From Candidatus Sabulitectum sp. (lineage in GTDB: Bacteria; Fermentibacterota; Fermentibacteria; Fermentibacterales; JCC-6), in assembly GCA_036743055.1 (NCBI GenBank), contig DAINQE010000011.1, positions 5,516 through 57,652 of the forward strand: DNA of 52,137 bases, given 5' to 3'. The translations under genes and the position numbers were made by a program. The notes under the pieces were generated by a model. The model was not told where the DNA came from. It did no database searches and saw only the letters and a program-made list of their open reading frames with translations. Shown one piece after another: positions 1 through 52,137 of the stretch; position 1 is the first letter of the stretch, and each line of letters starts with the position of its first letter.

Positions 1-197
1 ACCTCGCCGTAGAACACCCTTTTCCCGTCGCCCCTTATCTCCACCAGGGGTTCCCTGAAGCACATGCCTATGCAGCCCGATATGGTGAGTTCGCACGCGT
101 CTGGCCTGGACTCGGCCAGTTCCCTTAGCCTGTCGTAAACAGGCTGGGCTCCGGCGGAGAGACCGCAGGTGCCCATTCCTACCACTATGGTCCTCAT
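1..197 (-). CDS. NuoF/HydB-like flavoprotein subunit, N-terminal thioredoxin-like 2Fe-2S domain (only the 5' part is in the window)
   Basis: Reverse translation from ATG at 197 reads MRTIVVGMGTCGLSAGAQPVYDRLRELAESRPDACELTISGCIGMCFREPLVEI... and runs off the window. ATGA start/stop overlap (194-197) with the upstream NuoE-like gene. Confidence 0.55.
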   Translation of the reverse strand, partial: MRTIVVGMGTCGLSAGAQPVYDRLRELAESRPDACELTISGCIGMCFREPLVEIRGDGKRVFYGE

Positions 198-697
198 ATC
201 GCCGCCCCCTCAGTGGTTTCCCTGCCCTTCCTGCGGTATTCCTTCAGTATCTTCCGCAGGGAAGCAGGGGTGAGCCTTCCGTGGGTGTCGTCGTTGACCA
301 TTATCACCGGCGCAAGGGAGCAGCACCCGATGCAGGCCACGGTGAGGAAGGTGAACAGGCCGTCTTCACTTGTGTCGCCAACCTCTATTCCCAGCTCGTC
401 CTCGATGGTCTCGATGATGGACTTGGCCCCGGAAACATGGCAGGCGGTTCCGGCGCAGGCCCTGATCACGTACTTGCCCATGGGCTTCAGCCTGAACTGG
501 CTGTAAAACGTGATGACTCCGTAGATGTCCGATTCGGGTATTCCAGTTGCTCCTGATATGTAGCTGATGGCCCTTCTGGGGATATAGCCGAAATGTTCCT
601 GCGCCGACTGGAGCAGGGGGATAAGCTCCCCGGGGGCACCGTCGTACCTCCAGAGCCTGTAGCTGAAGCTTTCCTTCTTGGCAGCCGTTTTCATCAC
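194..697 (-). CDS. NuoE/HoxE/HydC-family thioredoxin-like [2Fe-2S] ferredoxin subunit
   Basis: 167-aa ORF. Cys pattern RACAGTACHVSG ... VACIGCCSLAP is typical of the NADH dehydrogenase 24-kDa (NuoE) family. Coupled to the NuoF-like gene downstream. Confidence 0.85.
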   Translation of the reverse strand: MMKTAAKKESFSYRLWRYDGAPGELIPLLQSAQEHFGYIPRRAISYISGATGIPESDIYGVITFYSQFRLKPMGKYVIRACAGTACHVSGAKSIIETIEDELGIEVGDTSEDGLFTFLTVACIGCCSLAPVIMVNDDTHGRLTPASLRKILKEYRRKGRETTEGAAI

Positions 698-783
698 TCC
701 CTTCGAGATCGGAAGCCCGGGCCGGGGAAGCAGCGTTCCCCGGCGGGGGTTTCGTCAGGATGTGTTAGAGTAGGTCCGTTCCG

Positions 784-1770
784 TCAGTCGTCTATGAGTT
801 TGATTACCTTTGCTTCCCTGACCCTGAGGACTCCGTCGATCTGACTGAGCTTCTCGATTATCCTGGGAGTCTTGCCCACGGAGCCGTGCCCTGTGATCAT
901 TCCCACGAGTTTCGTGCCCTCTTCGATCACATCGCAGACCACCACTTCATCGATGAAGAACACCGTGGTGAATATCTGCTGTATCGCTTCCGGGTCTATG
1001 TCGGCTATTATGTAGCTCATTGTGCCGGGCTGCCGTCTGGCTCCTGCCTGGGCATCCTGCTTAACGGCTTTCTGATAGGTGTCTATGAACTGGTCCACAT
1101 CCCTGTCGAGCTTTGGCCTTTCAACTGTGGACATGGAGAGGACCTTTACTCCGTCCATGGACTTCACGGTTTCGAAGACCTTCTCGATCTCGTCCTGAGA
1201 TTCGGCCTGGGCCAGGAGGATCACGTCGAAGTCGCCCCTCACCGCATCGCAGGACTGGATGTTGGGCATGGAGTAGAGCCTGTCGAATATCTCCATGCTC
1301 TTATCGGCATCGGTGATCTTGATGGTAAGGTACGCGCTGATGGATTCCCGCATGCCATCGTCTTCCGCCTCGTCGGCGGCTTCAGTGGTGGTCTTCCCCG
1401 GGGAAAGCTCCTCGAGGGCCTCCACGAGGTCGGGGATCTCGAAGGGTTTATCCAGGTAGCCGGTGTTGTGCTCGGAGAGGGCGGTGAGCATAAGGCGCTC
1501 GTCGCCGAAGCCGGTTATCACCAGAACGGGAAGCTCAGGATACTGGTTCTTTATTACCTTGAGGATCTTCAGCCCGTCGATGTCCGGCATGAAGATGTCG
1601 GTCACCAGGTAGTCGTAGGCGACTCCCCTGTTCCTGGCCTGGTTCAGCTCATGGATGGCCGAGATGCCGTCGGGGCAGGCGACAACCGAGTAATCTTCCT
1701 GGGTGAGGCCCACGGTGAGGTTCCTTCTGATCTCGGCCTCGTCGTCTATTATCAGTACACGGCCCTTCAA
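784..1770 (-). CDS. Response regulator: receiver domain fused to two AsnC/Lrp-type (RAM-like) ligand-binding repeats, no HTH seen
   Basis: 328 aa. N-terminal receiver motifs (VLIIDDE, VTDIFMPDIDG, LDKPF). Two repeats of about 75 aa follow (YLTIKITD...VKVLSMSTVER and SYIIADID...VLRVREAKVIKLI) that resemble the small-molecule-binding half of Lrp/AsnC regulators. Confidence 0.75.
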   Translation of the reverse strand: MKGRVLIIDDEAEIRRNLTVGLTQEDYSVVACPDGISAIHELNQARNRGVAYDYLVTDIFMPDIDGLKILKVIKNQYPELPVLVITGFGDERLMLTALSEHNTGYLDKPFEIPDLVEALEELSPGKTTTEAADEAEDDGMRESISAYLTIKITDADKSMEIFDRLYSMPNIQSCDAVRGDFDVILLAQAESQDEIEKVFETVKSMDGVKVLSMSTVERPKLDRDVDQFIDTYQKAVKQDAQAGARRQPGTMSYIIADIDPEAIQQIFTTVFFIDEVVVCDVIEEGTKLVGMITGHGSVGKTPRIIEKLSQIDGVLRVREAKVIKLIDD

Positions 1771-1858
1771 TGGTTTCCTCCTCTTGTTGTGTTTGTATTT
1801 CAGCAGGGGAACGCTAAGGAGAGTTCCCGTTCAAGTCAATGACAATAACCGTTTCCCC

Positions 1859-3322
1859 TCAGCGCACTTCCGCGCGGCAGAGGGACAGTGCGCTCTCGAG
1901 GTCTTCCCACTTCCCGGAGGAAAGGTAGAGGTTCATGGCCCTGGCGGCCCTTCTTCCGTGGCCCATGGCCAGGATGACCGTTGCCGCTCCGAGGACTATG
2001 TCCCCCCCTGCGAAAACACCGGGCACAGAGGTCTGCCCTGTTGCCTCGTTGACGATTATGCCTCCCCAGCCGGTTACCTCGAGTTCCGGCCACGAGGCGG
2101 GCACCAGCGGGTTCGGGCTGTTGCCTATGGCAACTATCAGCGCATCGGCCTCCTCAACGTACTCGGAGCCCTCAACCGGTACAGGTCTTCTTCGCCCGGA
2201 GGCGTCCGGTTTGCCCAGTTCCATGCGGATAAGCTCGGCACCGGTGAGCCAGCCGTCATCGTTTCCGATGAGGCGCACCGGATTGTTCAGGAGGTGGAAC
2301 TCCACTCCTTCTTCCTTCGCGTGGTGTATCTCCTCGAGCCTGGCGGGCATCTGTTCCTCGGCCCTCCTGTAGACTATGAGCGACCGTTCGGCTCCCATTC
2401 GCAGGGCCGTGCGGGCGCAGTCCATGGCCACGTTGCCGCCGCCTACGGTTATTACCTTCTTGCCTTTTACTATGGGGGTGTCGGTGTAGGGGAAGGAGTA
2501 CGCCTTCATCAGGTTCGCCCTGGTAAGGTACTCGTTGGCGGACATAACACCCAGCAGGTTCTCGCCCTCCACCCTCATGAACCGGGGCAGGCCTGCGCCC
2601 GTTCCTATGAACACGGCGTCGTGCTCCTCGACGATGTTCTGCACCGGGGCCGTTTTTCCCACTATGAAGTTGTACCTGAACTTCACCCCCAGTTTTTCCA
2701 GGTATTCCACTTCAGTCTGCACTATGGCCTTGGGCAGCCTGAACTCCGGGATGCCGTACACCAGCACTCCGCCGGCTTTATGGAAGGCTTCGTATACGGT
2801 CACCTCGTGGCCGTACTTTATCAGGTCGCCGGCTACGGTGAGCCCGGCGGGGCCTCCGCCTATTACGGCGACCTTCTTGCCTGTTTTCCTTACCTCCGGG
2901 GGTGTCTCGAACTCGCCGTTCTCCCTCTCCCAGTCAGCCAGGAACCTCTCCAGCTTGCCTATCATCACCGCCTTGCAGGGGTCCTTCTTCGCCTTACCTA
3001 TGGTGCATACCTGCTGGCACTGCTCTTCCTGGGGGCAGACCCTTCCGCACACAGCGGGAAGGAGGTTCTTCTGCTTGAGGATTCGGACCCCCTTTCGGAA
3101 ATCCCCCTCCTCGATCGCGCCTATGAACCCCGGTATGTCTATACCCACGGGACAGCCTTCCACACAGAAGGGCGTTTTGCACTGGAGGCACCTCTGCGCC
3201 TCCTTCATGGCCATTTCAGGGGTATAGCCCAGAGGCACTTCCTTCACATTGTGAATTCTTTCCGCCGGATCCTGTTCCGGCATGGGAGTAGGGGGGATCT
3301 TAAGTCTTTCAGCCGGCTTCAT
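1859..3322 (-). CDS. nfnB: NfnB/SudA/GltD-family NADPH-dependent oxidoreductase, large subunit (glutamate synthase small-chain homolog)
   Basis: Start moved from 3358 to ATG 3322 (MKPAERLK), giving an ATGA overlap with the upstream gene. Cys clusters CLQCKTPFCVEGCP and CGRVCPQEEQC plus two dinucleotide folds (VAVIGGGPAGL, ITVGGGNVAMD). Confidence 0.88.
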   Translation of the reverse strand: MKPAERLKIPPTPMPEQDPAERIHNVKEVPLGYTPEMAMKEAQRCLQCKTPFCVEGCPVGIDIPGFIGAIEEGDFRKGVRILKQKNLLPAVCGRVCPQEEQCQQVCTIGKAKKDPCKAVMIGKLERFLADWERENGEFETPPEVRKTGKKVAVIGGGPAGLTVAGDLIKYGHEVTVYEAFHKAGGVLVYGIPEFRLPKAIVQTEVEYLEKLGVKFRYNFIVGKTAPVQNIVEEHDAVFIGTGAGLPRFMRVEGENLLGVMSANEYLTRANLMKAYSFPYTDTPIVKGKKVITVGGGNVAMDCARTALRMGAERSLIVYRRAEEQMPARLEEIHHAKEEGVEFHLLNNPVRLIGNDDGWLTGAELIRMELGKPDASGRRRPVPVEGSEYVEEADALIVAIGNSPNPLVPASWPELEVTGWGGIIVNEATGQTSVPGVFAGGDIVLGAATVILAMGHGRRAARAMNLYLSSGKWEDLESALSLCRAEVR

Positions 3323-4185
3323 CACTTCCCTCCCTTCAGGGAGGCTTCCAGTTTGCACCCCGAATGGTCGCTGAACTTTTCCAGAGCCTGCTTTTCGTGT
3401 TTACGGTATGTGTTGAGACGCGCCATCATCTCGTCGAAGTCCACAAGGTGACCGTCGAACTCCGGGCCGTCCACGCAGGCGAACTTTATCTCTCCGCCCA
3501 CAGTTACCCTGCATCCGCCGCACATCCCGGTGCCGTCCACCATTATGGGGTTGAGGCTCACTATGGTGGGTATTCCCAGTTTCTTGGTGAGCAGGCAGAC
3601 GAATTTCATCATTATCGGGGGACCCATGGCTATGCACTGGTCGAACTTCTCGCCTGAGTCCACAAGCTCCTGAATGGCGTTGGTGACAAGCCCCTTCTTT
3701 CCCTTAGTGCCGTCATCGGTGGTAATCACGATGGAGTCGCTGACTTCCCGCATACGGTCCTCGAGTATCAGCAGGTCTGCGGAACGGGCTCCGAGTATGC
3801 TTGTCACCCTGTTGCCTGCCTCTTTCATTGCCTTTGCCACCGGGTAGAGAGGCGCGGTTCCGATGCCTCCTCCAACACAGAGAACATGACCGACCTTCTC
3901 AATATGAGTGGGGGTTCCCAGGGGGCCGGCGATATCCGGCACCGAGTCTCCCACTTCCTTCTGGGCAAGCTCCAGGGTTGTCTTTCCAACTGACTGGACT
4001 ATCAGGGTGATGGTTCCCTTTTCCCTGTCCACGTCCGCTATCGTTATGGGTATCCGCTCTCCGTCCTCGCTTATCCGCATGAGAACGAACTGCCCCGGCT
4101 GCCTGTAGGCGGCCACATCGGGAGCGTGGAAAGTGTAAAGGGTAATGTCCGGGCCCAGTCTTTCCTTGAAAAGGATCTCGTGCAT
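3322..4185 (-). CDS. nfnA: NfnA/SudB/PyrK-family ferredoxin-NADP reductase-like small subunit (FAD + 2Fe-2S)
   Basis: 287 aa. Ferredoxin-reductase fold motifs (RIPITIA, CVGGGIGTAPL) and a C-terminal Cys cluster (GMCGGCRV...FACVDGP). RBS GGAGGG lies upstream of ATG 4185. Confidence 0.88.
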   Translation of the reverse strand: MHEILFKERLGPDITLYTFHAPDVAAYRQPGQFVLMRISEDGERIPITIADVDREKGTITLIVQSVGKTTLELAQKEVGDSVPDIAGPLGTPTHIEKVGHVLCVGGGIGTAPLYPVAKAMKEAGNRVTSILGARSADLLILEDRMREVSDSIVITTDDGTKGKKGLVTNAIQELVDSGEKFDQCIAMGPPIMMKFVCLLTKKLGIPTIVSLNPIMVDGTGMCGGCRVTVGGEIKFACVDGPEFDGHLVDFDEMMARLNTYRKHEKQALEKFSDHSGCKLEASLKGGK

Positions 4186-4475
4186 CGCTTGCCCTCCGGT
4201 TTTGTGTGAACGGTAGCGGGTAGACAGCCTGCCCTGACGAATACCGTTACAAGGAGGAGGCGTAGTTCTGCAACCGGATGTTCCGCCGGGAGAACAGTAT
4301 GCGTCACCATACTGGCATACAAGCTATGGGTCAAGTAGTCGCAGGTGTTTTGCGAAACAGAAGAGAAGGTTCAACCTGTATATATATACGCTTCTATCTT
4401 GATAGCGCGCAGGGCTTTACTCTGCATGATCCTCTTATTATTTCTATCGCCAGGGAAGGGAGGGGATCTTCCGCC

Positions 4476-5882
4476 ATGAAGATTCTGTTTCTTGTGCACG
4501 ACGGGCTCACCGTCCCGCTGGGGGTGAGTTACCTTGCTGCAATCGCTGAAGAGCTGGGCCATGAGATCGGTGCTGTTGCTCTGACCGACCGCAGGATGGT
4601 TCAGGCGGCGGAGGACTGTCGCCCGGATCTGCTTGCTTTCGGTTCCACCACGGGTTTCCACCGGAAGTACCTGGAGATGGTCGAACCCCTTGCGGAACGC
4701 CTTGGTGTACCTGTGATCATGGGGGGTGCCCATCCCACCTTCTTCCCTGAGGTGATGGATGAGAACCCGTGGCTCGACTATGCAATGAGAGGCGAAGCCG
4801 ATACCGCCTTTCCGCTATTCCTGAGGGCCCTGGAGAACAGGACTCCTCTTAGTACTGTGGGCAATCTCATGTACAGGGAGAACGGCAGAGTAAGGATGAA
4901 CCCTCTGCTTCCCCTTGTTCAGGATCTGGATTCGATACCGTTCCCTAAACGGGATCTCCTTCCCGGAGGGAACAGGAAGGCTGTCTTCTGCATCACGGGG
5001 CGTGGCTGCCCCTACGACTGCACATACTGTTTCAACCACACCTACAGGGATATCTACAGGAACCTGGGTCAGCAGTGCAGAAGGCGGTCGGTGCACAATG
5101 TGATAAGCGAGATAAGGGAAGTGAAGGAAGCTGACGATCAGCTTCAGATGATCGTGTTCCAGGACGACATCTTCATACTGGATCACGAATGGGTCAGGGA
5201 GTTTTGCCGGATCTATCCTGAAGAGATAGGGCTGCCGTTCCACTGCCATCTCAGGGCCAACCTGGTTACCGAAGAGATCACCGGGCTGCTTGCGGGAGCG
5301 GGATGCATAAGCGTAAAAATGGCATTGGAGAACACGAACGAGAGGATACTTAATGAGGTCCTTGGCAGGAACCTGAGGGTGAGCACCCTGGAAAAAGCAT
5401 GCCGGCTGGTGAAAAAGAGCGGAATACGCCTGGTGACACAGAACATCCTTGGAGTCCCCACTTCCACCCTGGAGGACGACATCGCAACCCTCGCCTTCAA
5501 TCATTCGATAAGACCCGATTTCGCCTTCGCAACACTGCTTCAGCCATACCCTAAGACCAGGATCGCCGAGTTCTGCAGGGAGCGGAACCTCATAAGGAAC
5601 GATCAGGAGATCCCCGACTCCTTTTTCGATGACACGGTGCTGAAGATAGATGACATCTCCAAGAGGAAGAGACTGAGGCACCTGTTCGCACTCAGCATTG
5701 AGTTCAAGTTCCTTCGACCCCTTCTGCATGTTCTGCTGAATCTGCCCCTGGACGGGGTTTACTCATTCTTCGACAAGCTGTGGAAAGGTTACTGCATCAA
5801 GCAGAGGGAGTTCCCTTACAAGCTCACCTTCAGGGAATATGCAGGCAGTGTGTTCTCGTACCTCAGGAGCAGGTATTACTGA
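4476..5882 (+). CDS. B12-binding-domain radical SAM protein
   Basis: Start set at ATG 4476 after GGGAGGGGA; the 4278 start would add a non-protein-like extension. N-terminal Rossmann-like MKILFLVHDG... region, then the CPYDCTYC radical-SAM CxxxCxxC motif. Confidence 0.85.
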   Translation: MKILFLVHDGLTVPLGVSYLAAIAEELGHEIGAVALTDRRMVQAAEDCRPDLLAFGSTTGFHRKYLEMVEPLAERLGVPVIMGGAHPTFFPEVMDENPWLDYAMRGEADTAFPLFLRALENRTPLSTVGNLMYRENGRVRMNPLLPLVQDLDSIPFPKRDLLPGGNRKAVFCITGRGCPYDCTYCFNHTYRDIYRNLGQQCRRRSVHNVISEIREVKEADDQLQMIVFQDDIFILDHEWVREFCRIYPEEIGLPFHCHLRANLVTEEITGLLAGAGCISVKMALENTNERILNEVLGRNLRVSTLEKACRLVKKSGIRLVTQNILGVPTSTLEDDIATLAFNHSIRPDFAFATLLQPYPKTRIAEFCRERNLIRNDQEIPDSFFDDTVLKIDDISKRKRLRHLFALSIEFKFLRPLLHVLLNLPLDGVYSFFDKLWKGYCIKQREFPYKLTFREYAGSVFSYLRSRYY

Positions 5883-8800
5883 TCACTTCGATCGGTCCTG
5901 AGATACTTCCTAACGGTCTTTGGATCACAGCCCAGTATCCTTGCCGCCAGCGACCTGTTTCCTCCGGCGGATTCAACCGTTCTTGCAATGTGATCCCTTA
6001 TGGCATCTTCCAGGGTCTTCCTACCGAATGACCCGCCGCGCCTCTCCTCAGTCTCTATGTGACAGCTCCTGATCACGCCGTCGGGTGAGAGGATGGCTGC
6101 CCTGGTGATCACATTCTGGAGTTCTCTTACATTACCTGGCCAGTCCCTGTCCATCAGGGCTCTCAGTGCTCCCCTGGTAGGTGTTTTCCCGGAAAGATGA
6201 AGGATCAGTGGCTCTATGTCCTCCGGCCTCTCCCTCAAGGGGGAGATGTGAACCCTGGCCACGGCAAGTCTGTAATAGAGGTCGGAACGGAAGGAACCGC
6301 TTCGCATCCTTTCCTCCAGTTCGGAGTTGGTGGCGGCTACCACCCGCAGATCGACCCTTCTCTCCCGGTTCTCTCCCAGTCTCCTGAAGGTTCCGGTGTC
6401 AAGCACCCGAAGAAGCTTCACCTGCATATGCAGGGGGAGATTGCCTATCTCATCCAGGAAGAGGGTTCCTCCGTCCGCCTCCTGAAGCAGACCGGGTCTT
6501 GAGGTCCCTATGCCGGTGTACGCCCCGGCGGCGGCACCGAAGAGTTCCGATTCCATGAGATTCTCCGGTATCGCCCCGCAGTCAACCGGGACGAAGTTCT
6601 TTGCGGAGCGGCCGCTCAGGGCATGTATGGCCCTTGCGCATACTTCCTTCCCGGTACCTGTTTCCCCTGTTATGAGAACATGCACATTCTCGGAGGCATA
6701 CCTTTTTACCTCATACCTGACCTGTCGAATGGCCCTTGAATCACCGATGATGTTCGTATCGCTAACCGGCTGTCTGTTCACGGGCACGCTGCTCCCTGGC
6801 AGACATGCCGCTGCCGCCGCCGCTGTTACAAGCAGCGGAGCGAGTTCCGCTGCTCCTTCTCCCTTGATGTACATTGGCCACTCACAGGGGACCTTTGTCC
6901 AGCCCTTTTTCTCCTGAAGGGATACCCCCTCCAGACCAAGGACCTCGGGCAGACGATCGAGACCCGCAACCCCCTCACCGTACTCGTAGACCCACCGGGC
7001 AACGCTATCCAGCACCTCCCCGGTCCGCTTCGAACTGGAGGATTTCCCGGCGGAACCGTCCCACTGCGACCTGAAAGATCTCAGATAATCCTGTCGGGCT
7101 TCTCCCTTGAGCTGGTTGAGGACCAGTTCCCTGGCCTTCAGGATCCTTTTTACCGTTTCTGGCGAACCGGGAAATCCGCATGTGTCGGCTAACCTTATGG
7201 CGGTAAGAAGGGACTGCATCTCCAGAAGCTCTTCGTAGTTTTCGTCCCGGTTTTCGCCGTAGGCTATCCTGAGTATCAGACGCTCTTCGGCAAGTTCATC
7301 CGTGCTCAGGTCTTCCCTGGGAGGCAGCTGACCCTCCGACACTCCAAGGAGCAGGAGCTCGATGCCGGCCAGCAGTTCCAGGTGCCTGTCGCCCAGTATG
7401 TGACCCTTGGCCCTGGCTCGTTCCAGGAGGTGCTTGCCGGATCTCACCCTGCCCGCCTGGATGTAGAGCTTTCCCGCGTAAAGCGTGCTGATCCCGGAAT
7501 AGAGTTCCATTCCGTACCTCGATGCCAGTTCCTCCGCCCTGAGGGCAAAGGGAATCCCCTTTTCTCCCCCTCCCAGGAGGGAACACCGGTACGCCTTCAG
7601 CATGAAGAGCATCTGTTCCATAGGAGCGCCGCCTCCAGAAAGGAGGTTCTCCAGCTTCTGGAGGGTAACATCCGCTTCCGCGATGGAACCCATGCGGAGC
7701 TGAAGGTCGAACAGGTCTATGTGGGGCGGTCTTTCCATGGTCAGGGCGTTCTCTTCATGGAGGTTTGCCGCTGTGCTGAAGTCCTCGATGGCCTCATGCC
7801 ACCTGCCCACCACGGAAAGCACCCTTCCCCTGGCCTGGAGGCTTTTAACCAGCAACGGAATGCTGGATATGGTCCTCGATAGGCGTATAGCCTCTTCGGC
7901 GTGGGCAATGGCCTCGGGATACATCCCCAGTCTTGTTTCCAGGTTGCGAAGGGAGCAGAGTATCCTCACCCTCGTGCTGTCATCTCCACTATCCATGTGT
8001 TCCCTGAGTGGTTTCAGGGCCTTTGCGGGTTCGCCTGAGAGATCCCAGAGTTCGGCAAGCTCCGGCAGGTGGTCCGGCTCCCCGGTAACCGAGAGCACTT
8101 TCAGGGCCTGCTTAATCCTGCCCGTTCCCTTGAGCGCTGTGGCCAGAAGGAGGGGATCGCCGTTTTTCAGCAGGGCTGTTGCCTTTTCATGCTCTCCAAG
8201 GGAGATGAGGATCTCCCCCTGCAGGTCAAGGTCATCCTTCGGGCACGCTTCCAGTGCCTCCCTGAAGCGGCCCAGACGGAGAAGGCTTTCAGCTCTTTCC
8301 CTGACATTCCCCGGAGCTGGACAGTTTACCGTGTTCAGCAAGGCGCCCTCCCTGAACAGGGTTCTCCAGGAGAGATTCAGAAGGTCGGGAGCAGCTGATC
8401 CGGTGACGCCGGCCCTGCATCTTGGTCCGTACCAGGAGGGTCCCGCGCAGCAGTTCCCCAGGTGCTCCGTCTCCCTGCTCAGGGGGATGTCACTGGCCTG
8501 AAGGGGTTCTCCCGGAATGACCAGCCTGTTCTCTTTGGGGAAAACACCTTCATCCGTAGTGGTAACAACGATGTGAAGCCCGGGGGGCATGATCCTGCGC
8601 AGCCGTTCGAGCTGAAGGCAGGTATCCTGCTGATCGCCTGCAAGATCGCAGATGACAAGCAGTTTCTCAATACCGGGCCTGCCGGCGAAAGCGTTTTGCA
8701 GAAGTTGCCCGGGGGAGGAGGTCACCGTTCCCGCCGGTACATCCGGAAGCGGTCTTCCTTTTTCACCCGCTGCCCTTCTGAGAACCCTGCAGGCCCAACC

Positions 8801-9520
8801 GCCGGCGGAGGCATCGGCAACCAATCCATTAATCGCCAGATCCCTTTCCTTCCAGTTCCCCCCGAAAAGTACGGTGAAGTCGGACAGCCCCGGCGACAGC
8901 TCCACAGGGAACAGGGGAGGGAACTGATAGCCGAGTTTTTCCGCGGAGTTCAGTCTCCGCCGATAACTCGCTGACCGAAGCCCCTCAATCCTTGCATCAA
9001 GGGATCCTGTGCCGGCCGCGTCTTCGAACAGAGGCGACCCGGCAAGCATGTACAGGTCGGAAAGGGCGTTGGGATACCCTCCTGAAACGACCTCGGGGGC
9101 TGAACCGCAGGAAGTCCGGAAGAGACCTTCTCCCCAGAAGATGAGAAATGCATTGCCGTTCCGGTCCTGAACCCACGAGTTCCTGTCGATGGAGAGGTGG
9201 TTCAGCCCGGAGAGATGAAGTGCCCTCAGTGGCGCTAAGAGGTCGTCCAGTGAGTATCCCCTCAGGTTCGGGGTCATACTGTTCAGGGGAATGGAAAGGC
9301 ATAGTGTCCCGTCGGGCATTGTGGAGCAGGCATCGGGAACAAGGACACCTTGCGCCTTGCCGGCCAGCTCCAGAATGTACTCCAGCCTGTGAAGGTCCAG
9401 AGGGAACGGGACTACCCTTCCGAATCTTGGCTCTCCCGAACCATCGGTGAACAGAAGATGGGTCAGACCCAGCTCTGAAGACTCCCTGCGGGAAATATTC
9501 TCTATGGTAGTGTTCTTCAT
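5876..9520 (-). CDS. Giant sigma-54-dependent enhancer-binding protein: degenerate kinase-like N-terminus, NTPase/TPR-like central region, AAA+ sigma-54 activation domain, C-terminal Fis-type HTH
   Basis: Start set at ATG 9520 (MKNTTIEN) preceded by GGAGGA. C-terminal third carries Walker A GETGTGKE, ESELFG..GAYTG (GAFTGA-like loop), GGTLFLDEIG, VRVVAATN, and HTH ...GGNRSLAARILGCDPKTVRKYL. The middle has TPR-like repeats. Confidence 0.85.
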   Translation of the reverse strand: MKNTTIENISRRESSELGLTHLLFTDGSGEPRFGRVVPFPLDLHRLEYILELAGKAQGVLVPDACSTMPDGTLCLSIPLNSMTPNLRGYSLDDLLAPLRALHLSGLNHLSIDRNSWVQDRNGNAFLIFWGEGLFRTSCGSAPEVVSGGYPNALSDLYMLAGSPLFEDAAGTGSLDARIEGLRSASYRRRLNSAEKLGYQFPPLFPVELSPGLSDFTVLFGGNWKERDLAINGLVADASAGGWACRVLRRAAGEKGRPLPDVPAGTVTSSPGQLLQNAFAGRPGIEKLLVICDLAGDQQDTCLQLERLRRIMPPGLHIVVTTTDEGVFPKENRLVIPGEPLQASDIPLSRETEHLGNCCAGPSWYGPRCRAGVTGSAAPDLLNLSWRTLFREGALLNTVNCPAPGNVRERAESLLRLGRFREALEACPKDDLDLQGEILISLGEHEKATALLKNGDPLLLATALKGTGRIKQALKVLSVTGEPDHLPELAELWDLSGEPAKALKPLREHMDSGDDSTRVRILCSLRNLETRLGMYPEAIAHAEEAIRLSRTISSIPLLVKSLQARGRVLSVVGRWHEAIEDFSTAANLHEENALTMERPPHIDLFDLQLRMGSIAEADVTLQKLENLLSGGGAPMEQMLFMLKAYRCSLLGGGEKGIPFALRAEELASRYGMELYSGISTLYAGKLYIQAGRVRSGKHLLERARAKGHILGDRHLELLAGIELLLLGVSEGQLPPREDLSTDELAEERLILRIAYGENRDENYEELLEMQSLLTAIRLADTCGFPGSPETVKRILKARELVLNQLKGEARQDYLRSFRSQWDGSAGKSSSSKRTGEVLDSVARWVYEYGEGVAGLDRLPEVLGLEGVSLQEKKGWTKVPCEWPMYIKGEGAAELAPLLVTAAAAAACLPGSSVPVNRQPVSDTNIIGDSRAIRQVRYEVKRYASENVHVLITGETGTGKEVCARAIHALSGRSAKNFVPVDCGAIPENLMESELFGAAAGAYTGIGTSRPGLLQEADGGTLFLDEIGNLPLHMQVKLLRVLDTGTFRRLGENRERRVDLRVVAATNSELEERMRSGSFRSDLYYRLAVARVHISPLRERPEDIEPLILHLSGKTPTRGALRALMDRDWPGNVRELQNVITRAAILSPDGVIRSCHIETEERRGGSFGRKTLEDAIRDHIARTVESAGGNRSLAARILGCDPKTVRKYLRTDRSDQ

Positions 9521-9694
9521 TTTCCTCCATAACCGCTTATCAAATAATATAAAAATAGAATGGTTGGGCAAAGGGATATGTTTCGTAGAAACGAGGGAAA
9601 AATTCCGCAGTATAAGGAAAAAAATACCATAGAAACAGAGATGACATTTCATCAGATATTGGTTAAACAATTATTGCACATGACTATAAGCCAG

Positions 9695-9710
9695 TGGTAA
9701 ACCAATTGCT
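9695..9710 (+). promoter_or_regulatory. Sigma-54-type -24/-12 promoter element upstream of the secreted-protein triplet
   Basis: TGGTAAACCAATTGCT matches TGGCAC-N5-TTGCW in the invariant GG and GC and in their exact spacing. It lies 38 nt upstream of ATG 9748 in an AT-rich divergent intergenic region next to an enhancer-binding-protein gene. Confidence 0.5.
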
Positions 9711-9747
9711 TTTCTCTGGCTACGAGCTACTTGAAAGGAGAGTTGCA

Positions 9748-10266
9748 ATGGGAAAATTACTGATCATGGCGGCTGTTCTCGTTCCCGCAGCATACGCGGT
9801 AAACGGAGTGGAGCTTTCATACCACGGGGAGACCCCGGAATGGATGTTCAGCGCAGGACAGTGCAGGGGAACATGGTTCGACATCCAGGATTTCCAGCCA
9901 GGGGCAACGGAGTTCACCGTGGAATGGGCGGAGATATGGCTGTTCTCATACCCCTCCGGGACCTGTCTGGAGCTCTGGAACGGTGGGATGTCAGGTCCTG
10001 CGGAACTGGTGACCTCCGCGGAGCTGACAGATGGAATGGTGTGGCTGCCGGACCCTGTTGTTATGGAAGGCCAGTTCTGGTGTCTGGTTACCTCAGGGGA
10101 GCCGATTCAGATCCTCGCCGACGGAGAGGCCGACGGGCACAGCTTCTATTCTGACGACTGGCTTATATGGGAGCAGTTCGATCTGGGTGAATTCTTCATT
10201 TCGGTGGGGAATGAGTCCGAAGAGCTCAGCCAGCATTCCTGGGCGGCCCTTAAGACAGCTTTTTAA
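9748..10266 (+). CDS. Small secreted protein, paralog 1 of tandem triplet, C-terminal tail SWAALKTAF
   Basis: Start at ATG 9748 after AAAGGAGAG. Signal-like N-terminus MGKLLIMAAVLVPAAYA. Shares GTWFDIQDFQPG and HSFYSDDWLIWE motifs with the next two genes. Confidence 0.75.
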   Translation: MGKLLIMAAVLVPAAYAVNGVELSYHGETPEWMFSAGQCRGTWFDIQDFQPGATEFTVEWAEIWLFSYPSGTCLELWNGGMSGPAELVTSAELTDGMVWLPDPVVMEGQFWCLVTSGEPIQILADGEADGHSFYSDDWLIWEQFDLGEFFISVGNESEELSQHSWAALKTAF

Positions 10267-10279
10267 ATTGGAGGAACCC

Positions 10280-10876
10280 ATGTTCATGGCTATCATGATA
10301 CTCGCCGTGGCAGGTATGACCGATGTTCCCGCTGACGATTTGCTGCCGGAAGTCGAGATGGACTGGGAGTGGCTCACCTACTGCAGCGGCACTCCGGGAT
10401 GGATCAGCTGGGCGGGAACTTACCGAGGGACCTGGTTCCATCTGGAGGATTTCTACCCCGGTGTCATCGAGACTGCGCTCTCCGCATCGGAGTTCTGGTT
10501 CTACCACCATTCCAGCTATCCCTGGGACACAAGCGATGCTTACATCGAACTCTGGGCAGGTGAAGAGAATGGACCGGCGGCTCAGATCAGGCAGGACATT
10601 GCCACCGCCGTTCACTTCGCACCAGTCTATGTTATCTGCGAACCCCCGGAGACCGTTCCCGGGGATTTCTGGGTGCTGGTGAACACCGAGATGAGCGCCG
10701 GGGGCTGGCCCTCGCTCCTTGGTGACGATTCATCGCAGCCTGTAAATCACAGCTTCTTCAGTGATGATTTCATTGTGTGGGAGCCATGGTTCGGGAGGAA
10801 CTTATTCATCGCCGTGCTGGCGGATGTGGACGCCATATCTTCCACCAGCTGGGGTTGCCTGAAGACGCTGTTTTGA
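10280..10876 (+). CDS. Small secreted protein, paralog 2 of tandem triplet, C-terminal tail SWGCLKTLF
   Basis: Start at ATG 10280 after GGAGGAA, 13 nt after the paralog 1 stop. Hydrophobic N-terminus MFMAIMILAVAG. Roughly half of positions are identical to paralog 3 by eye. Confidence 0.75.
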   Translation: MFMAIMILAVAGMTDVPADDLLPEVEMDWEWLTYCSGTPGWISWAGTYRGTWFHLEDFYPGVIETALSASEFWFYHHSSYPWDTSDAYIELWAGEENGPAAQIRQDIATAVHFAPVYVICEPPETVPGDFWVLVNTEMSAGGWPSLLGDDSSQPVNHSFFSDDFIVWEPWFGRNLFIAVLADVDAISSTSWGCLKTLF

Positions 10877-10903
10877 CCCTTGCCCCGGCGAGAGGAGAGG
10901 GAA

Positions 10904-11521
10904 ATGCTGCTGTGCGTGCTGTCAGTTATCCTCTTCGCTGCACAGAGCAGCGGGGGATTCTGTCCCTCGGAAGAGGGGCTGCCTTCAGTGGAAAGGAACT
11001 GGGACTGGCTGACCTATTGCGATGGAACACCCTCATGGATTACCTGGCAAGGCACCTACAGGGGAACATGGTTCCATCTGGAGGACTTCCATCCGGGGGT
11101 GGAGGAGGCCTGGATCAGCTGCTCCGAGTTCTGGTTCTATCATCATAACAGCGTTTGGGATACCAGCCATGCTTACTTCGAGTTATGGACCGGCGAAGCT
11201 TCGGGCCCCGGAGAACTCCTTGACAGACAGTCCGGCTATGCCCTTCACTATGCTCCTACTTATATAACCTACGGTCCTCCATTGGAGGTGCCATTCGATT
11301 TCTGGACGATGGTGAACACCACCTTCAGCACCGGGGGATGGCCGTCGAGTCTTACTGACGGTGCAGATCTTCCGCAGCCCCACAGTTTCTTCAGCGACGA
11401 TTTCGTTCTATGGGAACCATGGGAACCGGTGGGCAGGAACAGCAGCTATTTCATTTATGTTCAGATGAATATGTTCAGCATGAACAGCTGCACCTGGGGA
11501 TCGCTGAAAACCCTGTTCTAA
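10904..11521 (+). CDS. Small secreted protein, paralog 3 of tandem triplet, C-terminal tail TWGSLKTLF
   Basis: Preferred start ATG 10904 (MLLCVLSVILFAAQ) after AGGAGAGG; the alternative is TTG 10880. Motifs WDWLTYCDGTP, GTYRGTWFHLEDFHPG, HSFFSDDFVLWEPW. Confidence 0.75.
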   Translation: MLLCVLSVILFAAQSSGGFCPSEEGLPSVERNWDWLTYCDGTPSWITWQGTYRGTWFHLEDFHPGVEEAWISCSEFWFYHHNSVWDTSHAYFELWTGEASGPGELLDRQSGYALHYAPTYITYGPPLEVPFDFWTMVNTTFSTGGWPSSLTDGADLPQPHSFFSDDFVLWEPWEPVGRNSSYFIYVQMNMFSMNSCTWGSLKTLF

Positions 11522-11552
11522 GTGTGTTCTTTTCGCGTGAGAAGGAGCTTAC

Positions 11553-11879
11553 ATGAAAATGATCGCCTACTGCGGCCTGGACTGCGGCGTATGCCCGGCC
11601 AGAGCGGCTTACCTGAACGATGACGACGAACTGAGGAGGAAGACCGCTTCCGAGTGGTCAAGCATGTACGGCGCAGACATTCCGCCTGTGAGCATCAACT
11701 GCACCGGCTGCACCGGGGAGGGCATCAAGTTCCATCACTGCGAGCACGGCTGCGAGATACGGCGGTGCGCCCTTCCCAGGGAGATAGCCAACTGCGGTGA
11801 ATGCGCCGAGTATCCATGCGAGAAGATAACGGCTTTCTTCGAGTTCGTTCCCGAGGCCAGGGAGAACCTGGAGGGCTGA
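11553..11879 (+). CDS. Cys-rich DUF3795-like protein
   Basis: 108 aa. Begins MKMIAYCGLDCGVCP and carries 11 Cys in CxxC-type pairs, as I recall for DUF3795. RBS AAGGAG. Confidence 0.6.
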   Translation: MKMIAYCGLDCGVCPARAAYLNDDDELRRKTASEWSSMYGADIPPVSINCTGCTGEGIKFHHCEHGCEIRRCALPREIANCGECAEYPCEKITAFFEFVPEARENLEG

Positions 11880-11924
11880 TCCCACGGAATGTTCCGATAT
11901 TGGGATGCGTTCTGCGCAAATCCA

Positions 11925-11952
11925 TTGACGAAATCGCCGGACCAGGTATGAT
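11925..11952 (+). promoter_or_regulatory. Candidate sigma-70-type promoter of glnA
   Basis: TTGACG (11925-11930), 16 nt spacer, TATGAT (11947-11952), about 33 nt upstream of ATG 11985. Confidence 0.4.
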
Positions 11953-11984
11953 TCCTGCATTCTGAACACGAATGGAGGATCAAT

Positions 11985-13316
11985 ATGCCTGAGCGCATTC
12001 CTGATATCCTTGCCAGGTGCCGGGATGAGAACGTGCATTTCCTGAGGCTTCAGTTCACCGATATCGACGGCATAATCAAGAACGTGGAGGTTCCCGAGAG
12101 TCAGTTCGAGAAGGCCCTTTCAGGCGAGATCATGTTCGACGGCTCGTCCATTGAGGGTTTTACCCGTATAGAGGAATCCGACATGCTCCTCTCCCCGGAC
12201 CTGAGCACCTTCGCGGTGTTCCCCTGGGAGAGCCAGTACGGCAGGATAGGCCGGCTCATCTGCGACATTTCCAGCCCCGACGGAACCCCCTTCCCCGGAT
12301 GCCCCCGGTCCATTCTGAAGAGACAGACAGAGAAGGCGGCCAGGCTGGGATACAGGGTAATGGTTGGCCCCGAGGCTGAGTTCTTCCTCTTTCACTGCGA
12401 CGGGAAGGGGAACCCCGTTACAGAGACCCACGACAGAGGGGGCTACTTCGACCTCTCCCCGGTGGACCGGGGCGAGGACGCCAGGCGGGACGTGGTCCTG
12501 GCCCTGGAGGCCATGGGCTACGAGGTGGAGGCCGCCCACCACGAGGTTGCCCCGGGTCAGCACGAGATCGATTTCAGGTACGTGGAAGCCGTCGAGGCGG
12601 CGGACAACATAGTCACCTTCAAGTTCGTGGTTAAAAAGGTGGCCCTGCTGCACGGGCTCCATGCCACTTTCATGCCCAAGCCGATGGCCGATGAGGCCGG
12701 GTCTGGAATGCACACCCACTTCTCGATGTTCGACAGTTCAGGCAGCAACGTTTTCTACGGCAGGGAAGACGAGTTCGGTCTTTCCCCGCTCTGCAGGGAG
12801 TTCATAGCTGGTGTGCTGGAACACGCGATGGGTTTCACCGCGGTGACCAACCCCCTGGTGAACTCCTACAAGAGGCTCGTACCCGGCTACGAGGCCCCGA
12901 TCAACGTTGCCTGGTCAATGAAGAACAGGTCGCCTCTGATCAGGATCCCGGAAGCCAGGGGGAAGGGTACCAGATGCGAGATCAGGGTGCCTGACCCTTC
13001 ATGCAACCCCTACCTGGCGCTTGCGGTGATGCTTGCAGCAGGTCTCGACGGGATCGAGAACGGCCTTGAATGCGGTGAACCGGTGAACAGGAACATCTTC
13101 TCCATGAGCGGCAGGGAGAAGAAGAGGCTGAAGATCAGGACCCTTCCCGACAGCCTGGCGGCTGCCCTGGACCACATGGAGAAGGACGAAACGGTAAGGG
13201 AAGCAATGGGGGAGCATGTATTCCAGCACTTCCTTCTGAACAAGCGCAGGGAGTGGGACAGGTACATAAAGGTTATCCACCCATGGGAGCTGGAGAGATA
13301 CCTGGACCGTTACTGA
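11985..13316 (+). CDS. glnA: Glutamine synthetase, type I-alpha (no adenylylation loop seen)
   Basis: 443 aa. Hallmark GS motifs: FDGSSIEGF, GPEAEFFLF, HHEVAPGQHEIDF, KPMADEAGSGMHTHFS, NSYKRLVPGYEAP. RBS GGAGGA. Confidence 0.93.
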   Translation: MPERIPDILARCRDENVHFLRLQFTDIDGIIKNVEVPESQFEKALSGEIMFDGSSIEGFTRIEESDMLLSPDLSTFAVFPWESQYGRIGRLICDISSPDGTPFPGCPRSILKRQTEKAARLGYRVMVGPEAEFFLFHCDGKGNPVTETHDRGGYFDLSPVDRGEDARRDVVLALEAMGYEVEAAHHEVAPGQHEIDFRYVEAVEAADNIVTFKFVVKKVALLHGLHATFMPKPMADEAGSGMHTHFSMFDSSGSNVFYGREDEFGLSPLCREFIAGVLEHAMGFTAVTNPLVNSYKRLVPGYEAPINVAWSMKNRSPLIRIPEARGKGTRCEIRVPDPSCNPYLALAVMLAAGLDGIENGLECGEPVNRNIFSMSGREKKRLKIRTLPDSLAAALDHMEKDETVREAMGEHVFQHFLLNKRREWDRYIKVIHPWELERYLDRY

Positions 13317-16270
13317 AGAATCATTGCCCCTGTGCCTGTCCGGCCGTCCACCATTACCTTCACGCTGCTGCCCAGGCGGATATGGCGAAGATGCGGAGTT
13401 TCTTCCACGGCTTCGGCTGAGTTCAGCCTTTCCCAGTTGATCATGGAGCCGGATCTGTTATGGGGCACGGTGAAGTAAACGACACCCAGTGAAGTCATGT
13501 TCTGGAAGAAGTGCGATCCCTGGGAGGGGTCGATGTTCATGTTGGGCTGGCTGGCTTCCACAATGACCCTGGCGCCTGAGATCTGGCTCCATGTAACCGG
13601 AATGCCCAGCCAGGGGTCGGATGATCCCCACCTGCCAGGGCCGATGAGTATGAAGGGCCTCTCAGCCTCGAAGAGCTTCCTGTTGAGAGCCTCCACTTCC
13701 TTTACTATGTCCCTGGTCCTGGCGGCGCTGAAGTCGTCGGGCTTCACGTAAACCACATCCTGGATGGACTGGATGGTGCCATTCCCCAGGGCAGTCTGAG
13801 TGATGCAGAGCAGTTCCTCCCGGGCGAAGCTGTCCGGGTCCACGTCCACCAGGTCATGACTGACCACCATGGGCCGTATCTGCAGAAGCCCGAACCGGGC
13901 GGGCATGGGTCGCTTCTCGCCCAGTGTAACCGCGAACTCTATCTCCACCGGGCAGCCCATGGCCTTTTCGCCCATCTTCAGAAGGTAGTCGGTTATCTGG
14001 GGAAGGGGGAAGATGCCGCTCTTGAGTATGTGGGCGAAGTTCAGCACCCTGGGGCCCGGGCGGGTAATGCCGTCCATTACCCTTTCGTTGGCCGCGTCGT
14101 AGGTGGAGCCCAGGTACTCCAGGGTTCCGTCCTTCTCAGCCTGCTCCAGGCCGTGGCTTGTTATGTACTGATCCTCGTCCATGGCGGAGCCCCAGTTGGA
14201 GTTGTTCATCTCAACGGCATAGAAGCGCTTCTGGGAGTTGTCCAGCATATCCTTCAGCGTGCCGAACTGGGGAAGTACCCTGGGATATCTGGGGGTGAAC
14301 CTCAGGGACATCCCCCCGTCCACTATGGCCTTGCCCAGCCCCAGCGCCACATTCACCACGCCGTCCTCCGGTTTTGCAGAACCCGCCGGGTAGAAGTCGT
14401 ATGACCTTCCCACTCCGGAGAAGTGGGGGTAGAACAGGTCCCTGTGCTGCCTCCCCTCAACCTTCTGGAGGAGAACCGCCATCTTTTCCTCCTCCACTCT
14501 GTGGTTGGTCGCCCTGATGTACGACTTGGCCGACTTCATGAAAGCAGATGCATAGACGAACTTCACCGCACTTACCAGGTGTCTGAAGCGTACGTCGAGG
14601 TCACGGGAGTTATTGGGGAGCATCTTGGTGGCGTAGATGCCGGCGAAGGGCTGGTACATGGCGTCTTCGAGAAGGCTCGACGAACGGACGGCTATCGGGG
14701 TGGTAACCGTTCGCAGATAGTCCCTCAGGTCTCCCAGTATCGTGGCGGGAAGGGAGGCCTTCTGGAACGCCCTGTTTATCCTGTCATCGTCCTGGCACTC
14801 GATGGCCAGTGAGTGGAGGTCGTTCCCCCTGATGAACTCGTCGAAGAACTCGGTGGTGATGATGACCGTGTTGGGAACGGACAGCTCAACCCTTCTGAAC
14901 CTGTCCTCCTCGAGGTTCGCCGCCAGCATCCTGTCTATGAAGGCCAGGCCCCTGCCTTTCCCTCCCATGGAGCCGCTGCCCAGCCTGCTGAACATGAGCT
15001 TCTCCTCGTGGAAGGACCTGCTGTAAGGGGTTACATAGCCCCGCCTCTGTTCGGTCTTCCACGCCCTGTAACCCTTCAGCAGGGATCGACCCTCAAGCCC
15101 GACTGATGCCGCCTTTTCCAGGAATTTGCATAGATCAAGCTCCGTGCGTATCCTGAGCCACCGGCGCATCCTTCCGGAGAGCCAGCATTCGCTGATGAAC
15201 TCCTCCGGCAGGTTCTCCAGGGCGGTGGCCAGCTCTGCGACGTTGGAGGCCGTTCTTGCGGTGTTCCCATCCGCGTCCAGGAACCTGAGTTCATCGAAGT
15301 CCATGTAGTTCCTGAGTACCTGACCCAGGTCCGCGATCAGGGTTTCCGAGTTCTTGTTCACATATCCCACGGAGTGTTCAGCGGCGATCCCGGCGCCGTT
15401 GGCCTCGCTGGTCTGGAGCACCACGGGCACTCCCGGCGCTTTCTCCCTCACTTTTTCGATAAGGGCCAGCCCCGCTTTGTTGTCATGACTGCCGTTGCGG
15501 TGGAAACGCATGTCGGTGATAACGCCCACAAGGGAACTGGAGTATGATTCCAGGTTTTCCAGGGCCTCTTCCATGTTGGTGGCCAAAAGTACCTTGGTGC
15601 GGGCCCTGGCCTTCAGCTTCTGCCTGGTAGAGGACTTCATGCTGGAGAGGGAATCCCTGCAGCTCCGGTGAATGACCTCCATTCCCTGGTGAAGGTATCT
15701 GGAGTAGAACGTCACATCATCCTCAACCAGGAGCAGGCATGGGGCGCCCTGCTCCCCGCAGTCCGCCGGGGCGTTCATTGTGTTCTCCGCAAGCTGTATT
15801 ATGCCCCCGATGATCTCCCCGTTGCCCATCCAGGTGAAGAGCCTGTATGGAACTGAACCTGGATTGCGGCTGCTCACCTTCCTGAGCTCCTCGGAGTTGT
15901 GGGTGAGAACCGTTACCGGCAGGGTCTCGTTAATCTCCTTTACCCTTTCCGTGAACTCCCTGAAGGTGGATCCGTCGCCGGTGGACATGCAGATGATCAT
16001 GTCGAAGCGTACCCCGGCGGGATTTCTGAGCATCTGAAGGGCCGTCTGCGCGTCGGGAACCTGGTGGAATGATGGCGCTCCACCTGTCTCGTCTGCGAAG
16101 GACGCTCCGTGGAGGATATCCTCCAGCATTCCATCCTCCTCGACGGTGTAGTAATCATAGAGGCTGCAGAGGAGCATCACGTTCTGTATCCTCAGCCTGT
16201 TCAGGCTCCGGTAGGTGGACTCCATCATGTGCAGCTTGAGTTCACCGGGTTCTCCTGTTGTCACGGACAT
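13310..16270 (-). CDS. Receiver-domain protein fused to a PEP/pyruvate-binding (PPDK_N, ATP-grasp) domain and a conserved GPGRWGS C-terminal domain
   Basis: 986 aa. Receiver-like regions (LLLVEDD ... VITDMRF ... VVLQTSE). PPDK_N motifs GGKGRGLAF and IAVRSSSLLEDAMYQPFAGIY. C-terminus ILIGPGRWGSSDPWLGIPV...GSHFFQN lacks the canonical phosphohistidine swivel domain. The start may be GTG 16264, because GGGAGG abuts ATG 16270. Confidence 0.75.
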   Translation of the reverse strand: MSVTTGEPGELKLHMMESTYRSLNRLRIQNVMLLCSLYDYYTVEEDGMLEDILHGASFADETGGAPSFHQVPDAQTALQMLRNPAGVRFDMIICMSTGDGSTFREFTERVKEINETLPVTVLTHNSEELRKVSSRNPGSVPYRLFTWMGNGEIIGGIIQLAENTMNAPADCGEQGAPCLLLVEDDVTFYSRYLHQGMEVIHRSCRDSLSSMKSSTRQKLKARARTKVLLATNMEEALENLESYSSSLVGVITDMRFHRNGSHDNKAGLALIEKVREKAPGVPVVLQTSEANGAGIAAEHSVGYVNKNSETLIADLGQVLRNYMDFDELRFLDADGNTARTASNVAELATALENLPEEFISECWLSGRMRRWLRIRTELDLCKFLEKAASVGLEGRSLLKGYRAWKTEQRRGYVTPYSRSFHEEKLMFSRLGSGSMGGKGRGLAFIDRMLAANLEEDRFRRVELSVPNTVIITTEFFDEFIRGNDLHSLAIECQDDDRINRAFQKASLPATILGDLRDYLRTVTTPIAVRSSSLLEDAMYQPFAGIYATKMLPNNSRDLDVRFRHLVSAVKFVYASAFMKSAKSYIRATNHRVEEEKMAVLLQKVEGRQHRDLFYPHFSGVGRSYDFYPAGSAKPEDGVVNVALGLGKAIVDGGMSLRFTPRYPRVLPQFGTLKDMLDNSQKRFYAVEMNNSNWGSAMDEDQYITSHGLEQAEKDGTLEYLGSTYDAANERVMDGITRPGPRVLNFAHILKSGIFPLPQITDYLLKMGEKAMGCPVEIEFAVTLGEKRPMPARFGLLQIRPMVVSHDLVDVDPDSFAREELLCITQTALGNGTIQSIQDVVYVKPDDFSAARTRDIVKEVEALNRKLFEAERPFILIGPGRWGSSDPWLGIPVTWSQISGARVIVEASQPNMNIDPSQGSHFFQNMTSLGVVYFTVPHNRSGSMINWERLNSAEAVEETPHLRHIRLGSSVKVMVDGRTGTGAMILQ

Positions 16271-16368
16271 CCTCCCTGTGCCGGGTGAAAAAGCTTGTTT
16301 TCCGGAGGGTTATTATGCCCCCCTTCCGAAGAGCCGGTCAAGCTGTTATCGCAGTGCAAGAAACAGTA

Positions 16369-16397
16369 TTGACAGCACCCTGGCATGGCAGTAGTCT
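16369..16397 (+). promoter_or_regulatory. Weak candidate sigma-70-type promoter of gdhA
   Basis: TTGACA (16369-16374), 17 nt spacer, TAGTCT (16392-16397). The -10 is poor. Confidence 0.25.
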
Positions 16398-16473
16398 ATC
16401 ACGTTCGTATGAAAAGCCATGCGGAAAACCTGCTACCAGTCGTTTCTAACATCCACGAAAAAGGAGAGTGAGA

Positions 16474-17826
16474 ATGCTGGAAGAACTCTACCAGAAAGTA
16501 GTGCAAAAGGACCCGGCGCAGCCTGAATTCCATCAGGCAGTTCAGGAGGTTCTCGAATCACTTGAGGTAGTTCTCGACAGGCACCCCGAGTACAGAAGCG
16601 CCAGGATCCCTGAGAGGATCGTCGAACCTGAGCGCGTGATAATGTTCCGGGTTCCCTGGGTGAAGGACGACGGGGAAGTCCAGGTCAACAGGGGTTTCCG
16701 CATCGAGATGAACAGTGCCATCGGACCCTACAAGGGTGGCCTCCGTTTCCACCCTTCGGTGAACCTGGGCATCCTTAAGTTCCTGGCCTTCGAGCAGGTG
16801 TTCAAGAACGCCCTCACCACCATCCCCATGGGCGGAGGCAAGGGCGGAAGCGATTTCGATCCCAAGGGTAAGTCCGACAACGAAGTGATGCGTTTCTGCC
16901 AGAGCTTTATGAGCGAGCTGTTCCGTCACATCGGCCCATCCACCGACATCCCCGCCGGGGACATCGGCGTGGGCGGCCGTGAGATCGGCTTCCTCTTCGG
17001 TCAGTACAAGAAGCTCAGCAACGAGTGGAGCGGTGTTCTCACCGGAAAGGGCCTGGAGTACGGCGGAAGCCTCATCCGCCCGGAAGCAACCGGATACGGT
17101 TCCGTCTACTTCGGTGAGGAGATGCTGAAGACCCGGGGCGACAGCTACCATGGCAAGAGCTGCCTGGTCTCCGGAAGCGGCAACGTTGCCCAGTACACCA
17201 CCGAGAAGATCAACCAGCTGGGCGGCAAGGTGGTAACACTCTCCGACTCCAGCGGCTACATCTACGATGAAGAGGGTATCTTCGCCGAGAAACTCGACTT
17301 CGTGATGGAGCTGAAGAACGTTCGCAGGGGCAGGATCAAGGAGTACGCCGACAAGTATCCCAACGCGGTTTACACCCCCATTGATCCCAACATGGACTAC
17401 AACCCCCTGTGGAACCACAAGGCCGACTGCGCCTTCCCCAGCGCCACCCAGAACGAGATCAACGCCAAGGACGCCCAGAACCTGGTGAACAACGGCGTGT
17501 TCCTGGTCTCTGAGGGCGCCAACATGCCCACTACTCCCGACGGAGTGAACATCTTCCTTGACAACAAGGTACTCTACGGCCCCGGCAAGGCCGCCAACGC
17601 CGGTGGAGTGGCCACTTCAGGTCTGGAGATGGCCCAGAACGCCATCTTCTCCAAGTGGACCAGGGAAGAAGTGGATCACAAGCTTCACAACATCATGATC
17701 CAGATCCACAAGCAGGCCTTCGACGCCGCAGAGTTCTACGGCGATCCTGGCAACTACGTTCTCGGCGCCAACGCCGCCGGTTTCCGCAAGGTTGCCGACG
17801 CCATGATGGCACAGGGCGTGGTATAG
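16474..17826 (+). CDS. gdhA: NADP-specific glutamate dehydrogenase (about 450-aa hexameric GdhA type)
   Basis: Start preferred at ATG 16474 (AAGGAGAG 5-6 nt upstream); GTG 16468 is the alternative. Motifs GGLRFHPSVNL, KNALTTIPMGGGKGGSDFDPKGKS, VSGSGNVAQY. Confidence 0.93.
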   Translation: MLEELYQKVVQKDPAQPEFHQAVQEVLESLEVVLDRHPEYRSARIPERIVEPERVIMFRVPWVKDDGEVQVNRGFRIEMNSAIGPYKGGLRFHPSVNLGILKFLAFEQVFKNALTTIPMGGGKGGSDFDPKGKSDNEVMRFCQSFMSELFRHIGPSTDIPAGDIGVGGREIGFLFGQYKKLSNEWSGVLTGKGLEYGGSLIRPEATGYGSVYFGEEMLKTRGDSYHGKSCLVSGSGNVAQYTTEKINQLGGKVVTLSDSSGYIYDEEGIFAEKLDFVMELKNVRRGRIKEYADKYPNAVYTPIDPNMDYNPLWNHKADCAFPSATQNEINAKDAQNLVNNGVFLVSEGANMPTTPDGVNIFLDNKVLYGPGKAANAGGVATSGLEMAQNAIFSKWTREEVDHKLHNIMIQIHKQAFDAAEFYGDPGNYVLGANAAGFRKVADAMMAQGVV

Positions 17827-17845
17827 TTCGGCACGGTTAAGAAGT

Positions 17846-17870
17846 GGGCCCTCCGCGCTGCGGGGGGCCC
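17846..17870. terminator. GC-rich hairpin between convergent gdhA and zupT
   Basis: GGGCCCTCCGC-gct-GCGGGGGGCCC (one mismatch) followed by TTCGTTT. Sits in the 49-nt gap between two convergent stop codons. Confidence 0.55.
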
Positions 17871-17875
17871 TTCGT

Positions 17876-18682
17876 TTACATGAAAAGAGCCAGGCTTGCG
17901 GCCATTATCACCATGCCCGCTATGAGGCCACCTATGGCAAGGTGATGCTCTCCGAACTCCTCGGCGGCTGGAAGGAGTTCGTCCAGTGAGATGTAGACCA
18001 TTATCCCGGCTACTCCGGCGAAGATAAGGCCGAACATCATGTCAGTGAACAGGGTCCTGAGAAGGTAGTACCCGGCCAGGGCACCTATGGGTTCCGCCAG
18101 CCCTGAGAGGAATGAGTAGACGAAGGCCTTCTTCCTGCTTTTGGTGGCGAAGTACACCGGAGCCGAGACCGCAAGCCCTTCTGGAATGTTGTGTATGGCA
18201 ATGGCCACGGCTATGCTTATGCCCAGAGCCGGATCCGTAAGCCCGCTCATGAATGTGGCCAGACCTTCCGGGAAGTTGTGTATCCCTATGGCCAGTGCTG
18301 AGAAAACGCCCATCCGGAGCAGTTTCGACCTTTCCTTTTCAGACGCCCCGGCGATCTTTTCATCAAGGTTCACCTCATGGGGGTTCTCGTATGACGGGAC
18401 CAGACGGTCGATCAGCGCTATCACCAGGATGCCGGCGAAGAAGGCCCCCGCCGTCCACAGGTAGCCTGGTTTCTCGCCCATGCACATGGTCAGGGAGATC
18501 CTGGCCTTCTGGAATATCTCGACCAGGGACACATAGATCATCACTCCGGCGGAGAAACCCAGGGATACCGTAAGTACCTTCGGGTTGAACCTGCGGGATA
18601 GAAGCCCCAGAACGCTTCCTATGCCGGTGGACAGCCCCGCGAGAAGGGTGAGCAGGAACGCGAATCCAACGTTTTCCGTCAT
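17876..18682 (-). CDS. zupT: ZIP-family zinc transporter ZupT
   Basis: 268 aa, multi-TM. ZIP signature regions IGIHNFPEGLA and IAIHNIPEGLAVS. Confidence 0.88.
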   Translation of the reverse strand: MTENVGFAFLLTLLAGLSTGIGSVLGLLSRRFNPKVLTVSLGFSAGVMIYVSLVEIFQKARISLTMCMGEKPGYLWTAGAFFAGILVIALIDRLVPSYENPHEVNLDEKIAGASEKERSKLLRMGVFSALAIGIHNFPEGLATFMSGLTDPALGISIAVAIAIHNIPEGLAVSAPVYFATKSRKKAFVYSFLSGLAEPIGALAGYYLLRTLFTDMMFGLIFAGVAGIMVYISLDELLPAAEEFGEHHLAIGGLIAGMVIMAASLALFM

Positions 18683-18683
18683 G

Positions 18684-21026
18684 TCAGTCCGTTCTCAGGT
18701 AGGCAATGCCCTTCTCGCTCTCGCTGTCCAGTATCACCGAAAGGGTCGATCCCTCAAGAAGGTCGGAGACCTTCACCACCCGGATGACCCCGGCGTACTT
18801 CCCGGCGTTCTTCACAAGGTCGGTCAGGTGATTTTCCGCTTCCAGGAATGCTTCTTCCCTGAAGATGATCCCTTCGTCGTCGGGGTAGAGGGGCATGTAC
18901 TTTATGTCCGCCTCCACAAGGTCCTGGAAGAAGTGAGTTCCGAAGGAGAGATCGGGAACGTGACCCTGCTTCTCCTTGGCTACCTCGATGAGCATGGCGG
19001 TGTTGTTGATGTCGCTGTATCCCACATGAACGCCTAGCTTGATGTCCCCCTTGCTCCCCCATCTTCCCGGGCCTATCAGAACGAACTTCTTGTGGGGAAG
19101 GGCCTGGTTCAGTCTGCCTATGATTTGACCGATCTCAAGCAGTTCCTCCCTGCTCTGCACCGAATCGTATTCGGAACCCACCACATAGACGATGTACTTA
19201 ATGCCGTGGCAGGCCCCGGACATGATGTACCTTCCCGCGGTGAACAGGATGCGGTCCTCGTCGATCCCCTTGGGAATGGTGGTGTCCACGGTTCCCCTGC
19301 CTATGCTCTGGGGCCTGCACTGGAGAAGATAGGGTGTGTGTATGTCCGGCCCGTAGGCAAACTCGATGTCCACCGGCATGCCGATCTCTTCCTCAAGGAT
19401 GCCCAGGGCCGTTTTGAAGAACAGAGGAACAGGGCTCTTCTCCAGGAGATTATGGAATGTTAGGAGCGTATCTTTCTGCTGGATATTGAGCATCGAGCCC
19501 GGGGACAGCTGTACATGACCGCCCTCGATGGTGGAGACCATGTAGGGAAGACAGGGTATCTTCGCGCCATGGGTCCTTATGACCCTGTCGGTGCTTATGG
19601 TTTCCAGGCATCCCTTTTCAAGGTTGATGACGTCGATGCTCCTCTGGGCGTATCGCATCATCTCGTCGGTGCTGGCATTGATCCTGAGCCTGGGCTGACC
19701 GGGGCTCATGAGGACCGGGAAATCCTGCCCCGTCCTGTCCACCGCTCTGGTGCCCAGCCCGGCCACCAGCCTTACTATGCCGTCCTCGGCCTTTATCCTC
19801 GGGGACCAGCGGTAATCGTTCCTGCTGAAGGCAACGCCGGCGAAAGGGGGAAAGAAATAATCGCCGATCCTGTTGCCCACCACTTCCTGGATGAGTATTC
19901 CCATCTCCTCGTTGAAGTCCAGGAGACCCCTTTCCCTGCGGTACTCGATGGGGTCCGGGCCGAAGATGCTGGCATATACCTCCAGAATGGCGTCCACCAG
20001 GGCTTCCAGTCTTTCCTTCCTGGTACCCTGATTGGCAACGAAGAGGCTCTTGTACTTCCCTGCGAAGGCCGCGCCGGTGCTGTCCTCAAGAAGACTCGAC
20101 GAACGTACTACCAGTGGCGTCGTGCCGAAATGATCCAGGGCCTGCTCCAGCCCTGTCATTATGCTGAAGGGCATTACCGAGTGCTTGAACACCTGTTCCA
20201 GGAGCTGGTACTCCTGGCGGATCTCGTCGGGGTGGGCGTACTTGATGGCCATCATCTCTTCAAGGGCGTTGTGCCTGATGAACTCCAGCACCGCATCCGA
20301 GGCTATGTACCAGGTCATGGGTACCTTGAGGTTCCGCAGAACGGTGTGGGACTTCTTGTGGGTACAGAGGATCTTCCTGGCCCTGAAAAGCCCTGCAGCC
20401 TTGCCCCCAACCTTCCCGTTGCCGTTGAAGGGGCCGATGGTGTGGCTGAGAACCTCTCCGAAGTCGCTTATGCTAACGTGCTTCCTTATGGTGTTGATGA
20501 ACTTCAGGTCGTCGGTGAATACCCTCCTGGTCAGGTCGACGATGATGCTCTCCCTGTCCTTGGCCTCCATCTTCTTGCTGCGCTGGGGGAGCATTTCATA
20601 CCTTGTCAGCGCTTCCTGCAGATGCCCCAGGGGAATGTCCCTGCGCCCTGCGGCAAGGGAGAGGAACCTGAGCTTCTCGTACCTCATCCACCTGTGCAGG
20701 GCCATTGTAATCTCGTCGGGGGCGAGGACCTCTTCGGCAAGCCTGAATACCCTTGTGGTGAGGCCTTCTATAATGTCGTAATCGATCCTGGGAGCAGGCT
20801 GGTTCTCTCCGTAGAGGTCGCCTGTCTCAACGGCGTTGGCCTGCTTGGGCAGGTATTCCTCCATTATGCTGGAGATCCTGTGAACCTTCCTCCGGTAGAG
20901 GTAGTTCATCATCTTCCTGCTGAGCCTGCCCAGGAGCTCCGGATCGGTTTCACGGAGCAGCTTGATGATGATCTTCCATTCCGGGGTTCCCGCAGGTGAC
21001 ATTCCCGTGCTGTCGAGAGGGTTCAT
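18684..21026 (-). CDS. PEP/pyruvate-binding (PPDK_N) domain protein with GPGRWGS C-terminal domain, paralog of 13310-16270 without receiver domains
   Basis: 780 aa. GGKAAGLFRA and LVVRSSSLLEDSTGAAFAGKY (ATP-grasp PPDK_N). C-terminus VLIGPGRWGSKGDIKLGVHV...GTHFFQD is colinear with the C-terminus of the 986-aa protein. Its stop lies 1 nt before the zupT start. Confidence 0.75.
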   Translation of the reverse strand: MNPLDSTGMSPAGTPEWKIIIKLLRETDPELLGRLSRKMMNYLYRRKVHRISSIMEEYLPKQANAVETGDLYGENQPAPRIDYDIIEGLTTRVFRLAEEVLAPDEITMALHRWMRYEKLRFLSLAAGRRDIPLGHLQEALTRYEMLPQRSKKMEAKDRESIIVDLTRRVFTDDLKFINTIRKHVSISDFGEVLSHTIGPFNGNGKVGGKAAGLFRARKILCTHKKSHTVLRNLKVPMTWYIASDAVLEFIRHNALEEMMAIKYAHPDEIRQEYQLLEQVFKHSVMPFSIMTGLEQALDHFGTTPLVVRSSSLLEDSTGAAFAGKYKSLFVANQGTRKERLEALVDAILEVYASIFGPDPIEYRRERGLLDFNEEMGILIQEVVGNRIGDYFFPPFAGVAFSRNDYRWSPRIKAEDGIVRLVAGLGTRAVDRTGQDFPVLMSPGQPRLRINASTDEMMRYAQRSIDVINLEKGCLETISTDRVIRTHGAKIPCLPYMVSTIEGGHVQLSPGSMLNIQQKDTLLTFHNLLEKSPVPLFFKTALGILEEEIGMPVDIEFAYGPDIHTPYLLQCRPQSIGRGTVDTTIPKGIDEDRILFTAGRYIMSGACHGIKYIVYVVGSEYDSVQSREELLEIGQIIGRLNQALPHKKFVLIGPGRWGSKGDIKLGVHVGYSDINNTAMLIEVAKEKQGHVPDLSFGTHFFQDLVEADIKYMPLYPDDEGIIFREEAFLEAENHLTDLVKNAGKYAGVIRVVKVSDLLEGSTLSVILDSESEKGIAYLRTD

Positions 21027-21083
21027 GAGCTGCCTTTCAGAAGAGGGTTTTTCCTTTCGGAAATCCTAATCCCTCAGGACGCG

Positions 21084-21118
21084 AAAAAAAAGGCCGGAGC
21101 GCTGGGCTCCGGCCTTTT
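21084..21118 (-). terminator. Rho-independent terminator downstream of gdh (21132-22415)
   Basis: Stem GGCCGGAGC / GCTCCGGCC (21092-21114). On the minus strand it is followed by a run of 8 T (A-run 21084-21091 on plus). TTTT on the other side makes it look bidirectional. Confidence 0.7.
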
Positions 21119-21131
21119 GTAAGCGGTTCTG

Positions 21132-22415
21132 CTACACGAGCCCGCGCATCTTGGCGGCGTTGGCGACCCTGTCGATGGCTATCATGTAAGCCGCGTCGCG
21201 CATGTAGACCCCGTGGCTCTCCGCAAGGTCGGCCACGGCGTGGAAGGCTGTGGTCATCTTGGTGTCCAGCTTGGAGAGGACCTCGTCCTTCTCCCAATAG
21301 TAGTTCATGTTGTTCTGAACCTGTTCGAAGTACGAGCAGGTTACTCCGCCTGCGTTGCAGAGGAAGTCGGGGATGACGAAGATACCGCGCTCTTTGATCA
21401 CTGCATCGGCCTCGGGGGTGGTGGGGCCGTTGGCGCCCTCGGCGATGACCTTTACCCTGCTGTGGATCTTGCCCACGGTCTCGACATTGATCTGATTCTC
21501 CAGGGCTCCCGGAAGAAGAACGTCGGCTTCGGTCTCGATCCAGGCTCCGCCGGGGAGCTTTTCGTAGCCGGCACCCACTGCCTTCTCAGCATCGATGGTC
21601 CCGAATCTGTCGGTTATGCTCAGGATGAACTGGAGGTCCAGTCCTTCCATCTTCCTGTACGTATAGGAGGTCATGTCCTTCTGGTCCCAGCAGGAGATGC
21701 ACACGACCTTGCCGCCGTACTGGGTGAAGAGGTCAGCGGCGTGCTGGACGACATTGCCGAAACCCTGGCAGGCCATGGTGGCGCCGCTGATGTCAACGCC
21801 CATACGCTTCAGGGCCTCGCGGACGGTGTAGATGGCACCGTAGCCGGTGGCCTCGGTACGGCCCAGGGATCCGCCGCTTCCAACGGGTTTACCGGTGATA
21901 ACGCCTGGGAACTTCCCGCCGGAGAGGGTCTCATACTCGTCCATCATCCAGAGCATGTGCTGGGGGGTGGTCATCACGTCGGGGGCGGGAACGTCCTGAA
22001 CCGGGCCGATGTTCTTCCAGACCGAACGGATCCAGCCGCGGCAGATCTGCTCCTGCTCGCGCATGGAGAGCTCGTGGGGGTCGCAGATGATTCCGCCCTT
22101 GCCGCCGCCCAGGGGAATGTCCACCACTGCCGTCTTCCAGGTCATCCAGGTGGCCAGGGCCTTCACGGTGCTGATGGTCTCATCGGGGTGGAACCTGATT
22201 CCGCCCTTGGAGGGGCCGCGCACGTCGCTGTGCTGAACCCTGAATCCCTTGAAGACCTTTACAGAACCATCGTCCATATGTACGGGAATGGTGAAATGGT
22301 ATTCCCTCATGGGCTCACGGAGGAACGCCCTGACGCCGGGTTCGAGATCGAGTTTTTCGGCGACCTGGTCGAACTGATCCTGTGCCATCTTAAAGGCATC
22401 GAAACTCTTGGACAT
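21132..22415 (-). CDS. gdh: Glutamate dehydrogenase (about 425-aa Glu/Leu/Phe/Val dehydrogenase family, GluD/archaeal-clostridial type)
   Basis: Start set at ATG 22415 (MSKSFDAFKMAQ) after GGAGGTA; the 22535 start adds non-homologous residues. Motifs GGIRFHPDE, VDIPLGGGKGGIICDP, CQGFGNVVQH. Confidence 0.9.
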   Translation of the reverse strand: MSKSFDAFKMAQDQFDQVAEKLDLEPGVRAFLREPMREYHFTIPVHMDDGSVKVFKGFRVQHSDVRGPSKGGIRFHPDETISTVKALATWMTWKTAVVDIPLGGGKGGIICDPHELSMREQEQICRGWIRSVWKNIGPVQDVPAPDVMTTPQHMLWMMDEYETLSGGKFPGVITGKPVGSGGSLGRTEATGYGAIYTVREALKRMGVDISGATMACQGFGNVVQHAADLFTQYGGKVVCISCWDQKDMTSYTYRKMEGLDLQFILSITDRFGTIDAEKAVGAGYEKLPGGAWIETEADVLLPGALENQINVETVGKIHSRVKVIAEGANGPTTPEADAVIKERGIFVIPDFLCNAGGVTCSYFEQVQNNMNYYWEKDEVLSKLDTKMTTAFHAVADLAESHGVYMRDAAYMIAIDRVANAAKMRGLV

Positions 22416-22760
22416 TTCTGTACCTCCTACCGGCTGGGACCGGTAACAATGAAGACGGAGCTTCCGTTGTGTATTGTGCGGCCTGCCAACCGGCAGGCAA
22501 ACGGTAATATATGCCTCCCCGTAACGGGAAAGCAAACAGGGAGGCCCGGGCTGTTATCCGGTGTGGCAAATACGACATAAGATATTGATCAACAATCACA
22601 TGCATTTTGTCCTGTAATGTGGTCGGCGTGTTCCCCGCGAGGGACGAAAAATCGTTACTTTAATGTTAACGAACGAACAATTCAATAACAACGATAATAC
22701 CCGTTCCCTGCACCGGGTTTTTCAGGCGTATAATGCTTATGTTCCAGTCGGGAGGTGAAG

Positions 22761-23423
22761 ATGGTCAGGGTTACCATACTTTACGACAATACAGCGCTGC
22801 CCGGTCTGGAGGCGGACTGGGGCTTCTCGGCCTTCATAGAGACCCCAGGGAGGAAGATACTTTTCGATGCCGGAGCCGATGGAAGCATCCTGCTCGCCAA
22901 TGCATCAGCCCTGGGTGTGGATCTGTCCATGACCGACACCGTGTTCGTTTCCCACAACCATTTCGACCACATCGGAGGGCTGTCCGCCGCCATCTGGGCA
23001 TGCCCCAGGGCCAGGATCTTCGTTCCCAGAAGCCTCCGAGGTGTAAAGAGAGGGTACGAAGTGGTAACCGTTTCCGGAGAGCTGGAGATCGGGAACGGCT
23101 TCTGGTCCACAGGGGAGCTTGATTCCCTGGAACAGTCCCTTCTCGTTCCCCTTGACAGGGGATTCCTCCTTGTGGCCGGGTGTTCCCACCCCGGGCTCGA
23201 GAGCATCTTTCAGGTGGCTGGGAAACATGGAGTTGTAAGGGTCGTGCTGGGAGGCCTGCACGGCTTCGAAGCCTATGGTCTTCTGGAATCGGTGGAGAGT
23301 GTATGTCCCACACACTGCACCGCCCACATAACCGAAATAGAGCGTCTGTTCCCGGAAAAGTACCTTCCAGGCGGCGTGGGCAGGCGCTATTCCTTTCCCG
23401 TGCGTTCGGACGGAACCAGGTGA
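22761..23423 (+). CDS. MBL-fold metallo-hydrolase
   Basis: HxHxDH motif (VSHNHFDHIGG). Start ATG 22761 after GGGAGG; GTG 22755 is the alternative. First gene of an overlapping four-gene operon. Confidence 0.8.
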   Translation: MVRVTILYDNTALPGLEADWGFSAFIETPGRKILFDAGADGSILLANASALGVDLSMTDTVFVSHNHFDHIGGLSAAIWACPRARIFVPRSLRGVKRGYEVVTVSGELEIGNGFWSTGELDSLEQSLLVPLDRGFLLVAGCSHPGLESIFQVAGKHGVVRVVLGGLHGFEAYGLLESVESVCPTHCTAHITEIERLFPEKYLPGGVGRRYSFPVRSDGTR

Positions 23424-24277
23424 GAACGTATCTGGACTGCATTCCCTGTTTCCTATCCCAGGCCCTCAGGGCCGGCAGGGCGGCCACCTCCGACGAAGCC
23501 CTGCTGAAGGTTCTGCTTGACAGGGTCGGCGCAGGGATAGGGGACATTCCGCTGGATCACACTCCCCCGGAGATAGCGCTCAGGGTGTACGATGACATCA
23601 GGGAGATCACAGGGGTGGAAGACCCCTTCCGGGAGGCGAAGAAAAGGCACATAGCGGAAGCCCTGCTTCTTTATCCATCCATGCGGGAGAGGGTGCTGAA
23701 CTCCTCCGATCCTCTGAGGACCGCTGTGAAAATAGCCATCGCCGGCAATGTGATAGACCTGGGCACAGGAAAGGACATAAAGATAAAGGAGGGAATAGAG
23801 ACAGTACTCCACAGGCCGTTCGCCATAGATCACATGGAGGACTTCCGCCGGAAGCTTTCGGATGCTTCGGATATTCTCTACCTGGGGGACAACGCCGGTG
23901 AGTCGGTCTTCGACAGGCTACTTATCGAGACAATGGGTAAGCCGGTAACCTACGCGGTCCGTGCCCGGCCTGTGATAAACGATGTGACAACGGAGGAAGC
24001 AGTTGAGTCCGGGCTGGGCGAGGTTGCGGAGATAGTATCCTCGGGCTCCCCTGCTCCCGCTGTGGTGCCCCGTCTGTGCAGCCGGGAATTCATGGAGCTC
24101 TTCGATTCATCCCCCTTGATAATCAGCAAGGGGCAGGGGAATTACGAGGGTCTCTCCGGGACCCGGCGGCCGGTATTCTTCCTTCTGAAGGCGAAGTGCC
24201 CTGTTATAGCAGGGGACATGGGTGTGAGCGAGGGGGATCTCGTTCTCGAGTACTCCCTCAGAGGAAAAGAGCGGTGA
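23420..24277 (+). CDS. DUF89/ARMT1-like (damage-control phosphatase family) protein
   Basis: GTG 23420 start overlaps the upstream stop (GTGA). Begins RTYLDCIPCFLSQAL, then PF(R)EAKK and IAGNVIDLG, as I recall for the DUF89 family. About 285 aa, the typical length. Confidence 0.7.
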   Translation: MRTYLDCIPCFLSQALRAGRAATSDEALLKVLLDRVGAGIGDIPLDHTPPEIALRVYDDIREITGVEDPFREAKKRHIAEALLLYPSMRERVLNSSDPLRTAVKIAIAGNVIDLGTGKDIKIKEGIETVLHRPFAIDHMEDFRRKLSDASDILYLGDNAGESVFDRLLIETMGKPVTYAVRARPVINDVTTEEAVESGLGEVAEIVSSGSPAPAVVPRLCSREFMELFDSSPLIISKGQGNYEGLSGTRRPVFFLLKAKCPVIAGDMGVSEGDLVLEYSLRGKER

Positions 24278-24729
24278 TGGAAAAGGAAAAGACAGGGATC
24301 GGGATAATAATCTGCCACAGGTATCACACCTGCGGAGGCGGGAAGTGCTTCAGGGCGCTGAGGGAGCGGACCGGCGCGTTCAGGCGGTATCCGGCTGATA
24401 CCGAAGTCGAAGTGGTGGGCTACGGCACCTGCGGAGGCTGCCCCGGGGGAAACGTGGAGTACGTGCCCCAGGAGATGATAAGGAACGGGGCCCAGGTGAT
24501 ACACCTTGCCACGGGTCTCATCGTGGGGTACCCCCCGTGTCCCAGGATAGAGTTCTTCAAGAGGTTCATCGAGGAGCGTTACGGTGTTCCAGTCATCCCC
24601 GGCACCCATCCGGTGCCTGAGAAGTATTACCTGATACACGCCGCCCTGGGTACCTGGAAAGGGGAGAAGTGGAGCGAACTGCTGGCTCCCGCCCTGGATG
24701 ATACCGAAACCCGTCTCGCCTACGACTGA
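24277..24729 (+). CDS. CGGC-domain protein
   Basis: TGATG overlap with the upstream gene. 150 aa with IIICHRYHTCGGGKC and GYGTCGGCPG Cys motifs. Confidence 0.7.
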   Translation: MEKEKTGIGIIICHRYHTCGGGKCFRALRERTGAFRRYPADTEVEVVGYGTCGGCPGGNVEYVPQEMIRNGAQVIHLATGLIVGYPPCPRIEFFKRFIEERYGVPVIPGTHPVPEKYYLIHAALGTWKGEKWSELLAPALDDTETRLAYD

Positions 24730-25664
24730 TGGGATACAGGCATCTTTTCGGTCCGGTTCCGTCCAGAAGGCTTGGGGTCTCCCTGGGCATAGACCTGGTT
24801 CCCCATAAAGTCTGCACTCTGAACTGTGTTTACTGCGAATGCGGCGGGACTACCCTGCTTACCCTGGAAAGGGCCGAGTATGTGCCCTTCGCCGAGGTAA
24901 GCAACGAGATTGAGACATATCTCAGGGAGAACCCGGCTCCGGATTACATCACCTTCTCCGGTTCAGGCGAACCTGTGCTTAACAGCAGCATCGGAGAGGT
25001 GATCGCTCTCATCAAAGACATCTCTCATATCCCCGTGGCGGTCCTTACCAACGGTACCCTTTTCACCGATGCGTCCGTGCGGCGGGAGGTCCTAGGGGCC
25101 GACCTGGTGATGCCATCATTGGACGCCGCTTCCCCTGGAGCCTTTCAGCGGATCAACCGGCCCCATTCCGGGCTGGATGTAAAGGACCACATCAGAGGCC
25201 TCGCTGACCTGAGGAGGGAGATATCCGGAGAGATGTGGCTTGAGATCTTCCTCCTGCCCGGGTACAATGACTGCCGGGAGAACCTGGAAAGTCTCAGGGA
25301 TGCCATAGGCCGGATCGAACCCCATCGGATACAGCTGAACACCCTGGACCGACCGGGCGCAGTGGAGGGACTGAGACCGGCCCCGGGAGAATGGCTGGAA
25401 TCCATAGCGGAGGACTGGGGTTTCCCTGGAACGGAGGTCATCGCCCCTGCTGCCAGCCGCAGGGAGAAGACATCATTCAGGAAGGACCTGGAGGAGACCA
25501 TATACGAAACCATCGGAAGACGACCCTGCACACTGAAGGATCTCTGCGGGATACTCGGCCTTCACGCCAACGAGGTCAACAAGTACCTGGCGGTACTGGA
25601 AGAGGCCGGGAGGATCGAGACGGTATCAATGGACAGGGGCGTGTTCCACAGAGTCGTGCGCTAG
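24729..25664 (+). CDS. Radical SAM protein with C-terminal winged-helix-like tail
   Basis: TGATG overlap with the upstream gene. N-terminus GPVPSRRLGVSLGIDLVPHKVCTLNCVYCECG carries the CxxxCxxC motif. C-terminal LKDLCGILGLHANEVNKYLAVLEEAGRI looks wHTH-like. Confidence 0.8.
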   Translation: MGYRHLFGPVPSRRLGVSLGIDLVPHKVCTLNCVYCECGGTTLLTLERAEYVPFAEVSNEIETYLRENPAPDYITFSGSGEPVLNSSIGEVIALIKDISHIPVAVLTNGTLFTDASVRREVLGADLVMPSLDAASPGAFQRINRPHSGLDVKDHIRGLADLRREISGEMWLEIFLLPGYNDCRENLESLRDAIGRIEPHRIQLNTLDRPGAVEGLRPAPGEWLESIAEDWGFPGTEVIAPAASRREKTSFRKDLEETIYETIGRRPCTLKDLCGILGLHANEVNKYLAVLEEAGRIETVSMDRGVFHRVVR

Positions 25665-26425
25665 GATTCGACCCTCCCCACCGGGGCGCAGTAAACCACG
25701 AACTCGTCCTCCCCGTCCAGCTGAAGGAGGTCGTCCATCAGCTCCTGGGAATAGGCTCCTATGGCCACGGTGCCAAGACCCAGCGCCTCCGCTGCGAGGT
25801 AGAGGTTCTGGCACACATGACCGGCGTCTATCAGCATCACCTTGTGTGACTCGCCCATGTAGCGCCATTCACCCAGATAAGGCCTGCACGACCAGATGAA
25901 CACCACAGGGGCCGCCCCCACGAAGCCCTGACCCGCAGAGGCTTCCGTGAGCCTGATTCCCAGACCATCCACTGAACCGCTGTAAAGAAGCGAATGCCTC
26001 AGCGGGGAGTACCTGTATATGCCCGGTTCGAGCCCTTCGACCCTGTTCACCGCGAGATAGGTCTCGAAGGGATGCCTTGCCCCGGCGGATGGTACGGTGC
26101 GCAGCGTTGCCCTGCCGGTCTTCGTGTAGGCCGGTACCACCTTCTTCACCCCCTGTGTGCTCCAGAGAAGGAACGACAGTTCCTCCAGGTTCAGCGGATC
26201 ATCGAAGAACTTCCTTCTGCTTTTCCGTTCCAGTATGCATTCCCTTATACCGTTCTTCTGAAGCCCCGCGGTGACCGGATCCGGAAGGACGGTTTCCTCC
26301 ATACCCGGTTCATCGGGTTTTTCCAGGGGAGGCTGGTCCACGCCGATGTTCTGGTCGGATACCTCTCCGCTCTCCACTCCGAAGTGGGAACGCATCATTT
26401 CCCTGTTCGCCTTCCATCTGCTCAT
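25661..26425 (-). CDS. SagB/ThcOx-type nitroreductase-family dehydrogenase
   Basis: 254 aa. RKSRRKF, LRTVPSAGARHPFETY and IYRYSPLRH are typical of the SagB-type dehydrogenase domain. 4-nt convergent overlap with the radical SAM gene. Confidence 0.75.
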   Translation of the reverse strand: MSRWKANREMMRSHFGVESGEVSDQNIGVDQPPLEKPDEPGMEETVLPDPVTAGLQKNGIRECILERKSRRKFFDDPLNLEELSFLLWSTQGVKKVVPAYTKTGRATLRTVPSAGARHPFETYLAVNRVEGLEPGIYRYSPLRHSLLYSGSVDGLGIRLTEASAGQGFVGAAPVVFIWSCRPYLGEWRYMGESHKVMLIDAGHVCQNLYLAAEALGLGTVAIGAYSQELMDDLLQLDGEDEFVVYCAPVGRVES

Positions 26426-26563
26426 TCCTGTCCCCTTCCGTTTGCTTCTCCCACGAACATAACGAAGTGTTCATCCTCCAGTGGAATACGATTGACTTGA
26501 ACCTGAAAAGGGTTAGTTTTCCCCTGGAAACACTCAATGGACATTACTGAAGGGAAGGCTGAC

Positions 26564-26989
26564 ATGGATTCATCCGGAGAAAGGGACACTCTGCACCTGC
26601 TCTCCATTTTTCACTTCGTTCTGGCGGGTTTCATAGCGCTGATGGCCTGCCTGCCCCTGTTCCACCTGGCCGGCGGCCTGTTCATGGTTTTTGGCGGCGT
26701 GGCTGAGAACGAGCCTGGACTGAGCGTTGCAGGCGGATTCTTCTCACTGTTCGCCGGCGGGATAATCCTGGTGGGCTGGGGCATAGCCTATCTGGTGTTC
26801 AGGGCCGGCCGGGGGCTCAACGTCCAGAAGGACTACCAGCTCTGCCTCATCGCCGCAGCTGTACTCTGCATGATAATGCCCTTCGGCACAATCCTGGGGG
26901 TCTTCACCCTGGTGAAGCTCAACGAACAGAAGGTCAAGGACCTTTTTCAGGAGAATGCCCCGGAGGTGGTGAAGGAACCGGAGGCTTGA
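26564..26989 (+). CDS. Integral membrane protein of unknown function (3-4 TM)
   Basis: Hydrophobic segments LLSIFHFVLAGFIALMACLPLF, FFSLFAGGIILVGWGIAYLVF, LIAAAVLCMIMPFGTILGVFTLV. Start preferred at ATG 26564 (GGAAGG upstream); ATG 26537 is the alternative. Confidence 0.6.
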   Translation: MDSSGERDTLHLLSIFHFVLAGFIALMACLPLFHLAGGLFMVFGGVAENEPGLSVAGGFFSLFAGGIILVGWGIAYLVFRAGRGLNVQKDYQLCLIAAAVLCMIMPFGTILGVFTLVKLNEQKVKDLFQENAPEVVKEPEA

Positions 26990-27049
26990 CATAAGGGTCA
27001 GGAGCTGTTTTGTTGTCCGCTGACCCGAAAAAGAAGAAGGAGGATGATA

Positions 27050-27589
27050 ATGGGCTCAGAAGAGAGGGAACAGAGGAAGAAAGCGGTAATCGAGGTTCTC
27101 AACCAGGCCAGGAAGATGGAGCTCCACGCAATAGTGCAGTACATGAATCAGCACTATGGACTCGATGACATGGACTACGGGGAGCTGGCGGGGAACATAA
27201 AGCTCATTGCCATAGACGAGATGAAGCACGCGGAAGCCTTCGCGGAACGAATCAAGGAACTCGGTGGAGAACCGGTAACCGACAGGGCCGCGGAAGTTGT
27301 ACCCGGCCAGGCGGTGGAGAAGATATTTCCCTTCGACAGCGAACTTGAGGACGACACCATAGACAAATACAACCAGTTCCAGAAGGTGTGCTTCGACAGC
27401 GGCGACAGCATTAGCGCAAAGCTGTTCGAGAGGATAATCGACGAAGAGCAGATCCACATGAACTACTTCGACGACATCGCCGATCACATCGAGCAGCTGG
27501 GATCAGCGTACCTTGCCAAGATAGCTGGAACACCTTCGGACACAGGGCTTGCCATAATGGGTTTCGTGGCCCAGAAAGGCGCTGAATAG
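27050..27589 (+). CDS. bfr: Bacterioferritin (long, Desulfovibrio-type)
   Basis: Ferroxidase ligand regions MELHAIVQYMNQHY and AIDEMKHAEAFAERIKELGG, EEEQIHMNYF. Start ATG 27050, 6 nt after AAGGAGG. Confidence 0.85.
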   Translation: MGSEEREQRKKAVIEVLNQARKMELHAIVQYMNQHYGLDDMDYGELAGNIKLIAIDEMKHAEAFAERIKELGGEPVTDRAAEVVPGQAVEKIFPFDSELEDDTIDKYNQFQKVCFDSGDSISAKLFERIIDEEQIHMNYFDDIADHIEQLGSAYLAKIAGTPSDTGLAIMGFVAQKGAE

Positions 27590-27601
27590 AAGGGTGGAAC
27601 G

Positions 27602-28300
27602 ATGAAACTGGTACTGCTTCCGCTGTTGCTGCTGGCCTGCGCGGGATTTGCCCTTACCGGAACCGTAAGCCTGGGAGGCCTCCTCACCTCCGGGAACACC
27701 GACATCAGGCAGCTCGACTCCGGGCTGGGTCTTACCGGGAATCCTTCCTCAAGGCTGGAGACCGGGTTCAACCTGTCCGCCTCATACGGCAGTCAGGAGG
27801 AGGAAACGTACCTGGAGAAGTACCTCTCCGAGGGCACCATGAAGTACTCCTTCACGGACAGTGACTACGCAGCGTCCAGGGCCTACTGGACCAGGGACGA
27901 GTTCTCCGGGATAAGCCACGAGTACGGCGCCACCGCCGGTTACGGAAGGATGCTGGTTTCAGGTGAAGCGTTCTCAGCTTCCCTGGAAGCGGGAGGCGGC
28001 TACTACTCCAGGGAGAACACCCTGGAAGAATCCCTGGAAGCAGCCTCATGGTACGGGGGAACCCTCATGGAGTGGCAGATCTCCGGTTCCTGGAAGCTCA
28101 CCGAGGACGCCAGGTTCTCAGGAGATATCGAGGATTCTGAGAACTATGGCCTTGAAAGCGTTTTCGAAGCAAGCTCGGACATCACCGGAAGCCTGTCCTT
28201 CGTCCTGGGATATGACATTACATACCACAACCTGCCCCCGGTGGAGGGCAGCGAGAAGACCGACACGGCGGTGAGGGTTCAGCTGAGGCTTGCCATCTAG
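27602..28300 (+). CDS. DUF481-like outer-membrane beta-barrel protein
   Basis: Signal peptide MKLVLLPLLLLACAGFA. Alternating beta-strand pattern, with SGNTD and WTRDEFSGI motifs as in the YdiY/DUF481 family. Confidence 0.65.
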   Translation: MKLVLLPLLLLACAGFALTGTVSLGGLLTSGNTDIRQLDSGLGLTGNPSSRLETGFNLSASYGSQEEETYLEKYLSEGTMKYSFTDSDYAASRAYWTRDEFSGISHEYGATAGYGRMLVSGEAFSASLEAGGGYYSRENTLEESLEAASWYGGTLMEWQISGSWKLTEDARFSGDIEDSENYGLESVFEASSDITGSLSFVLGYDITYHNLPPVEGSEKTDTAVRVQLRLAI

Positions 28301-29151
28301 GGAGTCCTGTAGGGCAGCTCCGCAACTATGAACCGGCTGAGCTGAACCTCTGAACCGTCCCGGGCGGTGACCTCAAGGTCGGCGATGCGTTCCAGTACCT
28401 CCGCAGGCACCTGGTAGAGAACCATGACATCGGAGGAAGAATCCTCCAGGAACCTGCTTTCCCAGGTGCTCCAGAAAGCGTCGAACTCGTCTTCGTGGAG
28501 GGTACCTTCAGCCCAGAGCCGGATCTCCCTTCTGAGAATGGCGGGATCATCCAGGAACCTGAGACCCTTGGGAATGGAGCTGGATATCTCGCCCAGGGTG
28601 AAGACCCCGTACATGGGACCTCCAGAGCTGGAAGCCAGCACCACGCAGGGCAGGTCCCGGTACTCCTCCCTGAAGGACCGGTTCCCCCCCTGGCTTATGA
28701 ACGGCAGTTCTCCGGGCGAGCCCGGAACGCACTCATAGTAGAGGAACCTGTCAGCATGCCCCTGAAAGACCGCGCTCAGGCAGTCAACCTGCCTCCACAG
28801 CTCCCATGGGCCGTTGACCGCGCACCGATCCCATCCAGAGGACATATCCTCCGGGACATCCTGCACCAGTTCCACTCCGTTCCATTCGATGTAAGTGGAG
28901 TATTCCCCGCCTGTGGATGGCTGCGGGATCACCGAGGTGGCGTACCCCATTGCCGGGAAGGCTACCCTGATATCCACCGCGCATGGGTCGCCGTGGAAAT
29001 AGATCACCGGAGCCCTGTCCTCCAGTTCCGGCTCAGGGCCGTTAACCGGCACTTCACCTGCTGCTTCACCGGTGAGGTACAGGGGGTTCTGTACTATCAC
29101 CCCCCATTCATGCACCTGCAGGGAAGACAGGATGATCATCAGGGCAAGCAT
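28297..29151 (-). CDS. Secreted protein of unknown function, member 3 (downstream-most) of EWGV paralog triplet
   Basis: 284 aa. N-terminal hydrophobic segment, then VHEWGVIV, APVIYFHG, ELWRQV, RFLYYE, AFWSTWE motifs shared with the two upstream genes. Confidence 0.7.
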   Translation of the reverse strand: MLALMIILSSLQVHEWGVIVQNPLYLTGEAAGEVPVNGPEPELEDRAPVIYFHGDPCAVDIRVAFPAMGYATSVIPQPSTGGEYSTYIEWNGVELVQDVPEDMSSGWDRCAVNGPWELWRQVDCLSAVFQGHADRFLYYECVPGSPGELPFISQGGNRSFREEYRDLPCVVLASSSGGPMYGVFTLGEISSSIPKGLRFLDDPAILRREIRLWAEGTLHEDEFDAFWSTWESRFLEDSSSDVMVLYQVPAEVLERIADLEVTARDGSEVQLSRFIVAELPYRTP

Positions 29152-29152
29152 C

Positions 29153-30094
29153 TCAGTACACCCTGACGAGGCCCAGGAACATCCTGTTGTAGCTTACCAT
29201 CAGATCGGGTCTGCCGTGTATGACCAGTTCCAGGGTGCTTATCTTTTCCACCTCGTCCCAGGGCAGGGGGAAAAGCATCCACAGCTCCCCTTCGCCCCTC
29301 CTGTCATACGCAAGCTCGTCGCAGGCGCTTTCTGTCTGGAAGAAGGGTTTCCATGTATTCCACAGCGCTTCTATCTCCTGGGACTTGAGCCTTCCCCCTG
29401 CCCATCCGCAGATGACTTCCAGCACCTCATCGTCGGCAAGCTGGTCCGCCGAGCTGGAACCTCCGGGAAGGGGCACCAGGGTGTGTCGGCGCACCTGGGG
29501 TTCATCCCCCACTGTGATGGCCAGACCCTCCGGGGAGTAGTGGCCTGCCAGGATCTCCGGGTCGTAGATGTCGTCCGGAGGGTTCCAGAAGAGTATTCCC
29601 GCTTCGTAGTAGAGGAAGTTGCCCAGGTAGTCGCCTGTTTCATGGTCGAAGAGATCCCTGGATGGAACATCCCTCCAGAGTGGCATTGCCCACGCGAACG
29701 GCAGGTCTCCGGGTTCCGGCGGGGTAGGCCTTTCGGTGAGGGGAACGGGAGGCGGGCTGGATATCCTCCATTCGACTTCAACGGGATAGCTTTCATCCTC
29801 CACCGAATGGGGCTCGGGATACAGCGCGGTAAGCTCACCCTGAACCGCTTTGACCGTGAGTGTGGCATCCTGGAAGAACGCGCCGTGAATCCATATCACC
29901 GGGGCGTCGACCAGAAGGGGGCCGAACGGCTCCCTGCCGAATTCCAGGCCGCCGTCCTCCCCTGGAGCTCCGGCGACGGTGGTTCCCCCGGCGGTAAACA
30001 CCACCACCCCCCATTCGTTCACGAAGACCTCGCTGTAGTCCATTGGCGGGGCGATGACGGTATCGGCCAGGAACGGAAAAAGAAGCGGAATCAT
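29153..30094 (-). CDS. Secreted protein of unknown function, member 2 of EWGV paralog triplet
   Basis: Start set at ATG 30094 (MIPLLFPFL) after GGGAGAGG, 13 nt past the upstream stop. Motifs VNEWGVVV, APVIWIHG, PLWRDV, NFLYYE, ALWNTWK. Confidence 0.7.
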   Translation of the reverse strand: MIPLLFPFLADTVIAPPMDYSEVFVNEWGVVVFTAGGTTVAGAPGEDGGLEFGREPFGPLLVDAPVIWIHGAFFQDATLTVKAVQGELTALYPEPHSVEDESYPVEVEWRISSPPPVPLTERPTPPEPGDLPFAWAMPLWRDVPSRDLFDHETGDYLGNFLYYEAGILFWNPPDDIYDPEILAGHYSPEGLAITVGDEPQVRRHTLVPLPGGSSSADQLADDEVLEVICGWAGGRLKSQEIEALWNTWKPFFQTESACDELAYDRRGEGELWMLFPLPWDEVEKISTLELVIHGRPDLMVSYNRMFLGLVRVY

Positions 30095-30107
30095 GATCCT
30101 CTCCCTT

Positions 30108-31028
30108 CTACAGAGGCAGCGCCACGAGGATGTACCTGCGCAGCTCCACCGGGTAGGGGGCCTCAACCGGTTCCACCGATATGGTGCTGATAATCCCGGC
30201 GAGCTCTTCGGGCACCTGCAGGAGCACCATGCCAGAGGAGTATTCCCGCTGGGAGCTGTGATCGTAGAGTATCCAGGACGACCATGTGTTCCAGAGCGCC
30301 TGGTACTGTTCCGGCTCCAGGGTGTCAGCCGACCAGTCCAGGAGAACTCTCATCACGTCGTCGGGGGTAATGTCCTGGTATTCCATGTCGCCACCGTAAA
30401 CAAGTGTGCCAAGGGTGGTGCTGGAGAAGAATACCCCGTCGGTCCTCCGTTTGATGACCAGGACCGGCCAGTCGGAGTATTCGTCGCAGACGGACTCGGC
30501 ACCCGGGGTGTATGGCAGGAAGTCCATTGTCTCCGGAGCAGTTTCGTAATAGAGGAACTTGTCGTGCCATCCGTTCGCCATGGAGACGGTCATTGCCGGA
30601 TCAACCCTCCAGAGATCGTAGTTCCATTGCCCGGGGGATACTTCAAGACCCCTTGGATACTCTTCTATGCGGTCAAGGGATACCGAGCATTCCCAGGTTA
30701 CCGATGAGTGTGACCTCAAATGATCATCCACAGCGGGGTAGATATCGAAGATGGCCCCGTTGTCGGTGGCTACCGTGACGGCACCCGAGAACTCGGGGCC
30801 GTTGAAGTAAAGCACCGGCGCCCTTACGGCGTAATCCCCGTAGTCTATATCGTCAGACCCGATGGGGAATACCTCCGGCACTTCAGGTGCCGATGTGAGG
30901 ACCGGATCTCCGTTGATCCAGGTAACGACCCCCCATTCCTGCACGACGATCTGCGGGAGTATGTCCTCCGCGAAGGAGACCTGTGCAATGAGGGTGAGGA
31001 ATAAGACTGTAACAGCTGCGGTTCTCAT
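30108..31028 (-). CDS. Secreted protein of unknown function, member 1 of EWGV paralog triplet
   Basis: Signal peptide MRTAAVTVLFLTLIAQVSFA. Motifs VQEWGVVT, APVLYFNG, DLWRVD, KFLYYE, ALWNTWS. Confidence 0.72.
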   Translation of the reverse strand: MRTAAVTVLFLTLIAQVSFAEDILPQIVVQEWGVVTWINGDPVLTSAPEVPEVFPIGSDDIDYGDYAVRAPVLYFNGPEFSGAVTVATDNGAIFDIYPAVDDHLRSHSSVTWECSVSLDRIEEYPRGLEVSPGQWNYDLWRVDPAMTVSMANGWHDKFLYYETAPETMDFLPYTPGAESVCDEYSDWPVLVIKRRTDGVFFSSTTLGTLVYGGDMEYQDITPDDVMRVLLDWSADTLEPEQYQALWNTWSSWILYDHSSQREYSSGMVLLQVPEELAGIISTISVEPVEAPYPVELRRYILVALPL

Positions 31029-31079
31029 GTCTGTCCTTTCTGAAACGTTCTATGGATCAATACCTGTCCGGTGTCTATT

Positions 31080-31847
31080 CTATTCCAACGGCTCGGCGGT
31101 GAAAACCACCGGGGTATGGTCCGACGGCTTTTCCCAACCCCTGGGCTCCCGGTCTATCTCGCAGCCCTTTATCAGATTTGCAGCCGACTCGGTGGCCAGC
31201 ACGAGGTCCAGCCTCATCCCCCGATTCCTTCTCCATGCCGCCGCCCTGTAATCCCACCAGCTGTATGCCTTGCCCTCGGGGTGATACTCCCTGAAAACAT
31301 CCCTGAACCCATTCTGAAGGAAGCCCTTTATCCTCTCCCTCTCCAGGGGATGGTAGCACACCGTGCCATCCTGTTCCTCAGGGGAGTGGGTGTCGTCGGG
31401 CCCCGGCGCTACGTTGAAGTCGCCCAGGATAACCACCGGTTCACTGAAGGAGAGCGCGTGATCAAGAAGGCGCTGAAGGTACTCCAGCTTCTCCAGGAAC
31501 CTGGGGTTCTCCACCTCGCCCCCGTTGGGCACATAGGTGTTTATCACCCGTATGCCCCGGAACAGCCCTGAGATCATCCTTCTCTGCTCCGGGAGGAACC
31601 CGTCGAATTCCATTTCAAGGTCACTGACCGGCTCCCTTGAAATGAAGGCCACACCGTTCCACCGGGGCTGACCGTTTACGAAGGAGGTGTATCCCAGGTC
31701 GGCAAGTTCTCCATGGGGGAACTGTGACTCGTCGGCCTTCAGCTCCTGAACGCAGAGCAGGTCCGGCTCCCTCTCCCGCAGCCAGCGCAGGACCACGGGC
31801 AGACGGGCCCTGATGGAGTTAACGTTCCAGGTTGCTATCCTGACCAT
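31080..31847 (-). CDS. xthA: Exodeoxyribonuclease III
   Basis: 255 aa. IATWNVNSIRAR, LCVQELK, GDFNVAP and SDHTPV are hallmark ExoIII/APE motifs. Confidence 0.92.
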   Translation of the reverse strand: MVRIATWNVNSIRARLPVVLRWLREREPDLLCVQELKADESQFPHGELADLGYTSFVNGQPRWNGVAFISREPVSDLEMEFDGFLPEQRRMISGLFRGIRVINTYVPNGGEVENPRFLEKLEYLQRLLDHALSFSEPVVILGDFNVAPGPDDTHSPEEQDGTVCYHPLERERIKGFLQNGFRDVFREYHPEGKAYSWWDYRAAAWRRNRGMRLDLVLATESAANLIKGCEIDREPRGWEKPSDHTPVVFTAEPLE

Positions 31848-31913
31848 TGCCGACCTCCCGTCTCGGTGGAACCGGATTTCCCAACGGATGCAAAATACAG
31901 TAAATTAACGGTT

Positions 31914-33536
31914 ATGAACAGAAAGAGGTTTTTTGCCGCTGCGGTCCTGATAATGCTGTTCGCCCTGGGCGTGAGATCAATTGCCATGCTGAGGAATCCC
32001 ATTCCCGCCGGGGACGGCATCTCATCCAACATGCTGCTGGCCGACAATCTGAACAGGGGTCTGGGATACACCACCTTCGTGAAGTGGACCCTCTACGACA
32101 AGTCGGAGGAGTTCCTGAGGCCGGAGGCCAACAGACAGCCGGCGACGGCGACGCTCCTTGCCGGGTGGTTCCGGCTGCTGGGAACGGGATATTTCCAGGC
32201 CCAGCTCCTTGCCATGGCCATGGGAGCCCTGGCAATGCTCGCCGCCGCTTCCTGGACGGCGCGAACATTCGGCAGGGGAGCCGCGCTTGCGGTGCTCGCC
32301 TATCTGGCGGCGGACCCTCCCTTCGTCTGGTTCAGCGTTCACATGGACAGCCTGATGGCTTATGTGACACTCTTCTACCTTATACTCATTCTGGCCGACT
32401 GCGAGAGACTGTCGATGCAGAGGACCATCCTGCTGGGAGTTCTTACAGGACTTCTGTATCTGGTGAGGACCCAGGGGGTGCTCATGGTCCCGGCGCTTGT
32501 GGTATGGATCATCTTCAAGGAAAGGCGCAGATGGCTGTGGAAGGCACTGGCGTTCGGACTTGCGGCGCTGGTTGTTGTTTCCCCCTGGCTCATTAGGAAC
32601 ATCAGCGAGTTCGGCAACCCTTCCCACAGTCAGAACGGCCAGTTCATACTGAACGAGAACCACTGGTCCGCGTGGAGCATCCGCGATTCCGCGCCTTCCC
32701 CCTCTGACATGTGGAGGAATCAGGGGCCGGCGGCGGTAGCCCGTTATGTGGCCGCTGGAGTGCTGAGGGTCTTCGAGCCCTTCACCACAGGATCCACCCA
32801 CAGGGGGGAGATCTTCGGTCAGCCGACCCTGGCGGTCTTTGCGGCATTCGCCGTTTTTGCCCTTGTTTGCCCGCAGACCAGAAGGAAGATGCTCCTTCCG
32901 GGCCTGGCCCTGGTGCCGGTGTTCCTCGCCCTGGTCCTTCACCAGCATTCAGGGAGATATCTCTCAGTAGCGGTGCCTGCAGTGGTCGCTGCGGGTTCCG
33001 CGGGGATCGGGAGGCTTGCATCCACCGCCGGGAAGAAGATCATTCCATGGCTGGCTCTGCTCATCGCCCTTACCCTTGCCAGACCCCTTCTTCAGGTGCT
33101 GGAGGAGGACAGCAGGGAGAGAGCCGCGGAAACCATGGAAGTGGCGCTATGGGTAAAGGAAAACGCCTCGGATTCGGCCTGGGTATGCACATTCCCCAAT
33201 GTGGAGCTTTTTACATGGGTCTACAGGAAACCCACACTGGCCTGGCCCAACGATTACGAGATGCTGCTGTGGCCCTACCTTCATCAGCACGGGGTTGAAT
33301 ACATGGTGGTTGATCCGGACCTTCCGGTGCTTCGCCCCTGGCTCTCCCGGTGCTGGAGAAGGTCCCCCGACGGAAGGGAGTGGGACCTGATCAACCCGCC
33401 ACCCTTCCTGGAAGAGGTATGGAGGAGCCAGTCGGGGAAAACCTTAGTCTACAGGTTCTCAGGGGAAGTGCCCCGGGGTTACATGGCGGTGGATTCCCTG
33501 CCGCCGGACAATTATCGGGCAATCGGACCGCACTGA
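31914..33536 (+). CDS. ArnT/PMT-like (GT39/GT83-type) membrane glycosyltransferase
   Basis: Start ATG 31914 (MNRKRFFAAAVLIML). About 10 predicted TM segments in the first 400 aa, then a soluble C-terminal domain. General resemblance to dolichyl-phosphate-mannose/undecaprenyl-phosphate-sugar transferases. Confidence 0.55.
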   Translation: MNRKRFFAAAVLIMLFALGVRSIAMLRNPIPAGDGISSNMLLADNLNRGLGYTTFVKWTLYDKSEEFLRPEANRQPATATLLAGWFRLLGTGYFQAQLLAMAMGALAMLAAASWTARTFGRGAALAVLAYLAADPPFVWFSVHMDSLMAYVTLFYLILILADCERLSMQRTILLGVLTGLLYLVRTQGVLMVPALVVWIIFKERRRWLWKALAFGLAALVVVSPWLIRNISEFGNPSHSQNGQFILNENHWSAWSIRDSAPSPSDMWRNQGPAAVARYVAAGVLRVFEPFTTGSTHRGEIFGQPTLAVFAAFAVFALVCPQTRRKMLLPGLALVPVFLALVLHQHSGRYLSVAVPAVVAAGSAGIGRLASTAGKKIIPWLALLIALTLARPLLQVLEEDSRERAAETMEVALWVKENASDSAWVCTFPNVELFTWVYRKPTLAWPNDYEMLLWPYLHQHGVEYMVVDPDLPVLRPWLSRCWRRSPDGREWDLINPPPFLEEVWRSQSGKTLVYRFSGEVPRGYMAVDSLPPDNYRAIGPH

Positions 33537-33555
33537 ATGAAAGAAGGGAGGAAAG

Positions 33556-34464
33556 ATGAGGCTTGAGATCAGCCAGCCACCTCTTAACACTTCTCTCATG
33601 GGGGTCGTGAGCGGGGTATGCAGGTTCTTCGGCAGGGAGATCCCCGAGCCCGTCCTCTTCGGGAGGACAGGGCACGCCTTCATCATGAACATCAGCGAGG
33701 ACCTGTGCCCCAGCGGACCCTACCTGTGGGACATGAAACCATTCATTTCGCTTCTGGAGAACTCCGGGTTCGTGATGAACTTCCACGGGTTTTTCAACGA
33801 GAAAAGCACCCGGGAAGAACGGAGCAAGCTGGAAGGCAAACTCAGGGATGAGCTTGACAGGGGGCATCCGTGCTCCATCCTGAACATGGACAATCAGATA
33901 ATCTCAGGGTACGACGGTACCGGTTTCTTCTGCGTTCAGCCCTGGGAGTGTGATTTTCCACCGGGCAGGCTCAGCTTCGGCTCGTGGGAGGAGATATCGA
34001 CTGAGATACATGCATGTTTTTACAGCTTCCATGAAGTGGAGCCCCTGGAACCGGCTTTCTGTATCCAGAGAAGCCTGCTCTTCGCCCTGGACCAGCTTCA
34101 TGGAAACCCTGTCCGTCCTGTGGGGGACTCAGTGTCCGGCATCGGAGCGTACGCTACCTGGAAGACCGGAGTTCTTGGCGGGCACGGGGAAAGCCACGGC
34201 AACTGGTGGAACGGAACCGTATGGTCGGAATGCAGAAGAATGGCTTCCGGGTACTTCGGAGAGATAGCCGAGGCCTATCCTGGATGCTCCGCTGCCTCGA
34301 GGGAACTCTCTTCCCTTTACGGAGAGGTGGCCGGAAGGCTGGAAGGCGTGGCCCTCAAGGAAACCCCCGCCGAAAAGAAGGTGGAGCTGCTGGACGAGGC
34401 AGCAACCCTGGAGGGCAGGACTGGGGATCTCCTCGAAGAGCTTGCGGAAACCATAGAAACTTAG
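33556..34464 (+). CDS. Hypothetical protein (possibly BtrH_N/DUF4872-like papain-fold relative)
   Basis: 302 aa, RBS GGGAGGAAAG upstream, protein-like composition. A weak resemblance (..EPVLFGRTGHAFIM..) to BtrH-like proteins is only an impression. Confidence 0.6.
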   Translation: MRLEISQPPLNTSLMGVVSGVCRFFGREIPEPVLFGRTGHAFIMNISEDLCPSGPYLWDMKPFISLLENSGFVMNFHGFFNEKSTREERSKLEGKLRDELDRGHPCSILNMDNQIISGYDGTGFFCVQPWECDFPPGRLSFGSWEEISTEIHACFYSFHEVEPLEPAFCIQRSLLFALDQLHGNPVRPVGDSVSGIGAYATWKTGVLGGHGESHGNWWNGTVWSECRRMASGYFGEIAEAYPGCSAASRELSSLYGEVAGRLEGVALKETPAEKKVELLDEAATLEGRTGDLLEELAETIET

Positions 34465-34473
34465 GGGGACTGT

Positions 34474-35064
34474 ATGAAGGTACTGCTGATCAACGGCAGC
34501 CCCAGGCGGAACGGCAACACGGACATGATGCTGGATGCCCTGAGGGAACACCTGGAAAATGGCGGAGCCGTCGTGGAGAGGTTTCAGCTTGGGGGAGAGG
34601 CCATCAGGGGCTGCGCCGCCTGCGGGGAGTGCGGCAGAAGGCTGGACCGCAGGTGCGCCATAGATGAGGACCTGATGAACGACCTTATAGAGAAGATGAT
34701 CGACTCCCATGCGGTGGTGATAGGCACTCCTACCTACTTCGGGAACGTTTCCACGGAAGTGAAGGCCCTGATCGACAGGGCCGGGCTGGTGGGGATGGTA
34801 AACAGGCGGATGTTCAGAAGGAAGATAGGTGCAGCTGTGGTGGCGGTTCGAAGGGCCGGGTCAGTGGAGGCGTTCCATGCGGTGAATAACTTTTTCCACC
34901 TGAACCAGATGATCATTCCGGGAAGCGGATACTGGACAGTGGGGTACGGCCTGAGACCCGGAGAGGTGGCAGGGGATTCCGAGGGGCTTTCCACCCTGGG
35001 CGCCCTGGCGGCCAACATCCTCTGGCTGGGGGCGAAGATCGGGGAAGATGGTGATAAACCTTGA
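34474..35064 (+). CDS. Flavodoxin-like NAD(P)H-dependent FMN reductase family protein
   Basis: MKVLLINGSPRRNGNT N-terminus and GTPTYFGNVS motif are typical of the FMN_red / iron-sulfur flavoprotein family. Internal CAACGECGRRLDRRC cluster. Confidence 0.8.
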   Translation: MKVLLINGSPRRNGNTDMMLDALREHLENGGAVVERFQLGGEAIRGCAACGECGRRLDRRCAIDEDLMNDLIEKMIDSHAVVIGTPTYFGNVSTEVKALIDRAGLVGMVNRRMFRRKIGAAVVAVRRAGSVEAFHAVNNFFHLNQMIIPGSGYWTVGYGLRPGEVAGDSEGLSTLGALAANILWLGAKIGEDGDKP

Positions 35065-36212
35065 GGTACAGGAAATTCGGCAGCCTCGACTGGAACGTTT
35101 CCGCCCTGGGATTCGGCATCATGCGGATGCCGGTGATAGACGGTGAATACGGCAGAATAGACGAAGAAGCCGGGCTGAAGCTGGTTCGGGAAGCGATAGA
35201 CTCAGGGGTGAACTACCTGGATACGGCGTGGAACTACCATGGGGAAGGCAGCGAAGGATTTCTGGGAAGGGTCCTCGCCGACGGCTACAGGGAGAAGGTG
35301 CGGATCGCCACGAAGATGCCCTGCTGGCTCGTGGAGAAGCCCGACGACCTGGACAGGTACTTCGATATCCAGATGGAGCGGCTTCAGGTGGACCGTATCG
35401 ACTTCTATCTCCTCCATGCACTTCAGAGGGACTGGTGGGAGAGGATGAAGGAAGCCGGCTTCCGCCGGTGGGCGGAGAAGAAGCTGGCGGACGGAGTGAT
35501 AGGAAACCTGGGATTCTCTTTCCACGGAATGTTTCCCCTTTTTCGAAGGATAATCGAGGAGTACGATCTCTGGACGATGACCATGGTCCAGCACAACTAC
35601 ATGGACGCGGAAAGGGAGGCTGGAACAGCCGGCATAAGGCTCGCCGCTGATAAAGGTCTTGCGGTGGTGGCCATGGAACCCCTCAGGGGGGGGCAGCTGG
35701 CCAAGGAACCTCCCCCGGGGATAGGTGAGATTTTCCGGAAAGCCGTTCCAGGGAGATCGATCGCTGAATGGGGTTTGAGGTGGCTCTGGGACCAGAGCGA
35801 GATATCCATGGTCCTCAGCGGAATGAGCGCTCCTGAACAGGTGCGGGAGAATATCAGGATCGCATGCGAGACAGGTCCTGGATGCATGGAAGATTCCGAA
35901 AAGGAAGTGATCGAAGCGGTTAAGCTCGCCTATGAAGAAAGGGCGGGAATTGGCTGCACCTTCTGCGGCTACTGCCTCCCATGCCCCATGGGAGCAGCCA
36001 TACCATGGATTTTCGAGTATTACAACATTTCTTCCATGTACGATGACATCCGCAGGGCCAGGGGTCACTATGCAATGCTCGACCAGTCGAACAGGGGTGA
36101 TGTATGCACATCCTGCGGCAGGTGCGTTGAGCACTGCCCCCAGCACCTGGACATTCCATCTCTTCTTGCGGAATGCCACTCTCTCCTGAAGCCTGCGGAT
36201 CCTCCGGTCTGA
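35061..36212 (+). CDS. Aldo/keto reductase with C-terminal 4Fe-4S ferredoxin-type domain
   Basis: TTG 35061 start overlaps the upstream stop (TTGA). MRYRKFGSLDWNVSALGFG, DTAWNYH and IDFYLLH AKR motifs. C-terminal CTFCGYCLPCP and CTSCGRCVEHCP. Confidence 0.82.
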   Translation: MRYRKFGSLDWNVSALGFGIMRMPVIDGEYGRIDEEAGLKLVREAIDSGVNYLDTAWNYHGEGSEGFLGRVLADGYREKVRIATKMPCWLVEKPDDLDRYFDIQMERLQVDRIDFYLLHALQRDWWERMKEAGFRRWAEKKLADGVIGNLGFSFHGMFPLFRRIIEEYDLWTMTMVQHNYMDAEREAGTAGIRLAADKGLAVVAMEPLRGGQLAKEPPPGIGEIFRKAVPGRSIAEWGLRWLWDQSEISMVLSGMSAPEQVRENIRIACETGPGCMEDSEKEVIEAVKLAYEERAGIGCTFCGYCLPCPMGAAIPWIFEYYNISSMYDDIRRARGHYAMLDQSNRGDVCTSCGRCVEHCPQHLDIPSLLAECHSLLKPADPPV

Positions 36213-36275
36213 TTTGACGTTCCGGAACCTCCGGCTATAATCAACTTCGGCACGGCACCCTGGAAAGGAGAGACC

Positions 36276-37055
36276 ATGAGAATTGGTACCTGGTTCTTCA
36301 TTGCTATGCTCCTGCCGTTCGGTGCAGCTGCGGAGCAGGCTGTCCAGACTGGATCGGTTGAGGTTGACGCCTTCACGGGCATGGATGTTTCAGTGGATAA
36401 CATCAGCGGGACCATTCATGTAGAGGGAACCGACACTGAACTGGTCCAGGCCTCCTGGACGGTGAACTGCGGTTCCGAAGAGGAACTCGAAGCTCTGGAG
36501 GTAATCGTCTCCACCGAGAGCGGATTGAGCCTCTCAGTGGATTACAGCGATGACTGGGACAGGTGCGTGGACTGCAGCGTGGACTTCGTTCTTACCGTGC
36601 CCCGGAGTATTGCAATGAACTACAGCCTTGACGCGGTCAATGGAGATCTGGAATTGATCGAAGCGCGGGGAACCGCCGGGCTGGCTCTGGTGAACGGCGG
36701 GATAACCCTGACCGATTTCCAGGGCGGAGCCAGCATTGATGTGGTGAACGGAGAGGTAAGCGCAGCCGGATCACCGGGGTTATACACCGTGGATATGGTG
36801 AACGGCGCGCTGGACCTGGTCCTGGAGCAGCTTGAAGGGGACCTGTCGGTGGAGACTGTGAACGCATCGGTAACCGTGGAGCTTCTGACTGAAGCGCAGG
36901 TAATGGCGGAGACCATGTCAGGGGAGATCGACATAGACCCTGAGCATAGGCCCGAGATGGAACAGGGGATCGCTTCGAGGTCCGCCTCCTTCGGCGACGG
37001 GGGAGAGGTAAGTATTTTCATCAGCACCCTTAACGGTGACATCGAGATAAAGTAG
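36276..37055 (+). CDS. DUF4097-like beta-strand-repeat (putative adhesin) protein, secreted
   Basis: Signal peptide MRIGTWFFIAMLLPFGAAA. Repeated VNG-x-I/L...G-D-L motifs (VNGDLELI, VNGGITLT, VNGEVSAA, VNGALDLV, LNGDIEIK). Confidence 0.7.
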   Translation: MRIGTWFFIAMLLPFGAAAEQAVQTGSVEVDAFTGMDVSVDNISGTIHVEGTDTELVQASWTVNCGSEEELEALEVIVSTESGLSLSVDYSDDWDRCVDCSVDFVLTVPRSIAMNYSLDAVNGDLELIEARGTAGLALVNGGITLTDFQGGASIDVVNGEVSAAGSPGLYTVDMVNGALDLVLEQLEGDLSVETVNASVTVELLTEAQVMAETMSGEIDIDPEHRPEMEQGIASRSASFGDGGEVSIFISTLNGDIEIK

Positions 37056-37076
37056 AGAAAAAGCCGCAACAAGAAG

Positions 37077-37100
37077 AAGGCCGGGTTTGACCCCGGCCTT
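37077..37100. terminator. Hairpin between convergent genes (terminator-like)
   Basis: 9-bp stem AAGGCCGGG / CCCGGCCTT with a 6-nt loop, in the 64-nt gap between the stops at 37055 (+) and 37120 (-). The flanking U-tract is weak. Confidence 0.5.
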
Positions 37101-37119
37101 CTCCTGCAGCCAGATCGGC

Positions 37120-37779
37120 TTAGAAGGTAGCCTTGATGGATGCCCAGGTGGCGGGCTGAAGGGACTGGCCTTCGGCAACCACGATGTCGTCCCAGTAAAT
37201 GGGATCTCCGCCGTCTGAGAAGATGTCAAGGGCGTCGAACTCGAGAATGCCGCTGGTGGGGGACCAGGGGATGGTCTCCACGAAGGTGCCGTTGTAGTAG
37301 ATGTTCTGTGAGTTGGCTCCGAGCATTATCTCGACCTTCACCTCTACCCACTGGTCGTCGATGATGTCAACCACGCCGGATCCCTCGGTGACCATCATCT
37401 GTCCGATCTCGTTGTCGAACTTCAGCTGAAGGGCCCAGTCGCTGCTGGCTCCCTCGTAGTAGGTGAGAAGTATGAAGAACTGATCACCCGTTGCGGTGGA
37501 GGGGATGTAGTGCCAGGCGCTTATTTCCCAGTTGCCCTCGGTGATGTTGAACTCCTGGACAACATCGGATGTGGATATGGGCATGAGGGAATGGGGCGAA
37601 CTCTGGAACTGCACGCCGGTGACATAGGCGTCGTAGGCTGGATTGTCGTCCCAGCAGGTCCATCCGCCCTGGCCATAGATGCCGGATCCCGAGTCGTAGG
37701 AGTCGAAGTTGTCCGACCACTGCGCAGCGGCTGCCGATGCCATTATCAGCGCAAGGCCGAAAACAAGACCTTTTCTCAT
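37120..37779 (-). CDS. Secreted jelly-roll/LamG-like protein with C-terminal tail ATWASIKATF
   Basis: Signal peptide MRKGLVFGLALIMASAAAAQ. Body DNFDSYDSG...GGWTCWDD...WVEVKVEI looks concanavalin/LamG-like. The last 9 residues match the tail of the 9748-11521 triplet. Confidence 0.78.
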   Translation of the reverse strand: MRKGLVFGLALIMASAAAAQWSDNFDSYDSGSGIYGQGGWTCWDDNPAYDAYVTGVQFQSSPHSLMPISTSDVVQEFNITEGNWEISAWHYIPSTATGDQFFILLTYYEGASSDWALQLKFDNEIGQMMVTEGSGVVDIIDDQWVEVKVEIMLGANSQNIYYNGTFVETIPWSPTSGILEFDALDIFSDGGDPIYWDDIVVAEGQSLQPATWASIKATF

Positions 37780-37823
37780 AGTATCTCCTTCCTCTTTCGG
37801 ACACTCTCCGTGTCGTGTTTCTG

Positions 37824-37852
37824 TTAATAGCTCAAAGCCCTCAACAGGTCAA
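37824..37852 (-). promoter_or_regulatory. Candidate sigma-70-type promoter of 37120-37779
   Basis: On the minus strand: TTGACC, 17 nt spacer, TATTAA, about 45 nt upstream of ATG 37779. Confidence 0.5.
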
Positions 37853-37881
37853 GGGGCGTGCGACTAAACGCATATTCACCG

Positions 37882-37909
37882 TTGCAGCGGGTTTGCCCTG
37901 TGTTATACT
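37882..37909 (+). promoter_or_regulatory. Candidate sigma-70-type promoter of the 37932 gene
   Basis: TTGCAG (37882-37887), 16 nt spacer, TATACT (37904-37909). Confidence 0.35.
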
Positions 37910-37931
37910 CGAACCCCGAGGATCCTGGAGG

Positions 37932-38336
37932 GTGTCATTGACCGAGAAATTCCGCATTGCCGTTGATGCCGACGAGAGGCTGTTGCGCATTTCCGTACGG
38001 GGCTTCTGGTCCACGGAGGAAGCCATGGAGTACCGGCGCAGGCTCGAAGAGGCAATGGATCTCCTGGGTTCGACCGAACCCTGGAACGTTATAGCCGATG
38101 TCCGTCTGTTTCCCGTGCAGCCTGCACCCGTTCAGAAGATACACCGGGAACTGATGCAGCAGGCCCTTCTCAGGGGAATGGACAGGTCCGCCAACATCGT
38201 GGGCGGTCCCCTGACCAGGATACAGATCGAAGAACTGGCCTCCACCGCATGGCCGGAGAAGGGTCACTTTGAGTACTTCCTCAATGAGGGTGAAGCCGAT
38301 TCCTGGCTCAGACGGACTGAGAGCGGTTTTGCTTAA
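37932..38336 (+). CDS. SpoIIAA/STAS-like small protein (hypothetical)
   Basis: No ATG. GTG 37932 or TTG 37938 follows GGAGG. Sequence FRIAVDADERLLRISVRGFWSTEEAMEY...VIADVR resembles STAS-like (SpoIIAA-like) domains. Confidence 0.5.
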   Translation: MSLTEKFRIAVDADERLLRISVRGFWSTEEAMEYRRRLEEAMDLLGSTEPWNVIADVRLFPVQPAPVQKIHRELMQQALLRGMDRSANIVGGPLTRIQIEELASTAWPEKGHFEYFLNEGEADSWLRRTESGFA

Positions 38337-38751
38337 AGGAAAGGCTTCGTCCCTCTTCGGGCTTGCCGGACTTCCCCGCAGGGCGGCTGAGGTTCTGGAG
38401 AGTGAAGGCTTGCTGTTCCTGGAGGAGGGCGTGAGGATAACGGTGGTCTACCATCTTTTCAAGGCAAGTGGCAGGTACTTCAGGAACAAGAGGGAGACAG
38501 GCTGGGGTTCGCTGGGCATCTCCCGAAGCAGGATGGTGGGCTACGCCTTCAGGAAGAAGCTGCTTCACATACCCTTCGAAGGCCCCGAATCACAGGCGGT
38601 GAAGTTTTCCCTGGTTGACCGGAGGGTCCTTGTCATGGCTGTGGACCCCTCCGTTGCCGATCCGGGAAGGGAGGGCCGCATCGAGGTGAGGTACCATACC
38701 CGAAGAGCGCCTGAGGCCTACGGTCTTATCAGGGAGCTCACCGGTCGCTGA
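38329..38751 (+). CDS. Hypothetical protein
   Basis: The ORF has protein-like composition but no ATG until late. A TTG 38329 start overlapping the upstream stop is a guess. 14-nt convergent overlap with the PLD gene. Confidence 0.4.
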   Translation: MLKGKASSLFGLAGLPRRAAEVLESEGLLFLEEGVRITVVYHLFKASGRYFRNKRETGWGSLGISRSRMVGYAFRKKLLHIPFEGPESQAVKFSLVDRRVLVMAVDPSVADPGREGRIEVRYHTRRAPEAYGLIRELTGR

Positions 38752-39265
38752 CCGGCTCCGGACAGACCTTCCTCATTCTGCAGTCTCCGCAGCGGTTCCC
38801 CATCCATATGCCGTCGAAGTATTCCTCCATTTCGGCTATCACCGATGGGTCTTCCGTATAAAAACCTGTCTCGAAGTTTCTCTTGCCCGGGGACCTGGCC
38901 CCCATTCCGGCACCGGTGAGATTAGCGCTGCCACAGTAGCCCCCTCTGCCGTCCACAAGTATCAGTTTGGAGTGATTTCTGGGACAGTGAAGCATCTCGA
39001 ACCCCGCCCCGGTCCTCAGCTCCAGAGAATCATTCAGTGTACGGATGAATGGAGCGGATGGTACCCCTCCGTGCAGTATCCTGAAGGATACACCGCTTCT
39101 CTGGAGCTTCTCGAAATGGCGGAGCAGGGGCTTTCTCCTTTTCCCTGGCTGCGGGAGGTGAAGGTCTTTAAGGTTGGCGGTGGCTATCCACACCCTTTCC
39201 GCCGCTTTCATCACAAAACCCTCAAGGATCAGGGAGAAGTGCTCTTCGTCCTTTACGAACCTCAT
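38738..39265 (-). CDS. Single-HKD phospholipase D superfamily protein (Nuc-like nuclease or phospholipid enzyme) with C-terminal Cys cluster
   Basis: Perfect HxK-x4-D-x6-GSxN motif HSKLILVDGRGGYCGSAN (38924-38974). 175 aa. C-terminus CGDCRMRKVCP. ATGA overlap with the upstream gene. Confidence 0.82.
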   Translation of the reverse strand: MRFVKDEEHFSLILEGFVMKAAERVWIATANLKDLHLPQPGKRRKPLLRHFEKLQRSGVSFRILHGGVPSAPFIRTLNDSLELRTGAGFEMLHCPRNHSKLILVDGRGGYCGSANLTGAGMGARSPGKRNFETGFYTEDPSVIAEMEEYFDGIWMGNRCGDCRMRKVCPEPVSDR

Positions 39266-41151
39266 TTCATCCTTTTCGATTCCCTGTAGAGGGATTTCCT
39301 TTCCCGGGCAATTGTTGACGAGACCACATTTGCGGACATGCCGGCGCTCCCCGCGAAGCGCTCTAGAAGGGCTTTCTCCGACTGGTCAAGCTCTCCATCG
39401 GCAAGGGACATCCTTACCATTGCCCGGAGCAGCTCCATGGACTCTGAACCGGTGGATGGAGGTTGAACCGGGGAGTCCTCCGAAGAGGCCGTTGCAATTA
39501 TGGAGCCGAGCCTTTCTTCGGAGATCCCCCTCTGTGCGGCGAAGTGTTCCAGCATTTCCATTTCCTGTGGATCCAGCCTGCCGTCGGAATGCATCATCCG
39601 GGCCATGGCTATCAGCAGGATGTCCGCGGAGACAGGCATGGCGCCGGAAACCGGGGAGATCCTTGCGGAGTTCACCCTGGCCCCGGTGAAGGGCATGATC
39701 CCCTCCAGCACCCAGGAGCCGCTTCCGTCGTTCAGCGGGCGGCCGCAGTAGGCGCAGGAACCGCCCTCCTCACCTGTGTAAGGGGCGCCGCAGCCGTGAC
39801 AGTGGGCGCTGTGAAGACCGGCTGAGGCCAGTGTCTTCACACCGTGTTTCCTCATCAGGGTGAAAAGGTTGGGCCGTATTGTCTTCGGACCCACTGAGGA
39901 TACCCTGCCGTTACCGTCTATCCAGGCGTTGGCGGCGGACCATTTTACAAGGACATGGACCCTGTCGAACCCGGTTCCAACGGCGATCTCCTGAACCTCC
40001 ACCGCTCCCACGGCGGCGTCGCTGAAGAAGAGATGGGAATCTCCTTCAGAGGTCTGGGAGATCCGCTCTTCCAGGGAATCGGCGAAGTTCCCGGCGGCCA
40101 CCTTTCGCACAGGGTCCGCGGAATTGTCGAAGTAGCTCTTTATGTATCTCCAGAATACAACCGAAGCGGTATCCTCTATGGTCTGCAGGTTGAATCCCGG
40201 GTCCTCAGCAGTGATGTCTTCGTAGCCTGGTATCCTCTCCGGCGAAGAAGAAGTGCTCCACTCCACCGACTGGGTTATCTCCGCGAGTACCCAGTCGTAC
40301 TCGCCGCTGGTCACAACAGCGTCGCAGTATCCGCAGTTACCGGAATCGTTGAGCTCCAGGGGGGCTCCGCAGTTGGGGCAGACCCCCTCCACCAGGCCCC
40401 TGCCGCTGGTGGTGACCGCACCGGGCCGCCTGAGGAAACTCCAGTACTCAACGAAGGTGCCGGTATAGTTCTCCCTTATCTTCCTCCCTGACTCCAGGCT
40501 CACGTCATAGTCCCTGGCGCTGGCGGTTATCTTCACGTGCATCGTGTCGAAATGCCTGTCGGACTCCACCGATACCACTTCGGCTGAGAGGACTTGAACG
40601 TCTTCCATCAGGTTCCTGATCCCCTGCTTTTTCTGCATGTGCATCTGCAGGGAGAACCTCTCGTTGACCCCGTCGCTGATGAAACGCCTTACCGAGGCGA
40701 TGTCCTGTTCGGACCAGCCCTTCTGGACCTCGATGAACGCCCTGCGGACCATGGCCAGGAATCCCTCTTCGGAGAACTCCGGATCCCGGGTCATGAGATC
40801 GGCCAGCGCCGTTCGCTTCGCTTCCGGTGCCTGCCTCTGATTCAGGTTCCTGTTCCCGGCCTTCTGTATGGCGGCGTACTGGCCCTTGACCCGTTTCTTC
40901 TTCACGATGATGGATATCACCACAATGGCTATCACAAGTGGTATGCCGATACATGGCTGCTCTATGCAGAGCCTTATGAGGAAGTAAACGAGGATTCCCA
41001 GCCCGTCGCCTCCTCCGCCACCGGATGAGGACCCTCCGCCGCCTCCATAGCTCTGACCACCCCCGGCCCGGGCCATTGCCTCTCCGGCAAGAAGGGAAAG
41101 GATTACAAGGACAGCGACCGGCAGGAAGCGACCCTTCCAGGGCAGGTTCAT
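39262..41151 (-). CDS. Membrane protein: signal/Gly-rich/TM N-terminus, two Tim44-like (SnoaL-fold) domains each followed by a zinc ribbon, C-terminal TerB-like repeats
   Basis: Start ATG 41151 (MNLPWKG) after GGAGGTGCAAC. ARAGGGQSYGGGGGSSSGGGGG plus a TM as in bacterial Tim44-like proteins. CPNCGAPL..CGYCDA and CHGCGAPY..CAYCGRPL. C-terminus ARMMHSDGRLDPQEMEML and VRMSLADGELDQSEKALL (TerB-like). Confidence 0.72.
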   Translation of the reverse strand: MNLPWKGRFLPVAVLVILSLLAGEAMARAGGGQSYGGGGGSSSGGGGGDGLGILVYFLIRLCIEQPCIGIPLVIAIVVISIIVKKKRVKGQYAAIQKAGNRNLNQRQAPEAKRTALADLMTRDPEFSEEGFLAMVRRAFIEVQKGWSEQDIASVRRFISDGVNERFSLQMHMQKKQGIRNLMEDVQVLSAEVVSVESDRHFDTMHVKITASARDYDVSLESGRKIRENYTGTFVEYWSFLRRPGAVTTSGRGLVEGVCPNCGAPLELNDSGNCGYCDAVVTSGEYDWVLAEITQSVEWSTSSSPERIPGYEDITAEDPGFNLQTIEDTASVVFWRYIKSYFDNSADPVRKVAAGNFADSLEERISQTSEGDSHLFFSDAAVGAVEVQEIAVGTGFDRVHVLVKWSAANAWIDGNGRVSSVGPKTIRPNLFTLMRKHGVKTLASAGLHSAHCHGCGAPYTGEEGGSCAYCGRPLNDGSGSWVLEGIMPFTGARVNSARISPVSGAMPVSADILLIAMARMMHSDGRLDPQEMEMLEHFAAQRGISEERLGSIIATASSEDSPVQPPSTGSESMELLRAMVRMSLADGELDQSEKALLERFAGSAGMSANVVSSTIARERKSLYRESKRMK

Positions 41152-41187
41152 GTTGCACCTCCAGGGCTGGCGTATATTATTCATTCG

Positions 41188-42267
41188 ATGAAAGAAGTCT
41201 ATCCAGACAGGAGCGGGATGTCCATATCGAAAGTACCGGACGGGTTCGCAGACCAGCTTTGTCGAATGGACCCTCCTGTGACCCTCGTTGTCAACGACGG
41301 CACCAGACCTTCACCAGCTCAAGTCCTGAAGTCTCTCTTACCGTTCCTGGGAGCATCCTTCAGGATAATCTTCGCAACCGGCGCTCACAGACCGCCTGAT
41401 CCAGTGGAGAGGAGGAGGATTCTGGGAGCAGTGGCAGACATGGGCATACAGGAAACGAGCAATGACTGCGACGACGGTTCCCAAGTTTTCATCGGAACCA
41501 CATCCAGGGGAACCCCGGTGGAACTTCATCCCTGGCTTCTGGAGGGTTCCGTTCTTGGTATCAATACCGTCGAGCCCCATTATTTCGCCGGTTTTACCGG
41601 AGGGAGAAAGTCATTCCTGCCCGGCTGCGCCAGCAGGAAGACCATAACCTCAAATCATTTTCTCGCGTGTTTCCCCGGATCGGCTGCCGGCCGCCTCCAC
41701 GGGAACCCGGTTCACCTGGACATGGAGGAGGGCGCGGGTCTACTCTATGAAAGGACACCCTGCCTGATGGTCAACGGGACCTCCATGGGGGAGGTGTTCT
41801 CTGGACTGCCCGGTGAATCCTTCGTGAAGGCAGCGGAGAAAGCCGCAGTTATTCACGGGGTTCCGGTGGAAGAACCCTTCAGCTCACTGACGGTAACCCC
41901 TGGGGGACCCCTTGAAGGAAGCCTCTATCAGTCACTGAAGGCGGTTTTCCTCTGGGCTGACGCCGTTGAGACCGGCGGGAGCCTTGTTCTGGAATCCCCA
42001 TGCAATGAGGGTCTGGGGGCTCCGCAGATGGACAGGATCCTGAAACTTTCCGCAGGCATCCTGAACCCGCCAAAGGACAGATCGGACTACCTACTGGGGG
42101 ATCACGCGGCGCTGAGGCTCTCCTCAATAAGAAGAAGGATCCGCCTCTCCCTGGAAACCGATTTTCGGTTCGATGACTACGGATTCCCGGAACGGGCCGG
42201 TTCAGGCGGGGCCAGGCTTGAGGGAGCTGGTTTTCTTTTTCCGGTGATGAGGGGAACCGATGCATAA
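41188..42267 (+). CDS. LarA-like (DUF2088, nickel-pincer-nucleotide-dependent racemase/epimerase superfamily) protein
   Basis: EPHYFAGFTGGRKSFLPG and HGNPVH motifs as in the lactate racemase family. The start is uncertain: ATG 41188 is only 36 nt from the divergent start at 41151; the alternative is ATG 41218. Confidence 0.65.
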   Translation: MKEVYPDRSGMSISKVPDGFADQLCRMDPPVTLVVNDGTRPSPAQVLKSLLPFLGASFRIIFATGAHRPPDPVERRRILGAVADMGIQETSNDCDDGSQVFIGTTSRGTPVELHPWLLEGSVLGINTVEPHYFAGFTGGRKSFLPGCASRKTITSNHFLACFPGSAAGRLHGNPVHLDMEEGAGLLYERTPCLMVNGTSMGEVFSGLPGESFVKAAEKAAVIHGVPVEEPFSSLTVTPGGPLEGSLYQSLKAVFLWADAVETGGSLVLESPCNEGLGAPQMDRILKLSAGILNPPKDRSDYLLGDHAALRLSSIRRRIRLSLETDFRFDDYGFPERAGSGGARLEGAGFLFPVMRGTDA

Positions 42268-43645
42268 CACTTTCAGGAGACGGCTGATATTCATCGTTCT
42301 TGCAGCGGTGTCCATATGGGTCTTCCTCCTTTACACCCATTCCCTGGTTGAAAGGCTGGAGAGCGCTTCAAGAAGGAACTGCGAAACGATCGCCAGACTC
42401 TGGGCGGGGGTTCAGTACCCCCTCAGCATGATCGGGAATCCTTCAGGGATAATGTCCTGCACCGTGTGCGGATCTCCGGGGGAGTTCCATGGACAGGAGA
42501 GTGAAGAGGTTTTCTGCAGTGTCTGCGGTGACACCACTCTCTTCATCAGGACGGCGAGGCTTCTTCCGGATGAGAGGGAGGACATCATCGTTTCCACCAG
42601 GAGGCTCTTCGCTGATGTGGTCAACAGGCTTGATTTCCCCACGGTTTTTTCCGACAGGTACGGTCGTCCACAGATAGTTGACGGAGAGGTGACCGATGGC
42701 TTCGACCGCGAGAGGATGGAATCGATCAGACATAGGATGGAGCATCTGAGCAGGGAGAACGAACCTGTACCTCTCCTTGTGAGAGGTGATACCATAGGGT
42801 ACCTTTATTACGGCACCTCAGGGCTTGACTCGGAGATGAGCATGATGCCTTTCCTGGAACTGGGGCTGCTTCTTGCGGCGTCGGCGGTGATCTTCATCTT
42901 CCTCCGGTCGGAGGTCGCCGCCGAGAGGAACATGTCCTGGGTCGGTTTCGCCAGGGAGACCGCCCATCAGCTGAGCACTCCGCTCTCCTCGCTCATGGGG
43001 TGGCTGCAGCTTCTGGAAGATGACCGGAAGGTCATGTCGAATCCGGAAACCGCCGAGGCGGTGGCCCACATGAACGCCGACGTGGAGAGGCTGGCCAGCA
43101 TTGCCGCCAGGTACGGGCAGATGGGGAGGGAGCCGAAGCTCACCCCGCTTCGAGTCTGGGACATAGTTGAGGAAACGGTTGATTATTTCAGCCTTCGAAA
43201 GGGGCTTCTTGGTTCCGGGGTCATCCTGGAGAAGAGGAACTCATGCCCTGATGCGAGGATAATGGGGAACGGAGTACTCCTGGGCTGGGTTCTGGAGAAC
43301 CTTATCAAGAATGCCGTTGCCGCCTGTGCTTCCAGCCCTGGAGGTGGGCTCATAAAGATAGAGTGCTCCCAGGGGGAAGGAGGAAGGGACGACCTTGAAC
43401 TCAGGGTTACCGACAACGGTACTGGGATTCCCTATTCTGACCAGGGGAAGGTCTTCAATGCGGGCTTTACCACAAGGAAAGGCGGCTGGGGTCTGGGACT
43501 GTCCCTTGCGAAGAGGATAGTGGAGGAGTATCACGGAGGAAACATCAGGCTTGCCTCCAGCGTTCCCGGAGAGGGAACATCCTTCGTTATCACACTGCCG
43601 GGACTGGGAGGTGATGAAGCTGATAACAATTCTTTGGGTGGATGA
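42260..43645 (+). CDS. Sensor histidine kinase (PorY-like by context) with CxxC-N15-CxxC in the extracytoplasmic loop
   Basis: Two TM segments. H-box ETAHQLSTPLSSLMGW. N/G boxes LIKNAV, DNGTGIP, GGWGLGL. 8-nt overlap with the upstream gene. Confidence 0.85.
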   Translation: MHNTFRRRLIFIVLAAVSIWVFLLYTHSLVERLESASRRNCETIARLWAGVQYPLSMIGNPSGIMSCTVCGSPGEFHGQESEEVFCSVCGDTTLFIRTARLLPDEREDIIVSTRRLFADVVNRLDFPTVFSDRYGRPQIVDGEVTDGFDRERMESIRHRMEHLSRENEPVPLLVRGDTIGYLYYGTSGLDSEMSMMPFLELGLLLAASAVIFIFLRSEVAAERNMSWVGFARETAHQLSTPLSSLMGWLQLLEDDRKVMSNPETAEAVAHMNADVERLASIAARYGQMGREPKLTPLRVWDIVEETVDYFSLRKGLLGSGVILEKRNSCPDARIMGNGVLLGWVLENLIKNAVAACASSPGGGLIKIECSQGEGGRDDLELRVTDNGTGIPYSDQGKVFNAGFTTRKGGWGLGLSLAKRIVEEYHGGNIRLASSVPGEGTSFVITLPGLGGDEADNNSLGG

Positions 43646-45173
43646 TGAAATAGACCATCTCAAGGCACATATCCGTTTCCTGGAGAAGCGTTCATACGAG
43701 GTGATACAGGCCAGGAGCGGAAGAGAGGCCCTGGATATACTGAGAACGACCAGGGTGGACCTGGTGCTGATGGATCAGATGATGGTGGGCATGGATGGTC
43801 TGGAAACCGTTCACTTGATCAGGAAGAACTACAGGGACCTCCCTGTGGTGATGGTCACCCAGAGTGAGGAAGAGGAGCTGATGGACAGGGCCCTCTCCGG
43901 TACAATAGCCGATTTCCTGACCAAACCGGTGAATCCCAGCCAGATACTCCTTGTGGTAAAGAGACTGCTGGATTCCGGAAGGCTCCGGGTGGACAGGGCC
44001 GCCACCGAGGTCATCTCCGAAACACAGAAACTCAGGCTCAGTCGTGACAACAGCCTGGAAGACTGGATCCACCTTTTCAAGACCATAATGGACAGGGACA
44101 TTTCCCTGGGCGGTGATCTCAACGAAAAGCTGCAGGGAATGCAGGGCGGAGCCCTGGGAGAGGTGGAAGCAGACTTTTCCAGGTTCATCGAGAACAACTA
44201 CAGGGACTGGCTCGAATCACCGGACAATGCGCCTGTGATGGCCCATAACGTACTCGGGAGGAAGGTGGTGCCCGAACTCCTGAAGGGGTCCGGCGAGGTG
44301 GTGTTCCTGGTTATGGACTGTATGCGTTACGATCAGTGGCTCCTGATGATGAAGTCCATGGAGCAGTGGTTTCACAGGGAGTCGGATTTCATGATTGCCG
44401 GCATCCCATCAGCAACTCCATACAGCCGGAACTCCATTTTCAGCGGGCTGGTTCCCAGGGACATATGGCGTTTTTACAGGACAAGATGGGTGGAGAAGTA
44501 CGGCTGCCCCGGGCTGAACAGCTACGAACAGCTGCTGATGCGCGACGGGCTGGTGAGGAACGGCTTCAGCAGGGGGCAGAACGCCGTTTACGCAAAGGTT
44601 TCCAACAGCTCGGAGGGCGAGAATGTTCGTCGGGGGCTTTCCCATTTCCTCAAGGACGGCTTCATGGCCCTCGTGGTGAACTTCATCGACCACCTCACCC
44701 ACGGCAGGTCGGAACTGGACCTGATAAGGGACATCGCCCCGGATGTTCCTTCCTTCAGAAGGCTGGCTAAGGAGTGGTTCGATCACTCATTCCTTCTGAA
44801 GATGCTCAAGACCCTCAGCGCAAGGGGCGCAACGGTGATAGTAACAAGCGATCACGGCTCGGTTCTCGCCGGGAGGATAGCATTCATCCGCGGAGCAAGA
44901 GGTATGTCCCACAGCGTGAGGTACCGTTTCGGCCATTCCCTGTTCGCCGATCCCAAGAACGCCCTGGTGGTTCACAGCCCTGCCCAGTGGGGTCTTCCGG
45001 ATGACCATCCCAGGAAGTCCTATCTTTTCGCCAGGGATGATTACCTTCTGATGCAGCAGGGAATGAACCGGGACGACAGGTATAAGTTCAAGGGCTCGTT
45101 CCAGCACGGGGGTCTTTCCATGGAAGAGATGCTGGTGCCATGCGACATCCTGAGACCCAAGAAGTTCAGGTGA
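43614..45173 (+). CDS. porX: PorX-type response regulator: receiver domain fused to PglZ/alkaline-phosphatase-superfamily domain
   Basis: Start ATG 43614 after GGGAGG. ILWVDDEIDHLKAHIRFLEKRSY...PVVMVTQSEEEELMDRAL...FLTKPVNPSQIL closely follows the PorX N-terminus as I remember it. About 519 aa matches PorX length. C-terminal VTSDHGS... is PglZ-like. Confidence 0.82.
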   Translation: MKLITILWVDDEIDHLKAHIRFLEKRSYEVIQARSGREALDILRTTRVDLVLMDQMMVGMDGLETVHLIRKNYRDLPVVMVTQSEEEELMDRALSGTIADFLTKPVNPSQILLVVKRLLDSGRLRVDRAATEVISETQKLRLSRDNSLEDWIHLFKTIMDRDISLGGDLNEKLQGMQGGALGEVEADFSRFIENNYRDWLESPDNAPVMAHNVLGRKVVPELLKGSGEVVFLVMDCMRYDQWLLMMKSMEQWFHRESDFMIAGIPSATPYSRNSIFSGLVPRDIWRFYRTRWVEKYGCPGLNSYEQLLMRDGLVRNGFSRGQNAVYAKVSNSSEGENVRRGLSHFLKDGFMALVVNFIDHLTHGRSELDLIRDIAPDVPSFRRLAKEWFDHSFLLKMLKTLSARGATVIVTSDHGSVLAGRIAFIRGARGMSHSVRYRFGHSLFADPKNALVVHSPAQWGLPDDHPRKSYLFARDDYLLMQQGMNRDDRYKFKGSFQHGGLSMEEMLVPCDILRPKKFR

Positions 45174-45174
45174 G

Positions 45175-45615
45175 ATGATATATCTCGAGGTGAACCAGGA
45201 AGCCCTGGAATCGCTGGCCGCGGAAATGGCATCCAGCGCATCTCCGGGATGCCGCTATTTCCTGTATGGTGATCTGGGAATGGGCAAGTCAACATTTGCC
45301 AGGGCCTTTCTCAGGGCTCTGGGGGTAACCGGCCAGATCCCCAGCCCCACATTCATAATCGATTCTGTGTATAGTATCCCGGATTCGGACCTTACCGTTC
45401 ACCATATGGACCTTTACCGGCTTGAGGGCGCTCCCGGTGAGATCGAGATGCTGGGGTTCGAGGACATCTTCGAATCATCTGCGGTAGTCCTCGTGGAGTG
45501 GCCGGACAGGATACCGGACATTCGCGATAGAAGAGGATGTACCGTGAGGCTGGAGCCCGGGGAAACCCCGGATACCAGAAGGGTTGAGATTGACTGGAAT
45601 CTGGCTGGGTATTGA
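45175..45615 (+). CDS. tsaE: tRNA t6A37 biosynthesis ATPase TsaE
   Basis: 146 aa. P-loop GDLGMGKSTFAR, SPTF, HMDLYRL motifs. Confidence 0.85.
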   Translation: MIYLEVNQEALESLAAEMASSASPGCRYFLYGDLGMGKSTFARAFLRALGVTGQIPSPTFIIDSVYSIPDSDLTVHHMDLYRLEGAPGEIEMLGFEDIFESSAVVLVEWPDRIPDIRDRRGCTVRLEPGETPDTRRVEIDWNLAGY

Positions 45616-46255
45616 GACCACCTCCAGGCTGGGAGGGGTTGCCCTGGTCAGCGGGGGTGAGGTTCTCTCCGAGTCCCTGCTGCCTGTGGGAGCGTTTCAT
45701 TCGGAAAAACTGCTGCCTGCCGTCGCATCGGCGCTGGTGTCAGCCGGCATTGAAGGAAAGCACCTCGAGGGAATAGGCGTTTCCCGGGGGCCCGGTTCCT
45801 ATACCGGTCTGAGGATAGGCACCGCTACGGCCAACGGCCTCTCCGCAGGCTGGGGTGTTCCGCTGAGGGGCGTTTCCACCCTCCGGGCAATGGCGTCCCT
45901 CCTTCCGGAAGGTCCGGTCCTCTGCTGCGTCAGGGCAAGGGCCGGAGAGGTTTTCGCAGGGGCGTTCGCATCCCCGGATCCCCTTTCCCATGAGATCATA
46001 CCCCAGGGGCTTTACACCTCGAAGGACCTGTTCGACCTTTCCCTGGGCCACAGATTCACCGCAACGGGCTCCGGAAGGACCGAGCTTCCCCGGGGAGAAC
46101 ACCTGAGCTGGGCTTCACCTGTCCTGGATACACCTCGTCCCTCCGCCGTTGCGGTTGCCGCGGCAACCATCGCAAAAAGCCTGGGTTTTCAGGAATGCAT
46201 CGAACCCCTGTATCTGAGGGGCTTCAATGAGAGGGTGGGAATTGGATCCGTTTAG
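45584..46255 (+). CDS. tsaB: tRNA t6A37 biosynthesis protein TsaB
   Basis: LGIETTSRLGGVAL, GVSRGPGSYTGLRIG motifs. The start is ambiguous: TTG 45584 or 45590, with no ATG. Confidence 0.8.
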   Translation: MRLTGIWLGIETTSRLGGVALVSGGEVLSESLLPVGAFHSEKLLPAVASALVSAGIEGKHLEGIGVSRGPGSYTGLRIGTATANGLSAGWGVPLRGVSTLRAMASLLPEGPVLCCVRARAGEVFAGAFASPDPLSHEIIPQGLYTSKDLFDLSLGHRFTATGSGRTELPRGEHLSWASPVLDTPRPSAVAVAAATIAKSLGFQECIEPLYLRGFNERVGIGSV

Positions 46256-47459
46256 CTTCCGCATTCCCGGTATGGAGCATGCAGAACAGCTTTACGAGCT
46301 GGAGAAGCTCTGTTTCCCCAGCCCCTGGAACATCGACGAGATAAAGGCCCTTGTGTCCGGGGGGCTTTCAGTTCGAACCGTTGCGGCCTTCCATGACGAG
46401 ACACCCGTGGGATATGTATCCGCCACCTTCTCCGAGCCGGGAGTGCTTCATGTGATAAGCATTTGCGTGCATCCTGAAATGAGGAACCTGGGAGTGGGAT
46501 CAGGGCTTCTCTCCTGTGCGCTGCAGTGGGGCAGACACATGGAGGCAGGGCGGGTCCTGCTGGAGGTGAGGGAGGGCAACCTTCCCGCATTGAGCTTTTA
46601 TCGGAGGCACGGCTTCGCAGAGAACGGATTCCTGAGGGATTTCTACGGCGAAGGGCTCAACGGGATCACCATGGACAGATCCGTCGACCCCATCCCAGGA
46701 ACCCTTGATGCGGCGCTTTTCCTTAACAGCAGGCTCTCCCGTATTCCCCGGGCCGGGGTAGTCCTTGGCAGCGGTCTCGGCTGGGTGGCCGAGAGGTTCG
46801 GCCACGGCAGGACCATACCCTTCGGGGACATTCCGGGAATGGCCGGCACGGCGGTCCAGGGCCACGCCCACAAGCTGCAGGTCAGCCAGGACGGCAGCGT
46901 GGTTTTCCTCATGGGAAGGCGCCACCATTACCAGGGTTTTTCCGGAAGGGAGATAGCGCTTCTTCCATCCGCCCTTGCCTCCCTCGGGGTCAGCCGCTGG
47001 CTTCTTACAAGCTCATCAGGGGCGGTGGATCCCACCTTCAGGGTGGGGGACGCCATGGTGTTCACGGATCACATCAACTTTTCAGGTTGTATCCCCGATG
47101 TGCCGCCGTTCTACACCGGGGGCGGTATGTACTCGGAAAGACTCAGGACGGTAGCGGAGGGAACGCTGAACTCGCCCAGGGAAGGAGTGTTCGCTTGCGT
47201 ATCCGGGCCCGCCTATGAAACCGCCGCCGAGGTGGATCTAATAAGGAGTTTCGGGTGCAGCGCGGTGAGCATGTCCACCGCCCAGGAGGCCATGGCCCTG
47301 AGAGCCCTTGGATGCCAGGTCCTCGCCCTGGCCCTGATAACCAATGCGGTGGAGGCGGGAGACTCGGTCTGCCACCAGGAAGTGCTTTCCGCACAGGAAA
47401 CCATTAGCGAAAGACAGGGACCGGCGCTGGTAAAGCTGGTCGAAAGGCTGAGAAGTTGA
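46227..47459 (+). CDS. rimI: Fusion protein: RimI-type GNAT N-acetyltransferase + PunA-type purine nucleoside phosphorylase
   Basis: Residues about 16-150 carry GNAT motifs (VHPEMRNLGVGSGLL, FYRRHGF). Residues about 155-410 carry PNP motifs (GVVLGSGLG, GRRHHYQG, SGPAYETAAE, AVSMSTAQEA). Single uninterrupted ORF. Start ATG 46227 or 46272. Confidence 0.8.
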   Translation: MRGWELDPFSFRIPGMEHAEQLYELEKLCFPSPWNIDEIKALVSGGLSVRTVAAFHDETPVGYVSATFSEPGVLHVISICVHPEMRNLGVGSGLLSCALQWGRHMEAGRVLLEVREGNLPALSFYRRHGFAENGFLRDFYGEGLNGITMDRSVDPIPGTLDAALFLNSRLSRIPRAGVVLGSGLGWVAERFGHGRTIPFGDIPGMAGTAVQGHAHKLQVSQDGSVVFLMGRRHHYQGFSGREIALLPSALASLGVSRWLLTSSSGAVDPTFRVGDAMVFTDHINFSGCIPDVPPFYTGGGMYSERLRTVAEGTLNSPREGVFACVSGPAYETAAEVDLIRSFGCSAVSMSTAQEAMALRALGCQVLALALITNAVEAGDSVCHQEVLSAQETISERQGPALVKLVERLRS

Positions 47460-48688
47460 ACTACGATGAAGCTGAGCGCTGGCTTTTCGGCAGACGGCGC
47501 ATGGGGATGAAGTACGGTCTGGACAGAATGCTCTCCATAATGGAGGAGCTTGGCCATCCGGAGGAAAGGTTCAAGACCGTGCACATCGTCGGAACCAACG
47601 GGAAGGGCAGCACCGCGGCGATACTTTCCGCGCTGGCTGGAGAGCTGGGTTTCAAATGGGGCAGGGGGACCTCACCTCACCTTCTCCATTACAGGGAGCG
47701 GATCGCCACCGGGGACGGCTGGATAACCCCGGATGAGGTGGCGGAGTTCGTCACTGACAACATCCATATGCTCAGAAAGCACTCCGCGACCTTCTTCGAG
47801 ATCACCACCGCAATGGCCGCCTGGCACTTCGCGGGCAAAGGAGTGGACTGGGTGGCCGCCGAGGCGGGGCTCGGGGGGAGGCTTGACGCCACGAAGACCT
47901 ACAGGGGAGCCGGGACCATCTTCACAGGGGTAAGGGTGGAGCACAGCAGGATACTGGGAGATACCCGGGAGAAGATAGCTTCCGAGAAAGTAGCGGTGGC
48001 AGAACCCGGGACGGTGCTGGTTGCCTTCCGCCAAACCCCCGGAGTGGAGGCCGTTCTGGAATCGGCGACTTCTGAGAACGGTCTGAGAAGGGTTATACCG
48101 AAGCCCGTCTCCAGAAGCCCGCTTCCAGGTGAGCACCAGCTCAGGAACTCAGCCCTTGCCCTGGCAGCTGCTGAGGAGCTTTTCGACAAACCCGGGGAAG
48201 ACATTGCCCAGGCGTACGAAAGGGTACTTGTTACCCTGAAATGGCCTGGAAGGCTCGACTACAGGTCCGGCAACCCCTCTATCCTCTTCGACGTGGCCCA
48301 CAATCCCCAGTCAATGTCCGCCCTGGCAGCCCATGTGGAAAAATGGAAAAGGCCTGTTCCCGCGGTGGTGGGTTTTCTCGGGGACAAGCCCTGGAAGACC
48401 ATGGTATCCCTTCTCAGGGGAGTGGTCGATCCGGTTTTCACCACCACTCCATGCAGCGAGAGAAGACTGCCGGCGGAGGAACTGGCGTCTTACATGCGAA
48501 ACGAGGGCTTTGACGCAAGACCGGTGGATCCCATAGGAAAGGCGGTTTCCCAGTGCAGGAAGCACGCGGAGGGAGGAAGGATGATAGTGACAGGTTCCTT
48601 CTTCGTGGTGGGGGACGCTCTGAACCGGGCCGTGGAGGCCGGATGGGTGGGCGGGGTTCCCGAATCGGGACCCGATGGCTTAGATTAG
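47456..48688 (+). CDS. folC: Folylpolyglutamate synthase/dihydrofolate synthase
   Basis: TTG 47456 start in a TTGA overlap with the upstream stop. HIVGTNGKGST P-loop, AAEAGLGGRLDATK, FDVAHNP motifs. Confidence 0.88.
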   Translation: MNYDEAERWLFGRRRMGMKYGLDRMLSIMEELGHPEERFKTVHIVGTNGKGSTAAILSALAGELGFKWGRGTSPHLLHYRERIATGDGWITPDEVAEFVTDNIHMLRKHSATFFEITTAMAAWHFAGKGVDWVAAEAGLGGRLDATKTYRGAGTIFTGVRVEHSRILGDTREKIASEKVAVAEPGTVLVAFRQTPGVEAVLESATSENGLRRVIPKPVSRSPLPGEHQLRNSALALAAAEELFDKPGEDIAQAYERVLVTLKWPGRLDYRSGNPSILFDVAHNPQSMSALAAHVEKWKRPVPAVVGFLGDKPWKTMVSLLRGVVDPVFTTTPCSERRLPAEELASYMRNEGFDARPVDPIGKAVSQCRKHAEGGRMIVTGSFFVVGDALNRAVEAGWVGGVPESGPDGLD

Positions 48689-48722
48689 GATATCCTCGAA
48701 CGGTAGAATCGAAAGGAATCAG

Positions 48723-48956
48723 ATGGCAGGGAAGAAGACCGGACCGGTTACCGAGGACAAGCGGGAGACCGTTCCCTTCGGAAAACTGAACTACATACTC
48801 TTTGCGGCTGGGCTGCTTATGATAACCGCAGGCTGGTTCCTGCTCAGGGCCGGCCACATATCCGTTTCACCGGTGATGCTTGTCCTGGGATACTGCGTTG
48901 TCATCCCCGCGGCTATCATCATCGTTCCAGGGGGAAAGAAGAACTCCGGAAAATGA
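48723..48956 (+). CDS. Small two-TM membrane protein (DUF3098-like)
   Basis: 77 aa. PFGKLNYILFAAGLLMITAGWFLL and VMLVLGYCVVIPAAIIIV. Confidence 0.55.
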   Translation: MAGKKTGPVTEDKRETVPFGKLNYILFAAGLLMITAGWFLLRAGHISVSPVMLVLGYCVVIPAAIIIVPGGKKNSGK

Positions 48957-49696
48957 AGGTCCTCCCGATGGCTCTGGCCACCTGTGCCGTTCTCCTGTCC
49001 GGCTGCGGCCAGGAGACCGAGACCATTCCCTCCGCTCAGCCTCTTCAGACGGGGGACACCGCCTTCGTTACGGTTCCCGGAGGCACTTTCACCAACTCCG
49101 CCGGAGAGACCGTGGAGGTGGCTTCCTTCAGCATGATGCGCGGCGAAGTGAACAACAGGCTTTACAGGTATCTGGCCGACGGCTCCGGCATCTCCCATCC
49201 CCCTGATCCGGGGTTCGCCATGGAACCCGGCTGGTTCTACGATTCCCTGGATCATCCGGTGGTGAACGTGAGCCCAGCAAGGGCCAGGAAGGCCGCATCT
49301 TTTCTGGATCTCAGGCTGCCCACCAGGAACGAATGGGAGTACGCCGCCTCACTGGGTCTCACCGGGAGCATTTCAGACCAGTTCCCATGGGGTGAACTCT
49401 CTCCGCCTGAGGTTCCCGGGGTGCCGGCGAACTACATGGCCCTGGACACCTGGGAGGAAAGGGACCTCGACGGTTTCGCGTACACCGCCCCCTGCGGCTC
49501 ATATCCCCTTTCGGGGGGTGGATTCCAGGACCTTGCCGGAAACGCTGCGGAAATGGTCTACGACGAATCCGACTCGACCACCGTACTCATGGGAGGAAGC
49601 TGGGCCCAGCCCGAGGAAGCCATGAAGATCGGTTTCAGCAGGCGGATACTCGACGGCGACATGACCTGGTACGCCGGTTTCAGGCTGGTGAAATAG
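48953..49696 (+). CDS. Formylglycine-generating-enzyme (SUMF1/FGE-sulfatase) family lipoprotein
   Basis: ATGA overlap with the upstream gene. Lipobox LLSGC. LPTRNEWEYAA, GNAAEMV, MGGSW, YAGFRLV motifs. Confidence 0.75.
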   Translation: MKVLPMALATCAVLLSGCGQETETIPSAQPLQTGDTAFVTVPGGTFTNSAGETVEVASFSMMRGEVNNRLYRYLADGSGISHPPDPGFAMEPGWFYDSLDHPVVNVSPARARKAASFLDLRLPTRNEWEYAASLGLTGSISDQFPWGELSPPEVPGVPANYMALDTWEERDLDGFAYTAPCGSYPLSGGGFQDLAGNAAEMVYDESDSTTVLMGGSWAQPEEAMKIGFSRRILDGDMTWYAGFRLVK

Positions 49697-49697
49697 G

Positions 49698-49724
49698 AAA
49701 ACCGGGAGATGTCTCCCCCGGTTT
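49698..49724. terminator. Hairpin between FGE-family gene and tRNA-Val (terminator-like)
   Basis: AAACCGGGAGA-tg-TCTCCCCCGGTTT, an imperfect inverted repeat directly after the stop at 49696. Flanking A/T runs on both sides. Confidence 0.55.
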
Positions 49725-49737
49725 CATCCTGACATTA

Positions 49738-49814
49738 TGGTGGGCGAAGAGGGACTTGAACCCCCGGCATCCTGCTTGTAAGGCAGGCACTCTAGCCAGC
49801 TGAGTTATTCGCCC
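49738..49814 (-). tRNA. tRNA-Val (anticodon TAC), CCA encoded
   Basis: Manual cloverleaf: GGGCGAA-TA-ACTC-AGCTGGCTA-GAGT-G-CCTGC-CTTACAA-GCAGG-ATGCC-GGGGG-TTCAAGT-CCCTC-TTCGCCC-A-CCA. Confidence 0.85.
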
Positions 49815-49826
49815 GCGGTGCCGGAA

Positions 49827-49856
49827 TCTATACTAGATGCTCTCCAACACTGTCAA
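49827..49856 (-). promoter_or_regulatory. Candidate sigma-70-type promoter of tRNA-Val
   Basis: On the minus strand: TTGACA, 18 nt spacer, TATAGA, ending about 12 nt upstream of the mature tRNA 5' end. Confidence 0.5.
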
Positions 49857-49894
49857 TACTGGTCTTTTCCCCCGGCAGCCTTCATAATTGCCCA

Positions 49895-51691
49895 ATGGAC
49901 AACGGCAAGGATATGCTGAGCAAAAGACCTTACTGCGTTGGAGATACCTGCCCAGTGGTGGTCATACCGGCCCGGCGCCGGGAAAGCATCTACATGTCGC
50001 TGCTGGATTCCAGCAAGGATGTCTCACTGGTGGTGGACGTTGCCGATGGTCTTGCGCTCCTTGGCGTAAGCGCACTGGACTGGGCCGGCCTTGCTTCAGT
50101 GGTTCTGGGAGAGCTTCACCATGAAGGCTGGAATCTGGATCTTCTGGAGGGTTTTACCGTTGACCGCAAGGGAGCCAGAAGAGGCATAATCATCACCGGC
50201 ATAATAATCGGCGACCACCAGGAACGCGGAGAGAAGTTCCGAAAGGATGCCGGCAAGCTGAGCAACCTGCTTGAGCGGCTTGCTGTGGGAAGGGCGGGGA
50301 TAATAAGCCTGCTGAACCGTTCATCCGACAGGGTCGAGACCTACGAGGGCATACTCGAGGAACTGGACAGGATCTACTACGGAGACATACCCGAGGAGAT
50401 AACCGGTGAGAACGGTCAGCTGGTGCTGTTCATCAGCTCCCGCTCCGACCAGTACCTGCTTGCCAGGAAGCACGCCGACCTGGCATGGATAGTGAAGACC
50501 AACTACGATCTGCTTGAAAAGGTGAGGAATAAGGGCGGCACCCCCTTCTACAGGATAAGGAACATCCGCGCGGTGGGGGAGCATCTCACCGGGATCAACA
50601 TAGTAGGCTACGAGAGGGACATCTCATTCCAGAACCTCATTACCACCCTGTCGGTGGCCTGGCCCGGGGCCACGGTGAGGCATCAGCGCAGGTACACCAC
50701 CAGCGACGGCATAGTTTCCATCAGGGTGGAGATGACAGGCCCCAACGGAATGAGCGCCAGCCGGGAAGAGCTGAAGCTCATAAGGGAGTACCTGCGGAAG
50801 CTCCTGGTTAGCAGGGGTATAGACAGGCTGCACGCCATTCACCACTACGGCGGCACCGAGCACATCGGCAGGGCACTTCTGCCGCTTCTCATAAAGGAGT
50901 GCAGGAGCACCGGGATGAACCAGGCCTACATCGCCATGGAGAGCGCCACCACCTTCGACGCCGAGCTGAAGATGCTCCTGGTCACCCTTGGCGAGAACCA
51001 GGGAGACATAAAGGACCACGACAGCAGGATTCTCACCCTGGTAAGGGAGCTGTCCAGCCAGCGGGGGATCGGCGTTAAATCATTCAAGTCCCCCAGCAGG
51101 AGGGAAGACGTGTGGGTGGATGTTTTCGACTTCGTGGTGGAGAGGGAGCAGTTCGATCAGATGGAGGACGCCTACTCCATGGTCAAGCAGGTGGTCAAGG
51201 ACAGCTTCGGGGAGTTCAGGGACTTCGATCAGGGCATGAGGCTGAACGACGTGAACCGTCTGGAGACAATAAGGAAGATCCTTTCGGACCTCCCTGAAAC
51301 CGTTGTCACCGATTTCTACTACAGCCTCGAGGATTTCATGCGCGCCTCGGTTCCCGAGGAGGAGGTGGCGGCTCACATAAGGCTTGCCTTCGACACCATA
51401 TCCGCACTGATACCCGAGCAGGGCCAGGCCACCAGGCTCACCTTCAGGGAGGTCACTGGCAGGAAGGGAGTGGTGGCTACCCTTATATGCTGCGCAAGAA
51501 GGGGCGACTGCCGTAACATGGACGCCCTCCTGGCCACGGTGAGGGACTTTACCGTTACCGCCAGCATAATCAGGTGGTCCGGGGTGGTCTCGGTGGTCCT
51601 TCGTGTTCAGGAATCCGGCCACGGGCTCTCCCCTGAAACCAGGGAATCCGTGCTTAAAAGCATTTCCGAAAGGTTGAACGAAAATGTCTGA
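49895..51691 (+). CDS. Large hypothetical protein, possibly built of ACT-like repeats
   Basis: 598 aa with protein-like composition and no motif I can assign. Repeated beta-alpha-beta-like modules (e.g. LVVDVADGLALLGVSALDWAGLASVVL, IVSIRVEMTGPNGMS, VVATLICCARRGD, VVSVVLRVQESGHG). Confidence 0.65.
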   Translation: MDNGKDMLSKRPYCVGDTCPVVVIPARRRESIYMSLLDSSKDVSLVVDVADGLALLGVSALDWAGLASVVLGELHHEGWNLDLLEGFTVDRKGARRGIIITGIIIGDHQERGEKFRKDAGKLSNLLERLAVGRAGIISLLNRSSDRVETYEGILEELDRIYYGDIPEEITGENGQLVLFISSRSDQYLLARKHADLAWIVKTNYDLLEKVRNKGGTPFYRIRNIRAVGEHLTGINIVGYERDISFQNLITTLSVAWPGATVRHQRRYTTSDGIVSIRVEMTGPNGMSASREELKLIREYLRKLLVSRGIDRLHAIHHYGGTEHIGRALLPLLIKECRSTGMNQAYIAMESATTFDAELKMLLVTLGENQGDIKDHDSRILTLVRELSSQRGIGVKSFKSPSRREDVWVDVFDFVVEREQFDQMEDAYSMVKQVVKDSFGEFRDFDQGMRLNDVNRLETIRKILSDLPETVVTDFYYSLEDFMRASVPEEEVAAHIRLAFDTISALIPEQGQATRLTFREVTGRKGVVATLICCARRGDCRNMDALLATVRDFTVTASIIRWSGVVSVVLRVQESGHGLSPETRESVLKSISERLNENV

Positions 51692-52019
51692 CGGCGTTAC
51701 CGAACCCTGCCGAACCGCGGAGCGGGAAAGAATGGCCTCCATGCTGGAGAACTGGTTCCAGCAGAGGATGAAGCTTTCAAACAAGGCCTTCCGGTTCATG
51801 TTCATTCCAGTGATCCCGGTTGCGGTCTTCGCCCTTGCCTTCTGGTTCAGCTACTACATCCCGGTGCCCGCTTTCATCCTGCTGGTGATACTCCTGGCTT
51901 CCCTCACCGCGTGGGTGGTCTGCCTTTTCATCGGATGGGGGATACTCAGGAAGGTAAGGACCGGCGACGGGATCATGCTCAGGAAGATAAGGGCCTCCGA
52001 AACCCCGGAAAAAGGTTGA
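51684..52019 (+). CDS. Small membrane protein (two TM)
   Basis: 8-nt overlap with the upstream gene. FMFIPVIPVAVFALAFWFSYYIPVPAFILLVILLASLTAWVVCLFIGWGIL. Confidence 0.55.
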   Translation: MSDGVTEPCRTAERERMASMLENWFQQRMKLSNKAFRFMFIPVIPVAVFALAFWFSYYIPVPAFILLVILLASLTAWVVCLFIGWGILRKVRTGDGIMLRKIRASETPEKG

Positions 52020-52060
52020 CAAGACCACCCTCGGTTCTTATGCTTGCGTACTCCAGCGGA

Positions 52061-52136
52061 GGCGGTGTAGCTCAGTTGGTAGAGCAGCGGAATCATAATC
52101 CGCGGGTCAGGGGTTCAAGTCCCTTCGCCGCTACCA
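52061..52136 (+). tRNA. tRNA with CAT anticodon (elongator Met or lysidine-modified Ile2), CCA encoded
   Basis: Manual cloverleaf: GGCGGTG-TA-GCTC-AGTTGGTA-GAGC-A-GCGGA-ATCATAA-TCCGC-GGGTC-AGGGG-TTCAAGT-CCCTT-CGCCGCT-A-CCA. It lacks the three consecutive G:C pairs next to the anticodon loop, so it is probably not an initiator. Confidence 0.85.
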
Positions 52137-52137
52137 G

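What the first reader, a model, noticed from the sequence alone, without database searches (positions are those of the whole stretch)
38738..41151. Translationally coupled pair: Tim44-like/zinc-ribbon/TerB membrane protein + single-HKD PLD enzyme
The upstream gene (about 629 aa) has an architecture I do not know as a described unit. It starts with a signal-like segment, a poly-Gly/Ser tract and a TM helix. Two Tim44-like lipid-facing domains follow, each ending in a CxxC...CxxC zinc ribbon, and then two TerB-like repeats (DG-x-LD-x-x-E). Its stop overlaps (ATGA, 39262-39265) the start of a 175-aa protein. That protein has a textbook HxK-x4-D-x6-GSxN motif and a C-terminal Cys cluster, i.e. a Nuc/Zucchini-size PLD that must dimerise. 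TerB domains and PLD nucleases are both recurrent components of phage-defence systems (established for Shango and several PLD-containing systems). A membrane-anchored sensor coupled to a nuclease or phospholipase effector is a typical abortive-infection layout. The alternative reading is membrane-lipid remodelling: the Tim44 fold binds cardiolipin-rich membranes, and PLD enzymes include phospholipid synthases and hydrolases.
Basis: partly seen in the sequence, partly recalled or inferred. Interest (0 to 1): 0.7.

Follow-up and report, generated by a model that had tools for sequence, protein, structure and literature searches.

The report
Tim44-TerB membrane protein with coupled PLD
Two real overlapping genes, one for a widespread but unstudied membrane protein and one for a small phospholipase-D-type enzyme, are joined in only one bacterial lineage, and nothing points to an anti-phage system.

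Summary
On the minus strand, a 629-aa gene (39262-41151) overlaps by ATGA a 175-aa gene (38738-39265). The first encodes a signal-like segment, a Gly/Ser tract, a TM helix, two Tim44/NTF2-like modules each with a CxxC...CxxC ribbon, and a TerB/DUF533-like C-terminus. The second encodes a single-HKD PLD-fold protein with four invariant Cys.

The pairing is confined to one Sabulitectum-like clade of Fermentibacterota: 15/15 loci, whole neighbourhood syntenic, paired PLDs forming one group in a rough tree. Sister Fermentibacterota keep the large gene in the same slot without a PLD. So do its homologues in several other phyla. The PLD belongs to a very large stand-alone family (at least 7958 clusters). 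Of 89 loci from that family, 51 had 2 kb or more upstream, and none carried a Tim44/TerB neighbour or any recurrent neighbour.

No defence-model hit reaches a curated cut-off. The flanks are housekeeping genes. The PLD has no phage hit and one full-length plasmid hit.

Verdict: a lineage-specific operon junction between two independent, uncharacterised housekeeping-type families. Membrane recruitment of the PLD is possible but untested. Interest is low to moderate.

The parts
39262..41151 (-). Gene for a 629-aa bitopic inner-membrane protein (Tim44-like x2 with zinc ribbons, plus TerB-like C-terminus). The stop TGA is at 39262-39264.
   Evidence: ORF. Pfam. Homologues of about 629 aa. AF2 pLDDT 82. 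Foldseek hits to Tim44/mL45.
41158..41162 (-). GGAGG Shine-Dalgarno-like sequence 6 nt upstream of the ATG at 41151.
   Evidence: Sequence read. Supports the 629-aa start over the ATG at 41184.
41071..41151 (-). Residues 1-27: signal-peptide-like or first hydrophobic helix ending in AMA|RAGGG.
   Evidence: Hydropathy. R28, A29 and G30-32 are invariant or nearly so.
40999..41070 (-). Residues 28-51: RAGGGQSYGGGGGSSSGGGGGDG Gly/Ser tract, inferred to face the periplasm.
   Evidence: Sequence. pLDDT below 50 in the model. Conserved motif.
40900..40998 (-). Residues 52-84: hydrophobic TM segment followed by KKKRVK (positive-inside).
   Evidence: Hydropathy. Helix 49-103 in the model.
40261..40824 (-). 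Residues about 110-297: Tim44/NTF2-like module 1 with an inserted Cys4 zinc ribbon (C258, C261, C273, C276; nt 40324-40380).
   Evidence: Pfam Tim44 E 1.5e-20. Invariant Cys. Foldseek 2cw9/3qk9/2fxt.
39691..40239 (-). Residues about 305-487: divergent Tim44-like module 2 with a Cys4 zinc ribbon (C451, C454, C466, C469; nt 39745-39801).
   Evidence: Internal duplication, BLASTP E 9e-15. Pfam Tim44 E 0.075. Strand/helix pattern in the model.
39265..39639 (-). Residues 505-629: TerB/DUF533 (DjlA-N/YebE-like) helical domain with two DGxxDxxE motifs.
   Evidence: Pfam TerB 6e-10 and DUF533 2e-10 on the isolated segment. PDB 2ou3, E 8e-4. Invariant D523, G524, E530, D585, G586 and E592.
39262..39265 (-). 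ATGA stop/start overlap between the two genes.
   Evidence: An (A/G)TGA overlap is kept in 13 of 15 related loci. There is a 10-nt overlap in L009, and ATGA is present in the frameshifted L014.
38738..39265 (-). Gene for a 175-aa cytosolic single-HKD PLD-superfamily protein.
   Evidence: ORF. PLDc_2 52.7 bits. AF2 pLDDT 87. Foldseek PLD fold. No hydrophobic segment (maximum KD19 1.07).
38921..38974 (-). HKD motif: H98, K100, D105, G112, S113, N115.
   Evidence: Invariant in 52 homologues.
38762..38791 (-). C-terminal Cys cluster C159, C162, C168. With C94 (nt 38984-38986) it forms a probable Cys4 zinc site.
   Evidence: All four Cys are invariant in 52 homologues. Zinc binding is inferred, not shown.
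41176..41224 (-). Two overlapping sigma-70-like hexamer pairs upstream of the large gene, inside the divergent Lar_N coding sequence. Weak evidence only.
   Evidence: Consensus scan: 3 sites found against 0.9 expected.

Best explanation
This is a lineage-specific operon junction, not a dedicated two-gene system.

The upstream gene encodes a vertically inherited, housekeeping-type inner-membrane protein. It has a cleavable or first helix, a short Gly-rich external loop and one TM helix. Its large cytoplasmic part is built from a tandem duplication of a Tim44/NTF2-like module, each carrying an inserted Cys4 zinc ribbon, followed by a TerB/DjlA-N/YebE-like helical domain. By analogy with Tim44, mL45, DjlA and YebE, it most likely sits on the cytoplasmic face of the membrane as a lipid-binding scaffold or envelope-state sensor.

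The downstream gene encodes a soluble, basic, probably zinc-stabilised single-HKD PLD-fold phosphodiesterase. It would need to form a homodimer to build one active site. It belongs to a very large stand-alone family.

In the ancestor of one Sabulitectum-like clade, the PLD gene landed directly behind the membrane-protein gene. It arrived as part of about 6.4 kb that is absent from sister lineages. It has since been co-transcribed and translationally coupled through the 4-nt overlap.

My committed guess for the consequence is that the PLD is made next to the Tim44/TerB scaffold and may be loosely recruited by it to the inner leaflet, so that its phosphodiesterase activity is used at the membrane. 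Its substrate is undecided; I estimate nucleic acid at about 45% and phospholipid head group at about 35%. The partnership is facultative, because each protein functions alone in most lineages.

Shown: the genes, domains, overlap, distribution and synteny. Inferred: topology, zinc binding, dimerisation, co-transcription, any recruitment, and the substrate.
For: Genes, domains and overlap.

The pairing occurs only in the Sabulitectum/Fermentibacteraceae clade. In 15 of 15 loci the PLD is directly downstream, and the whole TsaB / RR-PglZ / HK / Lar_N neighbourhood is syntenic. The overlap is conserved. The paired PLDs form a single group in a midpoint-rooted NJ tree without support values, consistent with one acquisition.

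Other Fermentibacterota orthologues (48-51% identity) sit in the same slot, divergent from HK / RR-PglZ / TsaE / TsaB. They are followed by Peptidase_C10, PMT_2 or xth, not by a PLD. The window keeps PMT_2 and xth 5.7 to 7 kb further on, which shows an insertion.

Homologues of the large protein in Planctomycetota, Verrucomicrobiota, Bacteroidota, Myxococcota, Bdellovibrionales, Elusimicrobiota and others have no PLD nearby. Their neighbours are housekeeping genes. Three of these loci have an adjacent SPFH/Band_7_1 protein, which hints at a role in membrane organisation.

The PLD family has at least 7958 clusters at E<=1e-10, all about 171-216 aa. Of 89 loci, 51 have 2 kb or more upstream. None has a Tim44/TerB neighbour, and no neighbour family recurs in more than 4 loci. 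Unpaired members sampled in Raymondbacteria, Kiritimatiellales S94, Leptospiraceae and another Fermentibacteria genome sit in varied non-defence contexts.

There is no defence signal. The PLD has no phage hit and one full-length plasmid hit.

The large family has 1010 representatives of 50%-identity clusters at E<=1e-30, mostly full length.
Against: The start/stop overlap and the adjacency survive in all 15 loci, although genes just downstream of the PLD have been rearranged (orf160 is displaced or absent in L005, L007, L009, L012 and L013). This could reflect selection for a real partnership.

All paired loci appear to trace to one event, so inertia and selection cannot be separated.

TerB-like domains and PLD nucleases do occur in defence systems. 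Shango contains a TerB-like protein (PMC10250203). The PADLOC models used date from 2023.

No interaction prediction could be run, and no expression or biochemical data are available. Many sampled contigs are short.
Confidence: 0.6

Rival explanations
1. Dedicated membrane-lipid remodelling module. The Tim44-like/TerB protein binds anionic, cardiolipin-rich membrane and physically docks the PLD dimer. The PLD then hydrolyses or transphosphatidylates phospholipid head groups. This would be a bacterial analogue of the originally proposed MitoPLD activity.
For: The Tim44 C-terminal fold is confirmed. Tim44 is known to bind cardiolipin-containing membranes (established knowledge, not tested here). 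The PLD lacks a membrane anchor of its own and is basic, with pI 9.1 and a family median of 8.9. Translational coupling is conserved in the clade. A two-HKD bacterial phospholipase D (7e0m) is the top sequence and fold hit.
Against: Both families exist independently almost everywhere. The cardiolipin synthase model scores 12.8 bits against 290. As far as I recall (not tested here), the characterised small single-HKD proteins Nuc, NucT, Zucchini and BfiI are all nucleases. The lowest-rmsd single-HKD fold match is Zucchini (2.8-2.9 A). No lipid-metabolism genes are in the operon.
Confidence: 0.2
2. Pure hitch-hiking. The PLD is a cytosolic nucleic-acid or small-molecule phosphodiesterase with no functional link to the membrane protein. 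The overlap only reflects gene packing, and the adjacency is phylogenetic inertia from a single insertion.
For: The paired PLDs form a single group in the tree, within a clade where the entire neighbourhood is syntenic. PLD family members sit tightly behind unrelated genes elsewhere, for example a 1-nt gap after an Impact_N gene in L036. There is no recurrent neighbour in 89 loci. A weak nuclease flavour comes from RE_NgoFVII at E 0.028 and from NucT, Zucchini and Nuc fold hits.
Against: The overlap is kept, including ATG to GTG changes that preserve it, while downstream genes moved. Translational coupling usually accompanies matched expression of the two products.
Confidence: 0.3
3. Two-gene abortive-infection or defence system. 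The TerB/Tim44 membrane sensor detects phage-induced envelope perturbation and releases or activates the PLD nuclease or phospholipase.
For: TerB-like proteins occur in Shango (PMC10250203). PLD domains occur in DISARM (DrmC) and Mokosh. There is weak PADLOC similarity: MkoB 2e-8, DrmC 1.6e-6, PDC-S48 1e-4.
Against: The hits are generic domain similarity well below curated cut-offs (DrmC 27.5 bits against 133). No partner genes of any known system are in the flanks. The context is core and syntenic rather than a variable island. The sensor is conserved across a phylum without the effector, and the effector family of at least 7958 clusters occurs without the sensor. There are no phage or PHROG hits and one full-length plasmid hit. 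No tRNA or mobile-element marks lie next to the pair.
Confidence: 0.05

Closest known systems
Tim44 C-terminal domain family (mitochondrial Tim44, mL45/Mba1; alphaproteobacterial TimA)
   Same: The Pfam Tim44 domain scores above its cut-off (74 bits). The NTF2-like fold matches 2cw9, 3qk9, 2fxt and mL45. The domain is membrane-proximal, following a TM helix.
   Different: Two tandem copies, each with an inserted Cys4 zinc ribbon, plus a TerB-like domain. The protein is not a TimA orthologue (NF033778 37.5 bits against 200; NF033779 43 against 80). It occurs in Fermentibacterota, PVC, Bacteroidota and others rather than in alphaproteobacteria.
TerB / DUF533 (YebE) / DjlA N-terminal domain proteins
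   Same: The C-terminal 125 residues match TerB and DUF533 and PDB 2ou3. The DGxxDxxE motifs are conserved. The domain faces the cytoplasm on an inner-membrane protein.
   Different: There is no J domain (DjlA model 23 bits against 162). The gene is not in a ter operon. The domain is fused to Tim44-like modules. No paper in the searchable library mentions both Tim44 and TerB.
Small single-HKD PLD-family nucleases (Nuc, NucT, Zucchini/MitoPLD)
   Same: About 150-200 aa with one HxK..D..GSxN motif, which implies a homodimer. Foldseek TM is 0.55-0.68, with the lowest rmsd to mouse Zucchini. Zucchini also binds zinc (from memory).
   Different: No signal peptide (unlike Nuc and NucT) and no TM anchor (unlike Zucchini). 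NucT models score 11 bits against 211-297. The family has its own invariant WIATA, TGAGxGA and RNFE motifs and a C94/C159/C162/C168 cluster. Its activity is unknown.
Defence PLD proteins (DISARM DrmC, Mokosh MkoB) and the TerB-containing Shango system
   Same: They share PLD or TerB domains.
   Different: The scores are far below family cut-offs, and no DrmA/B/methylase, MkoA/C or Shango ATPase/helicase genes are nearby. The context is syntenic core genome.
SPFH/Band_7_1 (YdjI-type) membrane-stress modules
   Same: Homologues of the large protein in three other lineages lie next to a Band_7_1 protein that has a Gly-rich segment plus a zinc-ribbon, GYF or SHOCT tail. B. subtilis YdjI links PspA to the membrane (PMC8581546). 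This suggests a shared theme of membrane organisation or stress.
   Different: No Band_7_1 gene is in this window or in the Fermentibacterota loci. The assignment of YdjI to PF13421 is from memory.

Membership tests
PLD superfamily (HKD) | HxK(x)4D(x)6GSxN catalytic motif | tested here: met
   H98, K100, D105, G112, S113 and N115 are invariant in 52 homologues. PLDc_2 52.7 bits against 27; PLDc 22.4 against 21.9.
PLD superfamily (HKD) | PLD alpha/beta fold | tested here: met
   AF2 pLDDT 87. 112 PDB matches with E<=1e-3; all 50 listed have PLD-type folds.
PLD superfamily (HKD) | Two HKD halves form one active site (homodimer for single-HKD proteins) | not testable with these tools
   There is only one HKD per chain. 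Dimerisation is inferred from Nuc and Zucchini precedent.
Nuc/NucT periplasmic nucleases | Family HMM at cut-off, and a signal peptide | tested here: not met
   NucT models 11.4-11.5 bits against 211-297. No N-terminal hydrophobic segment.
Zucchini/MitoPLD | N-terminal membrane anchor plus single HKD plus ssRNA nuclease activity | tested here: not met
   No TM segment. Fold similarity only, at 21-22% identity. Activity is not testable.
DISARM DrmC | DrmC HMM at cut-off, and neighbouring drmA/drmB/methylase genes | tested here: not met
   NF038319 27.5 bits against 133. No such neighbours.
Mokosh MkoB | Large protein of about 600 aa with a PLD at its C-terminus, plus MkoA/MkoC helicase partners | tested here: not met
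   The match covers only the PLD part of the model (positions 470-593 of 610, E 2e-8). The protein is 175 aa. No helicase is nearby.
Shango | TerB-like protein with an adjacent ATPase and helicase (PMC10250203) | tested here: not met
   A TerB-like domain is present, but no ATPase or helicase is in the flanks.
Phospholipid synthases of the PLD type (Cls, PssA) | Two HKD motifs per chain and a family HMM at cut-off | tested here: not met
   Single HKD. TIGR04265 12.8 bits against 290.
Tim44-like domain family (PF04280) | Pfam model at gathering score, and an NTF2-like fold | tested here: met
   74.2 bits against 29.6. Foldseek hits to Tim44 C-terminal domains with probability 1.00.
TimA (alphaproteobacterial Tim44 homologue) | Equivalog HMM NF033778 at cut-off | tested here: not met
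   37.5 bits against 200.
TerB (PF05099) | Pfam model at gathering score | tested here: met
   33.3 bits against 24.4 on the whole protein; 39.9 bits on the isolated C-terminus.
DjlA co-chaperone | TerB-like N-domain plus a C-terminal J domain | tested here: not met
   NF006948 23 bits against 162, and no DnaJ domain hit.
   Paired in 15 of 15 loci of one clade only. 0 of 3 sister Fermentibacterota loci, 0 of 12 distant genome loci, 0 of 3 loci at about 40% identity, and 0 of 51 PLD loci with 2 kb or more upstream.

The most novel reading that the evidence does not exclude
The tandem-Tim44-like / zinc-ribbon / TerB protein is a conserved bacterial inner-membrane scaffold of a kind not yet studied. 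In the Sabulitectum clade it has captured a Zucchini-sized, zinc-binding PLD as a physically docked client. This would give a bacterial counterpart of a membrane-tethered MitoPLD/Zucchini-type phosphodiesterase, acting on cardiolipin or on membrane-proximal RNA. It could also inform how Tim44-like and DjlA-N-like modules were used before the mitochondrial import motor arose.
Probability: 0.12. Interest if true: 0.6.

Novelty: new member of a known kind. Interest (0 to 1): 0.25.

Why it matters
As a system it matters little. The pairing appears to be a single lineage-specific event between two independent genes, and it should not be added to lists of candidate defence systems.

The parts have modest value. 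First, the membrane-protein family is large: 1010 representatives of 50%-identity clusters at E<=1e-30, across Fermentibacterota, PVC, Bacteroidota, Elusimicrobiota and others. It has duplicated Tim44-like modules and a TerB/DjlA-N-like domain, and I could find no functional study of it. Second, the stand-alone 175-aa Cys4 single-HKD PLD family is very large (at least 7958 clusters) and its substrate is unknown. The natural operon in this clade is a convenient starting point for testing whether the two cooperate at the membrane.

Tried and rejected
1. Defence assignment. PADLOC, NCBIfam and PHROGs on both proteins and ten neighbours gave only generic or sub-threshold hits.

2. A "phosphodiesterase slot" idea. 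In Aegiribacteria-type loci an Exo_endo_phos gene follows the large gene. I asked whether PLD and EEP enzymes replace each other there. I rejected this. The EEP protein is an ExoIII/Xth-like gene that the window also has at 31080-31847, with the same three paralogous downstream genes. It is therefore ancestral synteny split by an insertion.

3. A conserved partner for the PLD. Clustering 395 neighbour ORFs from 89 loci gave no family present in more than 4 loci.

4. A conserved partner for the large protein across phyla. The neighbours were mixed housekeeping genes. A 4HBT thioesterase lies upstream in four loci (three Flavobacteriales, one labelled Competibacteraceae), and Band_7_1 is adjacent in three other loci. 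These are suggestive only.

5. Mobile-element association. There is no phage match, one full-length plasmid match (a 317-kb Segatella replicon) and five IMG/VR contigs, none with the large protein.

6. Sequence search of the PDB. It found only 7e0m (E 0.0017) for the PLD and 2ou3 for the TerB part.

7. Literature. Later searches found no paper with both Tim44 and TerB, or with TimA, TimB and Tim44. One guessed PMC id was wrong.

8. Rfam and tRNA scans found nothing near the pair.

9. A look-up of P0156, one of the closest unpaired relatives by sequence identity (46%), found no record.

Full report
**1. The observation**

Both ORFs are on the minus strand. The large one runs 39262-41184, which is 640 aa from the first in-frame ATG. 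The ATG at 41151 is preceded by GGAGG at a 6-nt spacing. Homologues cluster at 628-631 aa. The small ORF is 38738-39265 (175 aa). The junction is AGG ATG AAA TGA read in one frame and ATG AGG TTC in the other. This is the stated ATGA overlap at 39262-39265.

**2. Anatomy of the large protein**

- Pfam gives Tim44 (E 1.5e-20, 74 bits against 29.6) and TerB (33 bits against 24.4). DUF533 and the zinc-ribbon models are below threshold.
- Hydropathy shows a signal-like helix (9-27, ending AMA|RAGGG), a Gly/Ser tract, and a TM segment (about 52-84) followed by KKKRVK. I infer that the bulk of the protein is cytoplasmic.
- Residues about 110-300 and 300-490 are a duplication (BLASTP E 9e-15, 26% identity). 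Each copy ends in CxxC-x11-CxxC, and all eight Cys are invariant in 54 homologues. On its own, the second copy has Tim44 as its best Pfam hit, but only at E 0.075.
- The AF2 model built on the 54-sequence alignment has pLDDT 82 and pTM 0.78. Its best PDB fold matches are Tim44 C-terminal domains (2cw9, 3qk9, 2fxt), the TIM23-bound Tim44 (9j9b) and mitoribosomal mL45.
- The C-terminal 125 residues match TerB and DUF533 (E 6e-10 and 2e-10) and PDB 2ou3. The two DGxxDxxE motifs are conserved.

**3. Anatomy of the small protein**

- PLDc_2 scores 52.7 bits against 27.
- In 52 homologues the invariant positions are WIATA26-30, K33, C94, R96, H98, K100, D105, G112, S113, N115, T117-G120, G122, R129, N130, E132, G156, C159, C162 and C168. 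The protein therefore has one textbook HKD motif, a family-specific Gly-rich loop (TGAGxGA) and four invariant Cys. I read the four Cys as a structural zinc site; this is an inference.
- The AF2 model (pLDDT 87, pTM 0.85) matches the PLD superfamily broadly. Hits include bacterial PLD 7e0m, NucT, mouse and fly Zucchini, Nuc, vaccinia F13, PLD1/2 and PLD3. TM is 0.5-0.68, with no specific nearest family. The lowest rmsd among single-HKD proteins is to mouse Zucchini (2.8-2.9 A, 21-22% identity).
- There is no hydrophobic segment. The pI is 9.1, and the family median is 8.9.

**4. Whether the pair is a conserved unit**

A scan of one genome per GTDB species gave 27 loci.

*Paired loci.* Fifteen loci carry the PLD directly downstream. 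These are labelled Candidatus Sabulitectum, Fermentibacteraceae or Fermentibacteria, plus unnamed MAGs. In them the large protein is 62-94% identical to the window's and the PLD 51-89%. The complete neighbourhood is also syntenic: TsaB, response regulator-PglZ, histidine kinase and Lar_N on one side, and orf160, orf173 and orf219 on the other. The stop/start overlap is (A/G)TGA in 13 loci. It is 10 nt in L009. The ATGA sequence is present in L014, whose assembly is frameshifted.

*Unpaired loci for the large gene.*
- Three other Fermentibacterota orthologues (48-51% identity: P0040, P0079, P0042) occupy the same slot, divergent from HK / RR-PglZ / TsaE / TsaB. They are followed by a C10 peptidase, by PMT_2 then xth, or by xth, with no PLD.
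- The window itself has PMT_2 at 31866-33536 and xth at 31080-31847, followed by the same three paralogous genes. About 6.4 kb, including the PLD, was therefore inserted between the large gene and PMT_2 in this clade.
- The twelve distant genome loci (Planctomycetota, Verrucomicrobiota, Bacteroidota, Competibacteraceae, Myxococcota, Bdellovibrionales) have no PLD within the flanks. Their neighbours are housekeeping genes.
- Loci at about 40% identity, from Elusimicrobiota and two unnamed lineages, also have no PLD. The Kiritimatiellota contig ends just after the gene.

*Unpaired loci for the PLD.*
- A profile search saturated at 7958 clusters with E<=1e-10. All 120 listed are 171-216 aa. Those with names are from Planctomycetota, Opitutales, Pontiellaceae, Fibrobacterota, Chitinispirillaceae and others.
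- Four looked-up members at 40-45% identity are stand-alone genes in varied contexts.
- Eighty metagenome loci, five IMG/VR loci and those four make 89 loci, of which 51 have 2 kb or more upstream. None encodes a homologue of the large protein. No neighbour family recurs in more than four loci.
- In a rough NJ tree (midpoint-rooted, no support values) the paired PLDs form a single group next to a group that includes an unpaired Raymondbacteria gene. They lie apart from another Fermentibacteria PLD.

The pairing is therefore consistent with a single event in a clade with strong synteny.

**5. The defence reading**

- PADLOC gives only generic similarity: MkoB 2e-8 restricted to its PLD part, DrmC 1.6e-6 or weaker, and PDC-S48 1e-4 over TerB.
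- NCBIfam DrmC scores 27.5 bits against a cut-off of 133.
- Ten neighbours give no PADLOC hit apart from the PglZ domain of a receiver-PglZ response regulator. That gene sits beside its histidine kinase and is conserved with TsaE/TsaB across the phylum.
- PHROGs has nothing for the PLD. The phage collection has no match, and the plasmid collection has one full-length match.
- No tRNA or structured RNA lies near the pair.

Shango does contain a TerB-like protein, but together with an ATPase and a helicase (PMC10250203). Those are absent here.

**6. What the pair most likely is**

The large protein is a vertically inherited, widespread membrane protein. It has 3914 representatives of 50%-identity clusters at E<=1e-3 and 1010 at E<=1e-30, and most of the best 150 span the full length.

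Its parts resemble membrane-face scaffolds. From established knowledge, not tested here: Tim44 and mL45 bind the inner membrane, and the DjlA N-domain and YebE are TerB-like, inner-membrane-tethered, envelope-stress-linked proteins.

In three other lineages the homologue lies next to an SPFH/Band_7_1 protein with a Gly-rich segment and a zinc-ribbon, GYF or SHOCT tail. A B. subtilis SPFH protein, YdjI, links PspA to the membrane (PMC8581546). I therefore favour a role in membrane organisation or envelope-state sensing. This is inferred, with low to moderate confidence.

The PLD is a soluble HKD phosphodiesterase, probably zinc-stabilised and probably homodimeric, with an unknown substrate. Small single-HKD precedents are nucleases, while the top sequence and fold hit is a phospholipase. 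I estimate about 45% nucleic acid, 35% phospholipid and 20% other.

In this clade the two genes are almost certainly co-transcribed and translationally coupled. The overlap was kept while genes just downstream moved. Loose recruitment of the PLD to the membrane face is plausible. An obligate partnership is unlikely, because each gene works alone in most lineages.

**7. Comparison with known systems, and novelty**

The pair fails the membership tests for Nuc/NucT, Zucchini, DrmC, MkoB, Shango, Cls/Pss, TimA and DjlA. It passes only the superfamily and domain tests for PLD, Tim44-like and TerB. Both proteins are ordinary members of large uncharacterised families that databases already label "TIM44-like domain-containing protein" and "phospholipase D family protein". 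No paper in the searchable library mentions Tim44 together with TerB.

I rate the pair as a new member of known kinds, with low to moderate interest. The residual interest lies in the unstudied families rather than in the pair.

**8. Limits**

- Literature search failed repeatedly before partly recovering.
- No complex prediction was possible.
- Many metagenome loci are short.
- PADLOC-DB dates from 2023.
- Taxon labels are those of the depositors.

Noticed in passing
window 42260-45173 (+): A histidine kinase is followed by a response regulator whose output domain is PglZ (Pfam 4e-14; PADLOC PglZ 2.6e-21), with no other BREX genes. The pair is syntenic with TsaE/TsaB and the Tim44/TerB gene across Fermentibacterota. 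It resembles a PorY/PorX-type pair (from memory, not tested).
   Followed up: partly
window 28297-31028 (-), downstream of xth at 31080-31847 (-): Three tandem paralogous proteins of 284-337 aa with no Pfam hit. Their counterparts in L034 and L122 carry an N-terminal HEWGV motif (not checked in the window copies). They are conserved as 2-3 copies after xth in those Aegiribacteria-type loci.
   Followed up: partly
window 38269-38751 (+) and 37815-38336 (+): orf160 is convergent with the PLD gene and overlaps its 3' end by 14 nt. orf160 and orf173 are conserved in the clade but have no Pfam, PADLOC or PHROG hit. Their listed ORFs overlap each other by 68 nt, so the true orf160 start is probably later.
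   Followed up: partly
window 41151-41188: Only 36 nt separate the divergent starts of the Tim44/TerB gene and the Lar_N-domain gene (41188-42267). The promoter-like hexamers for the former lie inside the Lar_N coding sequence.
   Followed up: no
window 33556-39265: About 6.4 kb lies between the Tim44/TerB gene and PMT_2 here, but is absent from Aegiribacteria-type genomes. It holds a 302-aa ORF, FMN reductase, an aldo-keto reductase with a 4Fe-4S domain, a toast-rack DUF4097 protein, orf219, orf173, orf160 and the PLD. No integrase or tRNA lies at its edges.
   Followed up: partly
L123 7866-8921, L124 3829-4932, L125 7004-8020: SPFH/Band_7_1 proteins with a Gly-rich segment and zinc-ribbon, GYF or SHOCT tails lie next to homologues of the Tim44/TerB protein in three non-Fermentibacterota lineages. 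This may be the real conserved partner of that family.
   Followed up: partly
L020 1944-2327, L021 5224-5607, L022 5209-5592, L027 5439-5822: A 127-aa 4HBT (hotdog) thioesterase gene sits directly upstream of the Tim44/TerB homologue in three Flavobacteriales loci and one labelled Competibacteraceae.
   Followed up: no
L016 3607-5631 and 5758-7683: A Planctomycetaceae locus carries two tandem copies of the Tim44/zinc-ribbon/TerB family, preceded by a DUF350 membrane protein.
   Followed up: no
window 38738-39265 (PLD residues 117-125): The invariant loop T-G-A-G-x-G-A-(K/R) follows the GSxN motif. It has low confidence in the model (pLDDT about 60) and looks like a flexible phosphate-binding lid specific to this PLD family.
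   Followed up: no
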